Positions 1 to 64,000 of a DNA stretch of 64,000 nt are shown in pieces; positions within the stretch are counted from its first letter, which is position 1, and each line of letters opens with the position of its first letter. The stretch lies in NCBI GenBank assembly GCA_934096715.1, contig CAKOMQ010000002.1, positions 24,132 to 88,131 on the forward strand. The letters are read 5' to 3'. The position numbers and the translations under genes were made by a program. Under the pieces are notes generated by a model. That model ran no database searches. It was not told the origin of the DNA and saw only the letters and a list, made by a program, of their open reading frames with translations. Source of the DNA: an uncultured Bacilli bacterium. Its GTDB lineage: Bacteria > Bacillota_I > Bacilli_A > RF39 > UBA660.

Positions 1-399
1 ATCTGAGTCTGAATTATCTGTAATTTCATTGGTTACTGTAGCTGTTACCTTATAATTATAAGTACAATCTAGTGCTTCATCTCCTTCTGGTAAACTTGCT
101 GTTGCTAATGTGTAATTTGGATTAGTAGTTAGTGCTAGTCCACTCTCGTTTTCATTAGCATAATAAGTCTTTCCTGCATTTGCTTGACTCATTAAATTTG
201 CATCTAAATTTAGATATAACTTAGATGTTTTTGTTTGCATTGTTGGATTTCCTAAGTTGTTTGCTTTACCTGTTACCTTAGCCCCTGTCTTATCACTAGT
301 TGCATTTATACTAAAGTATGCATATGTTCCACCAATTAATAGTAATAATGCAAAAGTGAATGCTACAACTATAAGTTGTTTTTTGTTCATGTTTTTCAT
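1..399 (-). CDS. Secreted or membrane-anchored protein, 5' part only (gene runs off the window). The N-terminal signal anchor MKNMNKKQLIVVAFTFALLLLIGGTYAYFS is paralogous to the N-terminus of the 761-aa protein in its in-frame (ON) form.
   Basis: Minus-strand ATG at 397-399 preceded by RBS AAAGGATAGG. Open frame to the window edge. Lys-rich n-region plus hydrophobic core. Confidence 0.6.
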   Translation of the reverse strand, partial: MKNMNKKQLIVVAFTFALLLLIGGTYAYFSINATSDKTGAKVTGKANNLGNPTMQTKTSKLYLNLDANLMSQANAGKTYYANENESGLALTTNPNYTLATASLPEGDEALDCTYNYKVTATVTNEITDNSDSD

Positions 400-478
400 A
401 ATAACCTATCCTTTTCTAAATAAAAAAGAGAAGTATTTTACTTCCCATAAACTTACATTCAGACTCATTTTTTCAACT

Positions 479-488
479 CCCCCCCCCC
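479..488 (-). repeat. Homopolymeric tract (C10 on + strand, G10 on the gene strand) about 80 nt upstream of the start of the 1..399 gene. It sits inside a ~40-bp block shared with position 35745.
   Basis: 10 consecutive C in a ~25% GC genome. Flanks (CTTCAGAATTGAGAAAAACCTACTG10) nearly identical to the 35745 locus. Confidence 0.85.
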
Positions 489-575
489 AGTAGGTTTTTC
501 TCAATTCTGAAGGGGAATTTTATAACTTATCAGTATAAACTTTTGGGTCATAAAATTCATGTTTTTTGTTGATTC

Positions 576-616
576 GCGAATTAAAATGTACGTTATAGTT
601 GCGAATTAAAATGTAC
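576..616. promoter_or_regulatory. 16-bp direct repeat GCGAATTAAAATGTAC, two copies (576-591 and 601-616, period 25 bp), upstream of the G-tract of the 1..399 gene.
   Basis: Exact 16/16 match read directly. GC-containing motif in AT-rich intergenic DNA. Confidence 0.5.
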
Positions 617-724
617 AAATTATATTTACATAATCAACAATTTCATCTCTTTTATTATCAAGATAATCATATCATTTTTTTAGTATATTGACAATACCAA
701 AAGTATTATTTTTAAAAAAGTTAA

Positions 725-2008
725 CTAATTTTCATATGGTTTAACTACCATAGTAGTTCTATTATCTATATCTATATATGATAAAAATTCTTTTATATCT
801 TGGTAAGTTATACTATTAAGAAGTTCTACTTTATTAGTAATAACTTTGCCAAAATTAATTAATTCATTTTGAAATATATCATTAACCATTTCTACATCTT
901 CAAAATTAAGTATTAAAGTAGCAATATTAGCTTTCTTAATTCTATTAAATGTAGATTCATCTATAGATAGATTATCTAAAGTATTATTAATCTTTTCTAA
1001 TACTAAATCTAAATAATTAGTATCTATAGTAATTATATATATTATTGAGTCATCCATCTTATCTACATTAACATGCATATTATTTATAAGTTCATTATCT
1101 AATAAATCATTCTTAACTACACTAGTAGATCCAAAATTAGCATTCATAAGTATCTTACCAAGTGTTAGTATTTTTATTAAATCCATTCCTTTATAATCAG
1201 ATATCTTACTCTTAATAGCAACCTTTATCTTTATACATTTAGAATTGCTTTCTATCTCATCATAGCTTTTAATTACTTTCTTAGGTTCTAATTCTTTAAT
1301 ACGTTTAGGTTCTAAATATTCAATAAAATCTTTCTTACTTTGATTATCTTTTATACTAGCAAGCATCTCATAAGGATTAAAATTACCAGTAATAACAAGA
1401 TTCATATTACTTGGATGATAATAAGCTTTATATACTAGTTCTATATCTTCTAAAGTAATCTTCTTTATATCTTCTTCCTTACCTGTTATTAAACTATAAT
1501 CTTCTTCTCTTTTAAAGATATTCTTAAGTACTCCATACATATTTAACATATAAGGATCATCTAATCCCATATTAGATTCACTTATTATAATACCCCTTTC
1601 TTTATTAACTAACTTTTTAGTAAAGTAAGGAGTTTCAACAAAATCTAATAACTTGTTAGTAGCGTCCACCGGATTACCTGTACCCATAACTAAATAATTA
1701 GTATAGTTAAATGTAGTAAAGGCATTCGTATCGCATCCCATTTTATTAAATACTTCGTGTGCTGTTAAATCATCACTTAAATTAAACTTAAGATGTTCAA
1801 TATAATGAGCAATTCCATAAGGTACTTTATAAGATTTATTACCTATTTTAAACTTCGTATTAATACTACCAAAATTAACAGATAATGTTGAATAAAACAT
1901 CTTTGAGTTATTATTAACCCACATTACAACATTAAGTCCATTATCAAGTTTAGCTGTATATATTTTCTCATTTAAAGTATTAATTTCTATCTCATTCATT
2001 TTTATCAC
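725..2008 (-). CDS. M16 (pitrilysin/insulinase) family zinc peptidase, catalytic subunit
   Basis: HxxEH zinc-binding motif (HYIEH) near the N-terminus. 427 aa. Confidence 0.8.
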   Translation of the reverse strand: MIKMNEIEINTLNEKIYTAKLDNGLNVVMWVNNNSKMFYSTLSVNFGSINTKFKIGNKSYKVPYGIAHYIEHLKFNLSDDLTAHEVFNKMGCDTNAFTTFNYTNYLVMGTGNPVDATNKLLDFVETPYFTKKLVNKERGIIISESNMGLDDPYMLNMYGVLKNIFKREEDYSLITGKEEDIKKITLEDIELVYKAYYHPSNMNLVITGNFNPYEMLASIKDNQSKKDFIEYLEPKRIKELEPKKVIKSYDEIESNSKCIKIKVAIKSKISDYKGMDLIKILTLGKILMNANFGSTSVVKNDLLDNELINNMHVNVDKMDDSIIYIITIDTNYLDLVLEKINNTLDNLSIDESTFNRIKKANIATLILNFEDVEMVNDIFQNELINFGKVITNKVELLNSITYQDIKEFLSYIDIDNRTTMVVKPYEN

Positions 2009-3266
2009 CTGGATTTAATACATAAGTAGTATTTAATTTTAAAGACTTAGCTACTTTAAACATATCATCTTTATTTAAAGACTTAAGTATTTCTAACTTC
2101 TCTTCATATAATGGAACATCACTTATATCATGAAAAAAATAATTATTTAAAATAGCTACATTTACATCTAATGTACTTTCTATATTCATCTTCATACCAT
2201 CTTTACACATATTAAATAAATCATCACTTATAAGTTTTCCTTTACATATATCTTTTATAGATTTAATAATAATCTTCTTAGCTAACTCTACATTACTCTT
2301 ATCTAAACTACATTCTATTGCTAATAAACCATCATATCTTAAATTCATACTACGAACAGAATAACATAAACTCTTTTCTTCTCTTATCTTTTGATATAGT
2401 ATACTATTTAAACCACTACTACAAAGAATACTATTAAATAATTGCATACAACTATTATTATACTTATTATCTTCTAATAAAACATTATATAGAAGTACTA
2501 AAGTACTTTGACCAAACTTATCTACTTCTACTATTTCTTGTGGTTTCTTTCTAACTATATTATTTACATTAATAGGTATCTTCTTATCTTTTATAACCCT
2601 GTTAACGAACCTTTTCTTTATTAAATCAACCATTCTTTCATTAACATTACCTATTATATAAATATCACATAAAAACTTATCAAATAAATCTTTATAAGCA
2701 GAATATAACTTTTCTGTTGTAATACTTTCTACTAATTCTTTAGTTCCAAGGATCTTTTTAGAAGTAATAGAAGATTCATCCATATACTTAAGAGCACTAA
2801 GTAAAGCTTTTCTATCAGGACTTTCCATAGTTAACTCTATATCTTCTATAGTTCTATTCTTTATAACAGATAAATCTTTATTATCAAATTCATTATTCTT
2901 AACTTTAGGTTTAAGTATAGTATCAAATATAAACTCAATAACATCAGATAAATAGTTTTCATCATTCTTAATATATACTGGATCTATAAACTCCCCTATA
3001 AAAGAAGTAACCATCATATTTCCTACTTTAGAATTAACTCCATACATAACTAATTTATATAATTCTTCTTTCCTAATATTCATACTCATTCTACTAGGAT
3101 AACTCTTAGATGTATCAGTCATTAAATCAGTTAATATACTATATAAAGGTAAACTTTCTTCTTTAGCAGTATCTCTAAATAATACTTCTATTCTTATAGT
3201 TTTAAACTTATCAGTTTTAATAGTATGTATATTATAAGAATTACAATTATATTTTTTATATTCCAC
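1992..3266 (-). CDS. M16 family peptidase-like protein, non-catalytic partner (no HxxEH)
   Basis: Overlapping and co-oriented with the catalytic M16 gene. Similar size, lacks the zinc motif. Confidence 0.65.
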   Translation of the reverse strand: MEYKKYNCNSYNIHTIKTDKFKTIRIEVLFRDTAKEESLPLYSILTDLMTDTSKSYPSRMSMNIRKEELYKLVMYGVNSKVGNMMVTSFIGEFIDPVYIKNDENYLSDVIEFIFDTILKPKVKNNEFDNKDLSVIKNRTIEDIELTMESPDRKALLSALKYMDESSITSKKILGTKELVESITTEKLYSAYKDLFDKFLCDIYIIGNVNERMVDLIKKRFVNRVIKDKKIPINVNNIVRKKPQEIVEVDKFGQSTLVLLYNVLLEDNKYNNSCMQLFNSILCSSGLNSILYQKIREEKSLCYSVRSMNLRYDGLLAIECSLDKSNVELAKKIIIKSIKDICKGKLISDDLFNMCKDGMKMNIESTLDVNVAILNNYFFHDISDVPLYEEKLEILKSLNKDDMFKVAKSLKLNTTYVLNPGDKNE

Positions 3267-3312
3267 TTATATTCCACCTACTCTCTATATAGTATATCTA
3301 AATAATCTAATA

Positions 3313-4452
3313 TTATAAATTATTTTCATATTGTTTATAAAAGAAATCATCAGTCATACCAGCTATATAATCTATAACTATTCTTTCATTACTATTATTC
3401 TTTCTATAATCTTCATCCATATTATTTAAATAACTCTTTATAATAGAAGATTCTATATTATTATCATTTAGATCTCTTAAATATCTATTAAATAGTGTCT
3501 TAAACATAAGTCTTACTAACTCAAGTTCATCAGTACTACAAGCAAAATCATATATATGTCTATAATTAAATTCTTTTAATTCTTTAATACTTTTATAAAT
3601 ATTATCACTTAATTTAATATAATCTTTACCTACACTATTCTTTAGAATATCCATAATAATAGTATTAACAATATCATTATTTTTAGTACCTAAATTTTCT
3701 TTAATACTTCTAGGAATATCATCTTTCTTAATAATTCCTAGTCTAATAGCGTCTTCAATATCTCTACCTAGATAAGCTATCATATCACTTATTCTAACTA
3801 CACAACCTTCTAAAGTCATTGGAACTAGTTTTTTTATTTGTTCTTTATCTTTATAACTATTTTCATATTCACTCAAAAATTCTTCTTTAGTTTTCTTTCT
3901 TGGTTTATACTCCCCTAATAAGAATTCTCCATTATGACACATAATACCATCAAGTACTTGTAAAGTAGCATTAATACCCCTACCATGATTTTCTATATTC
4001 ATAAGCACTCTAACACTTTCTATATTATGATTAAAATATCCACAACCACATTCAAGAGATATATCATTTAAAATATATTCTCCCCTATGACCATACGGAA
4101 CATGTCCAAGATCATGACCAAGTGCTATTGCTTCAATCAAGTCTTCATTTAACCCCAGTGCTCTACCTATAGTTCTAGCAATTTTACTAACAAACTGTAC
4201 ATGAGTCATTCTCTTTTGAATATGGTCATTATTCTTCTTAGTAAACACTTGTGTCTTATCCATATATCTTGAATAAGCATGAGTATAAATTATCTTATCA
4301 ATATCATGATAAAAAGGAGTTCTAATTCCATCATCTTCCTTATTAAATCTAATGGCTTCTTCATCTTTGCAAGCAAACTTACTTAAATATTCATTTTTAA
4401 TTTTCATATTATTTTCTATTACATCTGTTTTCATGTTTATATGATACCACAA
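3313..4452 (-). CDS. dgt: dGTP triphosphohydrolase-like HD-domain phosphohydrolase
   Basis: HD motif (ALGHDLGHVPYGH) and RTPF..D.DKIIYT N-terminal signature of the dGTPase family. Confidence 0.75.
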   Translation of the reverse strand: MWYHINMKTDVIENNMKIKNEYLSKFACKDEEAIRFNKEDDGIRTPFYHDIDKIIYTHAYSRYMDKTQVFTKKNNDHIQKRMTHVQFVSKIARTIGRALGLNEDLIEAIALGHDLGHVPYGHRGEYILNDISLECGCGYFNHNIESVRVLMNIENHGRGINATLQVLDGIMCHNGEFLLGEYKPRKKTKEEFLSEYENSYKDKEQIKKLVPMTLEGCVVRISDMIAYLGRDIEDAIRLGIIKKDDIPRSIKENLGTKNNDIVNTIIMDILKNSVGKDYIKLSDNIYKSIKELKEFNYRHIYDFACSTDELELVRLMFKTLFNRYLRDLNDNNIESSIIKSYLNNMDEDYRKNNSNERIVIDYIAGMTDDFFYKQYENNL

Positions 4453-4477
4453 ATATTAAAAGTCTCCAAGCGGAGAC

Positions 4478-5035
4478 TTATATAATACTTTTTAATTCTA
4501 CTTTAGTATTATCTATATAATATAAATAATTATCTTCTATTTTCAATACATCAGTCAAATTATTATAATTATCTTTAACATCTGTATACATTAAATTATA
4601 ATAACTATCATAATCAAATAACCCAATAGTATTATCTTCTTTTAATAAGACAATATATATATTATTATCTACTTCTATTTTATATAATTTCTTTATATCA
4701 CTACTAAGTTTTATCTTATATATCTTTTCTTTTTCATTAGGAGTTATATTTTCTAGAGTAGCATTATTATATAAACTAACTAATCTATCTTTTAAATTAT
4801 TACCTATATCTAATTTATTTATAGCTTCTTTATTAATAGGAACTATTAAACTAGTACCATCATTTAAAAGATATATACTTACATATTCTAAATTAATTTT
4901 ATCTTCTATAAGAATACTATTTTTAGGACTACTTTTATAGTCACTTACTTCCTTATAATATCTACTACCTAAAAAATATGCAATAAACAATAATATTACT
5001 ATAAGAAGAGTTACTAATAATCTTTTATCCTTCAT
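4478..5035 (-). CDS. Hypothetical membrane-anchored protein (N-terminal TM helix)
   Basis: ORF with hydrophobic N-terminus. Confidence 0.5.
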   Translation of the reverse strand: MKDKRLLVTLLIVILLFIAYFLGSRYYKEVSDYKSSPKNSILIEDKINLEYVSIYLLNDGTSLIVPINKEAINKLDIGNNLKDRLVSLYNNATLENITPNEKEKIYKIKLSSDIKKLYKIEVDNNIYIVLLKEDNTIGLFDYDSYYNLMYTDVKDNYNNLTDVLKIEDNYLYYIDNTKVELKSII

Positions 5036-5450
5036 ATTCTTCTAATGCTTTAATAATACTTTTATAAGGAAGTAATACACAATTCTTACGATTATTTTGT
5101 TTATACACTTCATTAAAACATATTCCTTCATTTAATATTTCTTCATTATAATCTTTTTCATTAATCATATTATCAAAATTATTTATATATTCACGTGCAC
5201 TTTTAATATCTTTACCCACTAAATTCTTAATCATAATAGAAGTACTAGCTGTAGACATAGCACATGCTTCCCCATTAAACTTAATATCTTTTATAATACC
5301 ATCTTCTATATCTATATAAATATCTAAATTATCTATACAATTAGGATTTCTAGTATTATATTTTTTATAACTATCACTTACTTCATCACTCTTATTAATT
5401 GGATTACTAAAATGTTCAAGTATTATTTCTCTTCTTAATTCACTATCCAT
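5025..5450 (-). CDS. sufU: SufU/IscU-like Fe-S cluster assembly scaffold / sulfurtransferase
   Basis: Conserved Cys residues (NPNCID..., GEACAMSTAS). Position next to sufS. Confidence 0.8.
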   Translation of the reverse strand: MDSELRREIILEHFSNPINKSDEVSDSYKKYNTRNPNCIDNLDIYIDIEDGIIKDIKFNGEACAMSTASTSIMIKNLVGKDIKSAREYINNFDNMINEKDYNEEILNEGICFNEVYKQNNRKNCVLLPYKSIIKALEEYEG

Positions 5451-6646
5451 TATAACATCTCTTTCATTATCTTATCTTTATCTTTTAATAAATCTACTAA
5501 CTCATCTATTTCACTTTTAGTATTATAGAAATACAAACTTACTCTTATTGAATTAGATACACCTAAGAAATTCTTAGTAAGTTTAGCACAATGATTACCT
5601 GCTCTTACACATATATGATATTTATTCAAATAATAACTTACATCTTCTGAAAATAATCCATCTACATTAAATGCTACAATAGCACTATCAGCTTCTAAAT
5701 TAAGTATATCAATATGTTTTATTTTAATTAATTTTTCTATTAAATAATTTCTTAATTCTTTCTCTCTATCAATAATATTATTTAAACCTATTTTATTTAT
5801 ATATTTTATACTTTCACCTAGTCCAATAACTCCCGCTACATTAGGTGTTCCCGCTTCTAATCTAGTAGGTAATCCTTTTAACTCTACTTCATTTATATTA
5901 TCAAAAGATTCATTCATTCCCCCACCTAAATTAACTGGTTCTAAATTATCCAATAGTTCATACTTACCATACAGTACTCCAACTCCTGTAGGTCCTAACA
6001 TCTTATGTCCTGAGAATGCTAAAAAGTCTACATCAGTATCTATTACATCTGTTTTTATATGTCCTATACTTTGAGCACCATCTACTACTACATAAATATC
6101 ATTTTCATGAGCATACTTAGTTATCTCTTTAATAGGTCTTATATCCCCAATAACATTTGTTATATGGGCAAGAGATATTACTTTAGTATTTGGTGTTACA
6201 ACACTTTTTAAGTTTTCAAGCGTTACATGATAATTCTCATCAAGTGGTATATACTTAATAACTGCTCCTTTAGTTCTAGCTAATCTAAACCAAGGTAATA
6301 CATTAGATGCATGTTCACTCTTAGTTATAACTATTTCATCTCCAGGTTCAATTAAATTACTAAAGAAACCATTAACTATCATATTAAGAGATTCAGTAGC
6401 ACCACTAGTAAATACTATTTCTTCTTTAAGTCTTGCATTAATATATTCTCTAACTAACTCTCTAGTATCTTCATATTCTTCGTTTACTTTATAAGATATA
6501 TCATAGTCTCCCCTATGAGCATTAGCACTATAATTAGAATAATAGTCTACTTGTTTATCTATAACACTAAAAGGTTTTAAAGTAGTCGCACCATTATCAA
6601 AATATATTATATCTTTTCTTAACATTGGAAAGTCTTCTCTATTCAT
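5450..6646 (-). CDS. sufS: Cysteine desulfurase (SufS, PLP-dependent)
   Basis: PLP-lysine motif SGHKMLGPTGVGVLYG. Class V aminotransferase fold. Confidence 0.9.
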   Translation of the reverse strand: MNREDFPMLRKDIIYFDNGATTLKPFSVIDKQVDYYSNYSANAHRGDYDISYKVNEEYEDTRELVREYINARLKEEIVFTSGATESLNMIVNGFFSNLIEPGDEIVITKSEHASNVLPWFRLARTKGAVIKYIPLDENYHVTLENLKSVVTPNTKVISLAHITNVIGDIRPIKEITKYAHENDIYVVVDGAQSIGHIKTDVIDTDVDFLAFSGHKMLGPTGVGVLYGKYELLDNLEPVNLGGGMNESFDNINEVELKGLPTRLEAGTPNVAGVIGLGESIKYINKIGLNNIIDREKELRNYLIEKLIKIKHIDILNLEADSAIVAFNVDGLFSEDVSYYLNKYHICVRAGNHCAKLTKNFLGVSNSIRVSLYFYNTKSEIDELVDLLKDKDKIMKEML

Positions 6647-6657
6647 TTTACACCTCC

Positions 6658-7314
6658 TTAATTATAAAATTCTTTTATATAATCATCCATATTACTTTTT
6701 ATAAATCCATTCATTACTAGTTCACTACTAAGTTTTTCACTTAATCCTTTACTCATTAAATAATTAACTTGTTCTGTGTCTACTCCGCTAATAGTGGCAC
6801 TATGATTTGCTTCCACTTCATTGCTATCACATACAATAATTGGATCTATTTCTATATATCCATGAGTTATTATTCCCTTAACAGATTCACTCAAATAATT
6901 ATCTTTACTACTTTTATTTATATTAGCCCTTACAACTATACTAGATAATCCATTATTAGATATATTCTTAATTAATATATCAGTCTTATTATTATCATCT
7001 TCTATATTATTTACTACTTCTAAATAATTATCTTCTTCATTTACATAAGAATAATTAAAATTAATACTTGAATTACTAGTTTGATTAATCTCAATATATT
7101 TTAATTTGCATACATTATAAATATAAATATCAAGTTTACTATTATCTTTCATATTTATAACTAAATTTTCTATATTTTGATTAACTATATATATAATAGA
7201 TTCTCCATATACATTTAAGAGTATTTTACTATCTTTAGTAGTTAAGTCATTTATACTATTATTAATATCAATATTACTATTTACTAATATTTTATTCACA
7301 TTCTTCATAATCAC
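6658..7314 (-). CDS. sufD: SufD-like Fe-S assembly protein (short, 218 aa)
   Basis: C-terminal SufB/D signature (...YLMSKGLSEKLSSELVMNGFI). Lies between sufC and sufS. Confidence 0.65.
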   Translation of the reverse strand: MIMKNVNKILVNSNIDINNSINDLTTKDSKILLNVYGESIIYIVNQNIENLVINMKDNSKLDIYIYNVCKLKYIEINQTSNSSINFNYSYVNEEDNYLEVVNNIEDDNNKTDILIKNISNNGLSSIVVRANINKSSKDNYLSESVKGIITHGYIEIDPIIVCDSNEVEANHSATISGVDTEQVNYLMSKGLSEKLSSELVMNGFIKSNMDDYIKEFYN

Positions 7315-7332
7315 TTACTTATTTAGCCTTAT

Positions 7333-8064
7333 CTAAATATTTTTAAATCCATTTTTTAATATATCTATAGCTAATTCTTTATCTCCAGATTTAACTATTT
7401 TTTTATTATTTAAAACATGTACATTAAACTCATCAAAATACTTAATTAATCTTTCTTCATGAGTAATAATTAATATCGAAGGTTTATATTCCACATAGTA
7501 TTCTTTAATATTATTCATAACTACTTTGACACTATCAACATCTAGTCCACTATCTATTTCATCTAAAATTATAAAACTAGGTTTAATAACCCACATATGC
7601 ATAAGCTCTATCTTTTTTCTTTCTCCCCCACTACAAGAAACATTTATATCTTTATGAATAAAACTTTTATCCAAATCAAGCTTTTTACAGATATTTTCTA
7701 ATTCTCTATTAAATTCAAATATATTAATATTTTCTTTATTCTTTTCGTTAAGAAGAGTTCTTAACATTAAAGCATTACTTACTCCTTCAACTTCAATTGG
7801 ATTTTGACTAACACTATAAATACCTGCTCTAGCTATATCAGTAATACTCTTACCTAGTAGTTCTTCTCCATTATATTTAATACTTCCCCTAACTTGATAA
7901 TCTTTATTACCAGTAATAACCTTAGTAATACTAGATTTTCCAGCTCCATTCGGACCCATTAAAACATGAATCTCTCCATCTAATATATCTAAATTAATAT
8001 CTTCTAATATATCTAAATTATCTACTTTAACAGATAAATTCTTTATACTTAACATAAAAACCAC
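7333..8064 (-). CDS. sufC: SufC Fe-S assembly ATPase
   Basis: Walker A GPNGAGKSS and ABC signature SGGERKK. Confidence 0.9.
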   Translation of the reverse strand: MVFMLSIKNLSVKVDNLDILEDINLDILDGEIHVLMGPNGAGKSSITKVITGNKDYQVRGSIKYNGEELLGKSITDIARAGIYSVSQNPIEVEGVSNALMLRTLLNEKNKENINIFEFNRELENICKKLDLDKSFIHKDINVSCSGGERKKIELMHMWVIKPSFIILDEIDSGLDVDSVKVVMNNIKEYYVEYKPSILIITHEERLIKYFDEFNVHVLNNKKIVKSGDKELAIDILKNGFKNI

Positions 8065-8189
8065 CTATCTAATTTTATCAAATTTTGTGTCTTTTGTCAT
8101 TAATAGTAAATAATTTATTTATTTTTAAAAAAATGGTTTATATTTCGGATATTTTATGATAAAATATAAACTATAAGGAGTTGATATAC

Positions 8190-9233
8190 ATGGATGGAAT
8201 TGGAAAGAATTTAAAAAGAATACGTCTTCTTAAAAATCTATCTTTAAAAGAAGCCGGTAATTTATTAAATATGAGTCCTACCGCTATTCAAAAGTACGAA
8301 AAGGGAGAAATTATACCCGACTCAAAAAAAACAATTGAATTTGCTAATGCTTATAAAGTAGACATAATAGACATTTTAAAAATATACAGCGCACCAAAAA
8401 TGAGTTTTAGTTCATTTAGAAAAAGAAAAAGATTAAGTGGTCAAAAATTAGAATTATTAGAAAGTCTAATTGAAAATGAAGTAAGTAAATATTTGGAAGT
8501 AATAGAATTAAACAACATTAATTATCACAAAGTATGTTTAAAAAAATATAATTGCAATTCATTATTAGATAGTGAAAATGCTGCTTTAGAATTTCGTAAA
8601 TACATTAATATTTCTCCTAAGCAACCTATATCTGATTTAATAAGCATTTTGGAAAATCTAGGAATATTAATTATTCAAATTAAAAATATAGACAATAAAT
8701 TTAACGACTTTGATGGATTAAGTGAAATAGTAAATAAAATACCCGTAATCGTTCTTTTAGATGATATCAAAGATGGCGCCAGACAAAGATTTACAATTGC
8801 TCATGAACTTGGACATTTAATTTTAAATATAGAAGATAACTCTTTAAATGAAGAAAAATTATGCGACCGATTTGCAAGTGCTCTTCTTATGCCAAAAGAC
8901 GCTGTTATAAATGAATTTGGAAATAATCGTAAGAACATTAATTTCTTTGAATTAATAGCGTTCAAAAAAGAATATAAAGTGAGTATTGCCGCTATTAACT
9001 ATAGACTTAAAGACTTAAATATCATATCTTCTTATTTATATAAAAATTTAAGTATTCTAATAAACAAGAAAATTGGTAAAACTGATCCAGATCCAATAAG
9101 TCCTGAAAAATCATATCAATTTAAAAAAATAATATACAAACTAGAAGCAGATGAAATAATATCAATAAATAAAGCTTGCGAATTAATGGGGGTCACATCT
9201 AATGAATACAGAGAAGAAAATTATAATAACTGA
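8190..9233 (+). CDS. XRE-family HTH domain fused to an ImmA/IrrE-type (COG2856-like) HExxH zinc metallopeptidase domain
   Basis: N-terminal HTH (LKNLSLKEAGNLLNMSPTAIQKYEKG) and C-terminal HEXXH (IAHELGHLILN). ATG 8190 with RBS AAGGAG 9 nt upstream (the ORF track used an upstream TTG). Confidence 0.75.
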   Translation: MDGIGKNLKRIRLLKNLSLKEAGNLLNMSPTAIQKYEKGEIIPDSKKTIEFANAYKVDIIDILKIYSAPKMSFSSFRKRKRLSGQKLELLESLIENEVSKYLEVIELNNINYHKVCLKKYNCNSLLDSENAALEFRKYINISPKQPISDLISILENLGILIIQIKNIDNKFNDFDGLSEIVNKIPVIVLLDDIKDGARQRFTIAHELGHLILNIEDNSLNEEKLCDRFASALLMPKDAVINEFGNNRKNINFFELIAFKKEYKVSIAAINYRLKDLNIISSYLYKNLSILINKKIGKTDPDPISPEKSYQFKKIIYKLEADEIISINKACELMGVTSNEYREENYNN

Positions 9234-9705
9234 TACCAATATTATAACTGATTTATATATTGCAGGTGTCTTAGAAGAATTTATTCTTTTAGATAATATT
9301 TACATTAGTGATATAGTAAAAACTAATGAAATAAACAACAAAACTTGTGATTTAAAATTAATAAGCAAATTCAAAACAGTAGAAGCAAATTCTATGGAAC
9401 TTTTGGAAGCAAGTTATTTATCTATCGTAGAAAAGAAATTATCTATATTTGATTTACTAAATTTTATTATATGTAGAGACAATAATTACATATTAGCAAC
9501 AGGAGACAATCGGTTAAAAGAATACTCAGAAAGTCATAATATAGAAGTAATTAGAACTTTAAAGATTATTAAAGATATGTATAATTCAAAAAATATCTCT
9601 AATAAAAAATCTATTGATGCTTGTAATAAATTAAAGGAATCAAGCAAAACAAGAATACCTATAAAAGAAATAGACAATTTGATTAATTATTTAAAAAAAT
9701 ATTAG
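9202..9705 (+). CDS. PIN-like nuclease domain protein (DUF4411-like), putative toxin or effector partner of the upstream HTH-peptidase
   Basis: N-terminal hhhDTNhhh motif (IIITDTNIITD) and downstream T.D motif (ILATGDNR). Start overlaps the end of the upstream gene by 32 nt. Confidence 0.6.
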   Translation: MNTEKKIIITDTNIITDLYIAGVLEEFILLDNIYISDIVKTNEINNKTCDLKLISKFKTVEANSMELLEASYLSIVEKKLSIFDLLNFIICRDNNYILATGDNRLKEYSESHNIEVIRTLKIIKDMYNSKNISNKKSIDACNKLKESSKTRIPIKEIDNLINYLKKY

Positions 9706-9733
9706 AAACTAAGTAATTGGGTTTCTAATATTT

Positions 9734-11413
9734 TTATCTTTCTAAATAGTCATTTAATTCTAATTTATTTGCTTTTATAACTAGTGATTTAACAGTGTTT
9801 CTAACACTTTGACCAATTGTTTTAATGTTACCACCTACTACTTTAGCAATCTCTTCATTTGACGATTTCTCATAACCTTCAAGTCCATAATACATATCTA
9901 TCATTATTCTTTTTCGCTCATCTAATGAATCTAAAAGTCTTGAAACATCTTGTTTCATTAGTTCTTTCATAACTTCGTCTTCAACACTCATGTCGTCATA
10001 TAAATCATATTCAATGGTAGAGTCAAATACTTCACTCTCCATACTAATTAAGGAACATAACCATATAACCTGAGAAGTATCTAGTTCTAAGAATTCTTTA
10101 ATATTAAGGATAAGTTCTAATCCATCATAATCCTTATAAAAAGCAAGAATAGTTCTAAATTTTTCTAACGTTTGATAATATAATTTAATTTCAGGAGTAA
10201 ATTCAATTTGAATGCCTTTACTAACAATATAATTTACGATAGTTTTAGTAACATTTTTATATATTAAACTATCTATTGCTAAACTATGATTATATCTATT
10301 ACCATATTTACGTATATCTTTAATAGTGTTAATTAAAGCAATATTACCTTCTTGTAATAAATCAGATGCAGGTATACCATTATTAGAATATAATTTTACT
10401 ATTTCCATAACTATACCTAATTTAGATGTAACTATTTTATTTAAAGCATCATCATTACCATTCTTATACTCCATTATAAGAGAATCAATTTCTTCATCAC
10501 TAGTTTTTTCTAGTTTACTTATTTCATCTTCATACACTATAAAATTATCATCAAGTATAACTTTTTGTGATTTAAAAGCATCTTCTACTCCTTTAAGATT
10601 TTTAATGCAATCTTTTACCATTTCCTCTTGCTTTTCTATGTTATCTTCATCTACACCCAAAGATGAGAATATCCTATAAAGATTTTTAAATTCTTCTTCT
10701 TTTTGCTTACCAATATATCCGTATAGTTGATTTTGTTTATAGACAAGTGGTACATTTCCATCTAGGTTATGCATATCATAATCTCTTTTAATTTTTTGAA
10801 ATTCTTTTTCTTTTTCTTCAACACTCATATTTCGATATTTTTTTTCTCCACCAATTTTATTAATAATATCATCTGCATAAAATATTGGATATAGATCACT
10901 TATCTGATCACTTATTTGTTCGTAACTAGAAAAGAACGTACTATTAAAATTATCACTTTTATTTTGAATATATTGAAAACGTCCATCTTTAGAATAATAG
11001 CATAAATATGGTTTAATAAAACTGTATTTTAAATATCCAAAATTTGTCAACTCGGTTATTTTCTCTTCTAAAAAATCTTTGCCTTTTCCAAAATGATAAT
11101 AATTATAAAAATTATAAACTGTGTTAACTAATTCATTTCCAATATAAAAATCAGCCTTTAAAAAATGACCATCAATTTGATTTAAATATTTTTTACTCCA
11201 CTCCGCATTTTCAGAAAAATACTTAAATAAAGCATTTGAATCTGCTACTTTAAAGCTTTTTTTAATAACATGTTGATTACCATCTAAAGTATTATAATCT
11301 AATCTATCACTTTCTTCTATTCTCTCTATTTCACTTTTTAACAATTTATCCATAGAAGAATCTAAATAATAAAATACTACATATTTACTTTTATCATTCG
11401 TTTTATCAGCCAT
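9734..11413 (-). CDS. Sigma-70 family RNA polymerase sigma factor homologue with a ~330-aa N-terminal extension of unknown function
   Basis: Regions 1.2-2 (DLLQEGNIALINTIKD..YGNRYNHSLAIDSLIYKNV) and 3-4 (RKRIMIDMYYGL...EEIAKVVGGNIKTIGQSVRNTVKSL) recognisable. N-terminal 330 aa has no match I recognise. Confidence 0.65.
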   Translation of the reverse strand: MADKTNDKSKYVVFYYLDSSMDKLLKSEIERIEESDRLDYNTLDGNQHVIKKSFKVADSNALFKYFSENAEWSKKYLNQIDGHFLKADFYIGNELVNTVYNFYNYYHFGKGKDFLEEKITELTNFGYLKYSFIKPYLCYYSKDGRFQYIQNKSDNFNSTFFSSYEQISDQISDLYPIFYADDIINKIGGEKKYRNMSVEEKEKEFQKIKRDYDMHNLDGNVPLVYKQNQLYGYIGKQKEEEFKNLYRIFSSLGVDEDNIEKQEEMVKDCIKNLKGVEDAFKSQKVILDDNFIVYEDEISKLEKTSDEEIDSLIMEYKNGNDDALNKIVTSKLGIVMEIVKLYSNNGIPASDLLQEGNIALINTIKDIRKYGNRYNHSLAIDSLIYKNVTKTIVNYIVSKGIQIEFTPEIKLYYQTLEKFRTILAFYKDYDGLELILNIKEFLELDTSQVIWLCSLISMESEVFDSTIEYDLYDDMSVEDEVMKELMKQDVSRLLDSLDERKRIMIDMYYGLEGYEKSSNEEIAKVVGGNIKTIGQSVRNTVKSLVIKANKLELNDYLER

Positions 11414-11514
11414 ACTATCAACTCACTCGCTATTATAAATATACCACGAATAAAGTATACCCGCAACCAAAAACATCCAGCAATAAACTGGATGTTTCAT
11501 TAGATTTAATAAAC

Positions 11515-12075
11515 TTATGCTCTTCCGCAATATTTACCATCTTTAGTAGATACTATTATTTTTTCTCCTTCATTTATAAATAAAGGAACTTTAATAACTT
11601 TACCTGTTTCAACAGTAGCATCTTTTTGAGCATTAGTAGCAGTGTTACCTTTAACAGCAGGTTCTGTACTAACTATAGTATATTCAATTTTTTCAGGTAA
11701 ATTAATACCAATAATTTCTCCTTCATAAAATTCTATTTGAATATCTAAACCTTCTTTAATATAGTCAGCATCACTACCAAGCACACTTTTAGGAACTTCT
11801 ATTTGTTCATAAGTTTCATTATTCATAAACACATAATTATCTCCACTCATATATAAATATTGAACATTTTGTTTATCTATATGAGCACGAGTAACCTTAA
11901 TATTAGTGTTATATGTATTTTCAACAATAGATCCAGTTCTTAAGTTTTTTAATTTAATTCTAACGAATGCAGGTCCTTTACCAGGTTTAACATGTTGGAA
12001 TTCTTGAATTAAACATAAGTTACCATCTATTATTATAGTCATTCCATTTTTAATATCATTAATATTAATATTCAT
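11515..12075 (-). CDS. efp: Elongation factor P
   Basis: Canonical N-terminus MNININDIKNGMTI...VKPGKGPAFVRIKLKNL. Confidence 0.9.
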   Translation of the reverse strand: MNININDIKNGMTIIIDGNLCLIQEFQHVKPGKGPAFVRIKLKNLRTGSIVENTYNTNIKVTRAHIDKQNVQYLYMSGDNYVFMNNETYEQIEVPKSVLGSDADYIKEGLDIQIEFYEGEIIGINLPEKIEYTIVSTEPAVKGNTATNAQKDATVETGKVIKVPLFINEGEKIIVSTKDGKYCGRA

Positions 12076-12095
12076 TTATTTCACCTTAATTCTTA

Positions 12096-12260
12096 TTATT
12101 TTTTTTCTTTTGATAAAACAGTTTTACGACATTTAGAGCAATATCTTTTTACTTCTAAACGTTCAGGATTATTTTTCTTATTCTTACTAACTGGACGTAA
12201 TTCATTTCCACATTCAGTACATCTCATAGTAACATAATTTCTATTTTCATTTTTTGCCAT
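12096..12260 (-). CDS. rpmG: 50S ribosomal protein L33
   Basis: Unlisted small ORF MAKNENRNYVTMRCTECGNELRPVSKNKKNNPERLEVKKYCSKCRKTV... with Cys4 zinc ribbon and RBS GAAGGAGGA. Exact 3' coordinate approximate. Confidence 0.8.
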   Translation of the reverse strand: MAKNENRNYVTMRCTECGNELRPVSKNKKNNPERLEVKRYCSKCRKTVLSKEKK

Positions 12261-12305
12261 ACTAAAATCCTCCTTCGCTAATTACTACCATATTATATCA
12301 AACTT

Positions 12306-14234
12306 TTACTTATTTTCAAAGTAAAAGTTTGATACTTCTTGAACAATTGGCCTAGTTATATACACTTTACTATACTCAAAGTCTTTTTTTACATAGATAT
12401 TTGGTATTATAACTATAATACTAAATTCAGGATTATCAATAGGAGCCAACCCTACAAAGTTAATAGATGTAGTAGCTGTATCCATGATACCATCATCATT
12501 TGTATCTATAAAAGTTTCACTAGTTCCAGTTTTACCCCCAGGATTATATTTACTACTTATATAACTTCTTGCTGTACCACTAGTAGTAGCCAAGTTCATG
12601 GCGCTTTTTAATCTATCACTATACTTATACTCTATGCTAACATGATCAATTACATTATATTTATTTTCAAGTATCACTTTATCTTTATTAACAATTTTTT
12701 TCATAAGCATAGGTTTTCTTCTCTCTCCATCACTTCCAAGTGTATTTACATAAGTAATTAAATTAATTGGTGTATAAGTATCATACTGACCAATAGAAAG
12801 ATTTAAAAGTAAATCTGAAGCATAATTATTCCCTATAATACCAGGTTTCTCATTAGGTAAATCAATACCTGTTTTAACTCCTAATCCATATTCCTTAAAA
12901 ACATTACGATACTTATCAAAATCATCTTTAGTAGTTTTCAATTTCATATTATATTTATAAGTATTTCCACTTACCTTTATAGCAGTCATAAATTGATAAT
13001 AATTACTACTCTTACTTATTGCACTCAAATCATTTATTCTACCTAGACTTTTATAACTACATTTAATTGGAATATGATCTAGTTTAATACATCCATCAGT
13101 CATCTTTGTATCAATATCAACTACACCATATTTATATCCAACACTCATACTAGCCATTTTTACTACACTTCCAACTGTATAAGACTTAGTTAATAAATTA
13201 GTATTCGCATTTACAAATTCTTCGTTATCAAGTACTTGTCCACTCATTGCTAGTATCTCTCCAGTTTTTGGATTACTTATAACACTATAACCTTCTTTTA
13301 AATAATTAGTATATTTATATTTTTTAGCTTTTAAAATATTTTCTTTAATAGATTCTTCTAATTTCTTCTGTAAATCAATATCTATTGATAAGTATAAATC
13401 ACTTCCACTACTACCTTCTTTAACTAAAGTTAATGTATTATCACTATTAACCTTATATATATCTTTTTCTCCTTTTAAGTATTCTTCATACTCTTTCTCT
13501 AAATAACTTATACCTACTAAATCACTTCTATTATAAGAGTTATCTAAATAATCATCTATATCTTCTTTAGGTATACTACCAACACTACCAAATATATCTC
13601 TTAAAGTATTACCAGAATTATATACTCTTTCCCATTTGAGTCCCCCGAAAATCCCCAAAATATTTTCTTCTAGTATGGTTGCATAATCAGTATCACTTAA
13701 ATTACTAACAATTTCTTTTGGTTCATAACTATATCCTTTATTCATTAAAAAGTATATACTACTAGCAAGTTTATCTTTATCACTATAATCATCAATTTCT
13801 TTCATAGGTACTCTAGAATACTTAAGTTTTTTTATTTCATCACTTGTTATTTTTCTTTTATCATATTTATCCCATTCTTCTTTAGTAATTAAATCATCTC
13901 CATTATTATGATTAATTAACCAAAACTTTTTAAAACTATCTTCATTTATTTCAACATTTATTATATTAGCAAGCTTATACGCTATATCTATTTCATCTTT
14001 AGTACTTATTTTAGATATCTTACTATAATAGATAGTTTTCTTTCCAATATTATCTACAAGCACTACACCATTTCGATCTAATATTCTTCCCCTAGGTGCT
14101 GAAGTTCCATTTACATATATTTCTGTCTTTTTAACTAATTCATTAAAATAATAATCATGATATTTAGTATTAATGACTACTATACGTACTCCGAATAATA
14201 AATAAATTGTTATTATAAATATTTTTTTCAACAT
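12306..14234 (-). CDS. Class B penicillin-binding protein (PBP2/FtsI-type transpeptidase)
   Basis: N-terminal TM, SxxK (SVVK) and KTG (KTGTS) motifs. Confidence 0.85.
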   Translation of the reverse strand: MLKKIFIITIYLLFGVRIVVINTKYHDYYFNELVKKTEIYVNGTSAPRGRILDRNGVVLVDNIGKKTIYYSKISKISTKDEIDIAYKLANIINVEINEDSFKKFWLINHNNGDDLITKEEWDKYDKRKITSDEIKKLKYSRVPMKEIDDYSDKDKLASSIYFLMNKGYSYEPKEIVSNLSDTDYATILEENILGIFGGLKWERVYNSGNTLRDIFGSVGSIPKEDIDDYLDNSYNRSDLVGISYLEKEYEEYLKGEKDIYKVNSDNTLTLVKEGSSGSDLYLSIDIDLQKKLEESIKENILKAKKYKYTNYLKEGYSVISNPKTGEILAMSGQVLDNEEFVNANTNLLTKSYTVGSVVKMASMSVGYKYGVVDIDTKMTDGCIKLDHIPIKCSYKSLGRINDLSAISKSSNYYQFMTAIKVSGNTYKYNMKLKTTKDDFDKYRNVFKEYGLGVKTGIDLPNEKPGIIGNNYASDLLLNLSIGQYDTYTPINLITYVNTLGSDGERRKPMLMKKIVNKDKVILENKYNVIDHVSIEYKYSDRLKSAMNLATTSGTARSYISSKYNPGGKTGTSETFIDTNDDGIMDTATTSINFVGLAPIDNPEFSIIVIIPNIYVKKDFEYSKVYITRPIVQEVSNFYFENK

Positions 14235-14298
14235 ATATATCCCTAAAATTAGTATTCAACTAAATCAAAAAAACATACAATATATTAGGTGATTAAAA

Positions 14299-14559
14299 AT
14301 GAGAAATATAATAAATAATTTTATGAATAAACTAAAACTTGAAGATATCAGTAATTTTGCTAGTAATAAAGGAATAACTCTAAGTGAAAATGAACTTGTA
14401 TTTACCTATGAATTTATTAAAAAAAATTGGGAATCCATTCTCGGAAACCCAAAACTATTTAATATAGATAGATATAAATCTAACTATACTCCAGATAACT
14501 TCATAAAAATCAAAAAAATTTATAAAGAATACTTACAGAAATATTCTAATTATTTATAA
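14299..14559 (+). CDS. Small hypothetical protein (86 aa)
   Basis: ORF only. Confidence 0.4.
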   Translation: MRNIINNFMNKLKLEDISNFASNKGITLSENELVFTYEFIKKNWESILGNPKLFNIDRYKSNYTPDNFIKIKKIYKEYLQKYSNYL

Positions 14560-15422
14560 TAATCAATTACTTTATTTTTTAAGTTCATATCAAATTCTTT
14601 ATTTAAAATTTCTTCTATCTCAAACTTATAAGGTGGATAATCTTCTATATAAGGTGTTTCTAGTATTTTAGGAACATCTTTTAATTTTTCATCATATAAA
14701 ACATCCATTATATTAGAAAAGCCAACATATCCAAACCCAATATTTTCATGCCTATCTTTATGACTACCAATTGGATTCTTACTATCATTAACATGAATAC
14801 AACCTAGTTTATCAAAGCCAATAAGTTTTTCAAATAAAAGAAAATACTCATCTATTTTATATCCAGCATCACTTATATGACATGTATCTATACATACACC
14901 AACTTTATCTTTTAAAACTACTCCATCAAGTATAGTTTTTATTTCTTCTACCCTACTTCCACATTCACTACCTTTACCAGCCATTGTTTCAATAAGCACT
15001 TTAATATTCATATCATTTTCTAATATACAATTTAATCCATCAATTATATTATTTATACCTACTTCTACTCCAAGTCCCATATGATTACCGGGATGAAGAA
15101 CCATATACTTAACACCTAAAGTTTCACATCTTCTTATTTCATTCTTTAAAAAACTAACAGAAAAATTCCAACTATCAGGTTTTAACTTATTACCTAAGTT
15201 AACTATATATGGAGCATGACATATAACATTATTTATATCTATCCCATTCTCTTCCATAAGTTTTCTAGCTTCCATATTTTCTTCTACTTTTATTTCACTT
15301 CTTCTAGTGTTATTAGGCGCTCCAGTATAAAACATAAATGTATTCGCATTATAACTAATTGCTTCTTTAACACTTCCTAATAATTGATCACTTTTAAAAC
15401 TAACATGACTTCCTAATATCAT
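14550..15422 (-). CDS. nfo: Endonuclease IV (AP endonuclease, TIM barrel)
   Basis: Conserved metal-binding His/Asp/Glu residues (HAPY, HPG, CIDTCH, ETMAGKG). Confidence 0.85.
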   Translation of the reverse strand: MILGSHVSFKSDQLLGSVKEAISYNANTFMFYTGAPNNTRRSEIKVEENMEARKLMEENGIDINNVICHAPYIVNLGNKLKPDSWNFSVSFLKNEIRRCETLGVKYMVLHPGNHMGLGVEVGINNIIDGLNCILENDMNIKVLIETMAGKGSECGSRVEEIKTILDGVVLKDKVGVCIDTCHISDAGYKIDEYFLLFEKLIGFDKLGCIHVNDSKNPIGSHKDRHENIGFGYVGFSNIMDVLYDEKLKDVPKILETPYIEDYPPYKFEIEEILNKEFDMNLKNKVIDYYK

Positions 15423-15961
15423 TTTACACCTTCATATTTCTTTAAATATTTATATTCTTTTAATACATCTAACATCTCATCTACTATTAAAGGATTTAAT
15501 TCATTATCTGAGATATGTTTTAATAGTAACTCTTCTAAATCATCTAAATTTACTTTTCTTACTTCAAAATTACCTTTTTCTTCCCATTCATCATACGCTA
15601 TATTTTCTATATTAACTTCCTTGTCCCATGGAATATCAAAATAATAAATAACATTTTCACGAGACTTTCCACTATTTCTATAATTCTTACTATAATGAAT
15701 TATCTTCATAAATGGATTTTTATATTCATCTTTACTTATCTCTATTCCAGTCTCTTCACGTATTTCACGAATTAACCCTTGAAATAAATCTTCGTCGGGG
15801 TTAATATGTCCTCCAATAAATTGATATGTATTAAAAGCATACCCTAAAAGTATTTCATTTTTATCATTAACCATTAATGCTTTAACACGTACCGCGGTAT
15901 CATATTCTTCATTATCTGTAACGCCATCTGTATTTATTATTATTTCTTTCATATACTTCAT
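15419..15961 (-). CDS. NUDIX hydrolase
   Basis: Nudix box GGHINPDEDLFQGLIREIREETGIEI. Confidence 0.8.
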   Translation of the reverse strand: MKYMKEIIINTDGVTDNEEYDTAVRVKALMVNDKNEILLGYAFNTYQFIGGHINPDEDLFQGLIREIREETGIEISKDEYKNPFMKIIHYSKNYRNSGKSRENVIYYFDIPWDKEVNIENIAYDEWEEKGNFEVRKVNLDDLEELLLKHISDNELNPLIVDEMLDVLKEYKYLKKYEGVK

Positions 15962-16001
15962 CCTTATCTAAAGATTATTTTACCAAATATACTTATCGTT
16001 G

Positions 16002-16424
16002 TCATCTTTTCCAAGAATTAAAACTCTCATATTCTTTTAATTCTTCTTCTCTTACAATCAAACTTAATTTATATTTAATATTATCTGGAATACTACCTAA
16101 CTTATTATTTAATTCTTTATACATTTTTTCTTTAATATATTGTTTTTCATCTTGTGATATATCCCAACAACTTATTTCTTCTATTCTTCTAAATATAAAT
16201 CCATAACATGTAATAAGTAACTCATCATTATATTCCTGATTATAATTATTAAGAATCTCATCTATTATTCTAAATACATCTAATATTCTATCATTATATT
16301 GATAATTCTTTCCAGATACACCTGATAAGTCTCTTCTATAAAAATAATCTGGATTAAACATTCTAAGTACTTTACTAACTATTGTATACATCACTGTTGT
16401 AAAAGACACATCTAAACCACCCAT
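16002..16424 (-). CDS. Hypothetical protein (140 aa)
   Basis: ORF only. Confidence 0.4.
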   Translation of the reverse strand: MGGLDVSFTTVMYTIVSKVLRMFNPDYFYRRDLSGVSGKNYQYNDRILDVFRIIDEILNNYNQEYNDELLITCYGFIFRRIEEISCWDISQDEKQYIKEKMYKELNNKLGSIPDNIKYKLSLIVREEELKEYESFNSWKR

Positions 16425-16439
16425 TAAAAATTATAACAT

Positions 16440-17345
16440 TTAAATAGAAAACTTATTGCTCGTTTCTAGGATAAATCGCATATCTTTATATTCTTCATGA
16501 GATATTGGTAAACCTAGATGAAGCTTTCTTACTAAATCATATCTATCATTTATATTAGCTAATAATTCATCACTATCTTGACTATAAAAGTCAAATTTTT
16601 TCCATACACTTATATGTTTCATTTCTTTTAAAAATATTTCTGTAGGACACTCTTCTTTTTTATAAGTTTCTTTATATCCACGTAACAAAGACTCTAAATA
16701 AGTAGTATCAATAAATTCAGATAAATTTGGAATAGAATTTCTTATCTCATCACAGATAAATGCTAGTATTTTATATGAATTAATATCAGCAAATCTTTCA
16801 CTTGGATCTACTTCATAGCATTTAGATAATAAGGTTTCATGTGATTCTTTATATATAAGAAATTGATTATACAACTCATCATCATTACATACTTTTCTCA
16901 TTAATTCGTAATCAGATGTTAACATCCATAATTTAAAAGAAACTCGTGATAACTTAGTTTCAATAGAATTATCAAACTCATCATTTACTTGCCTATATTG
17001 TAGTGCATGTTCAAGTTCATGCAAAATTACTTGAGTTACCAAAATATTTCTAAACATTATTTGCTCAAAATCTAAAAACAAGTCATCGTAACCACTCATA
17101 TCACCCATAAGTATACCAAGTGACTGATAATCAACTAAAATTGAATTAAGTGTTGCATCATATACTGCCAGAACAAGTCTAGAATCTTCTTTATTTAATT
17201 CATTAGTAAAATCAACTTGCTTTACAAATGAATGTAAATTTCTATTAATAACAACAATCTCTACTACTTTATCAATAAAATGTTGATCAGCAATTAATCC
17301 ATTACGAGAATAATTATATATAAGTTTTAATAATTCTAATTCCAT
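16440..17345 (-). CDS. Hypothetical protein with HExxH motif (HELEHALQ). Possible metallopeptidase-like fold.
   Basis: ORF. The single HExxH motif is weak evidence only. Confidence 0.4.
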   Translation of the reverse strand: MELELLKLIYNYSRNGLIADQHFIDKVVEIVVINRNLHSFVKQVDFTNELNKEDSRLVLAVYDATLNSILVDYQSLGILMGDMSGYDDLFLDFEQIMFRNILVTQVILHELEHALQYRQVNDEFDNSIETKLSRVSFKLWMLTSDYELMRKVCNDDELYNQFLIYKESHETLLSKCYEVDPSERFADINSYKILAFICDEIRNSIPNLSEFIDTTYLESLLRGYKETYKKEECPTEIFLKEMKHISVWKKFDFYSQDSDELLANINDRYDLVRKLHLGLPISHEEYKDMRFILETSNKFSI

Positions 17346-17506
17346 AATGTCTCCTTTTAAGTAAGAAAATCATATCACATTTTACACAAAGTGTCAAATT
17401 ATGTAAATACTCATAATACTAATTGCATATATTCCATTAAACAACTAATTTAAAAATATCAATAAAATTGTTGATATCATTATAATTTTTGTGTATACTT
17501 AATTTA

Positions 17507-17752
17507 GGTATAGCGAGCAAGTGTGTTTCACTTATACCATTAATGGTTATATGTTATCGACTAAAAAGTCGATGACTTTTTTGATTAGACCAAGATGAAT
17601 ATACAAAATGGCTAACCAAAAGGCTACTTTTAAGAGCCTATATTTCACTCTTAATTTCATCGCACCACTTTCCAGTACAGATTCAAAACTATTGTTCCAA
17701 AACCCCCTGATAGTTTGATGGTACAAGCCACAACACCTGCTCGCTTGGTTAT
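17507..17752 (+). ncRNA. Candidate structured non-coding RNA (~245 nt) whose 5' and 3' ends form a long imperfect closing helix. 6S-RNA-like architecture, identity unresolved.
   Basis: Near-consensus promoter TTGATA(17471)-17 nt-TATACT(17494). 5' AGCGAGCAAGTGTG pairs with 3' CACAACACCTGCTCGCT. Internal perfect hairpin ATCGACT-AAAA-AGTCGAT followed by U-run (17556-17582). No ORF on either strand. Confidence 0.4.
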
Positions 17753-17975
17753 ATATCCTAAATTAATATATAGTAAAAGTCAAGAAAAAAAGTTCGCCTT
17801 TTTTCGACAAAAATAATTAATTTATATTAATTTATGGCATATTTACCGAAAATTTTATTTTCAAAAAAGCATATATTTCTTCAAGTTTTTTTAGAAATTT
17901 ATGTAAAACTCTTGCAATTACAAGAATTTTCTTGTATAATTCTAATTGTCTTATACAAATAAGACAAGTGCCTAT

Positions 17976-18064
17976 GCCCAAGTGGCGGAATAGGTAGACG
18001 CACAGGACTTAAAATCCTGCGGGAGTTAAACCCCGTGCCGGTTCAAGTCCGGCCTTGGGCACCA
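17976..18064 (+). tRNA. tRNA-Leu (anticodon TAA), type II with long variable arm, CCA encoded
   Basis: Acceptor GCCCAAG/CTTGGGC. Anticodon loop CTTAAAA. Variable arm GCGGGAGTTAAACCCCGTGC. Confidence 0.85.
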
Positions 18065-18082
18065 AATTATAAATATAAGCAA

Positions 18083-18448
18083 TCAGTTTTGATTGCTTTT
18101 ATTTTTGTATTCATTCATTTTTTTATCTATCCACTTAGGGAGTTCTTCTTTTAAAGGAAGAAAACCACTTCTTGTTTCTTCCATTGTACCCCTATTAATA
18201 ATTGTTTTATAATTAATATTTTTTATAGATAATTTCATTTGTTTACTTTCTTTATTTATATCTAATATTTGTGCATATATTTCTTCATTATCTTTAACAT
18301 AGTCATTAACATCCTTTACAAAAGATGAAGATATTTCAGATATATGAATAAGTCCAGTATAGAGAGAATCTACACTAACAAATATTCCATATCTTTCTAT
18401 TCCAGTTACCCTAACCTTAACAATGTCACCAATTTTATATTCAATCAT
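18083..18448 (-). CDS. S1 RNA-binding domain protein (YabR/GSP13-like)
   Basis: S1 fold signature IGDIVKVRVTGIERYGIFV...GLIHISEIS. Confidence 0.75.
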   Translation of the reverse strand: MIEYKIGDIVKVRVTGIERYGIFVSVDSLYTGLIHISEISSSFVKDVNDYVKDNEEIYAQILDINKESKQMKLSIKNINYKTIINRGTMEETRSGFLPLKEELPKWIDKKMNEYKNKSNQN

Positions 18449-18529
18449 TTTTGCACCTGCTTCTCCTAGATTATAACATATAAAATTAATTATTGCATTT
18501 TTAATTACTTTTATCTTATAATAGTTTAT

Positions 18530-18763
18530 GTGATATATATGGAAGAAAAAATAATAGAATTAATTAATAGTATTAGACCATACCTTAATATGGATGGTGG
18601 TGACATAGAATATCTTAAATATGAAGATGGTTATGTCTATGTAAAACTTTTAGGAGCATGTACTAATTGCTTACTTCAAGACAATACAATAAACGATGGA
18701 TTAGTCGAAATGTTTAAAAATGAAATACCAGAAATTAAAGGAGTTATAAACGTACCGTTATAA
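18530..18763 (+). CDS. NifU-like (Nfu) Fe-S cluster carrier domain protein
   Basis: GGDIEYLKYEDGYVYVKLLGACTNC motif. Likely true start is ATG 18539. Confidence 0.75.
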   Translation: MIYMEEKIIELINSIRPYLNMDGGDIEYLKYEDGYVYVKLLGACTNCLLQDNTINDGLVEMFKNEIPEIKGVINVPL

Positions 18764-19681
18764 TTCTTTTTTTATTAACCAATCAATTTTATCCAAATTA
18801 ACATATTTAGTTATTTCATAATAAGCTTGTTTTAAAAATAATTCATACTTATCACATTTTTCAATTATAGGCATAAGTTTATCTTCACTTTCATTATCAT
18901 TCATAATATGTTCATAAATATCAAAATAATAAGATGGATATAGAAGTCTTGCATATAACATGTGATATTCATATATATTTAATCTACATATTTTTAAATA
19001 AGTAGATAACTCAATTAAAGCATCTTCTCCACTAAAGAAAATCACTTTAATATATTCTGATATATCTCTTACACTTAAATCAAATATAAAAGATAGTGGA
19101 TTTAAATAATTATTACTTAAATTAGGATAGAATATTCTTCTATGAGATAAGCAAATTTTAGCACCATATTCTTTATATAAAGATTCACATCTATTAACAT
19201 AGCTAATAGCGTTCTCAGCAAGACCTATATAATAACCTAAGGTATCTAATATAATCTTTTTATCTTTACCAAGTTTACTAACCTGTTCTTCTATATAATC
19301 AACTTTAGTACTCCATAAAGTTCCCCAGTTAAGTCTATATAACTTACTAGATTCATTATTTAAAGTTAATAAATTATTGAAATCATTTATTCTAACTATG
19401 TCATATTCTTCTTTAGGACTTATAACTTTTAATAAAATATAATTTATATCTCCTACTTTAGAAAGTGGAGAGTTAAATATATTAAAAATAATTTCATGTA
19501 CTAAGACATTTTTATACTTAAGTTCACTAATTACTTTTAGTAAATCATTTAATTCTTCTTCTGTACGATTATAATACGTAAATATATATTCAAAATTATT
19601 ATAAAAAAAAGAGTAATAATCTTGGTTATCATTAATATCATAAACATCTAAATTATAATAATAACTAATATACTCTTTCAT
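18758..19681 (-). CDS. Hypothetical protein (307 aa)
   Basis: ORF only. Confidence 0.4.
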   Translation of the reverse strand: MKEYISYYYNLDVYDINDNQDYYSFFYNNFEYIFTYYNRTEEELNDLLKVISELKYKNVLVHEIIFNIFNSPLSKVGDINYILLKVISPKEEYDIVRINDFNNLLTLNNESSKLYRLNWGTLWSTKVDYIEEQVSKLGKDKKIILDTLGYYIGLAENAISYVNRCESLYKEYGAKICLSHRRIFYPNLSNNYLNPLSFIFDLSVRDISEYIKVIFFSGEDALIELSTYLKICRLNIYEYHMLYARLLYPSYYFDIYEHIMNDNESEDKLMPIIEKCDKYELFLKQAYYEITKYVNLDKIDWLIKKEL

Positions 19682-19718
19682 ACTAAAGTATATAAAAAAA
19701 ATCAGATTTTATTCTGAT

Positions 19719-20756
19719 TTATTGATTAATATTTTTTTTAAATTGTTCCACTAATGCATCAAACATATTTGAACAAGCTTCTAAGAATGCATCTTTTTGA
19801 GCTTTTATCATTTCTTCATTTAATATACTTGATTGTTCCACTACTGGAGTATCAGTAACTACTTGTGTATCTTCTACTTGAGTTACTGGTTCAACTACAG
19901 GTGTTGGATCAACAACTGCTGGTGTAGGTTCTGCAACTGGTTCCATAGTAGGCATTGTAGGCATCTCAACTTGTGGAGTAGCCACAACTGGTTCTGGTGT
20001 TACCGGAGCCACTGGTTCAGTTATAACTGGTTCACTAACAGTAGGCATAACAGGCTCTACTACTGGTGTTTCTGGCATAACAGGTATTTGTGGACTAGCA
20101 GGTATTTCATTAACACTTGTATTAACTACTGGAGTTGGATTAACTATTTGATTCATATTTAAATCCATAGGCGCAACAACTTCAGGAGTTACACTAGGCA
20201 TAACAGGAGTTGCAGGCATTACTGGTTCAACTGCAGGTGCATCAATAACCGGTTCACTTACTGGTGTGATACTTGGCATAACAGGTTCTGCTTGTTTGGT
20301 TGTAGGTTCACTAGTAGGTACCACTACATCAGGCATAACACTAGTTTCTGTTGCAGTAGGTACTACTTCTTCAATAGGAGTTTCCATAGTTTGAGTACTT
20401 GCTACTTCTACTGGTTGATAAGCATTCTTTAAAGCATCAAAAGACGGAACAGGTAAAGTAAGTTGAGTATAATAAATATCATCAGCATTTATACTTTCAC
20501 CAACACTTATGTAATCTAATTTATTACCTGCGATAATTTGTTTTAAACTCTCTTTTACTTGAGTCCACTCATTTTGATCAGAAATTTTAGTTAACTTATT
20601 ACCTACTAATTTACAAACTAAAATAATAGGAAGTCCCATTGATCCATTCATTTCATTATCTAAGATTAAATAATTATTATCTCCACTTTTAAACGCATTT
20701 ATTAAAGGCTTCTCTAAACTAACTCCAGAAGCTAAATTAATTTTTATTTTACTCAT
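19719..20756 (-). CDS. Hypothetical protein with a ~100-aa N-terminal domain, a ~200-aa Pro/Val/Glu/Thr-rich low-complexity linker (PVMP/EPV repeats) and a short C-terminal amphipathic tail
   Basis: Compositionally biased imperfect repeats visible in protein and DNA (about 19830-20340). Confidence 0.5.
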   Translation of the reverse strand: MSKIKINLASGVSLEKPLINAFKSGDNNYLILDNEMNGSMGLPIILVCKLVGNKLTKISDQNEWTQVKESLKQIIAGNKLDYISVGESINADDIYYTQLTLPVPSFDALKNAYQPVEVASTQTMETPIEEVVPTATETSVMPDVVVPTSEPTTKQAEPVMPSITPVSEPVIDAPAVEPVMPATPVMPSVTPEVVAPMDLNMNQIVNPTPVVNTSVNEIPASPQIPVMPETPVVEPVMPTVSEPVITEPVAPVTPEPVVATPQVEMPTMPTMEPVAEPTPAVVDPTPVVEPVTQVEDTQVVTDTPVVEQSSILNEEMIKAQKDAFLEACSNMFDALVEQFKKNINQ

Positions 20757-20801
20757 ATTATCTATTCCCTTCTTATTCTACAAAAAATTATAACAAAATT
20801 A

Positions 20802-21083
20802 TTATTTATTTTCAAGTTTTTCTAATATAAAATATTTACACCCATAAGCACAATTATTTTTTATATAACTATCAACCTTATTATAATCATTAATCTCTTT
20901 ATAAAATTTATTATTCTTTTTATTAAAACCTTTTAATCTAAGCTTGTTATAAGCCCAATCACCAACAATGTAATCATAACAGTCAAAATAATCAGTCATC
21001 ATTTCTTCAAGCATACTTATATCTATAGTTTTATCTTCATCTTTTATTACTTTATATTTTTTATTTTTTATTTCTATTATCAT
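20802..21083 (-). CDS. YutD-like (DUF1027) small protein
   Basis: DYIVGDWAYNKLRLKGF motif resembling Bacillus YutD. Confidence 0.5.
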   Translation of the reverse strand: MIIEIKNKKYKVIKDEDKTIDISMLEEMMTDYFDCYDYIVGDWAYNKLRLKGFNKKNNKFYKEINDYNKVDSYIKNNCAYGCKYFILEKLENK

Positions 21084-21094
21084 TTTTCTTCCCC

Positions 21095-21916
21095 CTAAAC
21101 AATAACACTTACAAATATAGTTATAATCATTATTGTAGTAACAATCACACTCATAATAAGTAAGATATCTACATAACCATTACCAGTAGTTACTTTATTT
21201 CTTTCGTATAATAATTTCTTAATTTCATTATCTAATAAATACTTCTTATTCATCGTATTATCATCTATATTAAAATATGAATATATTTCTTTATTAACTT
21301 CTTTAACTTCATCATTATTCATTTTACTAATATCAGCTAATTTAAAGTTAAATAACTTATAAATATTTAAATCAAGTAATTCTTTATTTTCTTGCTTTAT
21401 TATAGGTACTGCTTTATTTATTTCTTCTTGATAATACTTAGCAACTTCATATATATCAACACTATTTAAATAATTAAAGGATTGTCTTAAAGGATCACTT
21501 GTAACGGGTGTATAAAGTAAATCAAAGAATTCTTTATAATCACTATCTACTAAGTTACCATCTTGTTTTTTTAAAACAAATAAATCTATCATTAATTTTT
21601 GTAATAATATAAAATAACTATTCTTACCCTTTCCTGTTTCTCCACTCTTTTCTATATTAGAATACATATCAAACATAAAAAACAAATTATCTACTTGATT
21701 ATCATTAGCACCATATTTTTTCAAATTATCTTTTATAGCCATTTCATTTAAAGAATAATAAGGATTTAAGATATCTAATTCTCCATAAATATTAACAAGC
21801 ATACGAACCATAACAACTAAAAATGAATTATATTCTTTACTCCATGGTTCACTTTTTTTTAATATATAAGTTTTTATTGCGTTATCAAATGGTTCATTTA
21901 TAAATGCACTTGTCAT
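21095..21916 (-). CDS. Hypothetical protein with C-terminal TM helix
   Basis: ORF. C-terminal hydrophobic stretch. Confidence 0.4.
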   Translation of the reverse strand: MTSAFINEPFDNAIKTYILKKSEPWSKEYNSFLVVMVRMLVNIYGELDILNPYYSLNEMAIKDNLKKYGANDNQVDNLFFMFDMYSNIEKSGETGKGKNSYFILLQKLMIDLFVLKKQDGNLVDSDYKEFFDLLYTPVTSDPLRQSFNYLNSVDIYEVAKYYQEEINKAVPIIKQENKELLDLNIYKLFNFKLADISKMNNDEVKEVNKEIYSYFNIDDNTMNKKYLLDNEIKKLLYERNKVTTGNGYVDILLIMSVIVTTIMIITIFVSVIV

Positions 21917-21964
21917 ATCTTCACCCTATTCTATATTACAATTATATCAGAAATATCCTTATTT

Positions 21965-22699
21965 TCAAGTATTCTTCTTTAAAATATTACTATTACTTTC
22001 TAGACCATTTGGATAAAATTCAGGTACTCTACCATTTACAACAATTGCATTAATTAAAATATCATAATCAATTGTATCAATCTTTTTAACTACAGGAGTA
22101 GTTATTTGTTCATTTATTTTAACAGTAACATATATTTCTAAAAGAGCATTATTAAATCCATACTCTGTAACTTTAGTTTTTATATTAGTAAGTAAAGATC
22201 CCGTAAAATGAAAATAAACAGGTATTTTAGGACCCCAACTAGCAATAAACATATTATCACTACCAAAAAATACAGGTACTAATAAGTATTGTCCATACTT
22301 ATCATGTTTTAAATAATAATCATCTACTTCTATATCTAATTTACCATTCTCAAATTCATTAATAGCACTCTTTAGTATTTCAGATATGTTAGTTAATAAT
22401 TTATAAGTATTCTCCATATCATAATCAACACTTATTATTTCATTATCACTATTTTTTACAACTTTAAATATATCTTTAGTACTATTTTTATTTATAACAT
22501 CATCCGTTATTAAATCTGAAAAAAACTGATAAGTAACCTTTTCTATTTTATGATGAGTAAGAGACAATAACTTTTGAGTATTCTTTTTACCATAATAATT
22601 AAATAATATAGTAGAAAATACACCTGAAGCCAAAAAAACAATTACTAACATCTTAGCAATTGTTTTTTTATTATATTTTTTACTCTTAAACTTTCTCAT
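21965..22699 (-). CDS. Membrane-anchored protein, possibly YunB-like sporulation protein
   Basis: N-terminal TM. Size and architecture similar to YunB. Weak. Confidence 0.35.
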   Translation of the reverse strand: MRKFKSKKYNKKTIAKMLVIVFLASGVFSTILFNYYGKKNTQKLLSLTHHKIEKVTYQFFSDLITDDVINKNSTKDIFKVVKNSDNEIISVDYDMENTYKLLTNISEILKSAINEFENGKLDIEVDDYYLKHDKYGQYLLVPVFFGSDNMFIASWGPKIPVYFHFTGSLLTNIKTKVTEYGFNNALLEIYVTVKINEQITTPVVKKIDTIDYDILINAIVVNGRVPEFYPNGLESNSNILKKNT

Positions 22700-22717
22700 A
22701 TAAAACTATATGAATAA

Positions 22718-23521
22718 TTAAAAGAAAATAGATTTAACTAACACATAAATTCCAAATATAAACGCTACTATTATAAGTCCAATTAATATCTTTATTGGTA
22801 AACTCATCTTATCATTTACATCTATAAAGTCATCACTTAATATTTCATTACTTGTCGTATAGAAAGATTTTTCTAATTCTTCGGCTGTTTCACTAACATC
22901 ACTAGTTTCATCAATAATTGCGTTATGATCGATTTCTTCTTCTATTTCCACATCTTCCTTCATAGCCCCTAGAACTTCTGTATCATCATCACCTTTTAAG
23001 TCAAGTAAATCAAAATCATCTTCGATCTTATTACTAGCGTTTTTCAATTGTTTTTCATTTAAAGCAATTGTATTTATAAGTTCTGCTAAATTATCTTCCG
23101 GAGTAGATACTTCTTCTTTCTCTTTATTAACATCTATATTTTTTAAAATATCATATTGAGTATCTCTTATCTTTTTTAATCTTTCTTCTTGATAATCTAC
23201 TGTCTTTTCTTCACGAGCTTTTTCTAATACTGCATTAATATCATATTCTTTAGTATCTTCTCTTTCTACTACTTCTTCTTCAACTTCTTCAATATTAATA
23301 CTTTTTCTTTTAGGAGTTTCATTATATTTAGTATCAAGAATTTTCTTTATTTTTTCTATATCAATTTCTGGTTTAGAATCACCTAGAACAGTTGCGTTAC
23401 TTTTAATACTATAATTTTCTAATTCACTTTTACTTATATCTTTATATAATTCTTGATTTCTAGTAGTTCTAGTTACCAAATTTTCCGGTTCTTCATAATA
23501 TTTATTCATTCTTGATCCCAT
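22718..23521 (-). CDS. Acidic (Glu/Asp-rich) protein with C-terminal TM anchor
   Basis: ORF. C-terminal LIGLIIVAFIFGIYVLV. Confidence 0.4.
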   Translation of the reverse strand: MGSRMNKYYEEPENLVTRTTRNQELYKDISKSELENYSIKSNATVLGDSKPEIDIEKIKKILDTKYNETPKRKSINIEEVEEEVVEREDTKEYDINAVLEKAREEKTVDYQEERLKKIRDTQYDILKNIDVNKEKEEVSTPEDNLAELINTIALNEKQLKNASNKIEDDFDLLDLKGDDDTEVLGAMKEDVEIEEEIDHNAIIDETSDVSETAEELEKSFYTTSNEILSDDFIDVNDKMSLPIKILIGLIIVAFIFGIYVLVKSIFF

Positions 23522-23643
23522 GTACTAACACCTCGTATATATCATATCATATTCTATTTTGAATTTAAAATACTTTTAACAAGTATTTACTTTATCTAGA
23601 CACATTCTAAATAATTTTATATAATCATAAGTAGGAGGAATGT

Positions 23644-23898
23644 ATGAAAAAATTATATGTAAATGAAGATGCTTGTATAGGTTGTGGAGCATGTGTATCA
23701 ATAGACCCTGAACATTTTGATTTTAATGATGAAGGTTTAAGCAACATTATAAGCAATGAAAATATTGAAAGTGAAGATGTAGTAAACGCTATCGAATCTT
23801 GCCCTACAAATGCTATTAAGTATGTAGAAAGCGAAAAAGAAGAATGTGAATGTGATAACTCATGTAGTGGATGTTCTTCTTGTGATTGTCACGAATAA
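23644..23898 (+). CDS. 4Fe-4S ferredoxin with a Cys-rich C-terminal tail (CECDNSCSGCSSCDCHE)
   Basis: CIGCGACxxxxP...CP ferredoxin motif. RBS GGAGGAA upstream of ATG. Confidence 0.7.
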   Translation: MKKLYVNEDACIGCGACVSIDPEHFDFNDEGLSNIISNENIESEDVVNAIESCPTNAIKYVESEKEECECDNSCSGCSSCDCHE

Positions 23899-23963
23899 AA
23901 AATAGTTTTAAAAGCAACTAACCCTAGTTGTTTTTTTGTTATTTAAAAAAGCAGCTAGTACAA

Positions 23964-24356
23964 CTAGTTGCCTTCATCATAATTCCAAATACCTAATTTT
24001 CCTTTACATTCTATTGGATTAATAATTTCAATATCATCTAAAATCCAAGCATAATTACCAACTTCAAATCTTCCACACACTAATTCATCTTCACCTACAC
24101 TTTTTATATATTCAGGTGTCATTTCTACAACATCTACTAAATTACACTTACAAATAATCTTTCCATAACTAGGGCTAATACCAGCATATAAATTCATAAG
24201 CTTCTTATTATTTAAAATATCTTTACTCATTTTACTAATACCAGCATGAATATATATTTCTCCCCTATAATTAGTTTTCCAAGTTCTAGTTTCTACTTTT
24301 TTAATACCATGAAGTATTAAAGAAGCATAAGGCTCTCTTATAGTTAATACTTTCAT
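23964..24356 (-). CDS. ASCH/PUA-like domain protein
   Basis: N-terminal MKVLTIREPYASLILHGIKKVETRTW pattern typical of the ASCH domain. Confidence 0.6.
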   Translation of the reverse strand: MKVLTIREPYASLILHGIKKVETRTWKTNYRGEIYIHAGISKMSKDILNNKKLMNLYAGISPSYGKIICKCNLVDVVEMTPEYIKSVGEDELVCGRFEVGNYAWILDDIEIINPIECKGKLGIWNYDEGN

Positions 24357-25021
24357 ATTTTCTTAATTAGTATATGAAAGTGGTATGATGAACATTCTTT
24401 ATTATTACTAATAAAATAATCTTGTATATGTCTTACATCTATTATTTCAAAATCTTTAAACAATTCTTTTATCAAACTATAATCTGCATAAAAATGTGGA
24501 ACTTTATATTCTGGTCCTTCTTCCATTTTAAGAAGAGTATTTTCATCTATTTTTGGCCAATCTTGTTTATATCCCCAAGTTTTCTTACTACATAAAGTAA
24601 TAAACGCTTCACCATCATGTTTTAATACTCTCTTAATTTCTTGAATAGCTTTCTTTACTCCATTAGTATCTGTATGAGATATAACATTATAACAAATAAT
24701 TGACTCGATAGATTCATCATCATAAGGTAAATCAAGCATATCCCCTATTTTAAAATCTATGTTATTTAAGTTTAATTCTTCTGCCCATTTTTTAGTTTCA
24801 CCTATTCCAGCTTCACTTATATCAAAAGAATAAACATAAAAATTATTAAGAGCAAACAAGATTGAGTGCCTTCCAACTCCACATCCTAAATCCAATATAT
24901 TCTTCTTATTTTGATTAATCCATCTATTTAATAAATAATAACTATCTATACTAGGTATTTTCCAAAAATTATCACTTACTATATTCCAATTCCATCCTTT
25001 TGACTCAGTCATTTTTTTCAA
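24353..25021 (-). CDS. Class I SAM-dependent methyltransferase
   Basis: Motif I ILDLGCGVGRHS. Confidence 0.75.
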   Translation of the reverse strand: MKKMTESKGWNWNIVSDNFWKIPSIDSYYLLNRWINQNKKNILDLGCGVGRHSILFALNNFYVYSFDISEAGIGETKKWAEELNLNNIDFKIGDMLDLPYDDESIESIICYNVISHTDTNGVKKAIQEIKRVLKHDGEAFITLCSKKTWGYKQDWPKIDENTLLKMEEGPEYKVPHFYADYSLIKELFKDFEIIDVRHIQDYFISNNKECSSYHFHILIKKI

Positions 25022-26366
25022 TAAAGCCTTTCAAATATTCATTAATTTCATCAATATATTTTTTTCTCATTACATCTAATATATTATTAGCAATACTCAC
25101 TGATACATCTCTTTCACTTTTATTAGTAGTATCAACAAACACAATATTAATATCATTATTACCTAAGTTATTCTTACATTCTAATAAAGATACATTATAT
25201 TCATTAACATTTTCTTCATTTAAGAATCTTCTTCTTTCTAAAGACAAATTATTATGATACTCCCTTTTTATGCTAGTAAGTGGATCAGTATAGGTAGCAA
25301 CCACTACATCAATATTATCTTTTATAATAGGTGTATATTTATCTAAGAATTCCTTATAATCTTTTTTCTTTATACCTTTCTTTTTATATAATCTATCCAT
25401 CCAAATAACCCTATCAAATAAACATCTATCTACAATCAAAATATCTTTATTATCTTTTAAATTCTTTTTTAAATCTTTTAATACATGTTCAGGAATTATT
25501 TTGTTGATTTCTTCTTTACTTAAATCTTTTATACTAGGATATAATTCATTCTTATAATAATCACTTGTTGTAAATTCTTCAATTATACCTATAGTATAGC
25601 CACCATTTTTAAAGAAATCTTTTAAACTATTTATAAGTGTTGTTTTACCTGTTCTAGGAGTCCCAGTAAATTCAATAACAAAAGTATTTAAATCAAAGTT
25701 ATTTTTAAGTTTCATTAACTCTTTCTTCTTATAATGAAGTTTTTTTAATTCCTTTAATTCGTCTCTTTTATCTTCAAATATAATATCTTCTAAATATTCA
25801 TCATAACTATTATTAAATATACTATCTATTAATTCTTTTAATCTAAGAAACATTGGATGAATATTTTCTTCATTATATATTAAACTTTCATAAATATTTT
25901 CATAATACCATTTTTGTTTATCATATCCCCTATTAAATGAAGAAAAATCATAATAATCTACTTTTCCAATGCATATTTGTAAATCTTCTAAGTTACTTAT
26001 TTTATCTGCTGCCACTATTGCTTTATGTCTAATATCTAATTCTTTTACTTCTTCAATAGTTCTTCTTTTTCTTTCTTCCCATTCTAAACTCTTATCTTTT
26101 TCGCTATCTCCAAGTACTAAAGATAATACATCATCTCCAAAAGATTCTTTAATATCATGACTATCAAAATCTGTATCTTCGATAACGTCATGTAAATATC
26201 CTGCAGCCACTACATTATCATCAAATCCATAAGATTCTAATATACCCGCAACATCTATTGGATGCACTATCATTGGTTTATCTTTATCACTTTTTCTTAA
26301 TTGCCCATAATGAGCTTTGATAGCAAATTCACGGGCTTGCTTCTTTATATTCATAACTAACACCAC
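25005..26366 (-). CDS. Fusion of an N-terminal RelA/SpoT-type HD [(p)ppGpp-hydrolase-like] domain with a C-terminal P-loop nucleoside/nucleotide-kinase-like domain
   Basis: HD signature FAIKAHYGQLRKSDKDKPMIVHPIDVAGIL...AAGYLHDVIEDT. P-loop FTGTPRTGKTTL plus DRCLFDR (dNK/TMPK-like). Confidence 0.65.
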   Translation of the reverse strand: MVLVMNIKKQAREFAIKAHYGQLRKSDKDKPMIVHPIDVAGILESYGFDDNVVAAGYLHDVIEDTDFDSHDIKESFGDDVLSLVLGDSEKDKSLEWEERKRRTIEEVKELDIRHKAIVAADKISNLEDLQICIGKVDYYDFSSFNRGYDKQKWYYENIYESLIYNEENIHPMFLRLKELIDSIFNNSYDEYLEDIIFEDKRDELKELKKLHYKKKELMKLKNNFDLNTFVIEFTGTPRTGKTTLINSLKDFFKNGGYTIGIIEEFTTSDYYKNELYPSIKDLSKEEINKIIPEHVLKDLKKNLKDNKDILIVDRCLFDRVIWMDRLYKKKGIKKKDYKEFLDKYTPIIKDNIDVVVATYTDPLTSIKREYHNNLSLERRRFLNEENVNEYNVSLLECKNNLGNNDINIVFVDTTNKSERDVSVSIANNILDVMRKKYIDEINEYLKGFIEKND

Positions 26367-26438
26367 CTTACAAATAGATTATATCATAATCACATTTTTT
26401 TAGATATTATTTTCATTAATTATATTTACTATGCAAAA

Positions 26439-26466
26439 AAGTTATTCCAGTACACTGGAATAACTT
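26439..26466. promoter_or_regulatory. Perfect 13-bp inverted repeat AAGTTATTCCAGT-AC-ACTGGAATAACTT, 70 nt upstream of the HD-kinase gene start. Candidate operator.
   Basis: Read directly. Arms are exact reverse complements. Confidence 0.5.
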
Positions 26467-26837
26467 TCAGACTGTTGACAAAAAAGCATGTTCAAAATAT
26501 TTTTAGTAATTACTAACACGAAAAAAAGGAACAGCGTTCCCTTTTCTCCCCATAACAAAATGGGCATTTCATTACATATTTATAATATCAGGTTTAATGA
26601 TCATTGTAAACATATTCGAAATTATTTTTTAAATTTTATTAATCAGCTTTTTAAAACAAAAACAAGTTAGACGCATCCAACTTGCTTAGGTGTAGTCCGA
26701 AGACATTCACCGCAATTCATATTTATGAATACACCATGATAATATTATTTGCAATATATGATTATTTACAAAATATAACATGTTTAATTGTTAATAGATA
26801 TGTTATAATTATGTAAAATAGATTGGAGATTATTAAC

Positions 26838-27413
26838 ATGTTTGTTAAAAATAAAATTATTGATGAAAATAAAATCAGAGAAACAATAGAGAGCAAAAAT
26901 CAAATAACAGAAGAATCATTAAGAAAAGATTGGCAAGATGTTCGTAAAATGAGCAAAGAAATCGATAATTTAAAAGCTGGAGATGATGATTTTAATTTTT
27001 ATGAAATGTATGAAATTACTTTTAGTGCTATTTTGCTTAGTTTAACTTTAGATGAATTAGAATACATAAATGAAAACAATTTGTTTGGATTTGATGAATA
27101 TAATATACTGGATTATAGATGTAAAATGAATCTAGAAAGAAAAATTAATTATTATAAACAAATTCTTTTTGACTTAACTAATTGTATGCAACAAGGAGAT
27201 TTAGGCAGTTATTTTAGTAAATGTGGAGATTTATTTCACATGAGTGCTGTAGGATTAGGGATCACAACTTTTTTAGGATTAAACAGAAACGATGCTGAAC
27301 TTACTCCAGAAGGAGAAAAATTAAAAACTTGTATAGAAAATATTAAACAATTACATAAGAATGAAATTAAACAAAAAATTGCAGCATCTAATTGTGGACA
27401 ATCTACAAGATAA
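26838..27413 (+). CDS. Hypothetical protein (about 191 aa)
   Basis: ATG 26838 with RBS TGGAG. Extended -10 TGTTATAAT upstream. Hairpin/T-run terminator downstream (about 27440-27500). Confidence 0.5.
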   Translation: MFVKNKIIDENKIRETIESKNQITEESLRKDWQDVRKMSKEIDNLKAGDDDFNFYEMYEITFSAILLSLTLDELEYINENNLFGFDEYNILDYRCKMNLERKINYYKQILFDLTNCMQQGDLGSYFSKCGDLFHMSAVGLGITTFLGLNRNDAELTPEGEKLKTCIENIKQLHKNEIKQKIAASNCGQSTR

Positions 27414-27555
27414 AAAAATATTATCATAATAAAAGCCATAACATATTTTACTCACTTACGAGTAAAAGAAAAAATAGGCTTTTATTTTTTTAATATCATA
27501 CAAATTTTGAATAGATATTTAAAAAACGAACCCTAATAGTTCGTCATTATCAATT

Positions 27556-27641
27556 TGGTACCTGTGGTCGGACTCGAACCGACATGGTTAAAAACCGCTG
27601 GATTTTGAGTCCAGTGCGTCTACCAATTCCGCCACACAGGC
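27556..27641 (-). tRNA. tRNA-Leu (anticodon CAA), type II, CCA encoded
   Basis: Reverse complement gives GCCTGTGTGGCGGAATTGGTAGACGC...CTCAAAA...long variable arm...TCGAGTCCGACCACAGGTACCA. Confidence 0.85.
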
Positions 27642-27672
27642 ATCACTACTTAATTATACCTTAATTTATCAA

Positions 27673-28500
27673 TTAAAACAAGATAAGTAGCTTGCCAAAT
27701 TTATCATATAAAGAAATTCTTTCGTTATCATACATAAATAATCTATATTTAGAATAACTTTCTAGTTTAACACCATTCTTTACCATCTTTAGTAATTCTA
27801 AATCACAGTTAATAACTTCAATATTCAAAACATCTTCTAAATCTAAGAGTTCATAATTACCACAATTTATATCTTCTAGAGTATAACTATTCTCTATAAA
27901 GAAGTTACCCTGTTTAGTACGTACTAAACTACTCATTGTACCTAAGACACCTAACTTATTACAAATATCCTTTATAAGACTTCTAATATAAGTACCTTTA
28001 CTAACAACACATCTAAACTTAATTTCATCATTCTTATACTCAATTAACTCTATTTCTTTTATATCTACTTCTCTTTTTGGAAGATCAACTTCTATATTAT
28101 TTCGAGCATATTCATATAATCTTTTGCCATTAACATGTATAGCACTATAAATTGGAACCTCTTGAATACTTTTACCTAGAAATGTCTTTATAGTGTCATC
28201 TATAAAAGAAGTTTCTAATACTTTAGGACACTCACTCTTTAATACATTACCAGTAATATCAATAGTGTCTGTTTCAATACCAAGTTTAATTGTAGCAACA
28301 TATTCTTTATATTCACTAGTAATTATATCAACTAACTTAGTATATTTATTAATACACACAACAAGTACACCAGTAGCAAGTGGATCTAAAGTACCAGTAT
28401 GTCCTATTCTTTTAGTGCCAAAAAGAGATGTCAATTTATTAACAACATCTCTACTTGTCATATTAATATCTTTATTTACTACTAAAATTCCATTTTTCAT
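27673..28500 (-). CDS. truB: tRNA pseudouridine(55) synthase
   Basis: GHTGTLDPLATGVL catalytic-Asp motif. Position in the nusA-infB-rbfA operon. Confidence 0.85.
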   Translation of the reverse strand: MKNGILVVNKDINMTSRDVVNKLTSLFGTKRIGHTGTLDPLATGVLVVCINKYTKLVDIITSEYKEYVATIKLGIETDTIDITGNVLKSECPKVLETSFIDDTIKTFLGKSIQEVPIYSAIHVNGKRLYEYARNNIEVDLPKREVDIKEIELIEYKNDEIKFRCVVSKGTYIRSLIKDICNKLGVLGTMSSLVRTKQGNFFIENSYTLEDINCGNYELLDLEDVLNIEVINCDLELLKMVKNGVKLESYSKYRLFMYDNERISLYDKFGKLLILF

Positions 28501-28501
28501 A

Positions 28502-29038
28502 CTACTTCTTTGTAATTAAGAAAGTTCTAGTCAAATTATATTGTCCATTACCTTCATCTAGTTCAACTTTAAATTCATTACTTGTTAAAATATTTTTTAA
28601 ATCTATTTCCTTATTGGGAATTTCTATATATACTTTTTTCTCATAAGTACTTTCTAAATATTTAACAAATTCATTATATAAATAATATTGTTCTTCTAAA
28701 GAATAGATACTTTTAAAGATAATATCTGGAACTAATAAATCTTCTCCTTTTATGTATACCCTAGAAACACCTAATAAAATATTATTACTAAATATTCCAA
28801 ATAGTAAACATTCCCCATTATCTATATCTTTTATTGCTTTATTAGACATTTGAAAATTCTTACTATCTCCTGCTAGAATATCATATTTTCTTACATCATC
28901 TTTCATATTACTTGCCATAACATCAGCAAGACCTAGTCCATATATCTCAATAAATTTATTATAATAAGCATCATATAGATCAAAATCTATTGTAGTTGCT
29001 TCTTGTAACCCTATTACTTTAAAATTAATATTTTCCAT
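28502..29038 (-). CDS. Hypothetical protein (178 aa) inserted between rbfA and truB
   Basis: ORF only. Tightly packed in the operon. Confidence 0.45.
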   Translation of the reverse strand: MENINFKVIGLQEATTIDFDLYDAYYNKFIEIYGLGLADVMASNMKDDVRKYDILAGDSKNFQMSNKAIKDIDNGECLLFGIFSNNILLGVSRVYIKGEDLLVPDIIFKSIYSLEEQYYLYNEFVKYLESTYEKKVYIEIPNKEIDLKNILTSNEFKVELDEGNGQYNLTRTFLITKK

Positions 29039-29041
29039 AAC

Positions 29042-29404
29042 CTACTCCTGATTTATTTTTTTTATTATTTTTTCAATATTATCAGCATATTCAATGGATG
29101 TATCATAAATAAACTTTAATTCTGGTATATTTCTTACATCTAATACCTTAGCTAATTCTTTTCTTAAGAAAGGTGCAGCTTCATTTACTTCACGCTCTAT
29201 ATCTTTATGTTCCATATTTAATAGTGAAGTAAAATAAACTTTAGCATAACTTAAATCTTTAGAAACTTTGGTATCTATAATAGTTATATTCTTAAGTAAT
29301 TCATCATTAGTATCTACAAGTAATATACTACTTAAATATTTATTTATATCTGATGCTATTCTTTCTACTTTATGACTAGGCATTTTTAACCTCGACAAGT
29401 TCAA
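29042..29404 (-). CDS. rbfA: Ribosome-binding factor A
   Basis: Size, position after infB, RbfA-like sequence. Confidence 0.8.
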   Translation of the reverse strand: MNLSRLKMPSHKVERIASDINKYLSSILLVDTNDELLKNITIIDTKVSKDLSYAKVYFTSLLNMEHKDIEREVNEAAPFLRKELAKVLDVRNIPELKFIYDTSIEYADNIEKIIKKINQE

Positions 29405-31475
29405 ATGCTTCTAATATATCTCCTTCTTTAATATCATTAAAGTTTTCTAGAGTAATACCACATTCAAAACCTTTTTTCATTTCTTTAACATGATCTTTAC
29501 CTTTTTGCAATGAAGATATTTTATCTTCTTGAATAACTATACCATCTCTTATAACTCTTACACTTGAGTTATTCTTAATTATTCCATCTACCACCATACA
29601 ACCTGCTATATTACCTATCTTAGAGAATTTAAATATCTTTCTAATTTCAGCACTACCAGATACTACTTCTTTAAATTCTGGATCTAACATACCATTAATA
29701 GCATCTTCCATTTCTTCAACTAACTTATAGATAATTGTATACAATCTTATATCGACATTATATTGTTTAGCAACTTCTTTAGTAATATTAGAAGGTACAA
29801 CATTAAAACCAATTATAATAGCATCACTTGCATTAGCTAACACTACATCACTTTCAGTAATAGTACCAATACCACTACGAATAACTTTTACTACTACATC
29901 TTTAATTCTAATTTTTTCAAGAGCATTCTTAACTGCTTCTTCACTACCCCTAACATCTGCTTTTAAAACAACATTAACTTCTTTAGTACCGCCTTCAATT
30001 TTCTTAAATAAGTCATCTAAAGACACAACATTCTTCTTATACTTAGATAATTCTTGTTTCTTTCTTTTCTCAGCAATACTTTTAGCTTCACTTTCAGTTT
30101 CAAATGCCATAAATTTATCTCCAGCACTTGGATTTTCAGAAATACCTGTTACTTCAACTGGTGTCGAAGGTCCAGCTTCAACAATAGGCATACCTAAGTC
30201 ATTCTTCATAGTTCTGATTTTACCAAAAGCAGTTCCTACTACAACAGGATCTCCTATTCTTAAAGTACCATTTTGAATTAAGAAACTAGCTACTCCACCA
30301 ACATTCTTATCTACTTTACTTTCGATAACAGCACCCATAGCATATCTATTTGGATTAGCTTTCAACTCACTCATTTCACTAATAGTTTCAATAGTTTCTA
30401 AAAGCAAATCAATACCTTCTCCAGTATGAGCAGAAATATTAATAAATGGAATATCTCCACCCCATGATTCAGGAGTTATATTTATTTCAGCCATTTCTGT
30501 ATATATTCTTTCAATATTAGCATCTGGCTTATCTATTTTATTAACAGCAACAATTATCGGAACACCAGCACTTTTCGCATGATCAACAGCTTCCTTAGTT
30601 TGTGGCATTACACCATCATCTGCTGCTACTATAATAATAACTATATCTGTAACACTAGCACCCCTAGCACGCATCTCTGTAAATGCAGCATGTCCTGGAG
30701 TATCAATAAAAGTTATCTTATTACCATTATGTTCTATTTGATAAGCACCTATATGTTGTGTAATTCCCCCAAATTCAGTATCTACTACTTTAGAATGTCT
30801 AATATAATCAAGAAGAGTTGTTTTACCATGATCTACATGTCCCATAATAGTTACTATAGGTGGTCTTTTAACTAGATCTTCTTCATTATCTATAACTTCA
30901 AATTCTTCAAAATTACTTACATCTTGAGTACTTTCTCTTTTAAGAGTTTTTCCATAATCTAAAACGACAATTTCAGCACTTTCATAATCAATTTGATCAT
31001 TTAAACCAGCCATTATACCTAATTCCATAAGCTTTTTAATTATGTCAGTACCTTTACAATTCAATTCTGTAGCTAATTCATTAACTGTCATATTATTCTT
31101 ATAAAGAGCAATATTTTCACTAGTTTTATTATTTGATTGTAATTTTTCTTTATGCTTATACATTTCTTTTTTCTTTAAAGCAAAATCACTTTGTTCTACA
31201 TTACTCTTTTGAACTTTAACTTTATTTTTAGAATTATTATCTTTAATATTCTTACTTTCCATTATTCCATAAGCTATATCTTCTAAGTTTTCATCTTCAT
31301 CATAACTCATATCTTCATCTGTACTTATTAAATTCAAAGTATTATCTAAAAATATAATATCATCATCTGTTAAAATATCATCACTACCTGTAGGACTTAA
31401 ACTTAATTCCTTACATTTTTTTAATACTTCTTGTATAGACAATCCAAGTTCATTAGCATACTCTTTTACTGTCAT
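29376..31475 (-). CDS. infB: Translation initiation factor IF-2
   Basis: G-domain motifs [21 protein letters not shown]. 699 aa. Confidence 0.95.
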
Positions 31476-31494
31476 TCTTTCACTCTCCTTTTCT

Positions 31495-31755
31495 TTATTT
31501 TATTATATCTAATAATTCATCATATATCTTATCTGGTACTTCTACTTCTAAATGTCTATCTAATATTTTACTCTTTCTCGCTTTATTTATTACATCTACA
31601 TCTTTTTTTAAATAAGCACCCCTACCATTTAACTTCCCAGATAAATCAATCTCTACATCACCACTAGTAGTTCTAACTACTCTAATCAAATCTTTCTTTT
31701 CACATTTTTCATGCGACACGACACATGTACGCATTGGTATTTTTCTCTGTTTCAT
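31495..31755 (-). CDS. ylxR: YlxR-like (DUF448) RNA-binding protein
   Basis: RTCVVS...GRGAY motif. Lies between nusA and infB. Confidence 0.8.
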   Translation of the reverse strand: MKQRKIPMRTCVVSHEKCEKKDLIRVVRTTSGDVEIDLSGKLNGRGAYLKKDVDVINKARKSKILDRHLEVEVPDKIYDELLDIIK

Positions 31756-31761
31756 AATATT

Positions 31762-32904
31762 TTATTTATTTCCTTCTTGATTTATTTGTGATAATGTTTT
31801 AATTTCAATTTTATATTTAGTTAATTTAGAAGCAAGTCTTATATTACTTCCTTTCTTACCTATAGCTAGACTTAAATTATCATCATCTACTATAGCTAAA
31901 GCTTCTTTCTTTTCTTCATCTAATATATTAACAATAACATTCTTAGCTGGAGCAAGTGCATTAGCTATATATTCTTTAGGATCTTCACTATATAAAATTA
32001 AATCTACTTTTTCTCCATTTAATTCTTTAAGAATACCTGCTATTCTTGAACCCCTTTCTCCAATACAAGATCCAATTGCATCTATTCTTTCATTCATACT
32101 ACCAACAGCCACTTTACTTCTAATACCTGCTTCACGAGCAACTCCATAAAGTACTATATCTCCTGATTGTAATTCTGGTATAAATGATTCAAATAATCTT
32201 TTAACAAATCCATAATGTTTTCTACTAAGTAAGATTACAGGTCCTTTATTATTAGTATCTACTTTAGTAACATATACTCTTATATTAGAACCCATTACTA
32301 TTTTTTCTCCAGGTATTATTTCGCTCTTAGGAAGTATTCCCCTAGTTCTACCTAAATCTATATAATAGTTTCTTTGATCTTCCATTGCTACTAAACCTAG
32401 CATTAATTCATATTCTTTATCACTAAATTCTTCAATAATGCTATTCTTTTCTGCTTCTCTTATTTTTTGAGTAACAACTTGTTTTGCAGTACCAGCCGCT
32501 ACACGACCAAAATCTTTTGGAGTAACTTCTTTTTCAATTGTATCTCCTACTTCACATAGTGGATCAATCTTACGAGCATCTTCTAAAAGTATTTGCGCAT
32601 CAAGATTAATTTCTGGTGCTACATCTACTTCATTACCTTCTTCATCTATAATAGTAGTTCCTTCATCAATTTCATCTACTACTACTAAATAAGAATATAC
32701 TTTGATTTCTCCTGTTTCACGATTAATATCCACTCTAACATTAGTTTTAGAATCAAAGTTCTTTTTATATGCAGTTTGCATAGCTAATTGCATTGCATCA
32801 AAAACAACATCTTCACTAATATTCTTTTCTTTAACTATATTATTAAGTGCTTTAATAAATGCTTTACTATCCATTTTATACATCCCTTTCTTTACTAATA
32901 ACAT
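31762..32904 (-). CDS. nusA: Transcription termination/antitermination factor NusA
   Basis: S1 and KH domains. Conserved position. Confidence 0.9.
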   Translation of the reverse strand: MLLVKKGMYKMDSKAFIKALNNIVKEKNISEDVVFDAMQLAMQTAYKKNFDSKTNVRVDINRETGEIKVYSYLVVVDEIDEGTTIIDEEGNEVDVAPEINLDAQILLEDARKIDPLCEVGDTIEKEVTPKDFGRVAAGTAKQVVTQKIREAEKNSIIEEFSDKEYELMLGLVAMEDQRNYYIDLGRTRGILPKSEIIPGEKIVMGSNIRVYVTKVDTNNKGPVILLSRKHYGFVKRLFESFIPELQSGDIVLYGVAREAGIRSKVAVGSMNERIDAIGSCIGERGSRIAGILKELNGEKVDLILYSEDPKEYIANALAPAKNVIVNILDEEKKEALAIVDDDNLSLAIGKKGSNIRLASKLTKYKIEIKTLSQINQEGNK

Positions 32905-33121
32905 CCATTATGTACGAATCATCACAAATATTATAATTATCAACTATTGGATTAATAATATTAGTCGCATCTACTATTTCATCTAGGTCAATACCACCTA
33001 CTTTATCAAGTACAATAGTTAAGAACTTATAGTTATTTTTATCTTCTATATAGATATCATCCACTATTAATTCTTTTTCCCCTAATATTTTAGATAATTC
33101 ACTTTTTAATTCATCAAGCAT
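32876..33121 (-). CDS. rimP: RimP-like ribosome maturation factor, N-terminal domain only (81 aa)
   Basis: DKVGGIDLDEIVDATNIINPIVD matches the RimP N-domain. Shorter than typical RimP. Confidence 0.55.
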   Translation of the reverse strand: MLDELKSELSKILGEKELIVDDIYIEDKNNYKFLTIVLDKVGGIDLDEIVDATNIINPIVDNYNICDDSYIMDVISKERDV

Positions 33122-33132
33122 ATAACCACTCC

Positions 33133-33166
33133 AAACTAATAATAAAAGTGGGATTTTCTGCCCACT
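33133..33166 (-). terminator. Rho-independent terminator for the 761-aa surface-protein gene
   Basis: Minus-strand hairpin AAGTGGGCAGAAAATCCCACTT followed by TTTTATTATT. Confidence 0.6.
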
Positions 33167-33310
33167 TAAATCTGTAACTTAATTATACCACACTTTTTCT
33201 TAATTACAAACAAAAAGTCCCATATTCATTATATGAGACTTATCTATATATAAAGACATCTACTACATAAGATAGATAGAAAGCAATAGCAGATGTTCTT
33301 TATACCAATA

Positions 33311-35596
33311 TTATTCTACCAAAATGTAGGGATTATCATAACTACCATTTCCAGATTTAACAATAACATCACTTGTTAAATAAAATACCGGACGAAAAGC
33401 AACATTGCTATTAGTGAAATCGACACTTTCTAAATTACCTGATGCATTAATTGCCCAAGAACTAAATCCACCAATATTATGATCAGCACCTAATACAATC
33501 ATAGTCCATTCTGTATTAATAATGTTTCCAGAATTTTTATAATCTGTATTAGAAGGTGATAACCAACTATTTACCAAAGAATTAGAATTAATTGGAGCTG
33601 TTAAGTCTGCTTCAGCAGAAAACACATAATCACTTGCATACATCAATCCTATTTTAGCTTGATATGTTTCATATGCAGTTGGAGAACATGGAATCGAGGC
33701 ACTAGCATTAGAATAACAATAATCAGAACCAATATTATTTTCAGTTAAATAAATACCAATCAAAGGAGATACGGTAAAATCGGGTCCACCACCCATGTTG
33801 CCATAAGTACTTACACTATTCCATGTCCAATTTTCTATTTTATTTAACCATATTGTATCTTGTAAATAACTAAATTTGGTGCTTGTAAGAAAATATTTTC
33901 CATTTAATCCTTGATAAATTTCACTATAATTAAACAAGGTATCTTCATCACTAGAATTGAATGAAATTGAACCTAACTGAGAAAATTTTATAAGTTTAAC
34001 ATGGTATGTTCCACTCGAATCAGGAAAAACTCCAATTACTCGATACAGATATTGCTGATAATTTGTCTTACATGTTGCTTGATCAGTTGTTCCGAAACAT
34101 ACAAAATTAGAAACCGAAGCATCTGCCCCAACAGCACGATACCCATCATTTATTCCCAATCCAGAGTTTTCTAACAAATTTAAATATTTACCGGAATTAA
34201 TTAAATAATCATTAAAATATTTTTCTGTCTCATATGAAATAGAAGAATGTATAATAAATCCAAGGTCATCAATAACATGTACATAATATAGACCATCCGA
34301 ATTCATAGTATAATTAATTGAATTAGATGTTATACTTTTCCATGAACATCCACTTATACTAAGTTTGTTATTAATACAATACTTTGTTAATGCTCCTTTT
34401 CCTTTTGTAAAATTAGCAGTTAAAACATTTTTATTTTTTGATAAAGATATTTTTAAAGACGACTCATCACTATTAGAACTATCAATTATTAAAAATGGAT
34501 TTTCTAAAGAACCATCTCCAATTCCACCAGCAACATTACTTTTTAAATAAAAGACAGGTCTAACACTTTCAGTATTAGTATAATAATTATATCCAATAGC
34601 ACCATCACTACGTACATCCCACGAATAATATTTGCTACTCCATAAATCATGATTTGCAATAGTCCATTCGTTATTACTATCATCATTATTGCCTAAATGA
34701 ATCCAACCTGTTTTTAATGTTATTTTACTAGGACCAGTTGACATAGACAATGCAGAAGAACCTAATGATAGTGCATAATCACTCATATATAGTAATCCAA
34801 TCTTTGCTACAGGATTTGTCCATGTTCCACCGCTACAATTAATTACAGTACTATTTATATTCATGCATAATTTATCAGAACCGTTTTTATGCATTTCATT
34901 CAAATACACGCCTTTTGGAGAACTACTAGTATATGAAGGATTACTTGATGTATTAATTCTAGTTTGAGTATTAACTGCACTCCATGTCCAATTCTCTATT
35001 TTATCACTCCACATAGCATTTTGCAGATAATTATAGGATGTATTTGTTAAAAAATAACTTCCATTTAAACCTTTATACAAATCACTATTTTCCCAGTTAG
35101 TTTTTGAATTTGTTGAATTCCACTCATATCTTCCTATAGATTTATATTTAATTAATTTAACATGGTTATCTCCATTTTCATCTGCAAACACTCCGATTAT
35201 TCTAAACATATATTTATCTTGTTTTGCTATACATTCCGATTTATCTGTTGTACCGAAACAAATAAAGTTATTTGGATTTGTCGATTCATCCACTGCACCA
35301 CTTCCAACATAACGATATCCATCGCCTACCAAATTACTTTGATACAATTCTCCCATGGTTATTAATTTATCACTAAGTAATTGCTCTTTATATTTATCAA
35401 AATATAAATAACACATACTTGTTTCTGATACTTTAACTGTAGCTTTCTTTTTATCTTGATCATATAAAAGAGAATCTTCTATTTGTTTACCATTTGAAGA
35501 CATACATCCTGATTTAGTTTGATTATAAAAATATTCATAACCAGGAAAAGTAGAATTAGTACTTTCTTGATAATTACCATTTGAATCTTCTATCAT
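33311..35596 (-). CDS. Large (761 aa as annotated) Asn/Ser/Thr-rich surface-protein body made of two homologous halves. It is currently separated from its signal-anchor coding segment (35667..35807) by a +1 frame offset at the G10 tract.
   Basis: Internal duplication (YRYVGSGAVDES..FICFGTTDKSEC..HVKLIKYKS..KIENWTWSAV versus YRAVGADASVSN..FVCFGTTDQATC..HVKLIKFSQ..KIENWTWNSV). Each half ends RPVFYL.S.V...G.GS..NP[FY]. ATG 35596 has no RBS and no signal peptide. Confidence 0.7.
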   Translation of the reverse strand: MIEDSNGNYQESTNSTFPGYEYFYNQTKSGCMSSNGKQIEDSLLYDQDKKKATVKVSETSMCYLYFDKYKEQLLSDKLITMGELYQSNLVGDGYRYVGSGAVDESTNPNNFICFGTTDKSECIAKQDKYMFRIIGVFADENGDNHVKLIKYKSIGRYEWNSTNSKTNWENSDLYKGLNGSYFLTNTSYNYLQNAMWSDKIENWTWSAVNTQTRINTSSNPSYTSSSPKGVYLNEMHKNGSDKLCMNINSTVINCSGGTWTNPVAKIGLLYMSDYALSLGSSALSMSTGPSKITLKTGWIHLGNNDDSNNEWTIANHDLWSSKYYSWDVRSDGAIGYNYYTNTESVRPVFYLKSNVAGGIGDGSLENPFLIIDSSNSDESSLKISLSKNKNVLTANFTKGKGALTKYCINNKLSISGCSWKSITSNSINYTMNSDGLYYVHVIDDLGFIIHSSISYETEKYFNDYLINSGKYLNLLENSGLGINDGYRAVGADASVSNFVCFGTTDQATCKTNYQQYLYRVIGVFPDSSGTYHVKLIKFSQLGSISFNSSDEDTLFNYSEIYQGLNGKYFLTSTKFSYLQDTIWLNKIENWTWNSVSTYGNMGGGPDFTVSPLIGIYLTENNIGSDYCYSNASASIPCSPTAYETYQAKIGLMYASDYVFSAEADLTAPINSNSLVNSWLSPSNTDYKNSGNIINTEWTMIVLGADHNIGGFSSWAINASGNLESVDFTNSNVAFRPVFYLTSDVIVKSGNGSYDNPYILVE

Positions 35597-35666
35597 AACA
35601 GCAAATAAATCACTACTAGATGTAGACGCACCAAAAATATATTTATCTAAATTTTTATTATTATAA

Positions 35667-35807
35667 GATATATAAGCACCAATTATTAATAATAATTCTA
35701 TTAAAGTAAGTGCAATAATTAAAGTTCTTTTGTGTTGTTTCTCGCCCCCCCCCCAGTAGGCTTTTTAGCTTCTGGAAGGTTGCTAATAAATTAGCATTTC
35801 TTTTCAT
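35667..35807 (-). CDS. 5' leader ORF (46 codons) of the surface-protein gene: MKRNANLLATFQKLKSLLGGG... With 10 G it terminates early. With 9 or 12 G it reads MKRNANLLATFQKLKSLLGGGEKQHKRTLIIALTLIELLLIIGAYISYNN... straight into the 761-aa frame.
   Basis: Manual translation of the minus strand. Upstream ATG (35807) to the ATG at 35596 is 211 nt, which is 1 mod 3. RBS-like GAAAGTGAG upstream. -35 TTGAAA, 17 nt, -10 TATCAT upstream. Confidence 0.65.
35745..35754 (-). repeat. Homopolymeric G10 tract (C10 on + strand) inside the 5' coding region of the surface-protein gene. Candidate slipped-strand phase-variation switch.
   Basis: 10 consecutive C/G in a ~25% GC genome. Reading-frame analysis as above. 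Flanks conserved with the 479-488 locus. Confidence 0.85.
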
Positions 35808-35848
35808 GATTTCGGGGTCTCACTTTCTATTTTTATCTAAAAAAATGA

Positions 35849-35866
35849 TACTACAAATGTGTAGTA
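35849..35866. promoter_or_regulatory. 7-bp inverted repeat TACTACA-N4-TGTAGTA in the spacer of the putative promoter (-35 TTGAAA, -10 TATCAT on the minus strand) of the surface-protein gene. Candidate operator.
   Basis: Read directly from sequence. Confidence 0.4.
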
Positions 35867-35869
35867 TTT

Positions 35870-36604
35870 TCAAGTAGATGTTGTTAACTTTTTTAAAAAA
35901 TCCTTGCTTTTTAAATATAACCCTGTATAGTCTTCATAATAACAAGATAAGAATCTATTAATTTGATCTACTAACTTAGAATCTATTTTTAATGTAGATA
36001 TACTTTTAATATCTACTAAATAATACATATTTAATAGTTTTATTATTCTTAAGTCTAATAATTCTTCTCCCCTATAACAATCTATACATACTAGACCACC
36101 ACGTTCTAAAGATAAAGTTACTATATTATTCTTTTTATTACATACATTACAACTTTCTAAGTTTAATCCAACTCCTAAATAATCTAAATATTTAACTTCT
36201 ATTATATTAGTAATTATTAAAGGATCTAAATTATCATCTATTTTAATTAAAGCATTAATTAAATCTTCATATATATTTATATCATTAGATTGTTTTAATA
36301 CTTGATAAGTAAGTTCTAATAAATAAGAAGCATAACTTATTTTTAATATATCATTCTTTATATTAACAAAAGGATTAATTATATCAACACTAGAAAGAAG
36401 AGAAAGTTTATTCTCTTTATAATAAATATTAAACATACCATATGTAAGTTTCATAGTAGATGCTCTTAACTTAGACTTCATACTTTTAGCACCCTTACAC
36501 ATAACTCCTATAACACCATGTTCTTTAGTTATTATATTTATTATCTTACTACTTTCTCCATATGGAGTTTCTTTTATTATTAATCCTTCTACTACTTCTA
36601 TCAT
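35870..36604 (-). CDS. recO: DNA repair protein RecO
   Basis: N-terminal OB-fold sequence MIEVVEGLIIKETPYGESSKII. Position after era. Confidence 0.8.
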   Translation of the reverse strand: MIEVVEGLIIKETPYGESSKIINIITKEHGVIGVMCKGAKSMKSKLRASTMKLTYGMFNIYYKENKLSLLSSVDIINPFVNIKNDILKISYASYLLELTYQVLKQSNDINIYEDLINALIKIDDNLDPLIITNIIEVKYLDYLGVGLNLESCNVCNKKNNIVTLSLERGGLVCIDCYRGEELLDLRIIKLLNMYYLVDIKSISTLKIDSKLVDQINRFLSCYYEDYTGLYLKSKDFLKKLTTST

Positions 36605-36737
36605 CTTTACTTCTTTTCTATCTTTTTATAATTTAAATAATCTTCTACTTTACCAGACTTTTTAAATATATTCCAAGCTTCTTTCTTATTCATTAAAATC
36701 ACCTTCCTAATAATATATTGTGAAGGTGATTTATTTT

Positions 36738-37619
36738 TTATTCATAATCAAAGAAACCTAATTCTTTTAAATACTTTTCTTTTTCTTTCCAATTTTCTAT
36801 TGTTTTAACATATAATTCTAGATACACTTTTTTATTAAACATTTCTTCTAAGTCTTCACGTGCTTTTATACCTACACTTTTTAACTTATCTCCATGTTTA
36901 CCTATAATCATACCTTTTATATTATTTCTATCCACTATAATATCAACAGATATATTAACTATATCTTTTTTATTTTCAATACTTACACAATGACAAGTAA
37001 TTGAATGGGGTATCTCTTCACTAGTAGAGTTAAGTAATTTTTCTCTAACTACTTCACTAACCATAAATTGACTAGAAGATGAAGTTACCATATTTTCATC
37101 ATAATACTTTATTTCATCTGTTAAGTATTTCTTTATAACTTCAATTAATCTATCTATATTATCATCTTTTAAAGCACTTACAGGTACTATTTCACTAAAT
37201 GGATAATCTTTATATTTATCTATAGCTTTAATTAACTTTTCACGTGATACTTTATCTATTTTATTCATAACAAGTATTACAGGAATGTCACTATTTTTTA
37301 ATGTCTCCATTAAATATTCATCGCCCCTACCAATACCTGCATCTACATCAACTACAAAAAGTATTGCATCAACATCTTTAGTTAACGCAAAAGCTTGCTT
37401 ATTTAATACCTTACCAAGTTTATTAATAGGCTTAGATATACCAGGAGTATCTACAAATACTATTTGACACTCAGGTTCATTATATATACCTTCAATTAAA
37501 TTACGAGTAGTACCAGCAACATTACTAGTTATAGCAATATGTGCATTAGTAACTCGATTAAGGATACTACTCTTACCTACATTAGGTCTACCCACTAAAC
37601 TTACAAAACCACTCTTCAT
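36738..37619 (-). CDS. era: GTPase Era
   Basis: G1 GRPNVGKSS, DTPG, NKID. C-terminal KH domain. Confidence 0.9.
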   Translation of the reverse strand: MKSGFVSLVGRPNVGKSSILNRVTNAHIAITSNVAGTTRNLIEGIYNEPECQIVFVDTPGISKPINKLGKVLNKQAFALTKDVDAILFVVDVDAGIGRGDEYLMETLKNSDIPVILVMNKIDKVSREKLIKAIDKYKDYPFSEIVPVSALKDDNIDRLIEVIKKYLTDEIKYYDENMVTSSSSQFMVSEVVREKLLNSTSEEIPHSITCHCVSIENKKDIVNISVDIIVDRNNIKGMIIGKHGDKLKSVGIKAREDLEEMFNKKVYLELYVKTIENWKEKEKYLKELGFFDYE

Positions 37620-37626
37620 AATTCAC

Positions 37627-38025
37627 CTATACAAATAGTCCTATTATATAAGGAGCAAATATTATAAAGTTAGCTAAAAGTGCAAGTATTGTCATAATAC
37701 CAGTCGCAGCACTTCCACAATCTTTAGCTACTTTAGCAAGTGGATGATATTCTTCAGTAACTAAATCAACTGTAGCTTCAATCGCTGTATTAATTAATTC
37801 AGTTATTGCAATTAACATTAAACTACCAAAAGATATAACCCACTCTACAAAGTCTATATCAAATATCATTCCAAATATAATTATAACAATTGCACCCAAT
37901 GCTTCAAGTAAAAAACTTGTTTCATTCATAAAACAAAACTTTAAACCATCTAAGGAATACTTACATTTATTTAGTACATTTCTAATCATACTAACTTTTA
38001 CTTTTTCTTGTCCATATACTTTCAT
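37627..38025 (-). CDS. dgkA: Diacylglycerol/undecaprenol kinase (DgkA family)
   Basis: Small 3-TM protein between ybeY and era, as in the Bacillus yqf operon. Confidence 0.65.
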   Translation of the reverse strand: MKVYGQEKVKVSMIRNVLNKCKYSLDGLKFCFMNETSFLLEALGAIVIIIFGMIFDIDFVEWVISFGSLMLIAITELINTAIEATVDLVTEEYHPLAKVAKDCGSAATGIMTILALLANFIIFAPYIIGLFV

Positions 38026-38443
38026 TTAACATCTTCTCCTGCAAATCAAACATTACTTTTTCATCTTTTTTATTCATATGGTCATAACCAAGTAAATGTA
38101 AGAGTCCATGTACTGTTAAGAAACCTAACTCCCTTGTTTCATTATGTCCATATTCTTTAGCTTGACTAATCATTCTAGGAATACATATATATATTTCTCC
38201 TAAAAATCTAAAATCTTTATAATCTACTCTATCATTATCTTCAAAAGCAAAACTTAATACATCCGTAACTTTATCTATATCACGATATTTTCTATTTAAA
38301 TCTCTTATTGTTTCTTCATCAACAAATACAATACTAAAAATAGACTTCTTTGCTTTCTCATGTTTTAAAGTTCTCTTTATTAACTTATTTAAAAACTTAT
38401 AGTTTTTATCATAACCATATACATTACTAATACTATATTGCAT
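37991..38443 (-). CDS. ybeY: Endoribonuclease YbeY (rRNA maturation)
   Basis: HGLLHLLGYDH zinc-binding motif. Confidence 0.85.
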   Translation of the reverse strand: MQYSISNVYGYDKNYKFLNKLIKRTLKHEKAKKSIFSIVFVDEETIRDLNRKYRDIDKVTDVLSFAFEDNDRVDYKDFRFLGEIYICIPRMISQAKEYGHNETRELGFLTVHGLLHLLGYDHMNKKDEKVMFDLQEKMLNESIWTRKSKS

Positions 38444-39056
38444 TAATCATCACTTCCCAATAACCCAAAAAATAAATTATCAATATAACAATAATAATTA
38501 TCCATATTATATTATAAAATAACGAACTTTTAAAGAAGTCAGGCAAATGTTTTTGCAATTTCTTAAACAATTTATATAAAATATATCCTAGAATTGTTCC
38601 TAAAACATTTAAAAATATATCATCAACATCAAAACTACGACCAATATTTAATTGAATAAATTCAACACTTGCACTAGTAACAATACTAGTTATAAGAATT
38701 GGCCAAATATTTTTAGACTTAATATAGTCACTTATTAAATAACCAAAAGGTATAAATATTAAGATATTACCAACAACATTCATCATAAACATCCTAGATC
38801 CAATATCATATCTTAATATTTCTGAAAATGGTACTAGATTCATTCCACCATTATGATTAATTTCTGTTGTAGTTAACAATTCAAATAATAACCATAAATA
38901 AATAATTGAAAATATTAACATACATTCTTTATATAAAACAAACTTTTCTTTATGATTTTGTAAATAAAAGAATCTTACTATACATATTGCAATTAAAAAT
39001 ACAAGTAACATAGGCCACGTATTATTAAGAACTCTCTCCAGTATCACTTTTATCAT
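38433..39056 (-). CDS. VanZ-like family membrane protein
   Basis: Multi-TM with VanZ-like NLVPF motif. Confidence 0.5.
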   Translation of the reverse strand: MIKVILERVLNNTWPMLLVFLIAICIVRFFYLQNHKEKFVLYKECMLIFSIIYLWLLFELLTTTEINHNGGMNLVPFSEILRYDIGSRMFMMNVVGNILIFIPFGYLISDYIKSKNIWPILITSIVTSASVEFIQLNIGRSFDVDDIFLNVLGTILGYILYKLFKKLQKHLPDFFKSSLFYNIIWIIIIVILIIYFLGYWEVMINAI

Positions 39057-40197
39057 TTATACTACCCTCTTCCACCGTTACAACTTTACCAATACTTTCT
39101 TTTGTAACAACAAAAACTTCTAATACCATTGTACTATCTTTTATAGTATTTTTCAAAACTTTTTTTTCAACTATAGATTCATCTTCTTTTAACTTTAATT
39201 TCATCTTCTCATTAACTAGTTTTAAACCTTCTTCTAAAGCTTCTTTTTCATTTAAAATCTTCTTCTTTAACTCTACTTCACTTTCTTTTACTAAATCAAT
39301 TTTAAAATCATTAAGTTCATAAATATTACTACTTTTTTCTTTATATTTCTTAAATCTACTTCTAAATATTTTATATTTATTATCATTAATAGTTACTCTT
39401 ATATTATATTTAGATTTTCCACTTTTTATATATTCTTTTCTTTCAAATGGTACACTTACATTTACTTTATACCAAACTTCTGCATAAACAGTTCCACTTG
39501 AGCACACCAAGTCTTTTACTTCTTCATTATTCTTAACAATACTACTAACTAATATATCTCCCCTGTATACATACTGATTTATTCTTGTAACTACTTCTCC
39601 TTTTTTAATATTAAAACTCACTATTTTTCCATCACTCTTAGCTACTATATTACATATATTCTTTTCACTTTTGCTTTCTTTCTTTACTTTTTTAGTAACT
39701 AATACAACCATATCAAAACCATCATACTTTATTTCTAACCATTCTAAAGTATTTTTGTTATTATTAAGTATCTTTTCAACAATCTTTTCTATTTCTTTAT
39801 GATTTTTCTTAAATCCAACTTTCCTAATACCAGTTTCATTTAAACTATTTAATATAGTATTCTTAATTTTTAAATCATTAGTCTTAACTACAATATTAAA
39901 ACTCATATTATTAACCACTATTAAAAGAATTATTGAAATAAACAAAGTAATAAAAAAAGATTTATTAGATTTAAATATATCTAAATACTTATAAATACCA
40001 GTATCTTTATATATAGATACTTTATAAGATATTAAATATTTCTTAAGTCTATTATAATTATTATAATCTATCTTTAAATATACATATTCTTTATCTTTCT
40101 TTAATTCTTCATAATAAATATCTGTATTATATAACTTATTTATTAATCTTAATTCATCTTGTGTATTTACCCTTACCCAAATATAATGTTTATTCAT
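39025..40197 (-). CDS. yqfD: Sporulation protein YqfD-like
   Basis: Size, N-terminal region, and position downstream of a yqfC-like gene. Confidence 0.6.
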   Translation of the reverse strand: MNKHYIWVRVNTQDELRLINKLYNTDIYYEELKKDKEYVYLKIDYNNYNRLKKYLISYKVSIYKDTGIYKYLDIFKSNKSFFITLFISIILLIVVNNMSFNIVVKTNDLKIKNTILNSLNETGIRKVGFKKNHKEIEKIVEKILNNNKNTLEWLEIKYDGFDMVVLVTKKVKKESKSEKNICNIVAKSDGKIVSFNIKKGEVVTRINQYVYRGDILVSSIVKNNEEVKDLVCSSGTVYAEVWYKVNVSVPFERKEYIKSGKSKYNIRVTINDNKYKIFRSRFKKYKEKSSNIYELNDFKIDLVKESEVELKKKILNEKEALEEGLKLVNEKMKLKLKEDESIVEKKVLKNTIKDSTMVLEVFVVTKESIGKVVTVEEGSINDKSDTGESS

Positions 40198-40447
40198 TAT
40201 TAATCTCCATACTTGTAATCATTCCTTTTATAACAAGTTCACTTTTATTCATCTTTTCTATATATAAATTAAGTCCTTTTATACTTAAATTAAATTCTAA
40301 AAATTCTAAATTAATAACTAACTTAGATATTTTATTTATCTTAACAAAATTAAATACATATAATGAGTTATTATAAAAAGTAATAAAATAATTCTTATCA
40401 TATAAAAAGTTTTTTAAGTATTCAGATAAATGCATATTTTTCACCAA
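40190..40447 (-). CDS. yqfC: YqfC-like small sporulation protein
   Basis: 85-aa ORF immediately upstream of the yqfD-like gene. Confidence 0.45.
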   Translation of the reverse strand: MVKNMHLSEYLKNFLYDKNYFITFYNNSLYVFNFVKINKISKLVINLEFLEFNLSIKGLNLYIEKMNKSELVIKGMITSMEINNE

Positions 40448-40481
40448 TAAATATTATGAAAACAGAAAGAAAAAAAGACTT

Positions 40482-40922
40482 TTAACTAAGTCTTTCACGT
40501 ATTAACTTACTTACAAGTGACATATCTGCATTCTTACCATTTAGTAATTTTTGTACTTCTTTCATAACCATACCCATATCTTTCATACTAGTAGGATTAA
40601 CACTTGTAAATGCTTGATCAAGTATCTTATTTATTTCTTCTTCACTAATTTCTTCAGGTAAATACTCATCTAAAATAGCAATTTCCTTTTCTAAATCTTC
40701 TACTTTATCAAGTTTATCATATTTTTTAAACTCACTTATTGAGTCATTTCTTTGTTTAACTTGCTTTTTAATTACTGATAATATTTCATCATCTGTTAAG
40801 TCATGTTTTTTATTTATACTTTCAAGTTGTAAAGCACTCTTTAACATACGTAACACGGATAATTTAAATTTATCAGCATCTTTCATAGCGTTCTTCAAAT
40901 CTTCATTAATCTTATTTATCAT
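40482..40922 (-). CDS. yqeY: GatB/YqeY domain protein
   Basis: Characteristic helical YqeY sequence (KDAMKAKDK..LSVLRML.SAL.). Confidence 0.75.
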   Translation of the reverse strand: MINKINEDLKNAMKDADKFKLSVLRMLKSALQLESINKKHDLTDDEILSVIKKQVKQRNDSISEFKKYDKLDKVEDLEKEIAILDEYLPEEISEEEINKILDQAFTSVNPTSMKDMGMVMKEVQKLLNGKNADMSLVSKLIRERLS

Positions 40923-40933
40923 AAATAATCTCC

Positions 40934-41119
40934 TTAATAACGATTCTTTTTACGAGCATTCTTAATGCCTTCTTCTTTCTTCATTCTTTTTTCAACTCCA
41001 GGTTTAATATGGAATTTTCTTTTCTTAAGTTCAGAAGGGACACCGCTACGAGCAACTTTAACTTTGAAATTTCTCAAAGCTTTATCAATATTACCGTCTT
41101 GTACAACTACCTTTGTCAT
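40934..41119 (-). CDS. rpsU: 30S ribosomal protein S21
   Basis: MTKVVVQDGNIDKALRNFKVKVARSGV...RKFHIKP. Own promoter TTGTCA-17-TATAAT and RBS GGGAGGA. Confidence 0.9.
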   Translation of the reverse strand: MTKVVVQDGNIDKALRNFKVKVARSGVPSELKKRKFHIKPGVEKRMKKEEGIKNARKKNRY

Positions 41120-41282
41120 TTTACTATCCTCCCTTCACTAATAAACTGTAAATATTATAACACCTTGTAAATCAAATGACAACAAAATAGTGTGAAAAAT
41201 TGTTGAAAAATCACGATATTTTCTAGCTTTTACTGTAAAGTAGAAAAAGAGAAGAAATAATTTCCTTCTCAAATTCTTCAAA

Positions 41283-41438
41283 TTAACAATAATTTTTAGA
41301 AAAAGCTCTTCTTAAGGCAGATCCAACTTGATAACCCATATCGTAAAAGAACTTTCCCACTCTTGCTAGTGCATTAACAAAAGTACCATTAATCGCACCA
41401 CCTACAATATTGTAACTTTCTTCATTACTAAGATACAC
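41283..41438 (-). CDS. Bacteriocin precursor peptide A with double-glycine leader: (V/fM)YLSNEESYNIVGG | AINGTFVNALARVGKFFYDMGYQVGSALRRAFSKNYC
   Basis: GTG start with RBS AAAGGAG 7 nt upstream. Leader ends in GG. 37-aa cationic mature peptide with GxxxG (GYQVG). Confidence 0.7.
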   Translation of the reverse strand: MYLSNEESYNIVGGAINGTFVNALARVGKFFYDMGYQVGSALRRAFSKNYC

Positions 41439-41452
41439 AAAATCACTCCTTT

Positions 41453-41596
41453 CTATCTTAACTTGCATGCTTTAGTATTAAAAAAACCACTGAATATTCC
41501 AAATATAAACACTACTACGCCATAGATGAACAAACCTACACTTGCCTTAAAAGCACCACCTACAACTAGCATGCTTTCTTCGTTTGTTAAATACAT
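41453..41596 (-). CDS. Bacteriocin precursor peptide B with double-glycine leader: MYLTNEESMLVVGG | AFKASVGLFIYGVVVFIFGIFSGFFNTKACKLK
   Basis: Small ORF not listed in the ORF track, translated manually. ATG 41596 with RBS AAAGGAGGGAAC. Leader nearly identical to peptide A. Hydrophobic mature peptide with GxxxG motifs. Confidence 0.7.
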   Translation of the reverse strand: MYLTNEESMLVVGGAFKASVGLFIYGVVVFIFGIFSGFFNTKACKLR

Positions 41597-41756
41597 TTAG
41601 TTCCCTCCTTTTATACTTCTTGTTTCTTTAATAAGTCAGAGAATTACTAACAGATTATCAAAATAATTACATTTATAATTAATAAAATTATTATTAGAAT
41701 AGTAAAAATTATATTTGGTTTAAGATTAATTAAGTAATCATAATTCAACTTATATT

Positions 41757-43808
41757 TCATATACTTATCACCTTATTAAATAGATCTTCTTGACTCTTAT
41801 GAGATATATAAATAATAGTCCTATCATGAAAACTATCTAATATATTTTTTATAATCTTTCTTTCTAAGTCATTATCAACTTCGCTTAAAGCTTCATCAAT
41901 AATTAATATATTAGATTTTTTTAATAATCCCCTAGCCAAAATAATCCTTTGCTTTTCTCCACCACTTAAGTTTTTCGTATTATTATCTACTAAAGAATGA
42001 AATCTCATACCTTTCTTACTAACAATACTCTCAAGTTCACATATTTTAGAAATTCTCAAAAATTCATCTTCACTTACATCTCTATCCATAATAATATTAT
42101 CTTTTATTGTACCCCTAATCAATTTTTCAGATTGATTAATATATAGAATACTATTTCTTATATCACTTAATTCATAATCTAGTAAATTATAATCTCCTAC
42201 TAATATTGTTCCTTTACTAGGAGTAATATTCCTATAAAGTAAATTACATATTGTACTCTTTCCAGTACCACTCTTACCTTTTAGAAATACTTTATCTTGC
42301 TTATTTATCTTAAAAGATAAATCTTTAAGTACATAGTTATAATCATCAAATGTATAAGAAACATCACTCAATGTAATATCTCCATCAATTAATTTATAAA
42401 TTCTTTTAATATCTTCTTCTTTAATAGTTAAGAATTCACTTATCTTAGATATAATAACTTTTATATAATTATACTCTGGTAATATATCTATAATATTTTT
42501 AATTGGACTAATAGTATAACTTACTAAGAAATTATATGTTATTAAATCAACCAAAGTAAACTCATTATAATAAATTAATATGAAACCTAAAGAATTAATT
42601 ATAAAGAAACCTACATCCAATATTAATTCTTTAAAGAAATTAACACCATTAAAGAAAGAATTAATCTTAAAAGTATCATATAAATAATTAGAAATACTAG
42701 CTTCCATTTTAGTTAAAACATTGTCACTAATATTTAAATTCTTAACACTATCAAATGAATCTATATTCTCAGTAACTACGGAATTAACCCAAGTGTTTAA
42801 ACTAATATTATTATTTATTTTATAGTAAATCTTCTTATTAAAGAGAATACCTAATAATATATATAATAATAAACATCCAATTAATATAAATGATAACTTA
42901 TAATTAATAACTATTAGTATTATTAAAGAAACTACTCCTAAAAATAAATCTAAGAAAAGATTTAAAGACACATTAGAAATAATATTCTTAATAGATTCTA
43001 AGTCATTAACTCTTGTCATAATCTCTGCTGTTGATCTACTTTTAATTATTTTTGAAGGAAGATAAAATATATGTCTTAAGAAGGTATTATAAAGATAACT
43101 ATCTATTCTTAAATCTAAATAATTCTTATAGTATTTCTTAGTATAATCTACTAATATCTTCATAATAGTAAATATTAAAAATACAATAATTATTTTAGTT
43201 AAACTAGTTATATTATCTAAATAATTAAGAGATATTTTAAAATAATAACTTAATAGAATTGTAAGAAGAGAAAATAGAATACTTAGTATTATTAACTTTA
43301 TAACAATATATTTCTCCTTTCCAATAATACTAGTAAATAAACTTCCCATCGATATTTTTTCTTCTTTAATTATATTTTTGTCTCGTGGGTGGACTTCAAT
43401 TAAAACATTCATAAATATCTTCGAAAATTCATCCTTATCCATTACTTTCTTACCTACTCCAGGATCCATTAAAACAACTTTCTTATCGTTAATAGAATAT
43501 ATAACAACAAAATGTAATATATTATTATTAAGTTTAACATGAGCAATTACAGGATAATTAATATTTTTAACATCTTCAAAATTTTCATATTTTTTTGAGC
43601 TAGCATCAAAACCATATTTTTGAAAACAATTAACAATATTAAACGCTGTTACTCCTTCTAGAGTAGTATTAGTATCTTCTCTTAACTTTTCAATACTAAC
43701 ATAACCACCATAGTATTTAATAATTGACTGCATACAAGCTACTCCGCAATCTTTTAAATCTTGTTGGAGCACAATAACTTTCTTTTGCATATTTTTTTCT
43801 CCCTTCAC
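41757..43808 (-). CDS. Bacteriocin-processing ABC transporter with N-terminal C39 peptidase domain (SunT/LagD/ComA type), then TMD and NBD
   Basis: C39 catalytic Cys (QQDLKDCGVACMQSI) and His (HFVVIYS). Walker A GKSGTGKST. ABC signature LSGGEKQRIILAR. Confidence 0.85.
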   Translation of the reverse strand: MKGEKNMQKKVIVLQQDLKDCGVACMQSIIKYYGGYVSIEKLREDTNTTLEGVTAFNIVNCFQKYGFDASSKKYENFEDVKNINYPVIAHVKLNNNILHFVVIYSINDKKVVLMDPGVGKKVMDKDEFSKIFMNVLIEVHPRDKNIIKEEKISMGSLFTSIIGKEKYIVIKLIILSILFSLLTILLSYYFKISLNYLDNITSLTKIIIVFLIFTIMKILVDYTKKYYKNYLDLRIDSYLYNTFLRHIFYLPSKIIKSRSTAEIMTRVNDLESIKNIISNVSLNLFLDLFLGVVSLIILIVINYKLSFILIGCLLLYILLGILFNKKIYYKINNNISLNTWVNSVVTENIDSFDSVKNLNISDNVLTKMEASISNYLYDTFKINSFFNGVNFFKELILDVGFFIINSLGFILIYYNEFTLVDLITYNFLVSYTISPIKNIIDILPEYNYIKVIISKISEFLTIKEEDIKRIYKLIDGDITLSDVSYTFDDYNYVLKDLSFKINKQDKVFLKGKSGTGKSTICNLLYRNITPSKGTILVGDYNLLDYELSDIRNSILYINQSEKLIRGTIKDNIIMDRDVSEDEFLRISKICELESIVSKKGMRFHSLVDNNTKNLSGGEKQRIILARGLLKKSNILIIDEALSEVDNDLERKIIKNILDSFHDRTIIYISHKSQEDLFNKVISI

Positions 43809-43942
43809 TTATCATTTACGCGTTTTTTTGTCGATTTCCTTTTTATTTTAAAAAGTTGTTGAAACTTCGACAAAAGAGTCTGTTTTTCGACAAGAATAAA
43901 ACAAATAAATTAGTCATATATTTAACCATAAGGAGATGGATT

Positions 43943-44437
43943 ATGGTAAATAAACAAAATTTATGGTTTGTCACATTATTTTCTTTAATACTTGTACTAG
44001 GTATTTATTATGTAAGCATTGATGATGACGTTATTAAAAGCTTACAAACTACTGGAACAACTACAAATAGTAAAGAAGTTATAAACATCGAACCAAGTGA
44101 AGAATTAGTTAGTTTAGAAGTTGAAGACGATGAAGAAAAACAAGCTCTTATGGAAGAATATCAAAAAACTCTTCTAGATACGAGTGCCACTAACGAAGAA
44201 AAAAATATTGCTTACGAAAAGATGCAAGACTTAAATACATCTATTGGCATGGAAGAAAAACTTAAGAAAAAAATTAAAGATAATTTTAAATTAAATTCTT
44301 TCGTTAAAATAAAAGAAAAAAACATAAGTATAATTATTTCTTCTAAAGATCATACTAAAGAAAACGCCAATAATATTATTAGAAGCGTTCAAGAAGAATT
44401 TAATGAAAGTATGTATATAACTGTTAAATATCAATAA
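43943..44437 (+). CDS. spoIIIAH: Stage III sporulation protein AH-like (SpoIIIAH)
   Basis: MVNKQNLWFVTLFSLILVLGIYYV N-terminus and C-terminal ..AYEKMQDLN..EEKL...NISIIISSKDHTKENANNIIRSVQEEF closely parallel B. subtilis SpoIIIAH. RBS AAGGAG. Confidence 0.65.
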   Translation: MVNKQNLWFVTLFSLILVLGIYYVSIDDDVIKSLQTTGTTTNSKEVINIEPSEELVSLEVEDDEEKQALMEEYQKTLLDTSATNEEKNIAYEKMQDLNTSIGMEEKLKKKIKDNFKLNSFVKIKEKNISIIISSKDHTKENANNIIRSVQEEFNESMYITVKYQ

Positions 44438-44501
44438 ATGTCCAAATACATACACAATTAATATTTCTTGAATTTTATTAAATTATAATGAAATTACGGA
44501 T

Positions 44502-44957
44502 GTGATTTGGATGGAAAGAATAAAGAATTTAAGAGAAGAAAAAGACCTAGCTCAAAAAGACTTAGCAAATATTCTAGGTATAGATAGATCAACTTACTCA
44601 TCATATGAAATAGGAAGAGACACTATACCTTTGAAACACTTAAATACTTTATGCAATTATTTTGATATTTCAATTGATTATGCAATGGGTCTTACAAAAA
44701 CTACAAAGTATAAAAATAGTTCTGATGAAATTAATATGAAAAAAGTAAGTGAAAGATTAAAAAATATTCGTAAAGAAAATAATCTTACTCAAGCACATAT
44801 AAGTGAAATACTGAATACTTCTAGAAGTACATGGACTGGTTATGAAGGAAAGAAATTCTTAATATCTACTCTACTTTTATATGAAGTATCTAGAAGATAT
44901 AACTATTCTATGGATTATATTCTAGGTAAAATAGATAAACCTTCTAAACTAAAGTAA
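44502..44957 (+). CDS. Transcriptional regulator with two tandem XRE-type HTH domains
   Basis: Two HTH units (LAQKDLANILGIDRSTYSSYE and LTQAHISEILNTSRSTWTGYE). Probable start ATG 44511. Confidence 0.7.
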   Translation: MIWMERIKNLREEKDLAQKDLANILGIDRSTYSSYEIGRDTIPLKHLNTLCNYFDISIDYAMGLTKTTKYKNSSDEINMKKVSERLKNIRKENNLTQAHISEILNTSRSTWTGYEGKKFLISTLLLYEVSRRYNYSMDYILGKIDKPSKLK

Positions 44958-45013
44958 ACACAAAAACTCTCTAATATTCATAAAATACTATGAGTATTAG
45001 GGGGAATATAATT

Positions 45014-45217
45014 GTGAAAAGTATATTAACGTCACGAGAACTTGAAGTATTTAAATTACTAGTTTTAAATAAATCAACTAAAGAAATAGCCGATTCTCTA
45101 AATATTAGTGAAAAAACAGTAAGAAATCATATATCAAATACAATGCAAAAATTAGGAGTAAAAGGTCGTGCTCAAGCTGTAGTTGAATTATTAAAATTAG
45201 GAGAAATTACTTTATAA
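45014..45217 (+). CDS. gerE: LuxR-family sporulation transcription factor GerE
   Basis: LTSRELEVFKLLVLNKSTKEIADSLNISEKTVRNHISNTMQKLGVKGRAQAVVELLKLGE nearly colinear with B. subtilis GerE. GTG start with RBS AGGGGGA. Confidence 0.8.
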   Translation: MKSILTSRELEVFKLLVLNKSTKEIADSLNISEKTVRNHISNTMQKLGVKGRAQAVVELLKLGEITL

Positions 45218-45224
45218 AAATTTT

Positions 45225-45252
45225 TAGTCCTATCTAGGACTATTTTTATTTT
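45225..45252 (+). terminator. Rho-independent terminator after gerE
   Basis: TAGTCCTA-TC-TAGGACTA hairpin plus T-run. Confidence 0.7.
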
Positions 45253-45272
45253 AATTAAATATACTTTATTAG

Positions 45273-46211
45273 GTGATTTCAATGCTTAAAAAAATAGCAT
45301 ATAAAAAGTTTGTTATTGCAACTATTTCTCTTCTAATTATTTCCGTTGTTTATTTCTATAACAACGATAGTTATGAATACACTACTACCTTAAGCTATAT
45401 AAATGAAGATACTCAACCTATCTATTTACTTGATAATAACAAATATGTAGCAAGATATAAAATAGTTAAAAAAACAGATAATCAAGAAGAATTAATCAAA
45501 TATATAATAAATAATCTAACTATTAATAAAAAGAATTCTTATTTTTTACCAACCGGTTTTAATAGTATAATTCCTGAAAATACTAAACTTCTTTCCTATT
45601 CAATTGAAGATGGTCTATTAAAATTAAACTTTTCTAAAGAATTCTTAAATATTGATAGTACCATGGAAGAAAAGTTAATTGAGTCTATAGTTTATTCTAT
45701 GTTAGAAATTAAAGGTATAAATAAAATAATGATTTTCGTTGACAGTGTAAAACTAGATAAACTTCCTAATAGTGGTAAAAGACTACCTAATATACTTGAT
45801 AAAAATATTGGTATAAATAAGTCATTTAGTATTAACAGTATCAAAGATACTAATAAAACCACAGTTTACTACATAAGTAAAATAAATGATAATTACTACT
45901 ATGTTCCTGTTACAAGTATAGGAAATAATGAAAAAGAAAAAGTAGAAGTAATAATTGAAAAACTAAAGGTAAGTCCTTCTTATAATACAAATCTTATGAG
46001 TTTTCTAAAAAGTAACGCTGAACTTCTTAACTATGAAATACTAGAAAATTCTGTATCTTTATCATTTAATAATCATATATTTAGTTTAAATGAAAATAAA
46101 ATAGACGAAGAAGTAAAATACTCTATCGCCTTATCTATACGAGACAGTTATAATATAAGTCAAACTATTTTCTATGTTGATGAAGTACTAGTTGATGCTT
46201 TAAATATATAA
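45273..46211 (+). CDS. gerM: GerM-like germination protein (two GerMN-like domains, N-terminal membrane anchor)
   Basis: N-terminal TM, duplicated ~130-aa domain architecture, sporulation gene context. Moderate. Confidence 0.5.
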   Translation: MISMLKKIAYKKFVIATISLLIISVVYFYNNDSYEYTTTLSYINEDTQPIYLLDNNKYVARYKIVKKTDNQEELIKYIINNLTINKKNSYFLPTGFNSIIPENTKLLSYSIEDGLLKLNFSKEFLNIDSTMEEKLIESIVYSMLEIKGINKIMIFVDSVKLDKLPNSGKRLPNILDKNIGINKSFSINSIKDTNKTTVYYISKINDNYYYVPVTSIGNNEKEKVEVIIEKLKVSPSYNTNLMSFLKSNAELLNYEILENSVSLSFNNHIFSLNENKIDEEVKYSIALSIRDSYNISQTIFYVDEVLVDALNI

Positions 46212-46576
46212 AACTTTTGAACAAAATAATTAATAAAGAAGATTATCAAATCTACTACTACTTTTATAAATGTTGGATAAACATTAATTAAGTTGAATAT
46301 AATATGTACTAAAAGTGTTGAAATAAACATTTGAATAATTACTAAGAAATAATAAGAAATAAATGATTTAAGTTTGTTTTCTGTAGAATTAAAGACAAAT
46401 TTTCTATTGATCATAAAATTATATAAAGAAGATACTATTCTAGCTAAAATACTAGCATAAGTATCTTTTTTTATTAACTCAAAAAAAACTGTAAATAAAC
46501 CTAAATCTATAATACATGAACTTCCACTTGAAAATATATATTTTAAAAATGTTTTATATTTATTAATAAACTTCAT
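46172..46576 (-). CDS. GtrA-family membrane protein
   Basis: 4-TM ~130 aa with GtrA-like N-terminus. Confidence 0.6.
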   Translation of the reverse strand: MKFINKYKTFLKYIFSSGSSCIIDLGLFTVFFELIKKDTYASILARIVSSLYNFMINRKFVFNSTENKLKSFISYYFLVIIQMFISTLLVHIIFNLINVYPTFIKVVVDLIIFFINYFVQKFYIFKASTSTSST

Positions 46577-46678
46577 TTTATACTTCCTTTATCCATTTTA
46601 TTTTAACACACTAATTCACAAAAATATATTGAAAATTAATATTTTTTGTTGTATAATCTATTTACAGATGTGAGTTAT

Positions 46679-46755
46679 GTCTCCGTAGCTCAGCTGGATA
46701 GAGCATACGCCTTCTAAGCGTACGGTCGCGCGTTCGAATCGCGCCGGGGACACCA
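46679..46755 (+). tRNA. tRNA-Arg (anticodon TCT)
   Basis: GTCTCCGTAGCTCAGCTGGATAGAGC...CTTCTAA...TTCGAATC...CGGGGACACCA. Promoter TTGAAA-17-TATAAT upstream. Terminator ACGACTAGCAATTAGTCGTTTTTTT downstream (46768-46792). Confidence 0.9.
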
Positions 46756-46859
46756 CTTTTAAAAAATACGACTAGCAATTAGTCGTTTTTTTATGCTCTA
46801 TCCAGCATTATAAAATAAAAACTTACAAACAATTAAGCCTGTAAGTTATCATTTCAACA

Positions 46860-46932
46860 TGGGGCGGTATAAGGGAATCGAACCCTTGCATACTGGAGCC
46901 ACAATCCAGCGTGTTAACCACTTCACCAATAC
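46860..46932 (-). tRNA. tRNA-His (anticodon GTG) with encoded G-1 and CCA
   Basis: Reverse complement: G-1 + GCGGTAT...CTGGA-TTGTGGC-TCCAG...ATACCGC-C-CCA. Confidence 0.85.
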
Positions 46933-46983
46933 CGCCATGAGCAAGTTAATTATAACTAATTTTTACATAAAATGCAAGTCTAA

Positions 46984-47904
46984 CTAGCCCATGTCGTTTA
47001 AATTAACATTTTCTTCATAAATTAAGTCTTTAAATACTTCTTTAAATCTCTCTATTTCTTTAACCTTTACATCATCATAAACACTTTTACAATTGCATAT
47101 AGCCTTATAAAAATCCTTAGTAGTTACAACATGTTTATTATCATAAAGTGCATAAGTAAGTGCATTTGCTACAATTGTTAAACATATATCAGGATATCTA
47201 GAAGCTACTTCATAAACTCTTTTATATTCATCAGTCATATCTACTATAAATTGCATAAACTTTTCAATTTGATATGGATGATAATTACACTTAACTCCAA
47301 TTTGTTGTTCAAGTTTAGGAAGTGTACCCATAAGAATTTTAACAGTAGTTGGTTTATCTGCTTCCGCAACATCTATTTTTTGAAATCTACGTAAAAAAGC
47401 ACGATCTCTTAATATATATGTTTCATATTCTTCAGTAGTAGTTGCTCCAATCATTTTAATAAGTCCCCTATCCAAACTTGGTTTTAATAAGTTAGCTAAG
47501 TCAGCACCACCATTTTTATTAACAAGTAAATGTGTTTCATCTATAAATAGAATTGTTTTAGTTAAATTACTAATTTCACTTACCAAAACATCTAGTTTAC
47601 TTCTTACCTCTCCTTCACTAGTTTCTACTCCTAATAAAGAAGCAACATTTATTTTAATAATCTTCCATCCTTTAAGAGCATCTGGTACATTATTATTTTG
47701 AATTCTATAAGCAAGTCCTTCAACTATGGCAGTTTTACCTATACCAGGTTTACCAACTAATAAAGCACTCTTTTCTGGAGTTAAAAGAGTTAATATACAT
47801 TCTTTAATTTCTCTATCTCTACATATTGCAGGATCTGTAATATATTTTTTTTGAGTCATATCAACTCCATAAACATCAATCATAGATAAGAATTCATTGT
47901 CCAT
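46984..47904 (-). CDS. Stand-alone ClpA/B/C D1-like AAA+ ATPase domain protein (306 aa)
   Basis: Walker [29 protein letters not shown]. Walker B ILFIDETH. Arginine finger region [12 protein letters not shown]. Confidence 0.7.
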
Positions 47905-48000
47905 TTAAATCACCATAGTTTCTATCAAGAATTATACTATACTTGACAAATTTTCTCAATAGATATATAATAATTGAACCTTAAGGGGGGTAAAATAAAA

Positions 48001-48912
48001 ATGAAAGTTGAAAAAATTTGTGGTAATTGTGAAAAGATTAACATGAAAAGAAAAAAAACTAATTTTTATGGTATTCCAACATATGAGTGTATTCAAGATT
48101 GTAAATACCATAAATTAGACGAATCTGGTTGTAGAGATCATAGATTTGCCAAAGCAGGATGGACAAGAACTGGATTTTGGATTATAACTGCAGTTGCAAA
48201 AATATTAGAATTAGATTCTGATAGTAAAGATATAAAAATGCTTTTTGACCTACTATTTGAATATCGTACTACTGGCGATAATAATAAAGATACATTATTG
48301 GATGATTATGATCAAAGTGGTAGATTAGTAGCAGAAAATCTATTAAAAGCAGAAAATAAAGAAGAATATGCAACTCAAATTTATAATTTTTACTTTATTC
48401 CTATCATATTATTAATTAGTGATAATAAAAAGGAAGAAGCATTAAAAGAATTCTTTAGAATGGCTGAAGAATTAAAAGAAACATTTAACATAAAAAGTAA
48501 TGTTAATTTAATAAAGGAAGGAGAAAATATTACAATGGGAAATAATGAATTACTTAAAATAAATTCTATACTAGATATTGATAACACTGAAGATTTTAAT
48601 ATTTTATTCAACTATATTAAAAATAGCACTGATGATATTAAAGCATTATATGTTGAAATATGTGATGCCTTAAAAGGTTTATTAGATAATCAAACAACAG
48701 AAGAAAATAAAGTAGCTATACTAAGAAAATATTATAATAGTTCAATTATAATAGCTATTCAAGATGCTAAAAATCCTAAAAGTGATCATTCATCAATCAA
48801 AAACATATTAGGTACAATGCTATTAAGAATTAATTGTGAATTCAATAGTTATCGTACACCTGATGTTACTCGTAAAAGAGTACCACTAGATATAAAAGCA
48901 AGTTCACGTTAA
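48001..48912 (+). CDS. Hypothetical protein with Cys-rich N-terminus (CGNCEK...ECIQDCKYH...GCRDH)
   Basis: Perfect consensus promoter TTGACA-17-TATAAT (47944-47972). RBS AAGGGGGG. ATG 48001. Confidence 0.5.
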   Translation: MKVEKICGNCEKINMKRKKTNFYGIPTYECIQDCKYHKLDESGCRDHRFAKAGWTRTGFWIITAVAKILELDSDSKDIKMLFDLLFEYRTTGDNNKDTLLDDYDQSGRLVAENLLKAENKEEYATQIYNFYFIPIILLISDNKKEEALKEFFRMAEELKETFNIKSNVNLIKEGENITMGNNELLKINSILDIDNTEDFNILFNYIKNSTDDIKALYVEICDALKGLLDNQTTEENKVAILRKYYNSSIIIAIQDAKNPKSDHSSIKNILGTMLLRINCEFNSYRTPDVTRKRVPLDIKASSR

Positions 48913-48967
48913 TGTGAACTTTTTTAGTGCAATAAAAAACTTCGTCAAAACGAAGTAAATAACTAAA

Positions 48968-49043
48968 TGGCGCCCAATGTAGGACTCGAACCTACGACCT
49001 AACGGTTAACAGCCGTGCGCTCTACCGACTGAGCTAATTGGGC
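48968..49043 (-). tRNA. tRNA-Asn (anticodon GTT)
   Basis: Reverse complement: GCCCAATTAGCTCAGTCGGTAGAGC...CTGTTAA...GGTTCGAGTCC...TTGGGCGCCA. Confidence 0.9.
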
Positions 49044-49099
49044 ATTGCTATTTAATTATAGTAAAAGTTTATGAAAATGTCAATCGGTTTAATACTAAT

Positions 49100-49543
49100 T
49101 TATAAAAATTTTTTAAGATTTTCAATGTTTTTTTCTTCTAATTCCAATAATTTGTTAGCTAAATCATTTATTTTATCATTAGATACATCAAAATTATTAA
49201 TCTTTTCTTGTATAGCTATAATTCCTTTATTAGTTCCTTCCATCATAAGCTTAGCTAAAATACTTATTGAATTTTCTTTTTTAGATTTCATTTTAACCAT
49301 TAGATTGCTAGTTATTTTTGATAATTCTTTGTTTTCTTTAGGTTCATATCCTTCATTAATAATCATTTCTCTAGTTTCATTTAAGATAGCCTTATAATCT
49401 TCTCTTTGTTCATGAAGTAACTCAATAAAATCTTCGTCACTAACATTCTCTAGAACATCATCAATACCAATTAAACCCATCTCAGCATTTTGATAAATAA
49501 AATTTAAGTATTCAATTTCTTTCTTCATATAAAAATCACCCAT
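49100..49543 (-). CDS. Hypothetical protein (147 aa, helical/acidic)
   Basis: ORF only. Confidence 0.4.
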   Translation of the reverse strand: MGDFYMKKEIEYLNFIYQNAEMGLIGIDDVLENVSDEDFIELLHEQREDYKAILNETREMIINEGYEPKENKELSKITSNLMVKMKSKKENSISILAKLMMEGTNKGIIAIQEKINNFDVSNDKINDLANKLLELEEKNIENLKKFL

Positions 49544-49569
49544 ACTTATTATGGATGATTTTTTTAAAG

Positions 49570-51216
49570 TTATACTTCTTGTACAACCGCTATAATCATT
49601 GGTTTACATTCAGTTTCTTGATATAAATATTTACTTAATTCTTCTCGAATTTCTATTTTTATTTTATTGTAATCAACATATTTAGGTGTTATATTTCTAA
49701 CAATAATCTTTTCACATAGATCTTTTATTTCATTTATTAAATCTTTAGAATCTTTAACATATATAAATCCACGAGTTGTTACTTCCGGTCCTACTAACAA
49801 TACCTTATCTTTCTTAGATATAGTAGCACTAATTAAGACAATACCATTTTCACTCAACATCTCTCTATCTTTAATAACTACTTCTCCGATATCATCATTT
49901 AATTCTCCATCAATTAGAATATCATTTACTTTAATATGTTCAAGCTTTTCTTGTAATACTCCATTTTCAAACGTTACAACATCGCCATTTTGTTTTAGAA
50001 TAATCTTATCAGCATCTATACCTAATCTACTCGCTAAATTAGCATTATTTACCATATATCTATATTCACCTTTAACTGGCATATAATGTTTAGGATTCAT
50101 AAGTTTTATCATAATCATTAAGTCTTCACTAGAAGCATGATGAGATATTATCTTATCTTTTGGAATATTTACTATATTACAACCAAATATTGATAAATCA
50201 TTTTCTAATTTTACTAAAGTTTTTTCATTATTATCATATCTAGGTTCGGCAAAAACTAAAGTATCACTTGGTTTTAGTTCAATAAATTTATCATACCCAT
50301 GAAGTATCTTACTAATATTTGCATACGGATTAGTCTTTTCATCACTAACAAGTAATATAGCGTTATCATCATTAATATTAGATAAATCTCCAATAATACC
50401 TTCTTCTACTTCTAAATATCTTTCTTTAATAGCAAAGTTAACAACATTTTGTAATTTTTTACCCATTATTATAATCTTACGATGTGTATTTCTAGCAGCA
50501 TTAAATATATCATTAATAGTATATAAATGATATGGTAACACTGAAAATATCAATCTCTTTTCATTATGTTTAATAACATCTTTAAAGAAGTCTTCAAAAC
50601 GATGATTAGGAGATGTATAACCTTTTCTTTCTGAAAAAGAAGACTCACATAATAAACAAAGAACTCCTTGCTTACCTACGTAAGCTATCTTACCTAAATC
50701 CATATCATATACACCAAGCATTGCTGGATCTATTATAAAATCACCTGTATAACATATCGCACCATCTTTAGTATATAAAACATACATAACTGAATCAGGT
50801 ACACTATGAGATACACTTATTGGAAATACACTCAAACCATCTTTAAAATTAATCTTTTTATGTGGTTTAATTTCAATTATATTATCTTTTTTTAATCCAT
50901 CTTCTTCTAAAATGAACTTCGTAAACTTAGTAGCATATACTTTAACTCCTGGTAAATCATCAATTAAATCTTTTATTGCACCCATATTTTCACCATGACC
51001 ATGGGTTACAAAAATACCTTTAATTTTATTTTTATTCTTTACTAAGTAACTAAAATCAGGCATTATATAGTCTATTCCTAGAAGATTAGAACTAGCATAT
51101 TTAATACCACAATCAAAGACAAATATATTATCATCAACATTTACAATATAACAATTCTTTCCATTTTCGTTTAGTCCACCCAAACCAAAAATACTTATTT
51201 TACTCAATTTAATCAC
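49570..51216 (-). CDS. rnj: Ribonuclease J (metallo-beta-lactamase/beta-CASP)
   Basis: HGHGENMGA metal-binding motif. 548 aa. Confidence 0.85.
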   Translation of the reverse strand: MIKLSKISIFGLGGLNENGKNCYIVNVDDNIFVFDCGIKYASSNLLGIDYIMPDFSYLVKNKNKIKGIFVTHGHGENMGAIKDLIDDLPGVKVYATKFTKFILEEDGLKKDNIIEIKPHKKINFKDGLSVFPISVSHSVPDSVMYVLYTKDGAICYTGDFIIDPAMLGVYDMDLGKIAYVGKQGVLCLLCESSFSERKGYTSPNHRFEDFFKDVIKHNEKRLIFSVLPYHLYTINDIFNAARNTHRKIIIMGKKLQNVVNFAIKERYLEVEEGIIGDLSNINDDNAILLVSDEKTNPYANISKILHGYDKFIELKPSDTLVFAEPRYDNNEKTLVKLENDLSIFGCNIVNIPKDKIISHHASSEDLMIMIKLMNPKHYMPVKGEYRYMVNNANLASRLGIDADKIILKQNGDVVTFENGVLQEKLEHIKVNDILIDGELNDDIGEVVIKDREMLSENGIVLISATISKKDKVLLVGPEVTTRGFIYVKDSKDLINEIKDLCEKIIVRNITPKYVDYNKIKIEIREELSKYLYQETECKPMIIAVVQEV

Positions 51217-51333
51217 TCTTTCTTTTATTTAAAGTTTTTTTGCTCTCAATAAGTATACCATTTTTTTACTAATTTATCAAATTTAATCGCAGAAAAAAAT
51301 TGAAACCTAAGTTTCAATCTTAAAAATTATTTA

Positions 51334-52134
51334 TTAATGTCTACTACTACTTTCGTTACCACTTTCAAATTCTTGTTGATTTAGATATTCAATATACTTT
51401 CTATGTTTAGAATAATGAAATTCACTCAAATATACACGTTCACTTTCATAAATCATACCATGATCTGTTGCATATTCAGAAATAGGCTTAATTATTTTAT
51501 ATGTGGCAAGTCTTTTTAAAGTTTTTTTACTTGCAACACTACCTAACCATTTATCATAATCATCCATATAATCTAAAAAACTACGTACATCTAAATCCAT
51601 TTTTTCAGGTGGAGTCATATATTTATATTCAGGATTAGGATATTCATCAAAACATCCACAATACTTTATTAAAAAGTCATATGGTTTTATATATGCTACA
51701 TTTTTTGGAACATCTTGCATTTTAAATTCTTTAGCTAATTCCAATAACTTTTGTTGACCTTCTTTTCCTACAAAATCTACACAAAAAGTAAGACAACCTG
51801 AATGATATCTATACTTTCTTACACCATCACCAGATAAATTGAAAAAGATTTCTCTATTTTCATCAGACAGGCAATCTTCAACAACTTCTATCCAGCACTC
51901 ACCTTCATTAACATGGTCACTTACCATAAATGTATAGATATTTTTACTCCATAATTCCTTGCAAGCTGGTATACATTCTTCTATTATGAATCTAGTTGGA
52001 TCATTTTCTACTTGTTCTTGTGGACATTGCGGTACTTCATTATAGTTTTCATTCATTGGCAAAAATCCTTTTTCTTGTACTTCTTTATTCTTTTTTTGAA
52101 ATACACTTATATTTATTTCTTCTATTTGTTTCAT
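51334..52134 (-). CDS. Hypothetical Cys-rich protein (266 aa)
   Basis: ORF only. Confidence 0.4.
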   Translation of the reverse strand: MKQIEEINISVFQKKNKEVQEKGFLPMNENYNEVPQCPQEQVENDPTRFIIEECIPACKELWSKNIYTFMVSDHVNEGECWIEVVEDCLSDENREIFFNLSGDGVRKYRYHSGCLTFCVDFVGKEGQQKLLELAKEFKMQDVPKNVAYIKPYDFLIKYCGCFDEYPNPEYKYMTPPEKMDLDVRSFLDYMDDYDKWLGSVASKKTLKRLATYKIIKPISEYATDHGMIYESERVYLSEFHYSKHRKYIEYLNQQEFESGNESSSRH

Positions 52135-52215
52135 AATTTCCCCCTAACATTTTTTTCGCCTATCCTACCACTACTATAACCATTTGTCAATTATTATGAA
52201 TAGAAAAAAAGAGAG

Positions 52216-52986
52216 TCACTCTCTTTCTTCACTAATTAATGTAGTTAAATTAACTATCTTTAGATTCTTATAGTATATCTGTTTTAATATCAATTTATAT
52301 TCATTTAGGGATACATTATTATCAATATAAATAATATCTCCCGAATTAATTAACTTTATTGATTCACCAACATTATTCTTAGTAATTTTAATAGAAGGTT
52401 CAATTAAATACTTATTATAAGACTTGCATAACTCCAGTAGATTATCATTTATTACGCATATCCTACTTTGACTTTTCATCTTCCTTTCTAAATCTTTATA
52501 ATTATTATAGTCATTATTTATTTGTTCATAACTACTAGAATTATCAAAAGTACTCATATTTACAAGTCTACTAAACAAAATATTAATTCTACTAGAATAA
52601 TCAATTAATATATTATTATCTTCTAGTATTATAGATACTGCATTTTTTAAACTATTACCTTTGCTTATAATTTTATCTTTATTATTATTGATACTTATAC
52701 TAGGTTTTACTTCATTATATAAAAGATAATCACTACTAAATACTTCTAATTCTTTCATATTATTATAACTTTCAAAAACATTTACATCCATACCATTAAG
52801 CCCTGGTATAATATAATCATCTTTAATCTCAGCATTAACACTTTTAATATAATAATTGTCCTTATTACTTTTAATTTCATAAAATAATTGATTATTGGAA
52901 ATTAACAAATCATTAATTTTTTCTGTATACAAAATACTAATAACTAATATTAAAGATATACCAAAATATTTAAAATAATTATTCAT
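52216..52986 (-). CDS. Hypothetical secreted/membrane-anchored protein
   Basis: N-terminal hydrophobic segment. Confidence 0.4.
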   Translation of the reverse strand: MNNYFKYFGISLILVISILYTEKINDLLISNNQLFYEIKSNKDNYYIKSVNAEIKDDYIIPGLNGMDVNVFESYNNMKELEVFSSDYLLYNEVKPSISINNNKDKIISKGNSLKNAVSIILEDNNILIDYSSRINILFSRLVNMSTFDNSSSYEQINNDYNNYKDLERKMKSQSRICVINDNLLELCKSYNKYLIEPSIKITKNNVGESIKLINSGDIIYIDNNVSLNEYKLILKQIYYKNLKIVNLTTLISEERE

Positions 52987-53047
52987 TTTTCACCTACATT
53001 AAAATATATGATTAATATAAATTATTTTTCCTAACTTCCTAACGTTG

Positions 53048-53392
53048 TCACGCTTCCTTCTCTTCAGTCTTTTTAGAACTACTAGATAAAAATGTTACTT
53101 TTTCTGCAATAACTTCTGTTACATATCGTACAACATTATTCTCATCTTCGTATTTACTAGATTGAAGTCTACCTTTTATGCCAATTACATCCCCTGAATG
53201 GCAATATTCACAGGTACAAGCCGCTACATTGTTCCACATAGTACATTTTATAAAATCAGTTTCGTATACACCTTCTGCATTTTTAAAGTTACGATTAACT
53301 GCTAAAAGAAGCCAAGTAAATATCTTACCATCTTTTACTTCACTCTTTTGTGGATCACTTGCAAGTCGACCAACCAAAACCACGTTATTCAT
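53048..53392 (-). CDS. ssb: Single-stranded DNA-binding protein (short, lacks acidic C-terminal tip)
   Basis: OB-fold N-terminus MNNVVLVGRLASDPQ.... Confidence 0.65.
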   Translation of the reverse strand: MNNVVLVGRLASDPQKSEVKDGKIFTWLLLAVNRNFKNAEGVYETDFIKCTMWNNVAACTCEYCHSGDVIGIKGRLQSSKYEDENNVVRYVTEVIAEKVTFLSSSSKKTEEKEA

Positions 53393-53532
53393 TGATGCCT
53401 CCTTTCATAAAGAAATTAACACATCTAATATAATAATACAAATTACCAATTTCATATAAATTTGCCAAAAAAATAAACCAAATTCTTAATATTTTTGGTT
53501 TATTTAGTCTATATTATTTAATTTTTGTAAAA

Positions 53533-54828
53533 TCAACTTTCTTTTAATAATCTATTAATTTCAACAGCATATTCCATTGGAAGTTCATTTTTAAAATCAC
53601 TTATAAATCCAGTTACAATAAGTTCCTTACTAACTTCTTCACTTAATCCCTTGCTCATCAAATAATTAAGTTTCTCTTCACTAACTTTAGATATAGTAGC
53701 TTCATGTTCAATATAACTAGAATTATTGCCTACAATATTTTTAGGATACGTATCACTCTTAGACATTTCATCTAATATCAAAGTATCACATTTAACAAAT
53801 GCTTGTGAGTTAATAGCATCCTTGCTTATCTTAACTAATCCCCTATAACTAGCATTTCCACCACTTTCACTTATACTTTTACTTATTATAGTACTCTTAG
53901 TATTCTTACCTAGATGTATCATTTTAGCACCAGCATCCAACACTTGCATATCTTTTGCATAGGCAATTGACATACTTTTAGCACTTCCACCGTCACCCTT
54001 TAATATAGAGCTAGGATATTTCATTGTAACACATGAACCGATATTACCATCAATCCATTCCATATGTCCACCTTCATCAACAACACTTCTTTTAGTAACT
54101 AAATTATATACATCTTTACTCCAATTTTGAATGGTAGAATATCGCATTTTTGCATTCTTACCAACAAATATTTCAACTACTCCAGCATGCAGTGAACTAC
54201 TAGAATAACTTTTTGCCGTACATCCTTCAATATATTCAAGTTCACTAAAATCATCTACAATTATAATAGTTCTTTCAAATTGTCCTAAAGACTCACTATC
54301 TATTCTAAAATAACTTTGAAGTGGCCTATCCAGCTTAGTATGTGGTGGAATATATATAAAAGATCCCCCACTCCATAAAGCTCCATTTAAAGCAGTATAT
54401 TTATTTTCTTTATAATCAACTAATGTATTAAAATATTTCTTAAATAATTCTGGATACTTCTTTAATGCATCATCAGTTGAAGTAAATATTATATCTTTAT
54501 CAGTTTTTGTACTATGATACACTACTTCACTTTCATATTGATTAGTAACACCATCTAAGTACTCTTCTTCAGCTTTTATAACGCCAAGCTTACAAAAAGT
54601 ATTCTTAACTTCATTATCTACTTTATTCCAATCATCTTCTAAAGAATTATTATTATCTTTGTAATAATTAATATTATCAAAATCAATATTAATCTCAGGT
54701 CCAAAATTTGGTTCATCCATCTTTTCATACTCTCTAAATGATTGCAACCTAAAATTAAGCATAAATTCTGGTTCATGCTTTTTTTCAGAGATATATTTAA
54801 TTAAACTTTCATCTAACTTCATTTTCAT
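53533..54828 (-). CDS. sufB: Fe-S cluster assembly protein SufB
   Basis: C-terminal SufB signature ...LNYLMSKGLSEEVSKELIVTGF. 431 aa. Confidence 0.85.
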   Translation of the reverse strand: MKMKLDESLIKYISEKKHEPEFMLNFRLQSFREYEKMDEPNFGPEINIDFDNINYYKDNNNSLEDDWNKVDNEVKNTFCKLGVIKAEEEYLDGVTNQYESEVVYHSTKTDKDIIFTSTDDALKKYPELFKKYFNTLVDYKENKYTALNGALWSGGSFIYIPPHTKLDRPLQSYFRIDSESLGQFERTIIIVDDFSELEYIEGCTAKSYSSSSLHAGVVEIFVGKNAKMRYSTIQNWSKDVYNLVTKRSVVDEGGHMEWIDGNIGSCVTMKYPSSILKGDGGSAKSMSIAYAKDMQVLDAGAKMIHLGKNTKSTIISKSISESGGNASYRGLVKISKDAINSQAFVKCDTLILDEMSKSDTYPKNIVGNNSSYIEHEATISKVSEEKLNYLMSKGLSEEVSKELIVTGFISDFKNELPMEYAVEINRLLKES

Positions 54829-54917
54829 AACTTATATAATACAATAAATTTAGTTTAAAAACAATTGTCTTATTATATTTTTTTTGTTAAAATAATTATA
54901 GAATAGGAAGAATATGT

Positions 54918-55583
54918 ATGACTAATGAAGAATTTATAACAACTAAAAAAAGTCTTTATGAATCATTAAGAGATATTAATGTCTTAAATAATCATTTAGT
55001 ATATCAAAATTATTCTGTTCCTTTAGATAATTTAAGTATAGAAAAAATCTTCAGATTCTGCCCAGGATTATTTAATCTAGAACCAGCAGATATCATAAAA
55101 GTTATATATACATGTAAACTATTATCTAAAAATGAGCTCACAGAAATAGAAATAAATTACTTAACTAATTATACAAAAAGCTATCTAAATTTAAAAAAAC
55201 ATATACTTAATAATATAGAATATATTGTAAATGGTAATCCCATTAGTTTAGAAACACTAGAAAGAGATATCAAAGGCTTCGAATTACCAATATTATTTAG
55301 TGATGATGATGCTTTTAAAAATAGTATTGGCGCTAGTATCATTAGAAAAGAACTAGATGTTTATTATAACAGTATAGATAATGGTGGTATGGAAAAAGAC
55401 TTACAAAGAGTTAGAAAGAAGAATGGTATCTCATCAAGCGATCCATCTTTAGATAGGAACTATCTAGAATATCAAGAATTTCATGATAAATTAAATAGTT
55501 ATCAAAATGCAGGATTTGTTACAATATTCTTAATTGGATTTATAATAGTAACTACCCTAATCTTATTAATGATGATAAAATAG
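54918..55583 (+). CDS. Hypothetical protein with C-terminal TM anchor
   Basis: ORF only. Confidence 0.4.
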   Translation: MTNEEFITTKKSLYESLRDINVLNNHLVYQNYSVPLDNLSIEKIFRFCPGLFNLEPADIIKVIYTCKLLSKNELTEIEINYLTNYTKSYLNLKKHILNNIEYIVNGNPISLETLERDIKGFELPILFSDDDAFKNSIGASIIRKELDVYYNSIDNGGMEKDLQRVRKKNGISSSDPSLDRNYLEYQEFHDKLNSYQNAGFVTIFLIGFIIVTTLILLMMIK

Positions 55584-55590
55584 AGACTAA

Positions 55591-55851
55591 TTATTTAGCC
55601 TCTATTATTAATTTAATGGCAGTTTTTTGCTCTCCATTAATTACTATATCATTAAAAGCTGGAATGACAACCAAATTATCCCCTGTTGGCGCTACAAAAC
55701 CACGACATATTGCTACTGCTTTAATCGCCTGATTTAAACTACCTGCTCCAATTGTTTGAATTTCAACACATTTTTTCTCTCGATAAATATTAGCAATTGC
55801 ACCAGCAACTTTACTAGGATTAGACTTACTCGATACTTTTAATATTTCCAT
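55591..55851 (-). CDS. spoVS: Stage V sporulation protein S
   Basis: MEILKVSSKSNPSKVAGAIA...QTIGAGSLNQAIKAVAICRGFVAP...AIKLIIE is near-colinear with SpoVS. Confidence 0.85.
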   Translation of the reverse strand: MEILKVSSKSNPSKVAGAIANIYREKKCVEIQTIGAGSLNQAIKAVAICRGFVAPTGDNLVVIPAFNDIVINGEQKTAIKLIIEAK

Positions 55852-55955
55852 TTTTATTATTCCTTTCTTTCTATTTAATTATATTAGATTATTTTATATT
55901 TAGAACTTCATTTTACAGACTTAAAAAAACATGATATTATTAAAGTGGTGATAAC

Positions 55956-56645
55956 ATGAATAATAAGGGATTCACATTAGTAGAAATAATTGCCGTTATA
56001 GCAATACTTGGAATAATTATGAGCTTATCAATAAGCAGTTATGTAAATTATTCAGATAAATTAGAAGAAAAAAATAAAGAAAACAGTATCTCTATTATTA
56101 AAATGAAAGCCAAAGATTATTATAATTCCACTGGTAAAAATATATTCTTTGTTAAAGAGTTACTAACAAGTGAATATCTAAAACCTAATCAAGGAAATAA
56201 TTACTTAATTAATAAAGAAGACTACGTATGTCACATTGTATCAATTGAAACAAGTATTGATGAGAATAACAAAGTAAATGTTACCGCAATTGTTGATGAA
56301 ACAGATTATAGTTTAGAAAATAATGATGAACAAGGATATATTAATTGCGATGAATCTAAATTAGAAGAAAAATTCTCATTATCTATAAAAGAAAGCACTA
56401 TAACTGCTAACATACCAAAAAAATCTAGTGTAACAATTATGACAAACTTAGGAGATTATACTCACCAAGAAAATAACACCGATACAAATAAACAAATAAC
56501 TTTAAATATTAAGAATATAGAAAACATTCCAAGTACAGAAGATAATCACTTTTTAGTAGTAGCACAAGCTACCTTAGTTGATGAAAATAATAAAATAACA
56601 ACCAAAAAAATAAGTATAAAGGCTAAAGAATTAAAGGCAAATTAA
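55956..56645 (+). CDS. Type IV pilin/pseudopilin-like protein with class III (prepilin peptidase) signal
   Basis: N-terminus MNNKG|FTLVEIIAVIAILGII (G-F-T-L-x-E motif). Confidence 0.7.
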   Translation: MNNKGFTLVEIIAVIAILGIIMSLSISSYVNYSDKLEEKNKENSISIIKMKAKDYYNSTGKNIFFVKELLTSEYLKPNQGNNYLINKEDYVCHIVSIETSIDENNKVNVTAIVDETDYSLENNDEQGYINCDESKLEEKFSLSIKESTITANIPKKSSVTIMTNLGDYTHQENNTDTNKQITLNIKNIENIPSTEDNHFLVVAQATLVDENNKITTKKISIKAKELKAN

Positions 56646-56649
56646 AACT

Positions 56650-57360
56650 CTATTTAAATGAATATAGAGTTTTTATTTCTTTAAGTGACAACTCTCTATA
56701 GTCACCACTTTTTAAGTCTCCTAAAGTTAAGAAAGCATAACCTTCTCTTTTAAGTTTAATTACATCATAATTTAGTGTTTCAAATAATCTTCTTATAATA
56801 TGATTTCTTCCTTCATGAATAGTTATTTCTACAATAGAAGTATTATTTTTCTTATCTAAACTTCTAAGTTTTATAAAGTCTACTTCTACTACTCTTCCAT
56901 CTATTTTTATACCTTTTTTTATTCTAATACTATCTTCTTTACTAAGTATTTTATTTAACTTAGCTATATAAGTTTTCTTAATATTATTTTTAGGATGCAT
57001 TAATATATTAGCTAGTTCTCCATCATTAGTTAAAAGTATTAAACCAGTCGTATCATAATCTAATCTTCCAATAGGATATATTCTTTCATTAGTCTTAATT
57101 AAGTCTACAACAGTTTTTCTATTTTTATCATCACTTACAGTAGATACAACTTCTCTTGGTTTATTTAAAACATATACTCTTTTAGCTACTTCCTTATTTA
57201 TACTAATATCGTCTATTGTAATAATATCACTTCTACTAGCTTTATCACCTAAACTAACAACTTCTCCATTAACTTTAACTCTACCATCAATTATTAGTTC
57301 TTCTGCTTTTCTTCTCGAAGTATATCCATATTCTGCAATTAATTTTTGAATTCGCTCCAT
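56650..57360 (-). CDS. rluB: RsuA/RluB-family rRNA pseudouridine synthase with S4 domain
   Basis: N-terminal S4 domain. Catalytic core motif (IGRLDYDTTGLILLTND). Confidence 0.8.
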   Translation of the reverse strand: MERIQKLIAEYGYTSRRKAEELIIDGRVKVNGEVVSLGDKASRSDIITIDDISINKEVAKRVYVLNKPREVVSTVSDDKNRKTVVDLIKTNERIYPIGRLDYDTTGLILLTNDGELANILMHPKNNIKKTYIAKLNKILSKEDSIRIKKGIKIDGRVVEVDFIKLRSLDKKNNTSIVEITIHEGRNHIIRRLFETLNYDVIKLKREGYAFLTLGDLKSGDYRELSLKEIKTLYSFK

Positions 57361-57420
57361 CTAAATCACATCCGAGACAATTATATCATGCTTCAAACAA
57401 AATAAAAAGGTAGATTATAA

Positions 57421-58026
57421 TTATCTACCCATTTCTTGTTCTTTACGGCCAAAAGTATTTTCTGCAAAAGAATAACAAGCATTAAGGATTTCATCTTGAC
57501 TATATCCACGTTTTAGTAAAGTATCCATATATAACTTCTTTAATACTTCAAGTTGTTCTTCAACTGACTTAGTTTCAATATCATCTGGTAACTCAACATG
57601 TTCTCCAAAAATATCTGCATAAAATGTATAAGTGGTAGAAAGACTATCATCATAGCGTTTTGTTGTTTCTTTTATAAAATCTCCCATTATACATCCTGGA
57701 CGATTATTAAGTCTGTCATTAACAATCTTATAATCATCTTCACTAGCAACTTCAGGAATATCTAATTCAGATGTATATCCTTCAGATATTTTTAAGAATT
57801 TATTAAAAGTATCCGCTCTAAGCTTATTTTCGGCAACAAATAATTGATCAAGTTTTAAATCTTCTTTTTGCTCTTCAGTAAGATTATCAAAGTCAATTGT
57901 AGAAATTCCATTTTCATCTACAATTTGTGGATAAGTTGGATTAAATCCAGTATCATAAACATCCTTTCTTTTTAAATATTCATTTTGCAATAATGACATT
58001 AAGTCTTGTGGCTTATTATTTTTCAT
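57421..58026 (-). CDS. Hypothetical acidic cytoplasmic protein (201 aa)
   Basis: ORF. RBS AAAGGAGATG. Confidence 0.45.
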   Translation of the reverse strand: MKNNKPQDLMSLLQNEYLKRKDVYDTGFNPTYPQIVDENGISTIDFDNLTEEQKEDLKLDQLFVAENKLRADTFNKFLKISEGYTSELDIPEVASEDDYKIVNDRLNNRPGCIMGDFIKETTKRYDDSLSTTYTFYADIFGEHVELPDDIETKSVEEQLEVLKKLYMDTLLKRGYSQDEILNACYSFAENTFGRKEQEMGR

Positions 58027-58052
58027 AATTCACATCTCCTTTACACCTTCAT

Positions 58053-58076
58053 TATATATATATATATATATATATA
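58053..58076. repeat. Perfect (TA)12 dinucleotide repeat forming the 17-bp spacer of a TTGTAT/TATAAT promoter for the 57421..58026 gene (minus strand)
   Basis: 24 nt of uninterrupted TA. On the minus strand: CTCTTG-(TA)12-ATGAAGG, giving -35 TTGTAT, 17 nt, -10 TATAAT. Confidence 0.8.
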
Positions 58077-58121
58077 CAAGAGTTAATTAATTATAAGGTG
58101 TAAAAATGTGTAAATATACAT

Positions 58122-58643
58122 TTATCCAAAGAATACATAAGTAATTGTAAATGCCATAATAATTCCAACTAAATCTGCAAATAATCCTACTGATAGAGAA
58201 TGCCCTATTTTAGATATTTTAACACTTCCAAAATAAAGTGCTAAAACATAAATCGTTGTATCAGTACATCCTTGTAATACACTAGCAAGTCTTCCTGCAT
58301 AACTATCAGGACCAACATTCTGAAAAATATCATTCATAATAGCTAATGATGCTGTACCAGAAATAGGCCTTAATAAAGCCATAGGAATTATATCTAAAGG
58401 TATATTTAATTTAACAAATAAAGGATTTAAAAATGATAATAAAAAGGTAAGTACATTACTATCTAAAAAGATGTTTATCGCAAATACCATCGCAATAACT
58501 GCAGGAAATATACTAAAAGTAGTCATTAATCCTTCTTTAGCACCTTCTAAAAAAGTATCATAAAGATTAACTTCTTTCTTAAATCCATAAAGAATTATAC
58601 CAAGAACAAATATAGGTATTATTACTAAAGATATTATATTCAT
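58122..58643 (-). CDS. spmB: Spore maturation protein B
   Basis: Membrane protein. Conserved dacB-spmA-spmB order. Confidence 0.75.
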   Translation of the reverse strand: MNIISLVIIPIFVLGIILYGFKKEVNLYDTFLEGAKEGLMTTFSIFPAVIAMVFAINIFLDSNVLTFLLSFLNPLFVKLNIPLDIIPMALLRPISGTASLAIMNDIFQNVGPDSYAGRLASVLQGCTDTTIYVLALYFGSVKISKIGHSLSVGLFADLVGIIMAFTITYVFFG

Positions 58644-59221
58644 AATTTTTTTCTCTTTCTAATAATATAATCAAGAGTTACACCAGCTATACATGAACAA
58701 GTTGTTGCAATAATTGCTGGAAGTATTATCTCCGAAGGATTCATTGAATTATAAGTAGTTCTAAGAGCTAATATAGTTGTTGGAATAATAGTAACACCAG
58801 CTGTATTTAAAACTAAAAAAGTAATCATTGGAGTCGACGCTGTATCTTTTTTATCATTAATCTTTTGAAGTTCATTAATTGCTTTTAACCCTGCTGGAGT
58901 TGCTGCGGAACCTAAACCCATCATATTAGCAGCTATATTACTAGCAATATAGCCAAGAGCTTTATTATCTTTAGGAACACTTGGAAATAATCTACTTAAA
59001 AGTGGTTTTAAAAGATGAGCAAACTTGTCTAATAACCCACTCTTTTCAGCAATTTTAAGAATACCTGTCCATAAAACAATAATAGGTAGAAGTTCTAATA
59101 TTAAGTCAAGTGCATCATTTGCATTCGTTAAGATACTATTATTTATAACTTCAATATTACCGGATAGCAGCGAATAAATTATACCTGATGCAATTAAAAA
59201 TAACCAAATATAACTAACCAT
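58640..59221 (-). CDS. spmA: Spore maturation protein A
   Basis: MVSYIWLFLIASGIIYSLLSGNIE... resembles SpmA. Translationally coupled to spmB. Confidence 0.75.
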   Translation of the reverse strand: MVSYIWLFLIASGIIYSLLSGNIEVINNSILTNANDALDLILELLPIIVLWTGILKIAEKSGLLDKFAHLLKPLLSRLFPSVPKDNKALGYIASNIAANMMGLGSAATPAGLKAINELQKINDKKDTASTPMITFLVLNTAGVTIIPTTILALRTTYNSMNPSEIILPAIIATTCSCIAGVTLDYIIRKRKKL

Positions 59222-60267
59222 TATTTTCTCCCTTTAAATTTATCTACATATTTTTTTATATATATAGGTTCTTTATGATATAAATTATCTTTTAAATATA
59301 TATTTGCATATCCAACAATATCATCATTATTAAAATGTTTATATTTAATAAGTTCTATTTTAATTAAAACATCTTTTCTTTCACTTTTTTTAAGAGTCAT
59401 ATTATAATCATTTTTAATATATAATTTATATTTCTTATAATACTTTTCTTTTTTTATTTTAAATCTATCTTTATCTAATATATTAAAACTTTTATATTCA
59501 CTAAATACTTTTTTATAAAGAGTAATATGATCACTAAAATCATCTGGATCATTAAGAGTAACTACCACTACATTAATATTATTCTTACTACCAGTAGTTA
59601 CTAAAGTTCTTCTTGCTTTCTTTGTAAATCCAGTTTTACCACCAGTTACAAAATCATATTTTAATAGTTTATTTTTATTATGCCAAACATAAGTCATCAT
59701 ACTGGTTTCACATTTATATTTTTTTGTTTTAAATATACTTCTAAAAGTAGGATTTTTAATAGCATAACTCGTAAGTAAAGCCATATCATAACTACTTGAT
59801 TTATTACCGTTACCAAATTTATCTTCAAGACCATGTGGATTAATAAATACCGTGTTGGTCATTTTCAAGTTATTAGCATATTCATTCATCATATATACAA
59901 AGTTATCTACTCCACCACCAACATACTCGGCAATCATTAATGCTGCATCATTTCCACTTCTTAACATAAGTCCATATAGTAAATCTTTTAATTTTATTTC
60001 TTCTCCTACTTTAATATATATTCCACTACCAAAAGATTCTTTTACTTTATCAGTTACTTTAACTGTATCTTCTATATTAGCATTTTCTATCGCTACAATA
60101 GCGGTCATTATCTTAGTAATACTTGCAATTAATCTAGAATCATTTTGATTATATCCACTAAGTACTCTTAAATTATCAGTATCCATTACAACCATACTAC
60201 TTGCACTTATAGAGAATACATTTAATGGAAGTATTAATAAACTTACTACAAATAATATCTTTTTCAT
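59221..60267 (-). CDS. dacB: D-alanyl-D-alanine carboxypeptidase (sporulation-type DacB)
   Basis: SxxK (SITK), SGN (RSGNDA), KTG (KTGFT) motifs. Signal peptide. Confidence 0.85.
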   Translation of the reverse strand: MKKILFVVSLLILPLNVFSISASSMVVMDTDNLRVLSGYNQNDSRLIASITKIMTAIVAIENANIEDTVKVTDKVKESFGSGIYIKVGEEIKLKDLLYGLMLRSGNDAALMIAEYVGGGVDNFVYMMNEYANNLKMTNTVFINPHGLEDKFGNGNKSSSYDMALLTSYAIKNPTFRSIFKTKKYKCETSMMTYVWHNKNKLLKYDFVTGGKTGFTKKARRTLVTTGSKNNINVVVVTLNDPDDFSDHITLYKKVFSEYKSFNILDKDRFKIKKEKYYKKYKLYIKNDYNMTLKKSERKDVLIKIELIKYKHFNNDDIVGYANIYLKDNLYHKEPIYIKKYVDKFKGRK

Positions 60268-60318
60268 AATCCACCTATAAGAATATATGAAAAAAATGAC
60301 TCACTTAGAAGTCATTAA

Positions 60319-62127
60319 TTATATATATTTATTTATTACTTTCATTAAATCATTTATTTTAACTGGTTTAGCTATATAATCATCAAATCCTTTTCTTAAA
60401 TAATTCTTTCTATCTCCACTTTTAGCATTAGCAGTAAGTACAATTATTGGTTTATTATAATTATAATTATCTTTAAGTACTTTCATTGCCTCTGTACCAC
60501 TCATCTCAGGCATCATATCATCCATTAAAATCAAATCATAATCTCCTGTAACAGCCATGTCTATTCCATTTTTAGCATTTAAACAAGTATCAACATCATA
60601 GTTTTTTCTTTCAAGTAGTCTTCTTTCTACTTTTAAATTAATCTCATTATCATCAATAATTAAGATCTTTTGCCCACTTGCATTAACTATTTCTCTTTCT
60701 TCTTTTACTTCTTCCTTATTTAAATCTAATCTTTCGTATTTCTCAGTTAAATAAACGGTAAAGATACTACCTACATTTAACTTACTTTGAACAGTTATTT
60801 TACCACCCATCATTTCAACTAACTTTTTAGTAATTGCTAAACCTAGTCCAGTACCTTCAATTGTTGAGTTAACATGTTCACTATCTCTAGTAAACTTATC
60901 AAATAATTTATCAATCATTTCATCTTTAATACCTACTCCAGTATCTTCAACTTTAATTATAATCTTACAATTTTTATAATCATTAATAGAATTAACTGAT
61001 ACAACTATCTTGCCTTCTTGAGTATATTTACAAGCATTAGATAATAAATTAGATACAATTTCTTTTAACTTACTTTTATCACCATAAAGTACTTCAGGTA
61101 GATCACTTCCATAATTAATAATTAAATCTACTGGTTTATCTTTTAATTTTATTTTAATTATATTAGCAACTTCTTCAATAGATGATCTAATATTATAGTT
61201 CTTTCTAGTAATATCTACTGTACCAGATTCTATTTTAGATATACTTAATATACCTGTTACAATATCTAATAAATTAGTAGATGCATAAGATAAATCATCT
61301 AGTATTTCCATACCACTTTTACTAAGTTTTTCATCTTGTAATAAAGATATAGATCCAATAACTGCATTAAGGGGTGTTCTAATTTCATGAGACATACTAG
61401 ATAAGAATTCTGATTTAGCACTATTAGCTTTCTCTGCTTGATTCTTAGCATATTCTAATTTTCTTATTAATTCTATATCAGGATTTTCAATTGTAAAGTA
61501 CATTATAAAAAGTACAATTGAATGAACTATTGGAGATATTATTACTTCTGAAAAATAATTATCTATTATTATAGACACTATTGAGCCAAGAAAAAAAGCC
61601 ATTAAAGGAATATACTTCTTTGGCTCTACCTTCTTAATATTAAATAACATTATAAATAACGAATAGATAATTAATGCCATGTAGTAATAGAAGACAAAAT
61701 CTACGCTTATTCCACTAGTATAATTATCAATAATATTAATCGGTAACACAAGTACTATTCCAGTTGTTATAAGTGCTAAAACTATATAAATATTAGCAAA
61801 TATATCTTTAACATCATTACTAGATATATAATGTATATAATAAGTAATTAATATTGAAAACCAGATTGTATAAATTAAGTTAAATTTACCTAAAGATACT
61901 AATATTAGAGAATTTTTAGACAAATAAAAACACAATATATTAAAGATTAAAAGAGAAAAAAGACCTACTAAATTAATTAGTAGTAAACTTGAATATATTT
62001 TAATTTCTTTATTAGATATATGTTTTTGTTTGAAGTATACAATAGATAATACTCCCATATATATTAAACTTATTAATACCATAACCAATGTCATTTTTAT
62101 AATCACCTTACTAATTTTATCAATCAT
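60319..62127 (-). CDS. Hybrid sensor histidine kinase: multi-TM N-terminal sensor, HisKA, HATPase_c and C-terminal receiver domain
   Basis: H-box SHEIRTPLNAV, G-boxes, receiver with conserved DD...D...K pattern (ILIIDDNEIN...ILMDDMMP). Confidence 0.8.
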   Translation of the reverse strand: MIDKISKVIIKMTLVMVLISLIYMGVLSIVYFKQKHISNKEIKIYSSLLLINLVGLFSLLIFNILCFYLSKNSLILVSLGKFNLIYTIWFSILITYYIHYISSNDVKDIFANIYIVLALITTGIVLVLPINIIDNYTSGISVDFVFYYYMALIIYSLFIMLFNIKKVEPKKYIPLMAFFLGSIVSIIIDNYFSEVIISPIVHSIVLFIMYFTIENPDIELIRKLEYAKNQAEKANSAKSEFLSSMSHEIRTPLNAVIGSISLLQDEKLSKSGMEILDDLSYASTNLLDIVTGILSISKIESGTVDITRKNYNIRSSIEEVANIIKIKLKDKPVDLIINYGSDLPEVLYGDKSKLKEIVSNLLSNACKYTQEGKIVVSVNSINDYKNCKIIIKVEDTGVGIKDEMIDKLFDKFTRDSEHVNSTIEGTGLGLAITKKLVEMMGGKITVQSKLNVGSIFTVYLTEKYERLDLNKEEVKEEREIVNASGQKILIIDDNEINLKVERRLLERKNYDVDTCLNAKNGIDMAVTGDYDLILMDDMMPEMSGTEAMKVLKDNYNYNKPIIVLTANAKSGDRKNYLRKGFDDYIAKPVKINDLMKVINKYI

Positions 62128-62188
62128 ACTTATATAAGTAAATAATAAACTCTTATAAAAATGAAAAGTTATGTAAAGAAAAACTTAA

Positions 62189-63184
62189 CTATCTAGTTAA
62201 GCCCATTAAGTTCTTCATATGTTCATATTTTTCTTTAGCAAGTTTATTAGTTAAATCTCTACCATTATCAAGTATTCTTTCTAATTCTTCACTATAAAGA
62301 ATTTCATTATACTTACTTTGAATATTTTCTAGTTCACTACAAACTTTATCAGCAACATACTTTTTAAATTCTCCATAATTCTTACCTACAAACTCGTTTT
62401 CAATATCACTAATACTTTTTCCAGTAATAGAAGACACTATGTTAAGTAAATTACTTATACCAGGTTTATTTGCTTCATCAAATACTACCTTCATATCACT
62501 ATCAGTAGTGGCACCCATTATCTTCTTTCTAACATCATCTATATTATCAAATAAAGATATTACACCATTTGGATTTTCTTCACTCTTACTCATCTTTTTA
62601 TTAGGATTTTTTAAATCCATAATTTTAACTCCACTCTTAGTTATATAAGCTTCTGGTAATTTAAAAGTGGAACCAAACTTCTTATTAAAACGATCTGCTA
62701 TATCACGTGCTATTTCTACATGTTGTTGTTGATCTATTCCAACTGGTACTAAATCAGTATCACAATATAAAATATCACTAGCCATAAGAATTGGATATGT
62801 TAAAAGACCTACTGAAAAATTTTCATTTTGTTTAGATTTTTCCTTAAATTGAATCATTCTAGAAGCTTCTCCATAATAAGTTACACATTCTAGTAACCAT
62901 GAAATTGAAGGAATATAATTATTTTCAGATTGTATATAAATAGTAGTTTTACTAGTATCAATACCACATGCTAAATACATTGCTACAAACTTTCTAATTC
63001 TTTCATGTAATTCTTTTGGATCTTGCATTACAGTTAAAGCATGCAAATCAGCAACAAATAAAAATAATTCATTATTATTATCTTTTGATAACTCAACCAT
63101 TGGTTTAATTGCCCCAATCAAATTACCTAAAGTTAAATCTCCTGTTGGTTTTAAACCAGTTAATATTCTTTTCACTATTAACAT
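62189..63184 (-). CDS. trpS: Tryptophan--tRNA ligase
   Basis: KMSKS motif. Class I HIGH-like N-terminus (TGDLTLGNLIGA). Confidence 0.9.
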   Translation of the reverse strand: MLIVKRILTGLKPTGDLTLGNLIGAIKPMVELSKDNNNELFLFVADLHALTVMQDPKELHERIRKFVAMYLACGIDTSKTTIYIQSENNYIPSISWLLECVTYYGEASRMIQFKEKSKQNENFSVGLLTYPILMASDILYCDTDLVPVGIDQQQHVEIARDIADRFNKKFGSTFKLPEAYITKSGVKIMDLKNPNKKMSKSEENPNGVISLFDNIDDVRKKIMGATTDSDMKVVFDEANKPGISNLLNIVSSITGKSISDIENEFVGKNYGEFKKYVADKVCSELENIQSKYNEILYSEELERILDNGRDLTNKLAKEKYEHMKNLMGLTR

Positions 63185-63269
63185 CTCCTTAAATATATAG
63201 ATAATTATAAAACAATATGCTCATAATTTCAAATAAATGATGCATAATATATTTAGAAAGGATTAGATT

Positions 63270-63506
63270 ATGGAATTAAATTTTAAAAAAGTACCGGATA
63301 TTCTAACAAATAAAGATATGGATTATTTAAAAGATATGTTTACTTGGAATAGACTTGGTTACTTAATATGTGATGAATCAATTAATAATACTCTAGTTAA
63401 AGATATTAGTGATTTATTAAAAGAAGTCAAAAATAGTTTTTATGACAATATGAATGTTATTTTAGACTTAATTAAAGAAATGGAAGGTAATAATGAAGGA
63501 AATTAG
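63270..63506 (+). CDS. Small hypothetical protein (78 aa)
   Basis: ORF only. Confidence 0.35.
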   Translation: MELNFKKVPDILTNKDMDYLKDMFTWNRLGYLICDESINNTLVKDISDLLKEVKNSFYDNMNVILDLIKEMEGNNEGN

Positions 63507-63801
63507 TAATCCAGAGTATCAAGATAATAACAAAGATACTTTAAGTGAAAAAGATAATTTAAATATAGTGTTGTCTTATTTAAAAGATATAACTAAAAAT
63601 TATTTACTAGCATCTACTGAGCTTAGTAATGATACTTTATATAAACCTATTATTAAGGCTACAGTTGAACTTTCTAACCTACAAAGAAAAGTATATGAAA
63701 AAGCATTCAAATATGGCTGGTATAAGCTAGAAACAGTAAATAACACTAAAATAAATAAATTATATAATACTTTATCTAAAGAAATAGATAATCTAAATTA
63801 A
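63493..63801 (+). CDS. Small hypothetical protein (102 aa), overlaps the upstream ORF
   Basis: ORF only. Confidence 0.35.
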   Translation: MKEISNPEYQDNNKDTLSEKDNLNIVLSYLKDITKNYLLASTELSNDTLYKPIIKATVELSNLQRKVYEKAFKYGWYKLETVNNTKINKLYNTLSKEIDNLN

Positions 63802-63802
63802 A

Positions 63803-63833
63803 AATACACATCAATTTGATGTGTATTCTTTTA
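63803..63833. terminator. Bidirectional hairpin terminator between convergent genes
   Basis: AAATACACATCAA-TT-TGATGTGTATT perfect 11-bp stem flanked by A/T runs. Confidence 0.6.
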
Positions 63834-64000
63834 ATATTTTAAATCTTCTAGTATTTCATTAACACTTTTTTCATAATCAACTGTAGTACTAACATATATT
63901 AAAGTATCTTTAACACGAGATATTACAATATACTCATTATCTGATTTACAAATATACTTTGATAAAACAGAACTTTTAGACTCAGTATCTTTTGAATCAC
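63831..64000 (-). CDS. Hypothetical protein, 3' part only (gene runs off the window)
   Basis: Open minus-strand frame ending ...VNEILEDLKY* at 63831. Confidence 0.4.
   Translation of the reverse strand, partial: DSKDTESKSSVLSKYICKSDNEYIVISRVKDTLIYVSTTVDYEKSVNEILEDLKY

Follow-up and report, generated by a model that had tools for sequence, protein, structure and literature searches.

A conserved leader cassette with a variable G tract upstream of surface-protein genes in uncultured gut Bacilli: a possible graded expression switch

Background

Poly-G contingency loci are textbook material for a few Gram-negative pathogens and for the mycoplasmas, and to our knowledge are essentially undescribed in uncultured gut Bacilli. 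Homopolymer switches situated in a promoter spacer include those of porA and opc in Neisseria meningitidis and of vlp in Mycoplasma hyorhinis. In the Firmicutes, phase variation of the surface protein gene cwpV of Clostridioides difficile is exerted in the leader, where an intrinsic terminator is made or broken. There are also forms of leader control that have no repeat tract but resemble in part what we describe below: in pyrBI-type attenuation a short ORF runs over an intrinsic terminator, and in Shine-Dalgarno (SD) sequestering hairpins a strand resembling an anti-SD sequence masks a purine-rich SD. In Moraxella catarrhalis the uspA1 tract lies downstream of the transcription start site, in the 5' UTR.

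The uspA1 tract is a non-coding poly(G) upstream of the adhesin ORF and sets the mRNA level in graded one-G steps, G9 being low and G10 high in two strains, while in another G8-10 are low and G11-12 high (PMC7302503). In the intragenic poly-G/C contingency loci, as in Neisseria hmbR/hpuAB, Campylobacter jejuni and Haemophilus, slippage in a G run near the 5' end of a gene for a surface protein switches the reading frame ON or OFF (PMC3786947, PMC8355987).

The window and its two G tracts

The whole stretch of DNA that was analysed, which we refer to as the window, is a 64-kb segment of a bacterial chromosome with 25.3% G+C. Almost all of its genes are on the minus strand, the plus strand being strongly asymmetric (C 10409 vs G 5788), and those identified include Era, RecO, NusA, IF-2, SufU and M16 peptidases. 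The majority of window genes have a G-rich SD. There are only two G/C runs of at least 7 in the 64 kb, both C10 on the plus strand, at 479-488 (locus 1) and 35745-35754 (locus 2), and each is preceded by CCTACT on the gene strand. CCTACTG8 occurs exactly twice in the window, with no match in 100 dinucleotide shuffles. The same motif gave more than 120 matches in JGI metagenome contigs, all of them unrelated and mostly in contigs of high G+C, and a scan of viral contigs for the cassette motif described below found none. The only other run of at least 6 in the window is a G6 at 47985-47990, which stands 10 nt before an ATG at 48001 and looks like the SD element of the gene starting there. The features of the two loci are given in Table 1.

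Table 1. Positions in the window of the features of locus 1 and locus 2
Feature	Positions	Strand	Basis or remark
5' part (133 codons) of the gene for a ~520-aa secreted/anchored protein (main gene of locus 1)	1..399	-	cut by window edge
Ribosome-binding site of main gene, AAAAGGATAGG	404..414	-	sequence
Leader sORF, MSLNVSLWEVKYFSFLFRKG	406..468	-	sequence reading; ATG 468-466 to TAG 408-406
Terminator-like hairpin, GGGAAGU/ACUUCUC (446-428), then TTTTTTATTT (427-418)	418..446	-	terminator scan
Hairpin P2: pyrimidine tract UUCCCCUUC (517-509), CAG (509-507), loop, CUG (490-488), G run	475..520	-	MFE fold
G10 homopolymer, putative hypermutable core of locus 1	479..488	-	C10 on + strand
Broken upstream ORF, MNFMTQKFILISYKIPLQN then stop	501..560	-	ATG 560-558 to TGA 503-501
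Two exact 16-bp repeats, GTACATTTTAATTCGC on - strand, 25 nt apart	576..616	-	25-bp tandem duplication (567-616)
Probable promoter, TTGTCA-17-(TGa)TATGAT	666..694	-	promoter scan and conservation
Locus-2 gene, ATG 35807-35805	33311..35807	-	out of frame at G10
Locus-2 G10 tract, in 5' coding region	35745..35754	-	
Locus-2 promoter-like site, TTGAAA-17-TATCAT	35845..35873	-	

The original prediction, made from the letters of the window, was of a second homologous G-tract block ahead of a paralogous secreted-protein gene. This is borne out, and the C10 (gene-strand G10) of locus 1 is present. The flanks of the two tracts had been called nearly identical. The CCTACT-G10 block is shared and the flanks read as quoted, but the description was overstated, as the match is 21 of 31 columns in the 30 nt adjoining the run and 43 of 71 in the ~65 nt adjoining it. 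Only 1 of 500 shuffles scored as high, and the formal alignment that had been proposed thus gives significant homology with a match that is only moderate. With the intermediate copy in contig L003 the match to the locus-2 flank rises to 25 of 31, and 0 of 500 shuffles were as good. We regard the similarity of the two pre-tract blocks as moderate but significant, and as bridged by intermediate copies.

Locus 2

In the frame from the ATG at 35807 locus 2 reads MKRNANLLATFQKLKSLLGGG. At G10 this frame meets a stop after 49 codons, while at G9 it leads into an ORF of 810 codons, and the G9 form is the 832-aa protein P0001, 99% identical and found on two contigs. The allele tally was made in contigs with identical RecO, and comprises four G10 (L224, L225, L226 and L228, the window also being G10), two G9 (L001, L002) and one G8 (L227). 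Since the gene is in frame at G9 and out of frame at G10, with natural alleles from G8 to G10, locus 2 is a conventional frameshift switch of the intragenic type, and its promoter looks normal. Many homologues have N-termini of the form LLGG(G)(G)EKQ, or were called from an internal Met, which corresponds to the OFF form.

The G8 allele (L227:2345-2375, equivalent to window 35740-35780) has a recombinant flank, CAGTATTTAAAAAGCCTACT-G8-CATGAAACGACAAAAG, with an ATG directly after the run that gives a start of MKRQKRTL, also seen in P0003, P0006 and P0007.

The protein family

The main gene of locus 1 starts at ATG 399-397 and its product begins MKNMNKKQLIVVAFTFALLLLIGGTYAY. Over the 133 residues that fall in the window there is 96% identity to the N-terminal domain of the P0075 family. 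The signal region resembles the SipW-dependent type (TIGR04088), a resemblance only, as the score of 15.8 bits (E = 0.012) is under the cutoff of 19. Across the ~520-aa family the N-terminal ~215 residues are 85-93% conserved over more than 200 clusters.

The N-termini of the locus-1 and locus-2 proteins had been thought paralogous, and for this we find no support (BLASTP E = 3.7 over the 133 residues of gene 1..399). The two are related at the other end. In the locus-2 protein a signal anchor is combined with a ~300-aa domain that is present twice (window 34487-35365 and 33320-34204), and this domain is the C-terminal domain of the full-length orthologues of locus 1 (59% identity, E = 3e-122). 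Its relatives in species-representative genomes number at least 517, with many to a genome, and were recovered by a rescan with the C-terminal-domain alignment; a scan of the species genomes with the N-terminal domain had given 243 pattern matches, of which none was confirmed. These relatives all belong to MAGs of uncultured "Bacilli/Tenericutes/Mycoplasma sp." from the gut of humans, goat, rabbit and chicken, and close relatives carry sporulation genes. The protein family comprises hundreds of 90%-identity clusters. The small family of G-tract-controlled surface proteins that had been suggested is thus real, and much larger than guessed.

With regard to the function of the C-terminal domain, searches of PDB sequences and Pfam gave nothing significant, the one Pfam match being a weak one to DUF6273. 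An AlphaFold model (pLDDT 76) gave a single fold match, to the Thomasclavelia ramosa IgA peptidase 9qa6, which is borderline (E = 2.8e-5, TMq 0.47). The N-terminal domain of that peptidase is C-type-lectin-like (PMC12237041). The family domain may therefore be C-type-lectin-like, which we offer only as a lead, the aligned part of the peptidase not being reported.

The leader cassette

The G tract of locus 1 is part of a ~160-nt 5' leader cassette, which we have in 8 sequence versions from 7 chromosomal contexts, always upstream of ~520-aa family members. The order of elements is a TTGnnn-17-TGaTATGAT promoter, an A/U hairpin, a pyrimidine tract, CAG-loop-CUG, G9 or G10, 30-40 nt, a hairpin with a U run, a AGAAAAGG ribosome-binding site (RBS) and the ATG. 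AGAAAAGG is conserved in all cassette versions, and the G9-10 run is uninterrupted in all eight. The versions fall into two classes, with those of the window, L003, L084b, L086 and L221b in class A and those of L219/L220 and L221a in class B. An nhmmer profile of the cassette run over 1.48 Mb of sequence found the known copies only, with the run intact in each and no degraded copy. The block had originally been described as decayed. That does not fit a cassette conserved in seven contexts with its run intact, but it does hold for the upstream ORF, which is broken in the window copy.

The cassette lies between a predicted extended -10 promoter (694-666 in the window) and the RBS in about half of the sampled ~520-aa members. 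Five sampled ~520-aa paralogues are without it, and one of these (L217/L218) keeps the same promoter directly before the RBS, so that the cassette looks like an insert of ~110-170 nt in the 5' UTR. At one chromosomal site (DNA methylase, family gene, ThrRS, LexA) there is a class B cassette in one contig (L219:2845-3003) and a class A cassette in another (L221:5675-5829, the L221b version), which suggests that the cassette moves as a unit by recombination.

The two exact 16-bp copies of GCGAATTAAAATGTAC that had been noted at 576-591 and 601-616 are confirmed, and adjacent to them is a palindrome, ATTCGCGAAT, at 581-572. The 25-bp unit to which they belong is present twice in L221a, once in L221b, and absent in L003, L084b, L086 and L219. 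It is an optional insert of the leader, and could be an operator or a mere duplication.

Position of the tract

As had been predicted, the tract is outside the main ORF, from which it is separated by 79 nt to the ATG. All frames stop before the main ATG for run lengths of 8-12, and the TAG two codons ahead of that ATG is present, as is the upstream ATG leading to a TGA just before the tract. A frame that spans the tract and is fused to the main ORF was sought in every version for n = 8-12, and there is none.

The prediction left it open whether the tract was in the leader or the promoter. The leader is the better placement. A conserved extended -10 promoter of the sigma-A type is predicted ~180 nt upstream of the tract, and the promoter scan finds it in three loci. 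TGaTATGAT followed by TTGATAnTAAAAG is kept in all cassette loci and in the tract-less L217/L218, where it is ~55 nt before the ATG. There is no -35/-10 pair flanking the run at 16-18 nt spacing for lengths 8-12 at locus 1 or in any cassette homologue. With no promoter pair around the run and a conserved promoter well upstream, we infer that the tract is transcribed, within a leader of ~260 nt if the predicted promoter is correct.

A switch in which tract length sets the -35/-10 spacing or the phasing of an activator is thus very improbable for locus 1. It deserves mention since exactly this arrangement, TTGACT-cc-G8/9-tatta-TATAAT, is found in distant relatives, where the spacers are 15-16 nt and would be 17 at G10. 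However the locus-1 run is ~80 nt before the ATG with the terminator-like hairpin between them, and the conserved promoter is upstream of both.

In the goat and rabbit MAGs there are family genes with G8-G9 between TTGACT or TTGACA and TATACT or TATAAT (L007, L009, L010, L011, L020 with two sites, L022, L023, L029 and L038). These tracts are 40-42 nt before the ATG in most loci, and further away or unclear in L023 and L038; a spacing of 16-18 nt at some run length is found in L007, L010, L020, L023 and L038. In rabbit-gut MAGs (L026:2786-2794 and L074:522-530) a G9 is in another conserved context, agcatc-G9-ttattgtaacaccc, which in L026 is 136 nt before an ORF.

Variation in tract length

There are 18 contigs with an M16 peptidase identical to that of the window, and 10 of them were examined, eight reaching the tract. 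L207-L210 have G9, while L211, L212, L214 and L216 have G10, as does the window. The 325-nt intergenic region is otherwise the same as that of the window in all eight, save for one SNP in L211. One contig has G9 at locus 1 together with G10 at locus 2, while the window has G10 at both, so the two tracts vary independently. Locus 1 thus has two marks of a contingency locus, a run long enough to slip (about 8 or more) and a repeat number that differs between near-identical sequences. The original prediction was to be given up if there were neither further copies nor length variation; more copies were found and the length varies.

These tract lengths are those of consensus contigs, and switching within a population is beyond what consensus assemblies can prove. 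Long G runs are miscounted by Illumina reads and by assemblers, and one has to ask if the G9/G10 difference is an artefact of sequencing or assembly at a homopolymer. We consider this scarcely likely. Both lengths were found inside each assembly pipeline (MEGAHIT, SPAdes Hadza and MERR22 scaffolds), with 9 sequences for locus 1 and 8 for locus 2 and with flanks identical apart from the L211 SNP, and at locus 2 the lengths fit the ON and OFF proteins called in many clusters.

Like the window itself, many contigs of its species break off within the family genes, some 400-700 nt beyond the M16 gene, so the repeated family breaks assemblies.

Leader structure and the leader ORFs

In the MFE fold the pyrimidine tract pairs with the G run, with a dG of -15.6 kcal/mol for the window and -23.3 kcal/mol (z -6.1) for L219, and RNAalifold gives the same P2 helix in all 8 versions. 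Opposite the G's of P2, 5 of 10 pairs vary, and only between C and U. P2 cells are paired in 98.8% of cases, as against 92% in shuffles and 71-85% with the partner slid. The fold of the leader as a whole is unremarkable (z -1.7), and in an Rfam search the best match had E = 0.31, far below the gathering score. On these computed folds and the pattern of variation, we infer that the pyrimidine tract, which resembles an anti-SD sequence, pairs with the G run in the RNA.

In the leader cassettes, and likewise where the block is coding at locus 2, the stem of P2 (CAG...CUG with class-specific inner pairs) reaches precisely to the 5' edge of the run. On A/T runs in IS elements stem-loops are known to stimulate transcriptional slippage, and a hairpin that abuts the run could in the same way promote slippage or pausing of RNA polymerase, with a G number in the transcript differing from that in the DNA. 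However rG:dC hybrids resist slippage and no reading frame of locus 1 would make use of the result, and we give this explanation very little credence.

The terminator scan called one site in the window leader, where shuffles predict 0.1, and called this site again in L084. The hairpin has a dG of -7.8 kcal/mol (z -3.0) in the window, and those across the versions are weak, at -7 to -11 kcal/mol. No site was called in class B, whose stem has too little G+C for the scan to detect. Among the versions three unrelated stem sequences form the hairpin at this position before the RBS, with both sides changed in two pairs.

Starting between the run and this hairpin the class A versions have a leader sORF of ~20 codons, its ATG 7-10 nt after the G run in all 5, and the arrangement G(n)-(AG)TTGAAAAA-ATGAGT is kept in 5 of 5. 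In three of the five the sORF passes through the terminator-like hairpin, and its end is 6 nt ahead of the main ATG, or 5 nt in L084b and L221b; that of L003 continues out of frame into the gene and that of L086 stops within the hairpin. Class B is without a start codon at a workable distance after the run. The sORF may be translated, with the G run as its SD, in keeping with the G-rich SDs of this genome and the G6 that one gene appears to use.

The computed cost of opening the 3' end of the run depends on its length. For the window it is 7.2 kcal/mol at G9, 5.2 at G10 and 2.3 at G11, and for L084b 4.9, 2.2 and 1.6 kcal/mol respectively. By partition function the cost drops steeply once the run is longer than the pyrimidine tract, and the dependence on length is largely gone when the pyrimidine tract is replaced by A's.

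The locus-1 tract is most likely, to judge from these features, a switch or rheostat acting at the level of the leader. More specifically we favour, tentatively and at a little short of an even chance, the reading that it is the hypermutable core of a conserved leader cassette that acts as a graded heritable switch through SD exposure, leader-ORF translation and terminator read-through. A change in G number by strand slippage would alter the share of the run that escapes the pyrimidine tract, by a computed step of roughly 2-3 kcal/mol for each G at lengths close to the native one. The freed G run would change translation of the leader ORF, and this would in turn change terminator read-through and the coupled translation of the gene. 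The outcome would be a graded, heritable switch instead of a frame switch. There are difficulties. Most native alleles are on the sequestered side of the computed transition, which counts against this reading, and exposure of the SD leaves class B unexplained, since only class A has a leader ORF whose SD is the G run. The weak terminator hairpins, with that of class B not called by the scan, also weigh against it, as do the unremarkable fold of the whole leader, the lack of a consistent relation between G number and the terminator stem, and the in-frame TAA in the gene of L207 described below. A stricter form, in which the cassette is a molecular-ruler attenuator with a pyrimidine tract of fixed length titrating the G run, so that each slippage step exposes or hides the SD of the leader ORF, we think rather unlikely. 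We know of no simple-sequence-repeat locus that acts by SD masking plus attenuation. Antitermination by pairing of free G's with the 3' arm of the terminator was also considered and rejected, as the equilibrium probability of the terminator stem varied with G number inconsistently between versions.

The ORF upstream of the tract offers another way in which length could act. This ORF would start from ATGAATTTTATG and run through the tract, one frame crossing the terminator (ON) and two stopping after the tract (OFF), with the window locked OFF by its TGA. The codon at this TGA is TGG in L221b and L086 (QNWEKPTGGG), so the window copy carries a TGG-to-TGA change. Reading of TGA as Trp by genetic code 4 was rejected: 13 of 56 long ORFs in the window end in TGA, which is thus a normal stop codon there. 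Stops right after the tract are conserved in two of the three frames, the third being open up to or through the hairpin, and in the versions with an ATG-started ORF intact through the tract (L084b, L086, L219 and L221b only) the observed length picks the longest frame in 3 of 4, for which the chance is about 0.11. Such frame-dependent attenuation would also explain decay of the downstream gene in this lineage. However its start codons have no SD in a genome that uses them, and the ORF is broken or startless in the other four of the eight versions (TGA in the window, a frameshift in L003, no start codon in L220 and L221a). Moreover the frame in which the homologous block is read differs between class A and class B, and there is no conservation of the peptide. 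We consider it distinctly unlikely.

Origin of the cassette and state of the locus-1 gene

The cassette profile also matches the locus-2 block, at profile positions 45-88, which correspond to the hairpin, and on this comparison the hairpin part of the cassette and the 5' coding region of locus 2, the gene of the ~830-aa paralogue, are homologous. The 3' flanks of class B (CAAGAAACAAAC) still resemble the locus-2 codons (CGAGAAACAACAC) for GGG-K/E-K-Q. Given these two resemblances the cassette most likely originated from the 5' end of a gene of the ~830-aa type.

The locus-1 gene may be decaying, or already a pseudogene, in this lineage. L207, the sole contig long enough to show it, has an in-frame TAA following codon 299 (8497-8499, KYKQLI-stop-TTWNSTNA), with the rest of the ~520-codon frame intact, and no intact close orthologue of the locus-1 protein was found at more than 93% identity. 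If locus 1 is decaying, the G9/G10 variation there would be without phenotypic consequence.

Such an origin raises the question of whether the cassette is a neutral relic, a remnant of recombination that left the 5' end of an ~830-aa-type gene before one of the ~520-aa type, where it slips without consequence before a pseudogene. The TAA of L207 and the missing orthologue are in keeping with this, as are the residual codon resemblance of the class B flanks and the broken or startless state of the upstream ORF in half of the versions, and the peptide of that ORF has no third-position bias. Against it, the G9-10 run is unbroken in 8 of 8 versions at 25% G+C despite diverged flanks, the search turned up no degraded cassette, compensatory changes preserve the terminator-like hairpin, the pyrimidine tract varies between C and U only, and the exchange of cassette classes between L219 and L221b indicates maintenance as a unit. 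We think a relic unlikely for these reasons, and retain the graded leader switch as the reading to be preferred.

Comparison with known systems

In this one protein family G tracts are found in three positions: in the transcribed leader, in the promoter spacer and within the 5' coding region. Together with the hundreds of clusters, the several copies per genome and a domain that may be C-type-lectin-like, this suggests that stochastic variation of the surface is under strong selection in these commensals of humans and animals. In practice, metagenome assemblies break at the tracts and at the repeated genes of the family, and gene callers are led to report truncated proteins.

With regard to the systems described at the outset, the intragenic poly-G/C loci are like locus 2, to which the locus-1 block is homologous, but differ from locus 1 in that its tract can be fused to the main ORF at no tested length (n = 8-12). 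The porA/opc and vlp geometry is used by the distant family members in goat and rabbit MAGs and not by locus 1. CwpV is similar in having its switch between promoter and gene, but that switch is a site-specific DNA inversion and not a simple-sequence repeat. The pyrBI-type and SD-sequestering leaders respond to UTP, ligands or temperature, whereas at locus 1 the variable would be the heritable length of the SD.

The closest precedent is uspA1, which like locus 1 has a non-coding G(n) upstream of a surface-protein ORF. It is however in a Gram-negative species and in an unrelated gene family, and is not known to have a pyrimidine-tract hairpin, a leader ORF or a terminator in the leader. At locus 1 an effect of tract length on expression is plausible, as predicted from sequence and computed RNA accessibility. 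On this comparison the locus-1 tract probably belongs to a known general kind of mutation-driven expression switch, in an unusual position, and the leader cassette provides a compact and testable design by which one-base slippage could act without either a reading frame or a promoter spacer.

Follow-up and report, generated by a model that had tools for sequence, protein, structure and literature searches.

Among described systems, the closest to the locus analysed here is RosmerTA (Millman et al. 2022; Ernits et al. 2023), a two-gene operon in which an antitoxin of about 350-400 aa, made of an XRE helix-turn-helix (HTH) and an M78/ImmA domain, is associated with a variable toxin. RmrA is the antitoxin of this system, as a delta-rmrA construct is untransformable (bioRxiv 10.1101/2022.05.11.491447). 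The Rosmer toxins tested in the literature covered here either have no assigned function, depolarise membranes (phage Kita) or target the clamp (RipA). The last one belongs to RipAB (Spr1630/Spr1629) of Streptococcus pneumoniae, a chromosomal pair of XRE + ImmA-like architecture whose toxin targets the DnaN sliding clamp and in which Spr1629 neutralises Spr1630 (bioRxiv 10.1101/2025.09.02.673660). The association of XRE-COG2856 with PIN/COG2405 proteins has been predicted since 2009 (Makarova 2009, PMC2701414; Matelska 2017, PMC5499597) for three-component systems, where an HTH-DUF955 fusion lies upstream of a COG2405-type PIN gene, as in the pair of Geobacillus sp. Y412MC61, and Ernits et al. 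(2023) note PIN domains among the partners of the ImmA antitoxin node. In CapH/CapP, DdrO/IrrE and ImmR/ImmA, an M78 peptidase with an HExxH...E site goes with an XRE repressor controlling the adjacent operon; peptidases of the ImmA/IrrE family and their XRE partners are the regulators of ICEBs1 and of many prophages (PMC2701414).

In a 64-kb stretch of DNA (the window, that is, the whole sequence analysed), we describe a self-contained two-gene cassette, probably a toxin-antitoxin module of type II that belongs to the RosmerTA / XRE-COG2856 class and has a PIN ribonuclease as toxin (Table 1). A preliminary description, made from the sequence itself, had proposed a candidate toxin-antitoxin or abortive-infection module, and this proposal is supported by the domains, the PIN fold, an empty site in a relative and homologues in defence islands. 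Both open reading frames were found where it had placed them, from ATG 8190 to TGA 9231-9233 and from ATG 9202 to TAG 9703-9705, gene 2 beginning 32 nt within gene 1. They contain the motifs it had quoted, IAHELGHLILN in gene 1 and IIITDTNIITD and ILATGDNR in gene 2. An alternative genetic code voiding the TGA of gene 1 is ruled out: this codon is the stop of 13 of the 61 long ORFs in the window, thus an ordinary stop there, and the end of gene 1 is real.

Table 1. Features of the cassette, in positions of the window
Feature	Position	Strand	Basis or remark
Whole cassette, 1,633 nt	8101-9733	+	Present in the window; same site empty in the near-identical relative L099
Promoter with operator-like palindrome GTTTATAT-N20-ATATAAAC	8136-8171	+	Promoter scan; inverted repeat I2
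-35 TTTATA	8137-8142	+	Promoter scan
Extended -10 TGATAAAAT	8157-8165	+	Promoter scan
Ribosome-binding site of gene 1, AAGGAG	8175-8180	+	Sequence reading; 9 nt 5' of ATG 8190
Gene 1, RmrA-like antitoxin/repressor, 347 aa	8190-9233	+	XRE HTH + linker + M78 zinc peptidase + C-terminal helical tail
XRE-type helix-turn-helix, aa 8-59	8211-8366	+	Pfam HTH_3, 1.2e-9
M78 (ImmA/IrrE) peptidase domain, aa 155-274	8652-9011	+	Pfam PF06114 (Peptidase_M78), 4.8e-15
HELGH of the M78 domain	8802-8816	+	H205-E-L-G-H209
Gene 1 tail, aa 283-347, candidate toxin-binding region	9036-9230	+	Conserved motif IISLNKACELLG
Shine-Dalgarno-like GGGGG for gene 2, within gene 1	9188-9192	+	Locus alignment
Gene 1/gene 2 overlap, 32 nt	9202-9233	+	Gene 1 TGA falls within toxin codons T10-D11; locus alignment
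Gene 2, PIN-domain nuclease (predicted toxin), 167 aa	9202-9705	+	AF2 model, Foldseek, active-site conservation
Terminator between convergent gene 2 and sigma gene	9696-9734	.	15-bp hairpin, then U-rich run

The fusion of an XRE-HTH with an ImmA/IrrE (COG2856) peptidase, already read in gene 1 by the preliminary description, agrees with the Pfam, PADLOC and NCBIfam matches, including the Peptidase_M78 profile with which a search had been advised. In PADLOC, also recommended at that stage, 14 RmrA models match gene 1 over its full length (residues 9-338, best 1.2e-39), and capP matches at 8.5e-19. The NCBIfam spr1629-family repressor/antitoxin (RipB) is matched along the whole protein at 5.7e-33, under the family cut-off; with 114 bits, far under the 335 required, gene 1 is not an equivalog. 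Hundreds of homologues were recovered, down to E 1e-210, and the orthologues in 80 species are 59-76 % identical. These domain matches and homologue numbers are far beyond chance. The structure model is poor (pLDDT 64), and only the match to CapP (7t5t) is usable, which was also the sole meaningful fold match of the structure search. As expected of the M78 family, gene 1 displays the zinc motif H205-E-L-G-H209 (HExxH) and a downstream Glu ligand, and H205, E206, H209 and E222 are invariant in the 65 intact copies. In the linker F76-R-K78, F76 and K78 are likewise invariant in these copies, and this segment is a candidate cleavage site of gene 1.

The C-terminal tail of gene 1 could be the region that binds the toxin. 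Its only recurrent Pfam match is UPF0175, found in 9 of 30 members and missing in distant gene 1 homologues; with a non-significant best E of 0.08, a UPF0175-like antitoxin domain was not retained and stays an unconfirmed lead. Against the PDB, the tail profile gave only chance matches to designed repeat proteins. In a mirror-tree style comparison with toxin divergence, the tail displayed the highest partial correlation among gene 1 parts (r 0.38, vs 0.09 for the M78 domain). Since the physical overlapping of the two genes and their common phylogeny both confound this value, it is given no weight here.

Gene 2 had been proposed as a PIN-like nuclease, and the lack of such a fold in structure prediction had been named as a ground for abandoning the idea. 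The prediction gives a PIN fold with an intact acidic site: the AF2 model (pLDDT 92.1, pTM 0.87) has as its top 39 Foldseek matches in the PDB exclusively PIN-domain proteins, mostly VapC toxins (probability 1.00, TM-score up to 0.66). A PIN core of about aa 1-116 is followed by C-terminal helices (putative DUF3368 region). D11, E43, D84 and D102 are invariant in the 65 intact copies (T100 in 64 of them), and the same four acidic residues of the PIN family are invariant in 43 distant representatives. Homologues form 456 clusters. PF01850 is matched by 24 of 31 family members (best 2.3e-5), while the wider-family profile matches the PIN structure 1o4w of the PDB (4.8e-7). The window's own protein has no match in Pfam and none to a PADLOC model at E <= 1, RmrT included; among its 31 relatives, four match anything in PADLOC, namely the separate candidate PDC-S70. 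A weak PF11848 (DUF3368) match has been precomputed for this very protein, as for most of its homologues; in the current Pfam scan the window protein gives none, and distant family members score 8e-5 to 6e-4, under the gathering score. The DUF4411-like assignment made earlier had to be dropped, PF14367 matching neither the window protein nor the 31 family members at E <= 1. By its sequence, gene 2 appears to belong, within PIN, to the COG2405/DUF3368 branch (PADLOC candidate PDC-S70) and not to DUF4411, and its clade is a diverged, AT-rich branch barely detected by standard HMMs.

How, then, does the pair compare with the systems mentioned above? It shares with RosmerTA the XRE HTH-M78/ImmA antitoxin and the two-gene operon. 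Gene 2, adjacent to and overlapping gene 1, nevertheless corresponds to no RmrT model. As RmrT families are heterogeneous, this lowers the formal membership, not the functional analogy. Moreover, the Rosmer toxins tested in the literature covered are not PIN proteins, whereas the window pair has a predicted PIN toxin, is antitoxin-first with a 32-nt overlap and is a putative defence system. RipAB is similar in architecture and chromosomal location, yet RipA is not a PIN protein either. Domain combination and gene order are identical to those of the XRE-COG2856-PIN systems, but the published ones are computational predictions and the window clade is diverged and AT-rich. With VapBC and UPF0175-COG2405 the pair has in common the PIN fold, the four acidic residues, VapC toxins as nearest solved structures and probably the C-terminal DUF3368-type helices of COG2405; the antitoxin, in contrast, is a 347-aa repressor-peptidase instead of a small VapB/UPF0175 protein. 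Finally, unlike in CapH/CapP, DdrO/IrrE and ImmR/ImmA, repressor and protease form one polypeptide in gene 1, and the cargo is a single overlapping PIN gene, not CBASS, repair genes or a mobile element. Our verdict is that the pair is an ordinary further member of the RosmerTA / XRE-COG2856-PIN class.

The organization of the cassette is that of a bicistronic, translationally linked type II toxin-antitoxin operon, with gene overlap, conserved promoter and palindrome, terminator hairpin and an empty site in a relative. The block AGTTTACATTTCTnCTTTTTnATGATAAAATATAAAC is kept in 67 distinct orthologous loci, and DNA further upstream is unrelated. The palindrome pattern is unique in the window, with 0 expected. 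Gene 1 would bind this palindrome and the operon would be autoregulated. The centres of the two arms are separated by 28 bp, a wide spacing for an XRE dimer, and changes in the right arm (ATAAAC/ATTAAC) occur without mirror changes in the left one. No second operator-like site was found in the window, hence no sign of a regulon there. The terminator hairpin folds at -12.8 kcal/mol (z = -4.4), none of 200 shuffles being equally stable. At the gene junction, the overlap has one of three lengths, 32 nt (37 loci), 38 nt (26 loci) or 59 nt (a single locus); GGGGGT/GGAGT is kept 9-10 nt ahead of the gene 2 ATG in 16 aligned loci, and conservation of RNA structure, looked for in the same alignment, was not found.

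Absence of the pair from the same site in a related genome, which it had been suggested to check, is provided by L099. This genome is nearly identical to the window (EFP 99.5 %, SufC 97 %, SufS 98 %, L33 100 %) and displays the arrangement sigma-[94 nt]-sufC. Homology extends up to 8100 on the sufC side and resumes at the sigma stop codon 9734-9736, thereby delimiting the 1.6-kb cassette, which ends exactly at its own promoter and toxin terminator. The pair had previously been seen, together with the sigma-like gene, as an accessory islet. The pair is indeed dispensable, but the sigma gene stays in place without it; it adjoins the pair only in L100 and the close relatives L007-L012 and L098, and in 0 of 80 species-representative loci. 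We consequently exclude the sigma gene from the module.

Pairs with a 32- or 38-nt overlap and the conserved promoter/palindrome occur in about 80 species of uncultured gut Bacilli; within this one small-genome lineage (RF39-like), the spread of the pair is unusually wide. Its neighbourhood differs nearly always among these species, and its genomic site is no longer conserved once gene 1 identity falls under about 90 %; L100 holds it at the same site though SufD is 71 % and sigma 38 % identical. Gene 1 and the PIN gene are always together and co-vary (r = 0.85). The two genes have diverged to an extent seen also in flanking core genes: 60 % identity for gene 1 and 54 % for gene 2 vs 54-85 % in L061, 68 and 55 vs 50-62 % in L056. 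Decay is asymmetric. In L069, L075, L086, L087, L089, L090 and L098, gene 1 is intact next to a toxin gene that has suffered a frameshift or truncation, and about 10 % of species have a broken toxin. Damage to gene 1 was seen in two loci only: a frameshift in L027, which may be an assembly error, and L034, whose toxin has a change at a proline that is invariant elsewhere. In the window, as in the majority of the 80 loci, the pair has no integrase or phage genes next to it; an integrative element, with a serine recombinase and a TraG-like gene, was found 1 kb from the pair of L005. Distant homologous pairs are plasmid-borne, with genes of type I-U CRISPR, type I restriction-modification and CBASS systems nearby, and encode PIN proteins that match PDC-S70; homologues exist also on conjugative plasmids. 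Phage-borne copies were found neither in GenBank phages nor in IMG/VR.

A plausible scheme for such a module would be the following. Gene 1, via its XRE domain, would bind the palindrome over its own promoter and repress the operon, and would keep the PIN protein inactive by direct binding, possibly with its C-terminal tail. A trigger, which could be a phage component or, as for the relatives CapP and IrrE, DNA damage / single-stranded DNA, would turn on the M78 peptidase. The peptidase would then cut the antitoxin, in cis or in trans, perhaps at the F76-R-K78 linker, resulting both in de-repression of the operon and in release of the toxin. The freed PIN nuclease would cleave RNA and halt growth, so that infection is aborted or retention of the cassette enforced. 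Toxicity and a role in phage defence are what we would expect of the pair, with indirect backing from the asymmetric decay and from the defence islands around distant homologues.

Other readings should be considered. Instead of phage defence, the pair could be a domesticated chromosomal stress switch acting in growth arrest or signalling like RipAB or IrrE/DdrO, its signals being DNA damage, oxidative, zinc or protease (ClpX) status, hence its retention in the gut lineage. We find this rather unlikely, since the cassette is missing from a near-identical genome, a tenth or so of the species have a broken toxin, the position shifts with modest divergence, the window holds no second operator-like site and distant homologues reside in plasmid defence islands. 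Yet about 80 small-genome species keep the pair with both active sites intact, its divergence lies within that of flanking core genes (L061, L056), L100 maintains it at the same site in spite of diverged neighbours, and the named family closest to gene 1 is RipB, an antitoxin whose chromosomal Rosmer system has a physiological role. This retention and the absence of copies in phage collections fit a domesticated host function as well as defence.

PIN domains also function in rRNA and tRNA maturation. Gene 2 might accordingly be a housekeeping RNA-processing nuclease with gene 1 as its dedicated transcriptional regulator, and the family profile does weakly match NOB1 and RNA-free RNase P, in a lineage where the pair is widely conserved. 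A housekeeping enzyme is nevertheless very improbable for a pair that is dispensable (empty site, frameshifted or truncated toxins), variable in location and represented on conjugative plasmids and in defence islands; nor would it need an overlapping peptidase-fused repressor. It is more improbable still, indeed hardly credible, that an immunity module of the ImmR/ImmA type was left behind here by a decayed prophage or integrative element, and that the PIN gene is cargo unrelated to it. The control of ICEBs1 and prophages by XRE-partnered peptidases and the element near the pair in L005 would be in line with it, but the cassette is bounded precisely by its own promoter and terminator, integrase and phage genes are missing around it in the window and most loci, its two genes are inseparable and co-varying, and the phage collections hold no homologues. 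A toxin-antitoxin module with a PIN ribonuclease as toxin is the reading that we retain.

For annotation, these results place a poorly detected PIN toxin clade, missed by Pfam and PADLOC for the window protein, in the RosmerTA / XRE-COG2856-PIN class, and make the module a frequent candidate for defence or toxin-antitoxin function in an uncultured gut lineage that is prevalent and has reduced genomes. The clean natural presence/absence pair and the conserved promoter/operator constitute experimental material. Since the literature covered contains no experimentally characterised Rosmer system with a PIN toxin, there is a small mechanistic gap, the control of an RNase by a peptidase-fused antitoxin, whose closing would open no new category. 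It is quite unlikely, though conceivable, that the pair is a long-resident, lineage-wide switch of RF39-like gut Bacilli, in which one polypeptide acts as repressor, sensor-protease and antitoxin, is self-cut at the FRK linker to release the PIN RNase and is kept for a host function. If this were true, such a lineage-wide switch, for phage defence or controlled growth arrest, would help to shape the ecology of an abundant human-gut lineage.

With 25 % G+C, the window is very AT-rich. Its genetic code is the standard one, and 13 of its 61 long ORFs terminate at TGA. The motifs cited in the preliminary description were all found in the two ORFs of the pair, which overlap by 32 nt. Most long ORFs (52 of 61) belong to the minus strand; the cassette is among the few plus-strand units, so that its transcription runs against the dominant gene orientation.

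Features of the cassette and its convergent neighbour
Feature	Position	Strand	Remarks
Inverted repeat GTTTATAT-N20-ATATAAAC	8136-8171		arms perfect in the window
Gene 1 (XRE-M78 fusion)	ATG 8190, TGA 9231-9233	+	347 aa; AAGGAG 9 nt ahead of ATG
Gene 2 (predicted PIN toxin)	ATG 9202, TAG 9703-9705	+	167 aa
Hairpin	9696-9734		15 bp and U-rich tail, between gene 2 and the convergent sigma-like gene; z = -4.4
Sigma-70-family gene	9734-11413	-	559 aa, adjoins the cassette

Standard HMM libraries miss the clade of the gene 2 toxin: scanned alone, the window protein matched nothing in Pfam or PADLOC and gave one chance-level match only in NCBIfam. Nearly all of its 456 homologue clusters are of about 171 aa and carry a weak precomputed DUF3368 (PF11848) match. 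The structure model built from 31 homologues is confident (pLDDT 92, pTM 0.87), and its best 39 Foldseek matches in the PDB are PIN-domain proteins throughout, mostly VapC toxins; PAE2754, VapC of Rv0301, FitB and Shigella VapC are among the matches. Pfam PIN is matched by 24 of the 31 family members, PADLOC defence candidate PDC-S70 by only four. A profile search of 1.84 billion representatives yielded 1,066 relatives; a profile of 43 distant relatives matches solved PIN domains by sequence (1o4w, 4.8e-7), and only four of its positions are invariant, namely D, E, D and D. In the close clade, D11, E43, D84 and D102 do not vary in 65 intact copies. Family profiles, fold and invariant acids thus make gene 2 a predicted PIN nuclease, probably of the COG2405/DUF3368 branch. 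The PIN-like nuclease of the preliminary description is thereby borne out, whereas its DUF4411-like assignment was rejected, none of the 31 members matching DUF4411 in Pfam.

Gene 1 contains HTH_3 at aa 8-59 (Pfam, 1.2e-9) and Peptidase_M78 at aa 155-274 (4.8e-15). In PADLOC it is matched by 14 RmrA models, the best covering residues 9-338 (1.2e-39), and by capP (8.5e-19); the NCBIfam spr1629-family repressor/antitoxin model matches at 5.7e-33, yet with 114 bits, far under the cut-off of 335. H205, E206, H209 and E222 are invariant in 65 intact orthologues, and the linker residues F76 and K78 likewise never change. AlphaFold gave a mediocre model (pLDDT 64), whose sole meaningful match in the PDB is the CBASS regulator protease CapP (7t5t); by sequence, the nearest solved chain is the HTH cro/C1-type protein 9vzy (E 3e-4).

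When one genome was scanned per species, the predicted toxin turned up in 80 loci. They belong to gut Bacilli that are uncultured and carry the labels Bacilli, Tenericutes or 'Mycoplasma sp. CAG:472', as well as to Candidatus Alloscybalousia, Caccenecus and Pelethosoma, a lineage that we take to be RF39-type; two genomes of this set are closed (~1.5 Mb). In virtually all 80 loci a gene 1 orthologue (59-76 % identical) lies directly upstream. The two genes overlap by 32 nt at 37 loci, by 38 nt at 26 and by 59 nt at one. The TGA of gene 1 sits within toxin codons T10-D11, and a Shine-Dalgarno-like GGGGGT/GGAGT precedes the toxin ATG by 9-10 nt. Pairwise identities of the two proteins co-vary (r = 0.85). 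The block AGTTTACATTTCTnCTTTTTnATGATAAAATATAAAC is common to 67 distinct loci upstream of gene 1, while their DNA farther upstream is unrelated. Within the block lie a -35 and an extended -10, with a 17-nt spacer between them, and an inverted repeat; the 64 kb contain no second copy of the GTTTATAT-N20-ATATAAAC pattern (0 expected).

Some ten loci that are diverged in other respects (L018, L021, L025, L055, L060, L065, L066, L069, L070 and L078) share a conserved stretch, …GCAACAAACTGTTTTTTTGTACCTTCACA…CATATAATTTAATA…ATCAATAT…, located ~130 to 55 nt ahead of gene 1; in eight loci the upstream neighbour is a divergent gene for a 107-aa membrane protein. This neighbourhood is the most widely retained around the cassette.

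The flanking genes differ in almost every species. A common flanking gene is found in 86 % of locus pairs whose gene 1 identity is at least 97 %, in 13 % at 80-90 % and in 1-2 % below 80 %. Tracing the sigma gene next to the cassette gave three informative loci. In L099, EFP (99.5 %), L33 (100 %), SufC (97 %) and SufS (98 %) are nearly those of the window and the sigma-sufC gap is just 94 nt, an empty site that sets the cassette bounds at 8101-9733. The pair is thus missing at the same position in a relative, and the sigma-like gene, placed in one islet with it by the preliminary description, is no part of the cassette. L098 has gene 1 (97.7 % identical) with a predicted toxin frameshifted at codon 40. 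The much more diverged L100 (SufC 87.5 %, SufD 71 %, sigma 38 %) still has the pair in the same place, gene 1 being 85 % and gene 2 70 % identical. Decay among the 80 species is asymmetric: in L069, L075, L086, L087, L089 and L090, gene 1 is intact while the predicted toxin next to it has a frameshift or an N-terminal truncation. Only remnants of the pair persist in L083 and L092; L034 has a gene 1 remnant and a toxin with P153L at an otherwise invariant position, and L027 has a gene 1 damaged at a homopolymer, which may be an assembly error. Together, flank turnover, empty site, retention in L100 and decay point to a cassette that is long-lived within the lineage but dispensable. Loss of the toxin first is as expected if gene 1 is the antidote to a harmful gene 2.

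The sigma-like gene evolves extremely fast, being 80-88 % identical where EFP, SufS and L33 are 98-100 %; in L100, EFP is 98 % identical against its 38 %. Its N-terminal ~300 aa matched no known domain in Pfam or NCBIfam, and in L008 the gene is broken up into two ORFs. Between sigma gene and predicted toxin, L100 carries (9721-9997) a sufC fragment (aa 3-36, 82 %) joined to an efp fragment (aa 129-186, 95 %), intact sufC and efp being present as well. The arrangement resembles the scar that a tandem duplication spanning efp...sufC would leave at its junction after differential loss, and may bear on how cassette and sigma gene became neighbours. At another locus, L005 from a Hadza gut genome, the pair has ~1 kb downstream of it a truncated penicillin-binding-protein gene (315 aa vs 635). 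Genes for a large serine recombinase and for a TraG/T4SS coupling protein come next (within 6588-10507), suggesting insertion of an integrative conjugative element into the truncated gene.

Distant phyla have homologous pairs too (26-32 % identical), in which the XRE-M78 protein measures 343-354 aa and the PIN protein encoded after it 163-169 aa. One adjoins a type I-U CRISPR-Cas on a Rhodothermus plasmid, one lies immediately ahead of a type I restriction subunit on a Sulfuricurvum plasmid, one adjoins CBASS on a Paracoccus conjugative plasmid and one an ATPase and nuclease-like gene on a 4.6-Mb chromosome. Their gene 1 proteins match RmrA at 1e-41 to 1e-62; all four PIN proteins match Pfam PIN and PDC-S70, and three of them DUF3368. 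Conjugative plasmids account for 17 of the 29 plasmid matches, and no phage-borne relative was found in GenBank phages or IMG/VR.

We consider a toxin-antitoxin architecture probable, phage defence as the selected function carrying roughly half of that confidence. The pair would most likely be an autorepressed operon in which a trigger activates the M78 peptidase, the antitoxin is inactivated and the PIN RNase is released; operator binding and all later steps are what we infer. The main rival, a domesticated host stress switch, is rather unlikely. That gene 2 is a housekeeping RNase seems very improbable, and a mobile-element immunity remnant even more so, both fitting poorly with dispensability, cassette boundaries and context.

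Frequent linkage of fused Xre-COG2856 proteins with toxins of the PIN and RelE types has been recorded, together with the proposal of a protease-controlled three-component system (Makarova et al. 2009, PMC2701414). HTH-DUF955 upstream of a COG2405 PIN has been explicitly described (Matelska et al. 2017, PMC5499597), and the ImmA antitoxin node is linked to PIN domains (Ernits et al., PMC10440598). The experimentally protective version is named RosmerTA, with RmrA as antitoxin (Millman et al., bioRxiv 10.1101/2022.05.11.491447), and a Rosmer system located on the chromosome, pneumococcal RipAB, has a physiological role (bioRxiv 10.1101/2025.09.02.673660). In view of these descriptions, the window pair is a diverged new member of an already known class. 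Particular to it are an overlap fixed at 32/38 nt, a promoter/palindrome that is conserved, its wide retention across a gut lineage with reduced genomes and a toxin overlooked by standard models; automated searches for defence or toxin-antitoxin systems would probably list this locus as an orphan RmrA.

Follow-up and report, generated by a model that had tools for sequence, protein, structure and literature searches.

A poly-G tract as a predicted phase-variation switch in a surface-protein gene family of an uncultured, low-G+C Bacilli lineage

The textbook examples of hypermutable contingency loci come from a few host-restricted pathogens, and phase variation in gut commensals has been studied mostly in the form of invertible promoters. 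The pilC gene of Neisseria gonorrhoeae, as reportedly described by Jonsson et al. in 1991, has a poly-G tract in its signal-peptide coding region. The gene considered here lies on a 64-kb stretch of DNA from an uncultured Bacilli bacterium (the whole of the stretch analyzed is termed the window) and resembles pilC in that a G homopolymer in its 5' coding region precedes the export signal of a protein related to the surface or to adhesion. As in Neisseria, where the poly-G loci include lgt and pgtA (PMC2192423, PMC2193922), one-base length changes shift the frame of the body, and several genomic copies would switch independently. In contrast to the neisserial case, the window comes from an uncultured, sporulation-gene-bearing member of the Bacillota with 25% G+C, the protein family is unrelated, and the tract sits in an added leader; in P0124, P0128, and P0147, the same gene body lacks this leader or has another in its place.

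The G/C homopolymer "phasome" of Campylobacter jejuni (PMC8355987, PMC8437040) offers a second likeness: an AT-rich genome with rare long G/C runs, both intragenic and intergenic and about 8 to 12 nt long, concentrated at surface-related contingency genes. However, the Campylobacter tracts are mostly found in glycan-modifying enzymes, whereas those of the window single out a family of large, membrane-anchored paralogues and are flanked by a conserved leader that they have in common. Within the Firmicutes, the poly(A) 8/9 switch of Bacillus subtilis swrA and the poly(A) tract of Listeria monocytogenes inlA (PMC2831843) likewise act by homopolymer frameshifting at the 5' end of the gene. Thus, the mechanism already has examples in the phylum, and because one of these organisms is a spore-former, the claim of a first-pass annotation of this DNA that such switching lacks precedent in a spore-forming Firmicute was too strong. 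Yet swrA and inlA are single genes with A tracts that match the base composition, whereas the present case is a family-wide G tract in a genome of 25% G+C. Finally, the poly-G tracts within the promoters of Treponema pallidum tpr genes and tp0126 (PMC7864442) provide a model for a second, noncoding tract on the window: there, the length of runs of 7 to 12 G upstream of paralogous surface-protein genes alters transcription. The treponemal tract lies in or adjoins the -35/-10 spacer of a mapped promoter, whereas the promoter of the second tract is predicted from sequence.

Layout of the putatively switched gene and its reading frames

The gene lies between recO (35870-36604) and the rimP-nusA-ylxR-infB operon, the position that it had been assigned at first sight, with ylxR as an additional member of the operon. 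Its features, in the order of transcription, are as follows.

35845..35873, minus strand: promoter-like TTGAAA-17-TATCAT (10/12 consensus matches), overlapping the recO stop codon
35819..35827, minus strand: Shine-Dalgarno-like GAAAGTGAG, 11 nt 5' of the leader ATG (consensus match only)
35807-35805, minus strand: leader start codon ATG (direct reading, ORF listing, scripts)
35755..35807, minus strand: leader coding segment MKRNANLLATFQKLKSLL, from ATG 35807 into the G tract (direct reading, scripts)
35745..35754, minus strand: G10 homopolymer, the predicted switch (C10 on the plus strand; direct reading, scripts)
35661..35807, minus strand: 48-codon dead-end ORF, the one translated in the present G10 (OFF) state (ORF listing, scripts)
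35669..35725, minus strand: membrane-helix codons TLIIALTLIELLLIIGAYI, body frame (hydropathy, AlphaFold)
33311..35764, minus strand: body reading frame, open just past TAA 35767-35765, with its first ATG at 35596 (761 aa)
33215..33241, minus strand: terminator-like hairpin with T-run, 70 nt 3' of the body stop codon

The central observation of the first-pass annotation, a G10 tract at 35745-35754 behind a minus-strand ATG at 35807, was borne out by direct reading, the ORF listing, and scripts. Translated with G10, the leader ORF gives MKRNANLLATFQKLKSLLGGGRETTQ..., with the tract occupying codons 18-21, and its stop codon ends at 35661 after 48 codons rather than the 46 originally counted. 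The 761-aa ORF (ATG 35596, end 33311) is in the +1 frame relative to this leader, as had been stated (35807 - 35596 = 211 = 1 mod 3). The nearest 5' stop in the body frame is TAA 35767-35765, and no ATG, GTG, or TTG occurs in that frame between this stop and 35596. When the tract length is altered in silico, removal of one G or addition of two fuses the ORFs as predicted (831 aa with G9 and 832 aa with G12, both in frame); G8 and G11 yield 28-29 aa and G10 yields 48 codons, all out of frame. An 18-codon leader precedes the tract, and the codons for a basic stretch and a membrane helix follow it. In the ON frame (G9 or G12), translation from ATG 35807 passes through Gly-Gly-Gly, then the helix, and then the body, which comprises, from N to C terminus, a small beta domain, a domain of about 300 aa, an FN3-like domain, and a second domain of about 300 aa.

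The fused N terminus is strongly hydrophobic over one stretch (TLIIALTLIELLLIIGAYI, residues 28-46; Kyte-Doolittle mean of 2.46), and AlphaFold places a helix at residues 22-49. The first 200 residues of the 761-aa ORF contain no hydrophobic stretch (Kyte-Doolittle maximum of 0.38). The earlier description of the fused N terminus as a classic signal anchor is reasonable on the basis of hydropathy and the AlphaFold helix, and the prediction that the fused product is a surface protein with an N-terminal membrane helix has the same basis. A product begun at ATG 35596 would be without this helix and so would not be expected to reach the surface. As regards initiation signals, the RBS-like sequence noted at the outset is present as GAAAGTGAG, and the homologue L068 has AAAGGAG in its place. 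The TTGAAA-17-TATCAT motif is likewise present where the promoter had been proposed (35873-35845), but promoter-like matches are no commoner in the window than in shuffled sequence (21 found versus 23.5 expected), and the motif is consistent with a promoter by position only.

Runs of this kind are rare in the window, whose G+C content is 25.3%: about 1e-4 G/C runs of at least 10 nt are expected in 64 kb and two are observed. The remark that a 10-nt G/C run is extremely unusual here therefore holds, but the tract is not alone, as a second G10 lies at 479-488. The window contains no other G/C run longer than 6 nt, and the window together with about 145 kb of scanned related loci contains no G/C run of at least 7 nt besides the family tracts. 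Both G10 tracts of the window belong to one gene family and share the same flank, each being preceded by CCTACT (two matches versus 0.01 expected).

Tract length across samples and paralogues

Related DNA was gathered by exact-protein look-ups; all the compared sequences were assembled from short metagenomic reads, and such assemblies are prone to error in long G runs. The comparison of tract lengths in related genomes that the first-pass annotation had proposed returned the expected variation (G8-G12). At the same locus in other samples, the tract is G9 in L006 and L007, where the gene is in frame (832 aa), and G10 in L008, L071, L072, and L067. The assignment of a phase-OFF contingency locus is supported, among other comparisons, by one such pair: over 5,276 bp, L006 (G9, 832-aa ORF) and L071 (G10) differ by 0 mismatches and one gap, which is the G of the tract. 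L006 and L072 differ over 5,289 bp by one mismatch and the same gap. The window is 98.4-98.5% identical to L006 and L007, and the tract G is the sole in-gene indel with a length not divisible by three. Its own allele is G10 in both copies read (the window and L008), and the 761-aa OFF product is recorded on three contigs.

The paralogues reiterate this pattern, with G8, G10, G11, and G12 at the equivalent position. In three clusters, identical body alleles (0 aa differences) occur both OFF and ON, in OFF/ON contig counts of 6/3 (P0001/P0122), 15/3 (P0131/P0132), and 6/15 (P0135/P0138), the OFF forms being 70-71 aa shorter than the full-length forms. All 17 contigs of a control cluster with a tract-less leader (P0023) encode the full-length form, although such a leader offers no homopolymer to miscall. 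A DNA-level survey of 14 coding-type tracts, with lengths of G8-G12, found 10 to be OFF (nine G10 and one G8), each of which gives an ORF of 802-832 aa after a one-base change; the in-frame tracts comprise G9 (twice), G12, a G10 brought into frame through a T>G change, and a G11 in a different leader. G10 is thus overrepresented among the OFF alleles (9/10), and the noncoding tracts are likewise G10-G11; either an equilibrium of mutation or a bias of technical origin could lie behind this. The leader of one paralogue (L066 gene 1) is still open despite 11 codon changes, and the G tract also occurs in a different leader sequence (L068).

Together, these observations present the features typical of a contingency locus: a hypermutable repeat at the 5' end, toggling by a single unit, overrepresentation of the repeat at surface-related genes, and length polymorphism between near-identical genomes. 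We consider it likely that the gene is a member of a multicopy surface-protein family in which slipped-strand mispairing at the poly-G tract turns expression on and off. On this reading the mechanism is classical slipped-strand phase variation; its new elements are the family of genes concerned, the lineage that hosts them, and the modularity of the leader. In the G10 state of the window, ribosomes would end after 48 codons and the body would be left without an in-frame canonical start before ATG 35596; the allele would accordingly be OFF, a single slippage step away from ON. The polymorphism between samples suggests that replication slippage alters tract length much faster than point mutation, and any population would then mix ON and OFF cells for each copy. 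From this we infer reversible switching inside one clone. The likely benefit would be variation, under pressure from antibodies or phages, in the exposed proteins that bind ligands.

Among the alternatives, it is improbable that the frameshift is instead decoded, with RNA polymerase slippage or +1 ribosomal frameshifting restoring the frame and tract length merely tuning the yield. Long homopolymers can cause transcriptional slippage, mostly at A/T runs and with less documentation for G/C runs, and the Gly codons form a repetitive run. In the predicted fold of the leader RNA, C-rich segments close by pair with the G run (z = -2.5), but this pairing recurs in the folds of both leaders of the window and, because sequence variation is too small, is indistinguishable from the pairing that G10 would trivially show with any C-rich stretch. 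The slippery sequence of a programmed site is fixed, whereas here the length ranges from 8 to 12 at orthologous sites, G9 and G10 both occur on identical backgrounds, and no stimulatory element was identified. Slippage or frameshifting of this kind could nevertheless make the OFF state leaky while leaving the switch in place.

Marginally less probable still is an artifact of sequencing or assembly, whereby the true tract would always be in frame (G9 or G12) and the other lengths would be short-read homopolymer miscalls. Short-read chemistry does have difficulty with long G runs, every sequence comes from metagenome assemblies, and nine of the 10 OFF alleles share the same +1 length. Against this, the out-of-frame forms come from several pipelines (k141 contigs, scaffolds, and NCBI MAGs), with up to 15 contigs per cluster, and tract lengths span 8 to 12. 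The noncoding tracts, which have no frame to keep, are also G10-G11, which makes G10 look like a real and common length. Truncated forms are also absent from the tract-less paralogue, with the caveat, given above, on what could be miscalled there. The least probable reading, that of a decaying pseudogene inactivated by a frameshift in a family being lost, accounts for the gene being out of frame in the window and many assemblies, but it is at odds with a 761-codon body free of other lesions, with frameshifts confined to the tract in every examined and otherwise intact OFF allele, with conservation of the tract across paralogues and even in the different leader of L068, and with the coexistence of in-frame alleles whose bodies are identical.

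The second tract and a possible mobility of the leader

The second tract lies near the window edge, in the conserved noncoding leader of a paralogue.

479..488, minus strand: second G10, with the flank AAAA[A/G]CCTACT, in the noncoding leader of the paralogue
428..446, minus strand: terminator-like hairpin GGGAAGT..ACTTCTC with T-run, placed after the second tract and before the start codon of the paralogue
1..399, minus strand: 5' part of the paralogue gene (MKNMNKKQLIVVAFTFALLLLIGGTYAYFS...), cut at the window edge

In this leader, the segment homologous to the coding leader has lost its ATG and contains stops. The tract is preceded, at a distance of about 180 nt, by a strong promoter-like site and followed by the terminator-like hairpin, whose stem is invariant in all four loci of this type; in the loci equivalent to the second tract, the lengths are G10, G10, and G11. 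Full-length homologues of the paralogue are about 520 aa long and have one copy of the same domain of about 300 aa. Two possible roles for the tract were rejected: the hexamer spacing needed for a sigma-70 promoter spacer is not conserved across the four loci, and neither is the reading frame of an upstream ORF running through the tract. In a scan of the window, Rfam recovered five tRNAs only, with no match at either tract. In the paralogues of about 520 aa, the tract in a transcribed or promoter-proximal noncoding leader probably tunes transcription or attenuation. Scored for an export signal, the 1..399 paralogue reaches 15.8 bits against the SipW-dependent signal peptide model TIGR04088 (cutoff of 19; E of 0.012) and 15.7 bits against the Peptidase_M73 signal region (cutoff of 22.5).

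More tentatively, and with greater doubt than the switch itself, the poly-G tract may belong to a portable control cassette, made up of the promoter, a leader of about 65 nt with conserved C-rich segments, and a run of G8-12, which recombination would move among paralogous surface-protein genes. In its coding mode the cassette would act as a translational on/off switch, and in a derived noncoding mode, ahead of the terminator-like hairpin, it would switch transcription or attenuation; combined with mosaic replacement of bodies, this would create a genome-wide combinatorial repertoire of surface variants. If this reading is true, the repertoire would be comparable to that of Neisseria or Campylobacter, in a commensal Bacillota lineage for which none has been described.

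Domain content and host context

The fused protein had no match in Pfam or NCBIfam at E <= 0.1, nor did its N-terminal 142 aa at E <= 10. A profile search of PDB sequences gave no meaningful match, tblastn against phage genomes gave no match, and scans of genome and metagenome collections for AAAARCCTACTG(6-7) recovered only unrelated chance matches of higher G+C. Below threshold, DUF6273 (PF19789; cutoff of 23.5 bits) scores 8.9 bits with domain 1 (E of 1.7) and 13.4 bits with the paralogue P0098 (E of 0.069), both matches covering most of the profile. The N-terminal domain of the Thomasclavelia ramosa IgA protease is a C-type-lectin-like DUF6273 domain (PDB 9qa6; PMC12237041, PMC12402451). 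Unlike that protease, the window protein is without a peptidase domain, and its own DUF6273 match stays below the Pfam threshold.

The window and related contigs carry the sporulation genes yabP, yqfD, spoIIIAH, gerM, yunB, and yutH, and the lineage occurs in human gut metagenomes, including one Hadza sample. In a collection with a biased make-up, its IF2 has slightly higher identity to that of Bacillus, Staphylococcus, and Listeria (53-57%) than to that of Clostridia (about 52%). An uncultured, low-G+C, sporulation-capable bacterium carries a predicted lectin-like, membrane-anchored family switched, on the reading preferred here, by poly-G. The occurrence of ON and OFF alleles in near-identical strains from different samples suggests strong fluctuating selection by antibody, phage, or host ligand. 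Of the database homologues with a tract, about half have been called from an internal Met and are without the membrane helix; as gene callers truncate this share of the family genes, pangenome and function tables miscount the family. Existing metagenomic reads could yield tract length, and with it a population-level record of surface-protein expression state.

The LTLIELLLII stretch of the helix was considered as a prepilin mark (PF07963/TIGR02532) and rejected on profile tests and its variable -1 residue. Type IV pilins and pseudopilins have Gly at -1, a hydrophobic residue at +1, and Glu at +5 and are recognized by the family profiles; in the window protein the residue preceding LTLIE is Ala, in the homologues it is Ile or Leu, and only the Glu of the helix is conserved. 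The paralogue P0098, on the other hand, carries a true prepilin motif (E of 8e-7).

The proposed switch locus and its predicted product

The proposed switch gene lies between recO and rimP-nusA-infB, where the first-pass annotation had placed it, and is laid out as follows (all minus strand).

35870: end of recO
35873-35845: promoter-like TTGAAA-17-TATCAT, a motif match ahead of the leader ATG
35827-35819: purine-rich GAAAGTGAG, upstream of the leader ATG
35807: leader ATG, opening MKRNANLLATFQKLKSLL and then running into the G tract
35754-35745: G10 tract, by direct reading
35596 (ATG) to 33311 (stop): large ORF (body), 761 aa, +1 frame
33241-33215: terminator-like hairpin, 3' of the large ORF

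Because of this hairpin, the gene looks like a transcription unit of its own between its neighbors. On the distal side, the RimP-like ORF (32876-33121, minus) has just 81 aa, where RimP is usually about twice as long, and a weak RimP_N match; the nusA ORF, taken at its longest (31762-32904), overlaps it.

Direct reading and a scripted ORF listing agree with the earlier claim that the large ORF is in the +1 frame relative to the leader ATG. In the present G10 state, the leader frame reads GGGRETTQKNF... from the tract onward and has 48 codons before its stop, not the 46 given previously. In the body frame, the nearest stop 5' of 35596 is the TAA at 35767-35765, and the ORF listing contains no ATG, GTG, or TTG between the two. 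Removal of one G or addition of two in silico yields a single ORF of 831/832 aa, as had been proposed, and G8 and G11 alleles yield products of 28-29 aa. The tract was also rightly singled out as unusual for this genome: at a G+C content of 25.3%, the window holds two G/C runs of at least 10 nt versus about 1e-4 expected in 64 kb, and none of its remaining G/C runs is longer than six. The second G10 (479-488) shares the flank AAAA[A/G]CCTACT with the first (2 matches versus 0.01 expected).

Hydropathy analysis marks a single strongly hydrophobic stretch in the fused N-terminus, at residues 28-46 (Kyte-Doolittle mean 2.46), and none in the 761-aa ORF. An AlphaFold model of P0001, the best match in the protein search, built with 40 homologues (mean pLDDT 81), has the following order.

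Residues 2-17: short helix, followed by a Gly linker
Residues 22-49: long helix
Residues 55-137: small beta domain, followed by a first domain of ~300 aa
About 450-525: FN3-like sandwich, followed by a second domain of ~300 aa

From this model, with a putative domain assignment via PDB entry 9qa6 (N-terminal domain of the Thomasclavelia ramosa IgA protease; DUF6273, C-type-lectin-like), we infer that the product is a membrane-anchored, ligand-binding surface protein. LTLIELLL was considered as a prepilin signal and rejected, as the resemblance failed profile tests; a genuine prepilin motif does occur in the paralogue P0098, with the same C-terminal domain. The family as a whole retains a Glu in the membrane helix (35669-35725; ..L[IV]E[LF]..), a feature also of type IV pilins, but does not conserve the prepilin cleavage motif.

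Tract length and reading state across relatives

A protein search recovered 482 relatives, all unnamed and most from metagenome assemblies. The top match, P0001 (99% identity, 832 aa), is continuous through ...SLLGGGEKQHKRTL..., and its contigs L006 and L007 have the same recO-gene-rimP locus with a G9 tract. Clustering at 90% identity also groups the window protein with P0122 (762 aa), which equals residues 71-832 of P0001 exactly and whose contigs (L071 and L072) have G10. A further locus, L008, shows 100% identity to the window and likewise has G10. The tract-length comparison suggested at first pass thus yields G9 ON and G10 OFF on otherwise identical backgrounds: L006 and L071 align over 5,276 bp with 0 mismatches and one gap, the tract, so that one tract base, and no other in 5.3 kb, has changed.

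Two more paralogue clusters (P0131/P0132 and P0135/P0138) likewise combine identical bodies with full-length and 71-aa-shorter forms, with OFF/ON contig counts of 15/3 and 6/15, respectively, as against 6/3 in the window's cluster. The P0023 cluster, whose leader has no tract, provides a useful internal control, being full length in 17 of 17 contigs.

DNA-level survey of coding-type tracts (14 readable; L numbers are related loci)
G10, OFF: nine (window, L008, L071, L072, L067, two in L009, one in L066)
G8, OFF: one (L010)
G9, ON: two
G12, ON: one
G10, in frame through T>G at the tract 5' edge: one
G11, ON: one (L068, with a different leader, MKKINLSKIKHTFAGGGAIL)

In each OFF allele, a one-base change restores an ORF of 802-832 aa, and no lesion other than the tract was found in those surveyed. 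In each of two MAGs, at least three copies occupy separate chromosomal sites. In GCA_964327805.1 (L066, 147-7787), three tandem members upstream of ileS have tracts of G10 (off), G10 brought into frame by the T>G edge change, and G12 (on), a small array with mixed states within one assembly. When 65 two-domain homologues were classed by 5' end, about 15 were continuous across the tract, which reads GG, GGG, GGGG, or interrupted EGG/DGG; about 16 were called from an internal Met without the membrane helix; and about six had odd starts inside that helix. Short leaders lacking a tract characterize the more distant homologues.

The main technical worry is that tract lengths were misassembled; against this stand the range of lengths, the many independent contigs and pipelines, and the occurrence of G10-G11 in tracts that lie outside any reading frame. 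Variation in length at the site, with both states on identical backgrounds, is at odds with programmed frameshifting or RNA polymerase slippage, though either could still leave the OFF state leaky. Gene decay is inconsistent with bodies whose only defect is the tract.

The mechanism is classical. A poly-G run in the segment encoding the signal peptide switches gonococcal pilC. Campylobacter is well known for its G/C-tract repertoires (PMC8355987), and homopolymer switching at the 5' end of a gene, again as here, is documented in the spore-former Bacillus subtilis (swrA) and in Listeria (PMC2831843), so that the initial claim of novelty for this context was too strong. The new elements are a protein family without a Pfam entry; its host, a sporulation-gene-bearing Bacillota lineage of 25% G+C that is uncultured and found in human gut samples; the use of a G tract throughout a multicopy family in spite of the base composition; and a swappable leader with a non-coding derivative.

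A modular leader and variation in the body

The same body allele is seen with three 5' ends: the poly-G leader, an MKRIFLK... leader, and a short MKRQKRTL... start with neither leader nor tract (P0124, P0128, P0147). The last, which in P0124 precedes exactly the window's body, would be a locked-on form. P0125 reads ...LLGGG-MKRQKKTL..., which looks like a leader set before an original, retained start Met. Given the leaderless starts and P0125, the 5' end behaves as an exchangeable module. Besides the on/off switch, the body itself appears to be mosaic: L067 is 97% identical to the window on either side of a stretch (window 34962-33313, the C-terminal ~550 codons, versus L067 10638-12248) that has no nucleotide-level match, and its protein is ~53% identical overall, a pattern suggestive of allele replacement or mosaic recombination.

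A second class of tract in non-coding leaders

The second G10 (479-488, minus) lies 80 nt upstream of a paralogue of the switch gene (399-1) cut by the window edge. Its near-invariant leader is common to four loci in different neighborhoods (the window, L011, L069, and L070, the last from a Hadza gut sample), in this order.

~180 nt upstream: strong promoter-like site, by motif match (window 694-666, minus; TTGTCA-17-TATGAT with TG)
Segment homologous to the coding leader, by comparison of the four loci; ATG lost, stops present
G run: G10, G10, G10, and G11 in the four loci
TTGAAAAAATGAGTCTG, between G run and hairpin
446-428 in the window, minus: terminator-like hairpin GGGAAGT..ACTTCTC plus T-run
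Ribosome-binding site and start codon of a ~520-aa protein

This protein has one copy of the ~300-aa domain and a SipW-type-like signal whose profile match is below threshold. In the window, a direct repeat, GTACATTTTAATTCGC twice, 25 nt apart (576-616, minus), follows the promoter-like site and precedes the conserved leader; the three related loci lack it. C-rich segments occur at 35814-35817 (CCCC) and 35774-35779 (CCTTCC) on the minus strand and at 500-515 at the second locus. Two such segments are conserved in coding and non-coding leaders, and RNA folding predicts that they pair with the G run (z = -2.5 and -2.0). The pairing may be functional, or it may be trivial, G10 having an affinity for C-rich sequence of any kind.

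In this position, a length change in the second-class tract cannot put the gene out of frame. On the model of the Treponema pallidum tpr promoters (PMC7864442), the tract may tune transcription; alternatively, it may shift the balance of an attenuator. The non-coding tract lengths center on 10-11, a possible reason for the predominance of G10 among OFF alleles of the coding class.

Follow-up and report, generated by a model that had tools for sequence, protein, structure and literature searches.

Homopolymeric tracts control the expression of contingency genes such as porA and opc in Neisseria, where a poly-G/C tract lies in the promoter spacer, the poly-G genes of Campylobacter, and the genes for Vaa of Mycoplasma hominis and Vlp of M. 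hyorhinis, where poly-A tracts lie in the coding region or the promoter. In the modular type IV pilins PilB and PilC of Streptococcus sanguinis, a binding module, which is lectin-like in PilC, is carried on an N-terminal hydrophobic helix. DUF6273 has a C-lectin fold, and the variable regions of diversity-generating retroelements (DGRs) map to its C-terminus. In the IgA protease (IgAse) of Thomasclavelia ramosa, the N-terminal domain (NTD, residues 31-321) is an enlarged C-type-lectin-like domain that is dispensable for catalysis, lacks the long loop and the disulfides of canonical C-type lectins, and has the C-terminal domain of Legionella Lcl as its closest structure (PMC12237041); the same NTD is annotated as DUF6273 (PMC12402451).

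Here, we analysed a gene in a 64-kb stretch of DNA (64,000 nt, hereafter the window) for which an original prediction, made from the letters alone, had proposed an internally duplicated surface protein with a phase-variable start. With a probability of roughly 0.6, we read the gene as a member of a multigene family whose products are phase-variable surface proteins with hypervariable C-type-lectin-like binding domains. It belongs to a large and highly variable family in uncultured gut Firmicutes that resembles an adhesin or antigenic-variation system. Literature searches turned up no relevant work on the family, nor on phase variation by poly-G tracts in the lineages concerned.

The open reading frame and its internal duplication

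On the minus strand, a 761-aa ORF occupies 33311..35596 as originally described, but its first codon, ATG 35596, is not where the gene begins: the ORF is part of a longer gene. The proposed internal duplication was borne out by BLASTP of residues 1-400 against residues 401-761, which aligned ORF residues 71-372 with 458-761 (38% identity, 318 columns, E=6e-60); over 295 nt, the DNA of the halves is ~66% identical. The two halves, given earlier as ~350 aa each, are indeed homologous, but the repeat unit is ~300 aa long, with Ig/PKD-like spacers between copies, and the duplication leaves out an N-terminal module of 70 aa and a linker of 85 aa. The modules from domain 1 onwards, with linker strands numbered as in the close relative P0001, are as follows.

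34481..35386, minus strand: predicted lectin-like (divergent DUF6273) domain 1, ORF residues 71-372, ending RPVFYLKSNVAGGIGDGSLENPFLI, delimited by BLASTP between the halves
34226..34480, minus strand: predicted linker beta-sandwich (PKD/FN3/PPC-like), ORF residues 373-457, AF2 strands at P0001 residues 452-525
33314..34225, minus strand: predicted lectin-like (divergent DUF6273) domain 2, ORF residues 458-761, ending RPVFYLTSDVIVKSGNGSYDNPYILVE, from AF2, Foldseek, BFVD and the entropy profile

Both copies end in RPVFYL...G.GS..NP, and this type of terminal motif, already pointed out in the original prediction, is strongly kept in relatives: P279, V280, F281, Y282, L283, G292, G294 and P299 of domain 2 are conserved at least at the 90% level among 61 sequences. 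The richness in Asn, Ser, Thr, Tyr and Trp that had been noted is likewise real (40.3% of the 761-aa protein versus 24.9% in 18 other window proteins), with Trp at 2.2% versus 0.3% in the same comparison. For the linker, PKD and FN3 domains matched the full-length model in Foldseek over ~85 columns, the aligned query module not being reported, and the Pfam PPC family gave weak matches in four homologues, one of them at residues 438-496 of P0004.

A poly-G tract between the start codon and the main frame

The frame of the 761-aa ORF runs on upstream of 35596, through a transmembrane (TM) segment, up to a tract of ten guanines (G10), and an ATG at 35807 is offset by one base from the frame of the main ORF. 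The 761-aa ORF is the 5'-truncated, out-of-frame remainder of an 832-codon gene, the real start of which is ATG 35807. P0001, which is 98% identical, begins at the same ATG and reads through intact to give 832 aa. The 5' part of the gene comprises the following features.

35755..35807, minus strand: start codon (ATG 35807) and leader, the first 17 2/3 codons (MKRNANLLATFQKLKSL plus bases 1 and 2 of the following Leu codon), with the RBS-like GAAAGTGAG upstream
35745..35754, minus strand: G10 homopolymer tract; G10 is OFF (48-aa product, stop at 35661), G9 or G6 is ON
35663..35725, minus strand: predicted transmembrane helix or signal anchor TLIIALTLIELLLIIGAYISY, in the main-ORF frame and 5' of its first ATG, with a conserved mid-membrane Glu
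35396..35644, minus strand: predicted small N-terminal beta domain, P0001 residues 55-137 (AF2 strands, pLDDT ~74-86), with two invariant Cys

The tract junction reads AAAGCCTACT-Gn-CGAGAAACAACA. The contigs L001 and L002 have G9 in place of the G10 of the window, differ from the window by two SNPs in 320 nt, and encode the 832-aa protein in intact form. Among seven sequences with identical flanks from independent assemblies, tract lengths were 6, 8, 9, 9, 10, 10 and 10, of which only the multiples of 3 (6 and 9) are in frame; these are differences between assemblies, any single one of which could carry a homopolymer miscall. Runs of at least eight guanines were found at two places, versus 0.04 expected from shuffles of the 25% GC window, and this excess, together with the varying tract length between identical flanks, bears out the phase-variable start of the original prediction. 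Across 729 kb of family loci, the tracts of G8 or longer all had G on the coding strand (15/15).

Within the family, three placements of the tract occur: in the coding leader, in the promoter spacer, and in an upstream ORF running through a terminator hairpin. Distant paralogues carry it inside the spacer of a strong promoter, with TTGAC[AT]-15/16 nt-TATAAT or TATACT in 6/7 loci, or in another placement within the GGG of a SipW-type signal peptide. The several tract placements among paralogues indicate that the tract was recruited in more than one way.

With G10, there is no canonical in-frame start able to yield the TM segment, and the protein is therefore OFF in the window. Ribosomal frameshifting by -1 on the G10 tract was rejected, as it gives the wrong frame and rescue needs a +1 shift or the loss of one G from the mRNA; transcriptional slippage could conceivably give leaky expression from the G10 copy. 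Many database gene calls of relatives begin at an internal Met. If the tract breaks the frame, gene callers systematically shorten such genes to begin at an internal Met, and the signal anchor is consequently missing from many database entries.

Candidate regulatory elements, neighbouring genes and host

Three further elements flank the gene.

35845..35873, minus strand: candidate sigma-70 promoter TTGAAA-17 nt-TATCAT (10/12 in a consensus scan; putative)
33215..33241, minus strand: intrinsic-terminator-like hairpin and T run, ~70 nt past the stop codon
33209..33182: separate TG-extended promoter for rimP, following the terminator-like hairpin

The candidate promoter overlaps an inverted repeat (ATACTAC..GTAGTAT) directly past the recO stop, and the same promoter and leader block is kept upstream of paralogues at unrelated genomic sites. 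Since a terminator-like hairpin follows the gene, it appears to be monocistronic. Elsewhere, the window contains a pilin-like gene (55956-56645).

The window also encodes PBP2, dacB-spmA-spmB and yqfD and translates cleanly with code 11, and the host is a spore-forming, 25% GC Bacillota with a peptidoglycan wall. A mollicute or otherwise wall-less host, which the 25% GC and the 'Tenericutes/Mycoplasma' labels of metagenome-assembled genomes (MAGs) might suggest, was rejected for the window on these same genes and on the genetic code.

Predicted topology and export

The TM segment reaches a Kyte-Doolittle 19-residue maximum of 2.46, the AF2 model has a helix at P0001 residues 22-49, and the mid-membrane Glu is kept in the N-termini of orthologues. 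In the small beta domain, which is 97-100% identical among paralogues, the invariant Cys are C101 and C132. The predicted architecture, as modelled, is a leader, a TM helix, the small beta domain, lectin-like domain 1, a PKD/Ig-like spacer and lectin-like domain 2. Because the TM helix precedes the ectodomain once the frame is restored, the protein is predicted to be displayed outside the cell, and the earlier description as a surface protein is supported at this level of prediction.

Other anchoring or export signals were not found: the protein C-terminus (...GNGSYDNPYILVE) has no LPXTG sorting signal, there is no lipobox Cys within or just after the hydrophobic segment, and NCBIfam gave no match in P0001 to the SipW signal (TIGR04088, ..GGT[YF]A[YA]F..). 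With anchoring by the membrane only, an ectodomain of this length may not extend far past the peptidoglycan wall. Relatives carry the domain behind other N-termini. P0100 joins it to a prepilin N-terminus (PF07963, E=8e-7; motif KG|MTLIELIV), and P0065, a paralogue of the single-domain type equivalent to window locus B, has a SipW-type signal (TIGR04088) that scores 17.9 bits versus a cutoff of 19. All of these N-termini are export contexts.

Probable placement of the repeated domain in DUF6273

The AF2 model of domain 2 has a pLDDT of 89.5 and a pTM of 0.89. Its sole significant PDB match in Foldseek is 9qa6, the T. ramosa IgAse (E=3.8e-7, probability 1.00), with an alignment of 324 columns, a moderate TMq of 0.49 and an rmsd of 7.3 A, the aligned 9qa6 residues not being reported; the check by AlphaFold and Foldseek that had been suggested thus returned a lectin-type fold. 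The second PDB match was the Legionella Lcl C-terminal domain, followed by the lectin domains of CD23 and SP-A (weak, E above 2). 9qa6 was again the top match for the full-length model, in which domain 1 shows the same secondary-structure pattern as domain 2. Judging from the size, the shared Lcl neighbour and the DUF6273 annotation, the matched part of 9qa6 is probably the non-catalytic NTD. Among predicted viral structures in BFVD, 16 matched at E<=1e-3, of which six are named 'DUF6273 domain-containing protein' (E 2.5e-5 to 9.6e-4) and one 'Receptor Binding Protein'.

At the sequence level, Pfam and NCBIfam returned no family for the window ORF at E<=1, Pfam was likewise null for each half, and the PDB sequences, searched with a profile, yielded only a spurious match of 17 bits, to exodeoxyribonuclease 8. 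In relatives, DUF6273 (PF19789) is the commonest Pfam match (10/61, best E=3.2e-5), mostly below the gathering score of 23.5 bits; P0100, for example, reaches 13.4 bits over model positions 22-171 of 172. By structure prediction and these weak matches in relatives, we place the repeated domain as a divergent branch of DUF6273 with a C-type-lectin-like fold. The domain family, which the original prediction did not recognise, can thus be placed through Foldseek, BFVD and Pfam in relatives, and its sole solved relative appears to be a non-catalytic accessory domain, no enzyme family having been assigned with confidence.

Sequence variation and distribution of the family

Entropy peaks at domain residues 241-277 of domain 2, in the strands just before RPVFYL, and the N-terminal half of each lectin-like domain forms a conserved scaffold. 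At a recO-X-rimP-nusA site in another assembly, RecO (98.4%), RimP (100%) and NusA (100%) are nearly or fully identical, versus 52.7% for the X protein. The best identity per module, excluding P0001, is 100% for the N-terminal module, 63% for the linker, 61.5% for domain 1 and 44% for domain 2.

The family comprises ~6,010 clusters at 50% identity and occurs in assembled genomes of gut Bacillota of human, rabbit, goat and chicken origin. Many paralogues occur per genome, with copies dispersed across it behind a conserved 5' cassette; in a scan of the genome contigs, the best family match was 38% identical. When the gene was compared with the 64-kb window by blastn, only its two halves matched each other (66-73%). 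The fold raised the possibility of a DGR target, which was rejected as the 64-kb window holds no template-repeat-like copy.

Proposed mechanism and alternative explanations

In the mechanism that we propose, the gene would be transcribed from its own promoter and translated from ATG 35807 into the poly-G tract, which is reached after 19 codons. A tract of G9 or G6 would leave the frame open and give the 832-aa protein, a tract of G10 (as in the window) or G8 would lead to a stop after 48 residues, and slipped-strand mispairing at the tract would flip the ON/OFF state. The ON product would consist of a short cytoplasmic leader and one TM helix, followed outside the cell by the conserved beta domain, a ~300-aa lectin fold, the PKD/Ig-like spacer and the second lectin fold. 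The three strands before RPVFYL may form the ligand-binding face, because this is the region that diversity-generating retroelements mutate in phage DUF6273 proteins. Diversity would stem from the numerous paralogues that share a 5' cassette and from whole-allele replacement, and not from a retroelement. Most likely, the protein would bind, variably and in a switchable manner, to ligands on the host or in mucus or to the surfaces of other cells, and would serve to evade host antibodies as well; an adhesin or host-interaction function, as originally suggested, would fit this picture, and ligands on other bacteria or phage are conceivable as well.

More tentatively, and at somewhat under even odds, the family could amount to antigenic or adhesive variation on a C-lectin scaffold, with dozens of paralogues sharing a portable 5' cassette, wholesale exchange of ectodomains between loci and strains, and a poly-G switch on each copy in one of three tract positions. 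This would be a contingency system in the style of Neisseria or Mycoplasma, none of which has been described in this Gram-positive commensal lineage.

Several other explanations have to be weighed against the main reading. The frameshift might be no switch, but either a homopolymer error made in sequencing or assembly or a fixed mutation that has inactivated the gene and left a pseudogene in this genome. A lone difference between G10 and G9 does resemble a miscall, and gene calls that begin at an internal Met fit decaying genes; however, the whole series of tract lengths with identical flanks comes from independent assemblies, the 761 codons past the tract are fully open in every OFF copy, and G tracts are kept at the 5' ends of the family in three placements against a background of 25-28% GC, so that we regard this explanation as quite improbable. 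It is unlikely, too, that the protein is a variable surface or secreted binder of other microbes or phage and not of the host, serving in co-aggregation, as a lectin-like bacteriocin or as a receptor decoy. Its closest predicted structures are phage DUF6273 proteins and the 'Receptor Binding Protein', which bind bacterial surfaces, and the sequence specifies no host ligand. Against this, no phage or toxin-immunity genes lie beside any examined copy, the copies stand alone between housekeeping genes, and turning individual copies on and off is characteristic of immune-exposed structures. A phage origin was rejected, as domain 1 had no tblastn match in 50,697 phage records, and this result also counts against a binder of microbes or phage.

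The TM segment contains LTLIELLL with its conserved Glu, which together with the genuine prepilin motif of P0100, the pilin-like gene of the window and the SipW/TasA-type signal of single-domain paralogues would fit a modular type IV pilin or other fibre subunit that presents lectin-like domains on a filament. P0001, however, matches no family at E<=1 in Pfam or NCBIfam, and hence neither N_methyl/PF07963 nor TIGR02532, it has no Gly at -1, and its Glu lies 10-13 residues into the helix and not at +5. Moreover, after helix 22-49 the model shows a break of low confidence and then a beta domain of its own, which is not the pilin fold, and no pilins are among the 50 best PDB matches listed by Foldseek for the full-length model. 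A pilin identity was rejected on the missing N_methyl match, the Glu spacing and the absence of a pilin fold match, and we consider a filament subunit of any kind very improbable. The least credible alternative is that the repeated domain is an enzyme, for instance a relative of the formylglycine-generating enzyme (FGE), or an accessory part of a protease. The CLec fold is common to FGE-type enzymes, and the sole PDB neighbour belongs to a metalloprotease. Yet the matching part of IgAse is probably the non-catalytic NTD, which is dispensable for activity (PMC12237041), no enzyme family was found in Pfam or NCBIfam at E<=1, the PDB profile search gave nothing meaningful, and variation peaks in the very region in which a catalytic domain should hold a conserved active site.

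Comparison with known systems

If a phase-variable family of lectin-like surface proteins is the correct reading, a completely unannotated family (~6,000 clusters at 50% identity) would gain a fold, a topology and a regulatory logic, and its switchable, hypervariable members would offer a handle on host interaction in lineages not yet cultured. It would also link the C-lectin/DUF6273 scaffold, so far a phage receptor binder diversified by retroelements and an orphan domain of an IgA protease, to homopolymer phase variation, with the same binding scaffold being diversified by another genetic route than retroelements.

Compared with the NTD of the T. ramosa IgAse (also ThomasA; PDB 9QA6), the window domain shares a length of ~300 residues, an enlarged and irregular C-type-lectin-like core, and the Legionella Lcl C-terminal domain as the next neighbour. 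Each is found on a cell-surface protein of low-GC gut Bacillota, but there is no detectable sequence similarity. The NTD has a structural Zn site (D78, H90, C126). Whereas the NTD occurs once, as an accessory module of a sortase-anchored metalloprotease, the two copies in the window protein form the whole ectodomain of a TM-anchored protein with no catalytic domain.

The phage DUF6273/C-lectin receptor-binding proteins, that is, the tentaclins and the Faecalibacterium prophage targets, with Mtd of the Bordetella phage as the paradigm, belong to the same fold class and, like the window family, to the gut. Their variability likewise gathers near the C-terminal end of the domain and is directly followed by a conserved terminal segment. 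In contrast to these DGR targets, the window gene has no template repeat (in 64 kb), no phage context and no phage sequence match, and the diversity of its family lies in paralogues, allele replacement and on/off switching and not in mutagenic retrohoming. With PilB and PilC of S. sanguinis, the window protein shares a binding module on an N-terminal hydrophobic helix, and P0100 has a real prepilin motif, but the window protein itself lacks class III signal features and the pilin fold.

In its genetic layout, the locus resembles the contingency genes of Neisseria, Campylobacter and Mycoplasma, in which surface-protein genes likewise carry the tract near the 5' end or in the promoter spacer, expression depends on length changes of 1-2 nt, and a multigene family combines a conserved 5' region with variable ectodomains. 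It differs from them in its host, a spore-forming, walled Bacillota of 25% GC, in the controlled protein, which is lectin-like and not a lipoprotein, porin or Opa-type protein, and in having at least three tract placements in one family.

The gene starts upstream of a frame-breaking G-repeat

The predicted 761-aa ORF is present in the window as originally described, but its main frame remains open 5' of the first ATG (35596) and encodes ...EKQHKRTLIIALTLIELLLIIGAYISYNNKNLDKYIFGASTSSSDLFAV-M, a stretch holding a clear transmembrane segment (Kyte-Doolittle 19-residue maximum, 2.46).

33311-35596, minus strand: 761-aa ORF
35745-35754, minus strand: G10 tract, as far as which the main frame extends upstream
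35807, minus strand: ATG of the true start, preceded by GAAAGTGAG and opening MKRNANLLATFQKLKSLLGGG, one base out of register with the main frame

In the window as sequenced, translation from the ATG at 35807 yields a product of 48 aa. Because no ATG, GTG or TTG lies in the main frame between the G10 tract and codon 1 of the 761-aa ORF, the transmembrane segment is predicted not to be made in the G10 state. The closest database relative, P0001 (832 aa, 98% identical), is an exact fusion of the window's leader frame and main frame. Both contigs encoding P0001 (L001 and L002) share the recO-X-rimP-nusA synteny with the window and differ from it over 320 nt around the start by two SNPs and a G9 in place of the G10. 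A search of all retrieved sequences for the conserved flank AAAGCCTACT-Gn-CGAGAAACAACA gave tract lengths of 6 (L084), 8 (L083), 9 (L001, L002) and 10 (window, L085, L086). Of these, 6 and 9 alone keep the frame, and the gene calls of those copies include the leader. Many other database entries of the family start at an internal MIEDSNG; the tract was out of frame in all three that were checked (L083, L085, L086), and such entries can be read as out-of-frame copies whose 5' end was cut off by the gene caller.

Runs of at least eight Gs occur at two places in the window, compared to 0.04 expected from shuffles at 25% GC. The phase-variable start proposed in the original prediction is thus borne out by a frame-breaking G10 and a length polymorphism of 6/8/9/10 among assemblies, and the tract probably switches at high frequency. 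A candidate promoter and terminator of the gene can also be recognized.

The repeated unit has a predicted C-type-lectin-like fold

The internal duplication comprises residues 71-372 and 458-761 (38% identity over 318 columns, E=6e-60; BLASTP, half versus half). The two halves of ~350 aa that had been proposed are indeed homologous copies, but the repeat unit measures only ~300 aa, since the N-terminal module (70 aa) and the linker (85 aa) occur once each. As the halves are only ~66% identical at the DNA level, the duplication within the gene is old. Both copies end in the predicted RPVFYL(x8-9)G.GS..NP[FY][LI], whose residues reach 90% conservation or more among 61 aligned family members. The noted richness in Asn, Ser, Thr, Tyr and Trp holds as well (40.3% versus 24.9% in other window proteins), with a Trp content seven-fold above that of the other window proteins.

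AlphaFold2 modelling of domain 2 with the 61-sequence alignment gave a high-confidence predicted fold (pLDDT 89.5, pTM 0.89) closest to C-type-lectin-like structures, the outcome for which a model had been suggested as a check. In Foldseek comparisons against the PDB, the sole significant match was 9qa6 (E=3.8e-7, probability 1.00, TMq 0.49, 324 columns), a cryo-EM structure of Thomasclavelia ramosa IgA peptidase residues 32-876, followed by the Legionella Lcl C-terminal domain (E=0.37) and then by the CD23 and SP-A lectin domains. The N-terminal domain of this peptidase (residues 31-321) has an irregular alpha/beta structure built on a C-type-lectin-like core; it is twice as large as a typical CTLD, has Lcl-CTD as its nearest structure, and is not needed for IgA cleavage (PMC12237041). 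In an independent paper (PMC12402451), this domain carries the annotation DUF6273, a family with a C-lectin fold (PMC10743442). The Foldseek output carries no target coordinates; based on size, the shared Lcl neighbour, and the viral and Pfam evidence, we infer that the match falls on this N-terminal domain. Predicted viral structures gave 16 matches with E<=1e-3; six bear the name 'DUF6273 domain-containing protein', and another is named 'Receptor Binding Protein'. DUF6273 was also the commonest family in a Pfam scan of the 61 aligned relatives (10/61, best E=3.2e-5), a weak match in the relative P0100 covering model positions 22-171 of 172.

The window protein itself fell below detection against Pfam, and a sequence profile run against the PDB returned nothing meaningful. 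Because of the 9qa6 match, the viral DUF6273 matches and the Pfam matches in relatives, the domain family, which the first reading could not recognize, is assignable to a divergent branch of the DUF6273/C-lectin fold, and the repeated unit begins with an additional conserved N-terminal segment of ~85 aa. A confident placement in an enzyme family was looked for and did not occur.

The full-length model of P0001 (pLDDT 84.5, pTM 0.50) predicts the following parts, and its low pTM fits independent domains on a string.

22-49: helix corresponding to the transmembrane segment
55-137: small beta domain with two invariant Cys (model and alignment)
~140-442: lectin-like domain 1
~450-525: beta-sandwich (linker)
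~530-832: lectin-like domain 2

Second-tier Foldseek matches to this model were FN3, PKD and Ig domains over ~85 columns, with no pilins among the matches listed. Weak PPC-domain matches were found in four relatives, and the sole one with a reported position sits in the linker. The protein contains no LPXTG motif, lipobox or wall-binding repeat, and display would rest on the N-terminal helix. In two relatives the same domain stands in an export context: a true prepilin N-terminus in P0100 (PF07963, E=8e-7) and a SipW-type signal peptide in P0065 (17.9 bits versus a cutoff of 19). The product is likely surface-exposed.

A large multigene family varies behind a constant 5' cassette

An exhaustive profile search at E<=1e-3 recovered 6,010 cluster representatives (50% identity), of which 2,933 reach E<=1e-10 and 675 reach E<=1e-30. 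Their lengths run from ~200 aa, where most are fragments, to 4,905 aa, with 12 matched stretches in the longest. The giant relatives P0209 (4905 aa), P0203 (2446 aa), P0151 (2215 aa) and P0049 (1240 aa) have 4-12 domain copies or matched stretches, and the module is thus used in giant multi-repeat proteins as well. At least 455 stretches of reference genomes code for relatives. Of the 79 loci listed, nearly all belong to gut MAGs of uncultured 'Bacilli bacterium', 'Tenericutes' or 'Mycoplasma sp.', with several loci per genome (e.g. 11 of the 79 in one rabbit MAG). None of the 120 homologues listed had a source-given name, and only P0100 had a precomputed Pfam domain.

In 79 instances of the domain, its N-terminal half is highly conserved (GDGYRY..NP.NFICFG..C..YMYR[IV][IL]GVF..HVKLIK), and entropy peaks at domain residues 241-277, the three strands directly before RPVFYL, which may form a binding face. 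The retroelement-mutated region of phage DUF6273 proteins lies at the domain C-terminus (PMC11792537). No template-repeat copy of the gene was found within the 64-kb window, and variation here arises otherwise.

The paralogues are solitary, each between unrelated housekeeping genes:

L083: glmM..ileS
L084: rseP..ffh
L086: gerQ..cdaA
L003: greA..
Window, L001, L002, L085: recO..rimP

Leader, tract, transmembrane segment and N-terminal domain are common to the paralogues with an inspected 5' region, most of which also share the promoter block. In the closest paralogues the N-terminal domains show 97-100% identity. Top identities to database sequences other than P0001 were 63% for the linker, 61.5% for domain 1 and 44% for domain 2. 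At the recO-X-rimP-nusA site (L085 493-5250 versus window 31762-36604), RecO is 98.4% and RimP and NusA are 100% identical, whereas the surface proteins share 52.7% identity overall and 97% in the first 70 residues, which indicates that the ectodomain was replaced and the 5' cassette stayed constant.

A single-domain paralogue carries the tract in its leader

The second long G-repeat of the window belongs to a paralogue at its left end, whose leader is ordered as promoter, G10 tract, terminator-like hairpin with T run, and RBS.

694..666, minus strand: promoter TTGTCA-17-TATGAT with upstream TG
479-488 (within 398-700), minus strand: G10 tract with left flank AAAAACCTACT, the same as at the main gene's tract
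446..428, minus strand: terminator-like hairpin, then T run
ATG at ~400, minus strand: single-domain paralogue starting MKNMNKKQLIVVAFTFALLLLIGGTYAYFS, a SipW-type signal, and running off the left window end

In single-domain paralogues from other assemblies (L087 and L088 1170-1510), an upstream ORF of ~50 codons, MNFMTRNFMPVSYKILLQNAKKPTGGGVEKMSLMWEYREVKNFSFLFRKG, reads through the CCTACT-G10 and the terminator-like hairpin and stops ~5 nt 5' of the main ATG. Because it spans both elements, tract length could control the main gene via translation-dependent anti-termination or coupling. This ORF is broken by a TGA before the tract in the window copy (398-700).

The host cell appears walled and spore-forming

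Several other window genes stand out, some assigned by reading N-terminal sequences (marked N).

12306-14234, minus strand: PBP2-type transpeptidase (N)
39025-40197, minus strand: yqfD-like sporulation gene (N)
58122-60267, minus strand: dacB-spmA-spmB-like cluster (N)
55956-56645, plus strand: prepilin-type protein, 229 aa, with the textbook prepilin N-terminus MNNKGFTLVEIIAVIAILGII
32876-33121, minus strand: RimP-like gene, 81 aa, N-terminal domain only (weak Pfam RimP_N match)
41757-43808, minus strand: 683-aa protein starting with the C39-peptidase-like motif QQDLKDCGVACMQSI
8181-9705, plus strand: two genes amid an otherwise minus-strand region, with a local GC-skew flip

Given the PBP2, dacB-spmA-spmB and yqfD-like genes, the organism appears walled and spore-forming despite its 25% GC and the 'Tenericutes/Mycoplasma' labels on related MAGs. 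The prepilin N-terminus means that it also encodes type IV pilin-like proteins. Since the RimP-like protein is equally short in L001, L002 and L085, the short form is conserved and no artefact of the window. A C39-peptidase-like start is typical of bacteriocin-exporting ABC transporters. The first gene of 8181-9705 resembles a fusion of an XRE-type HTH with an ImmA/IrrE-like HELGH metallopeptidase, and the second encodes 167 aa.

Function and G-repeats across the family

The lectin-like fold, the transmembrane segment and the tract fit the proposed role as a novel adhesin or host-interaction protein. A host ligand is inferred, and would make the product an adhesin or immune-evasion protein. 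The strongest rival reading is that the target is microbial.

In 729 kb of family loci (28% GC), all 15 runs of at least eight G/C were Gs on the coding strand of the family gene. One of them, a G16 at an extreme contig end (L003 7513-7528), is probably a sequencing artefact of two-colour chemistry rather than a biological tract and was left out of the evidence. Besides the CCTACT-G10 inside the 5' leader of single-domain paralogues, including the window's left-end copy, distant family MAGs (goat, rabbit, Hadza) have the tract in two further placements. At L078 (5366-5374), a G9 encodes the GGG of the SipW-type motif LILAI-GGG-.TYAYFTL; it is out of frame, and the frame would be restored at G7 or G10. 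In the promoter-spacer placement, six of seven loci (L007 being the exception) have a G8 or G9 between TTGAC[AT] and TATAAT/TATACT, a near-consensus promoter with a spacer of 15 or 16 nt (L005 5537; L006 5536; L018 544; L020 5517; L039 5176; L016 3437). As these placements are independent, they argue for selection to keep the tract in place as a switch.

Taken singly, homopolymer contingency genes, C-lectin/DUF6273 binding scaffolds and multigene surface-protein families are already known. We found no description in the searchable literature of their combination here: a tandem C-lectin/DUF6273 scaffold that a gut Bacillota lineage, walled and spore-forming, diversifies through paralogy and allele replacement, with poly-G switching in several regulatory configurations. 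One of these has a known counterpart, since poly-G in the promoter spacer, as at the six loci, is the arrangement of Neisseria porA and opc.
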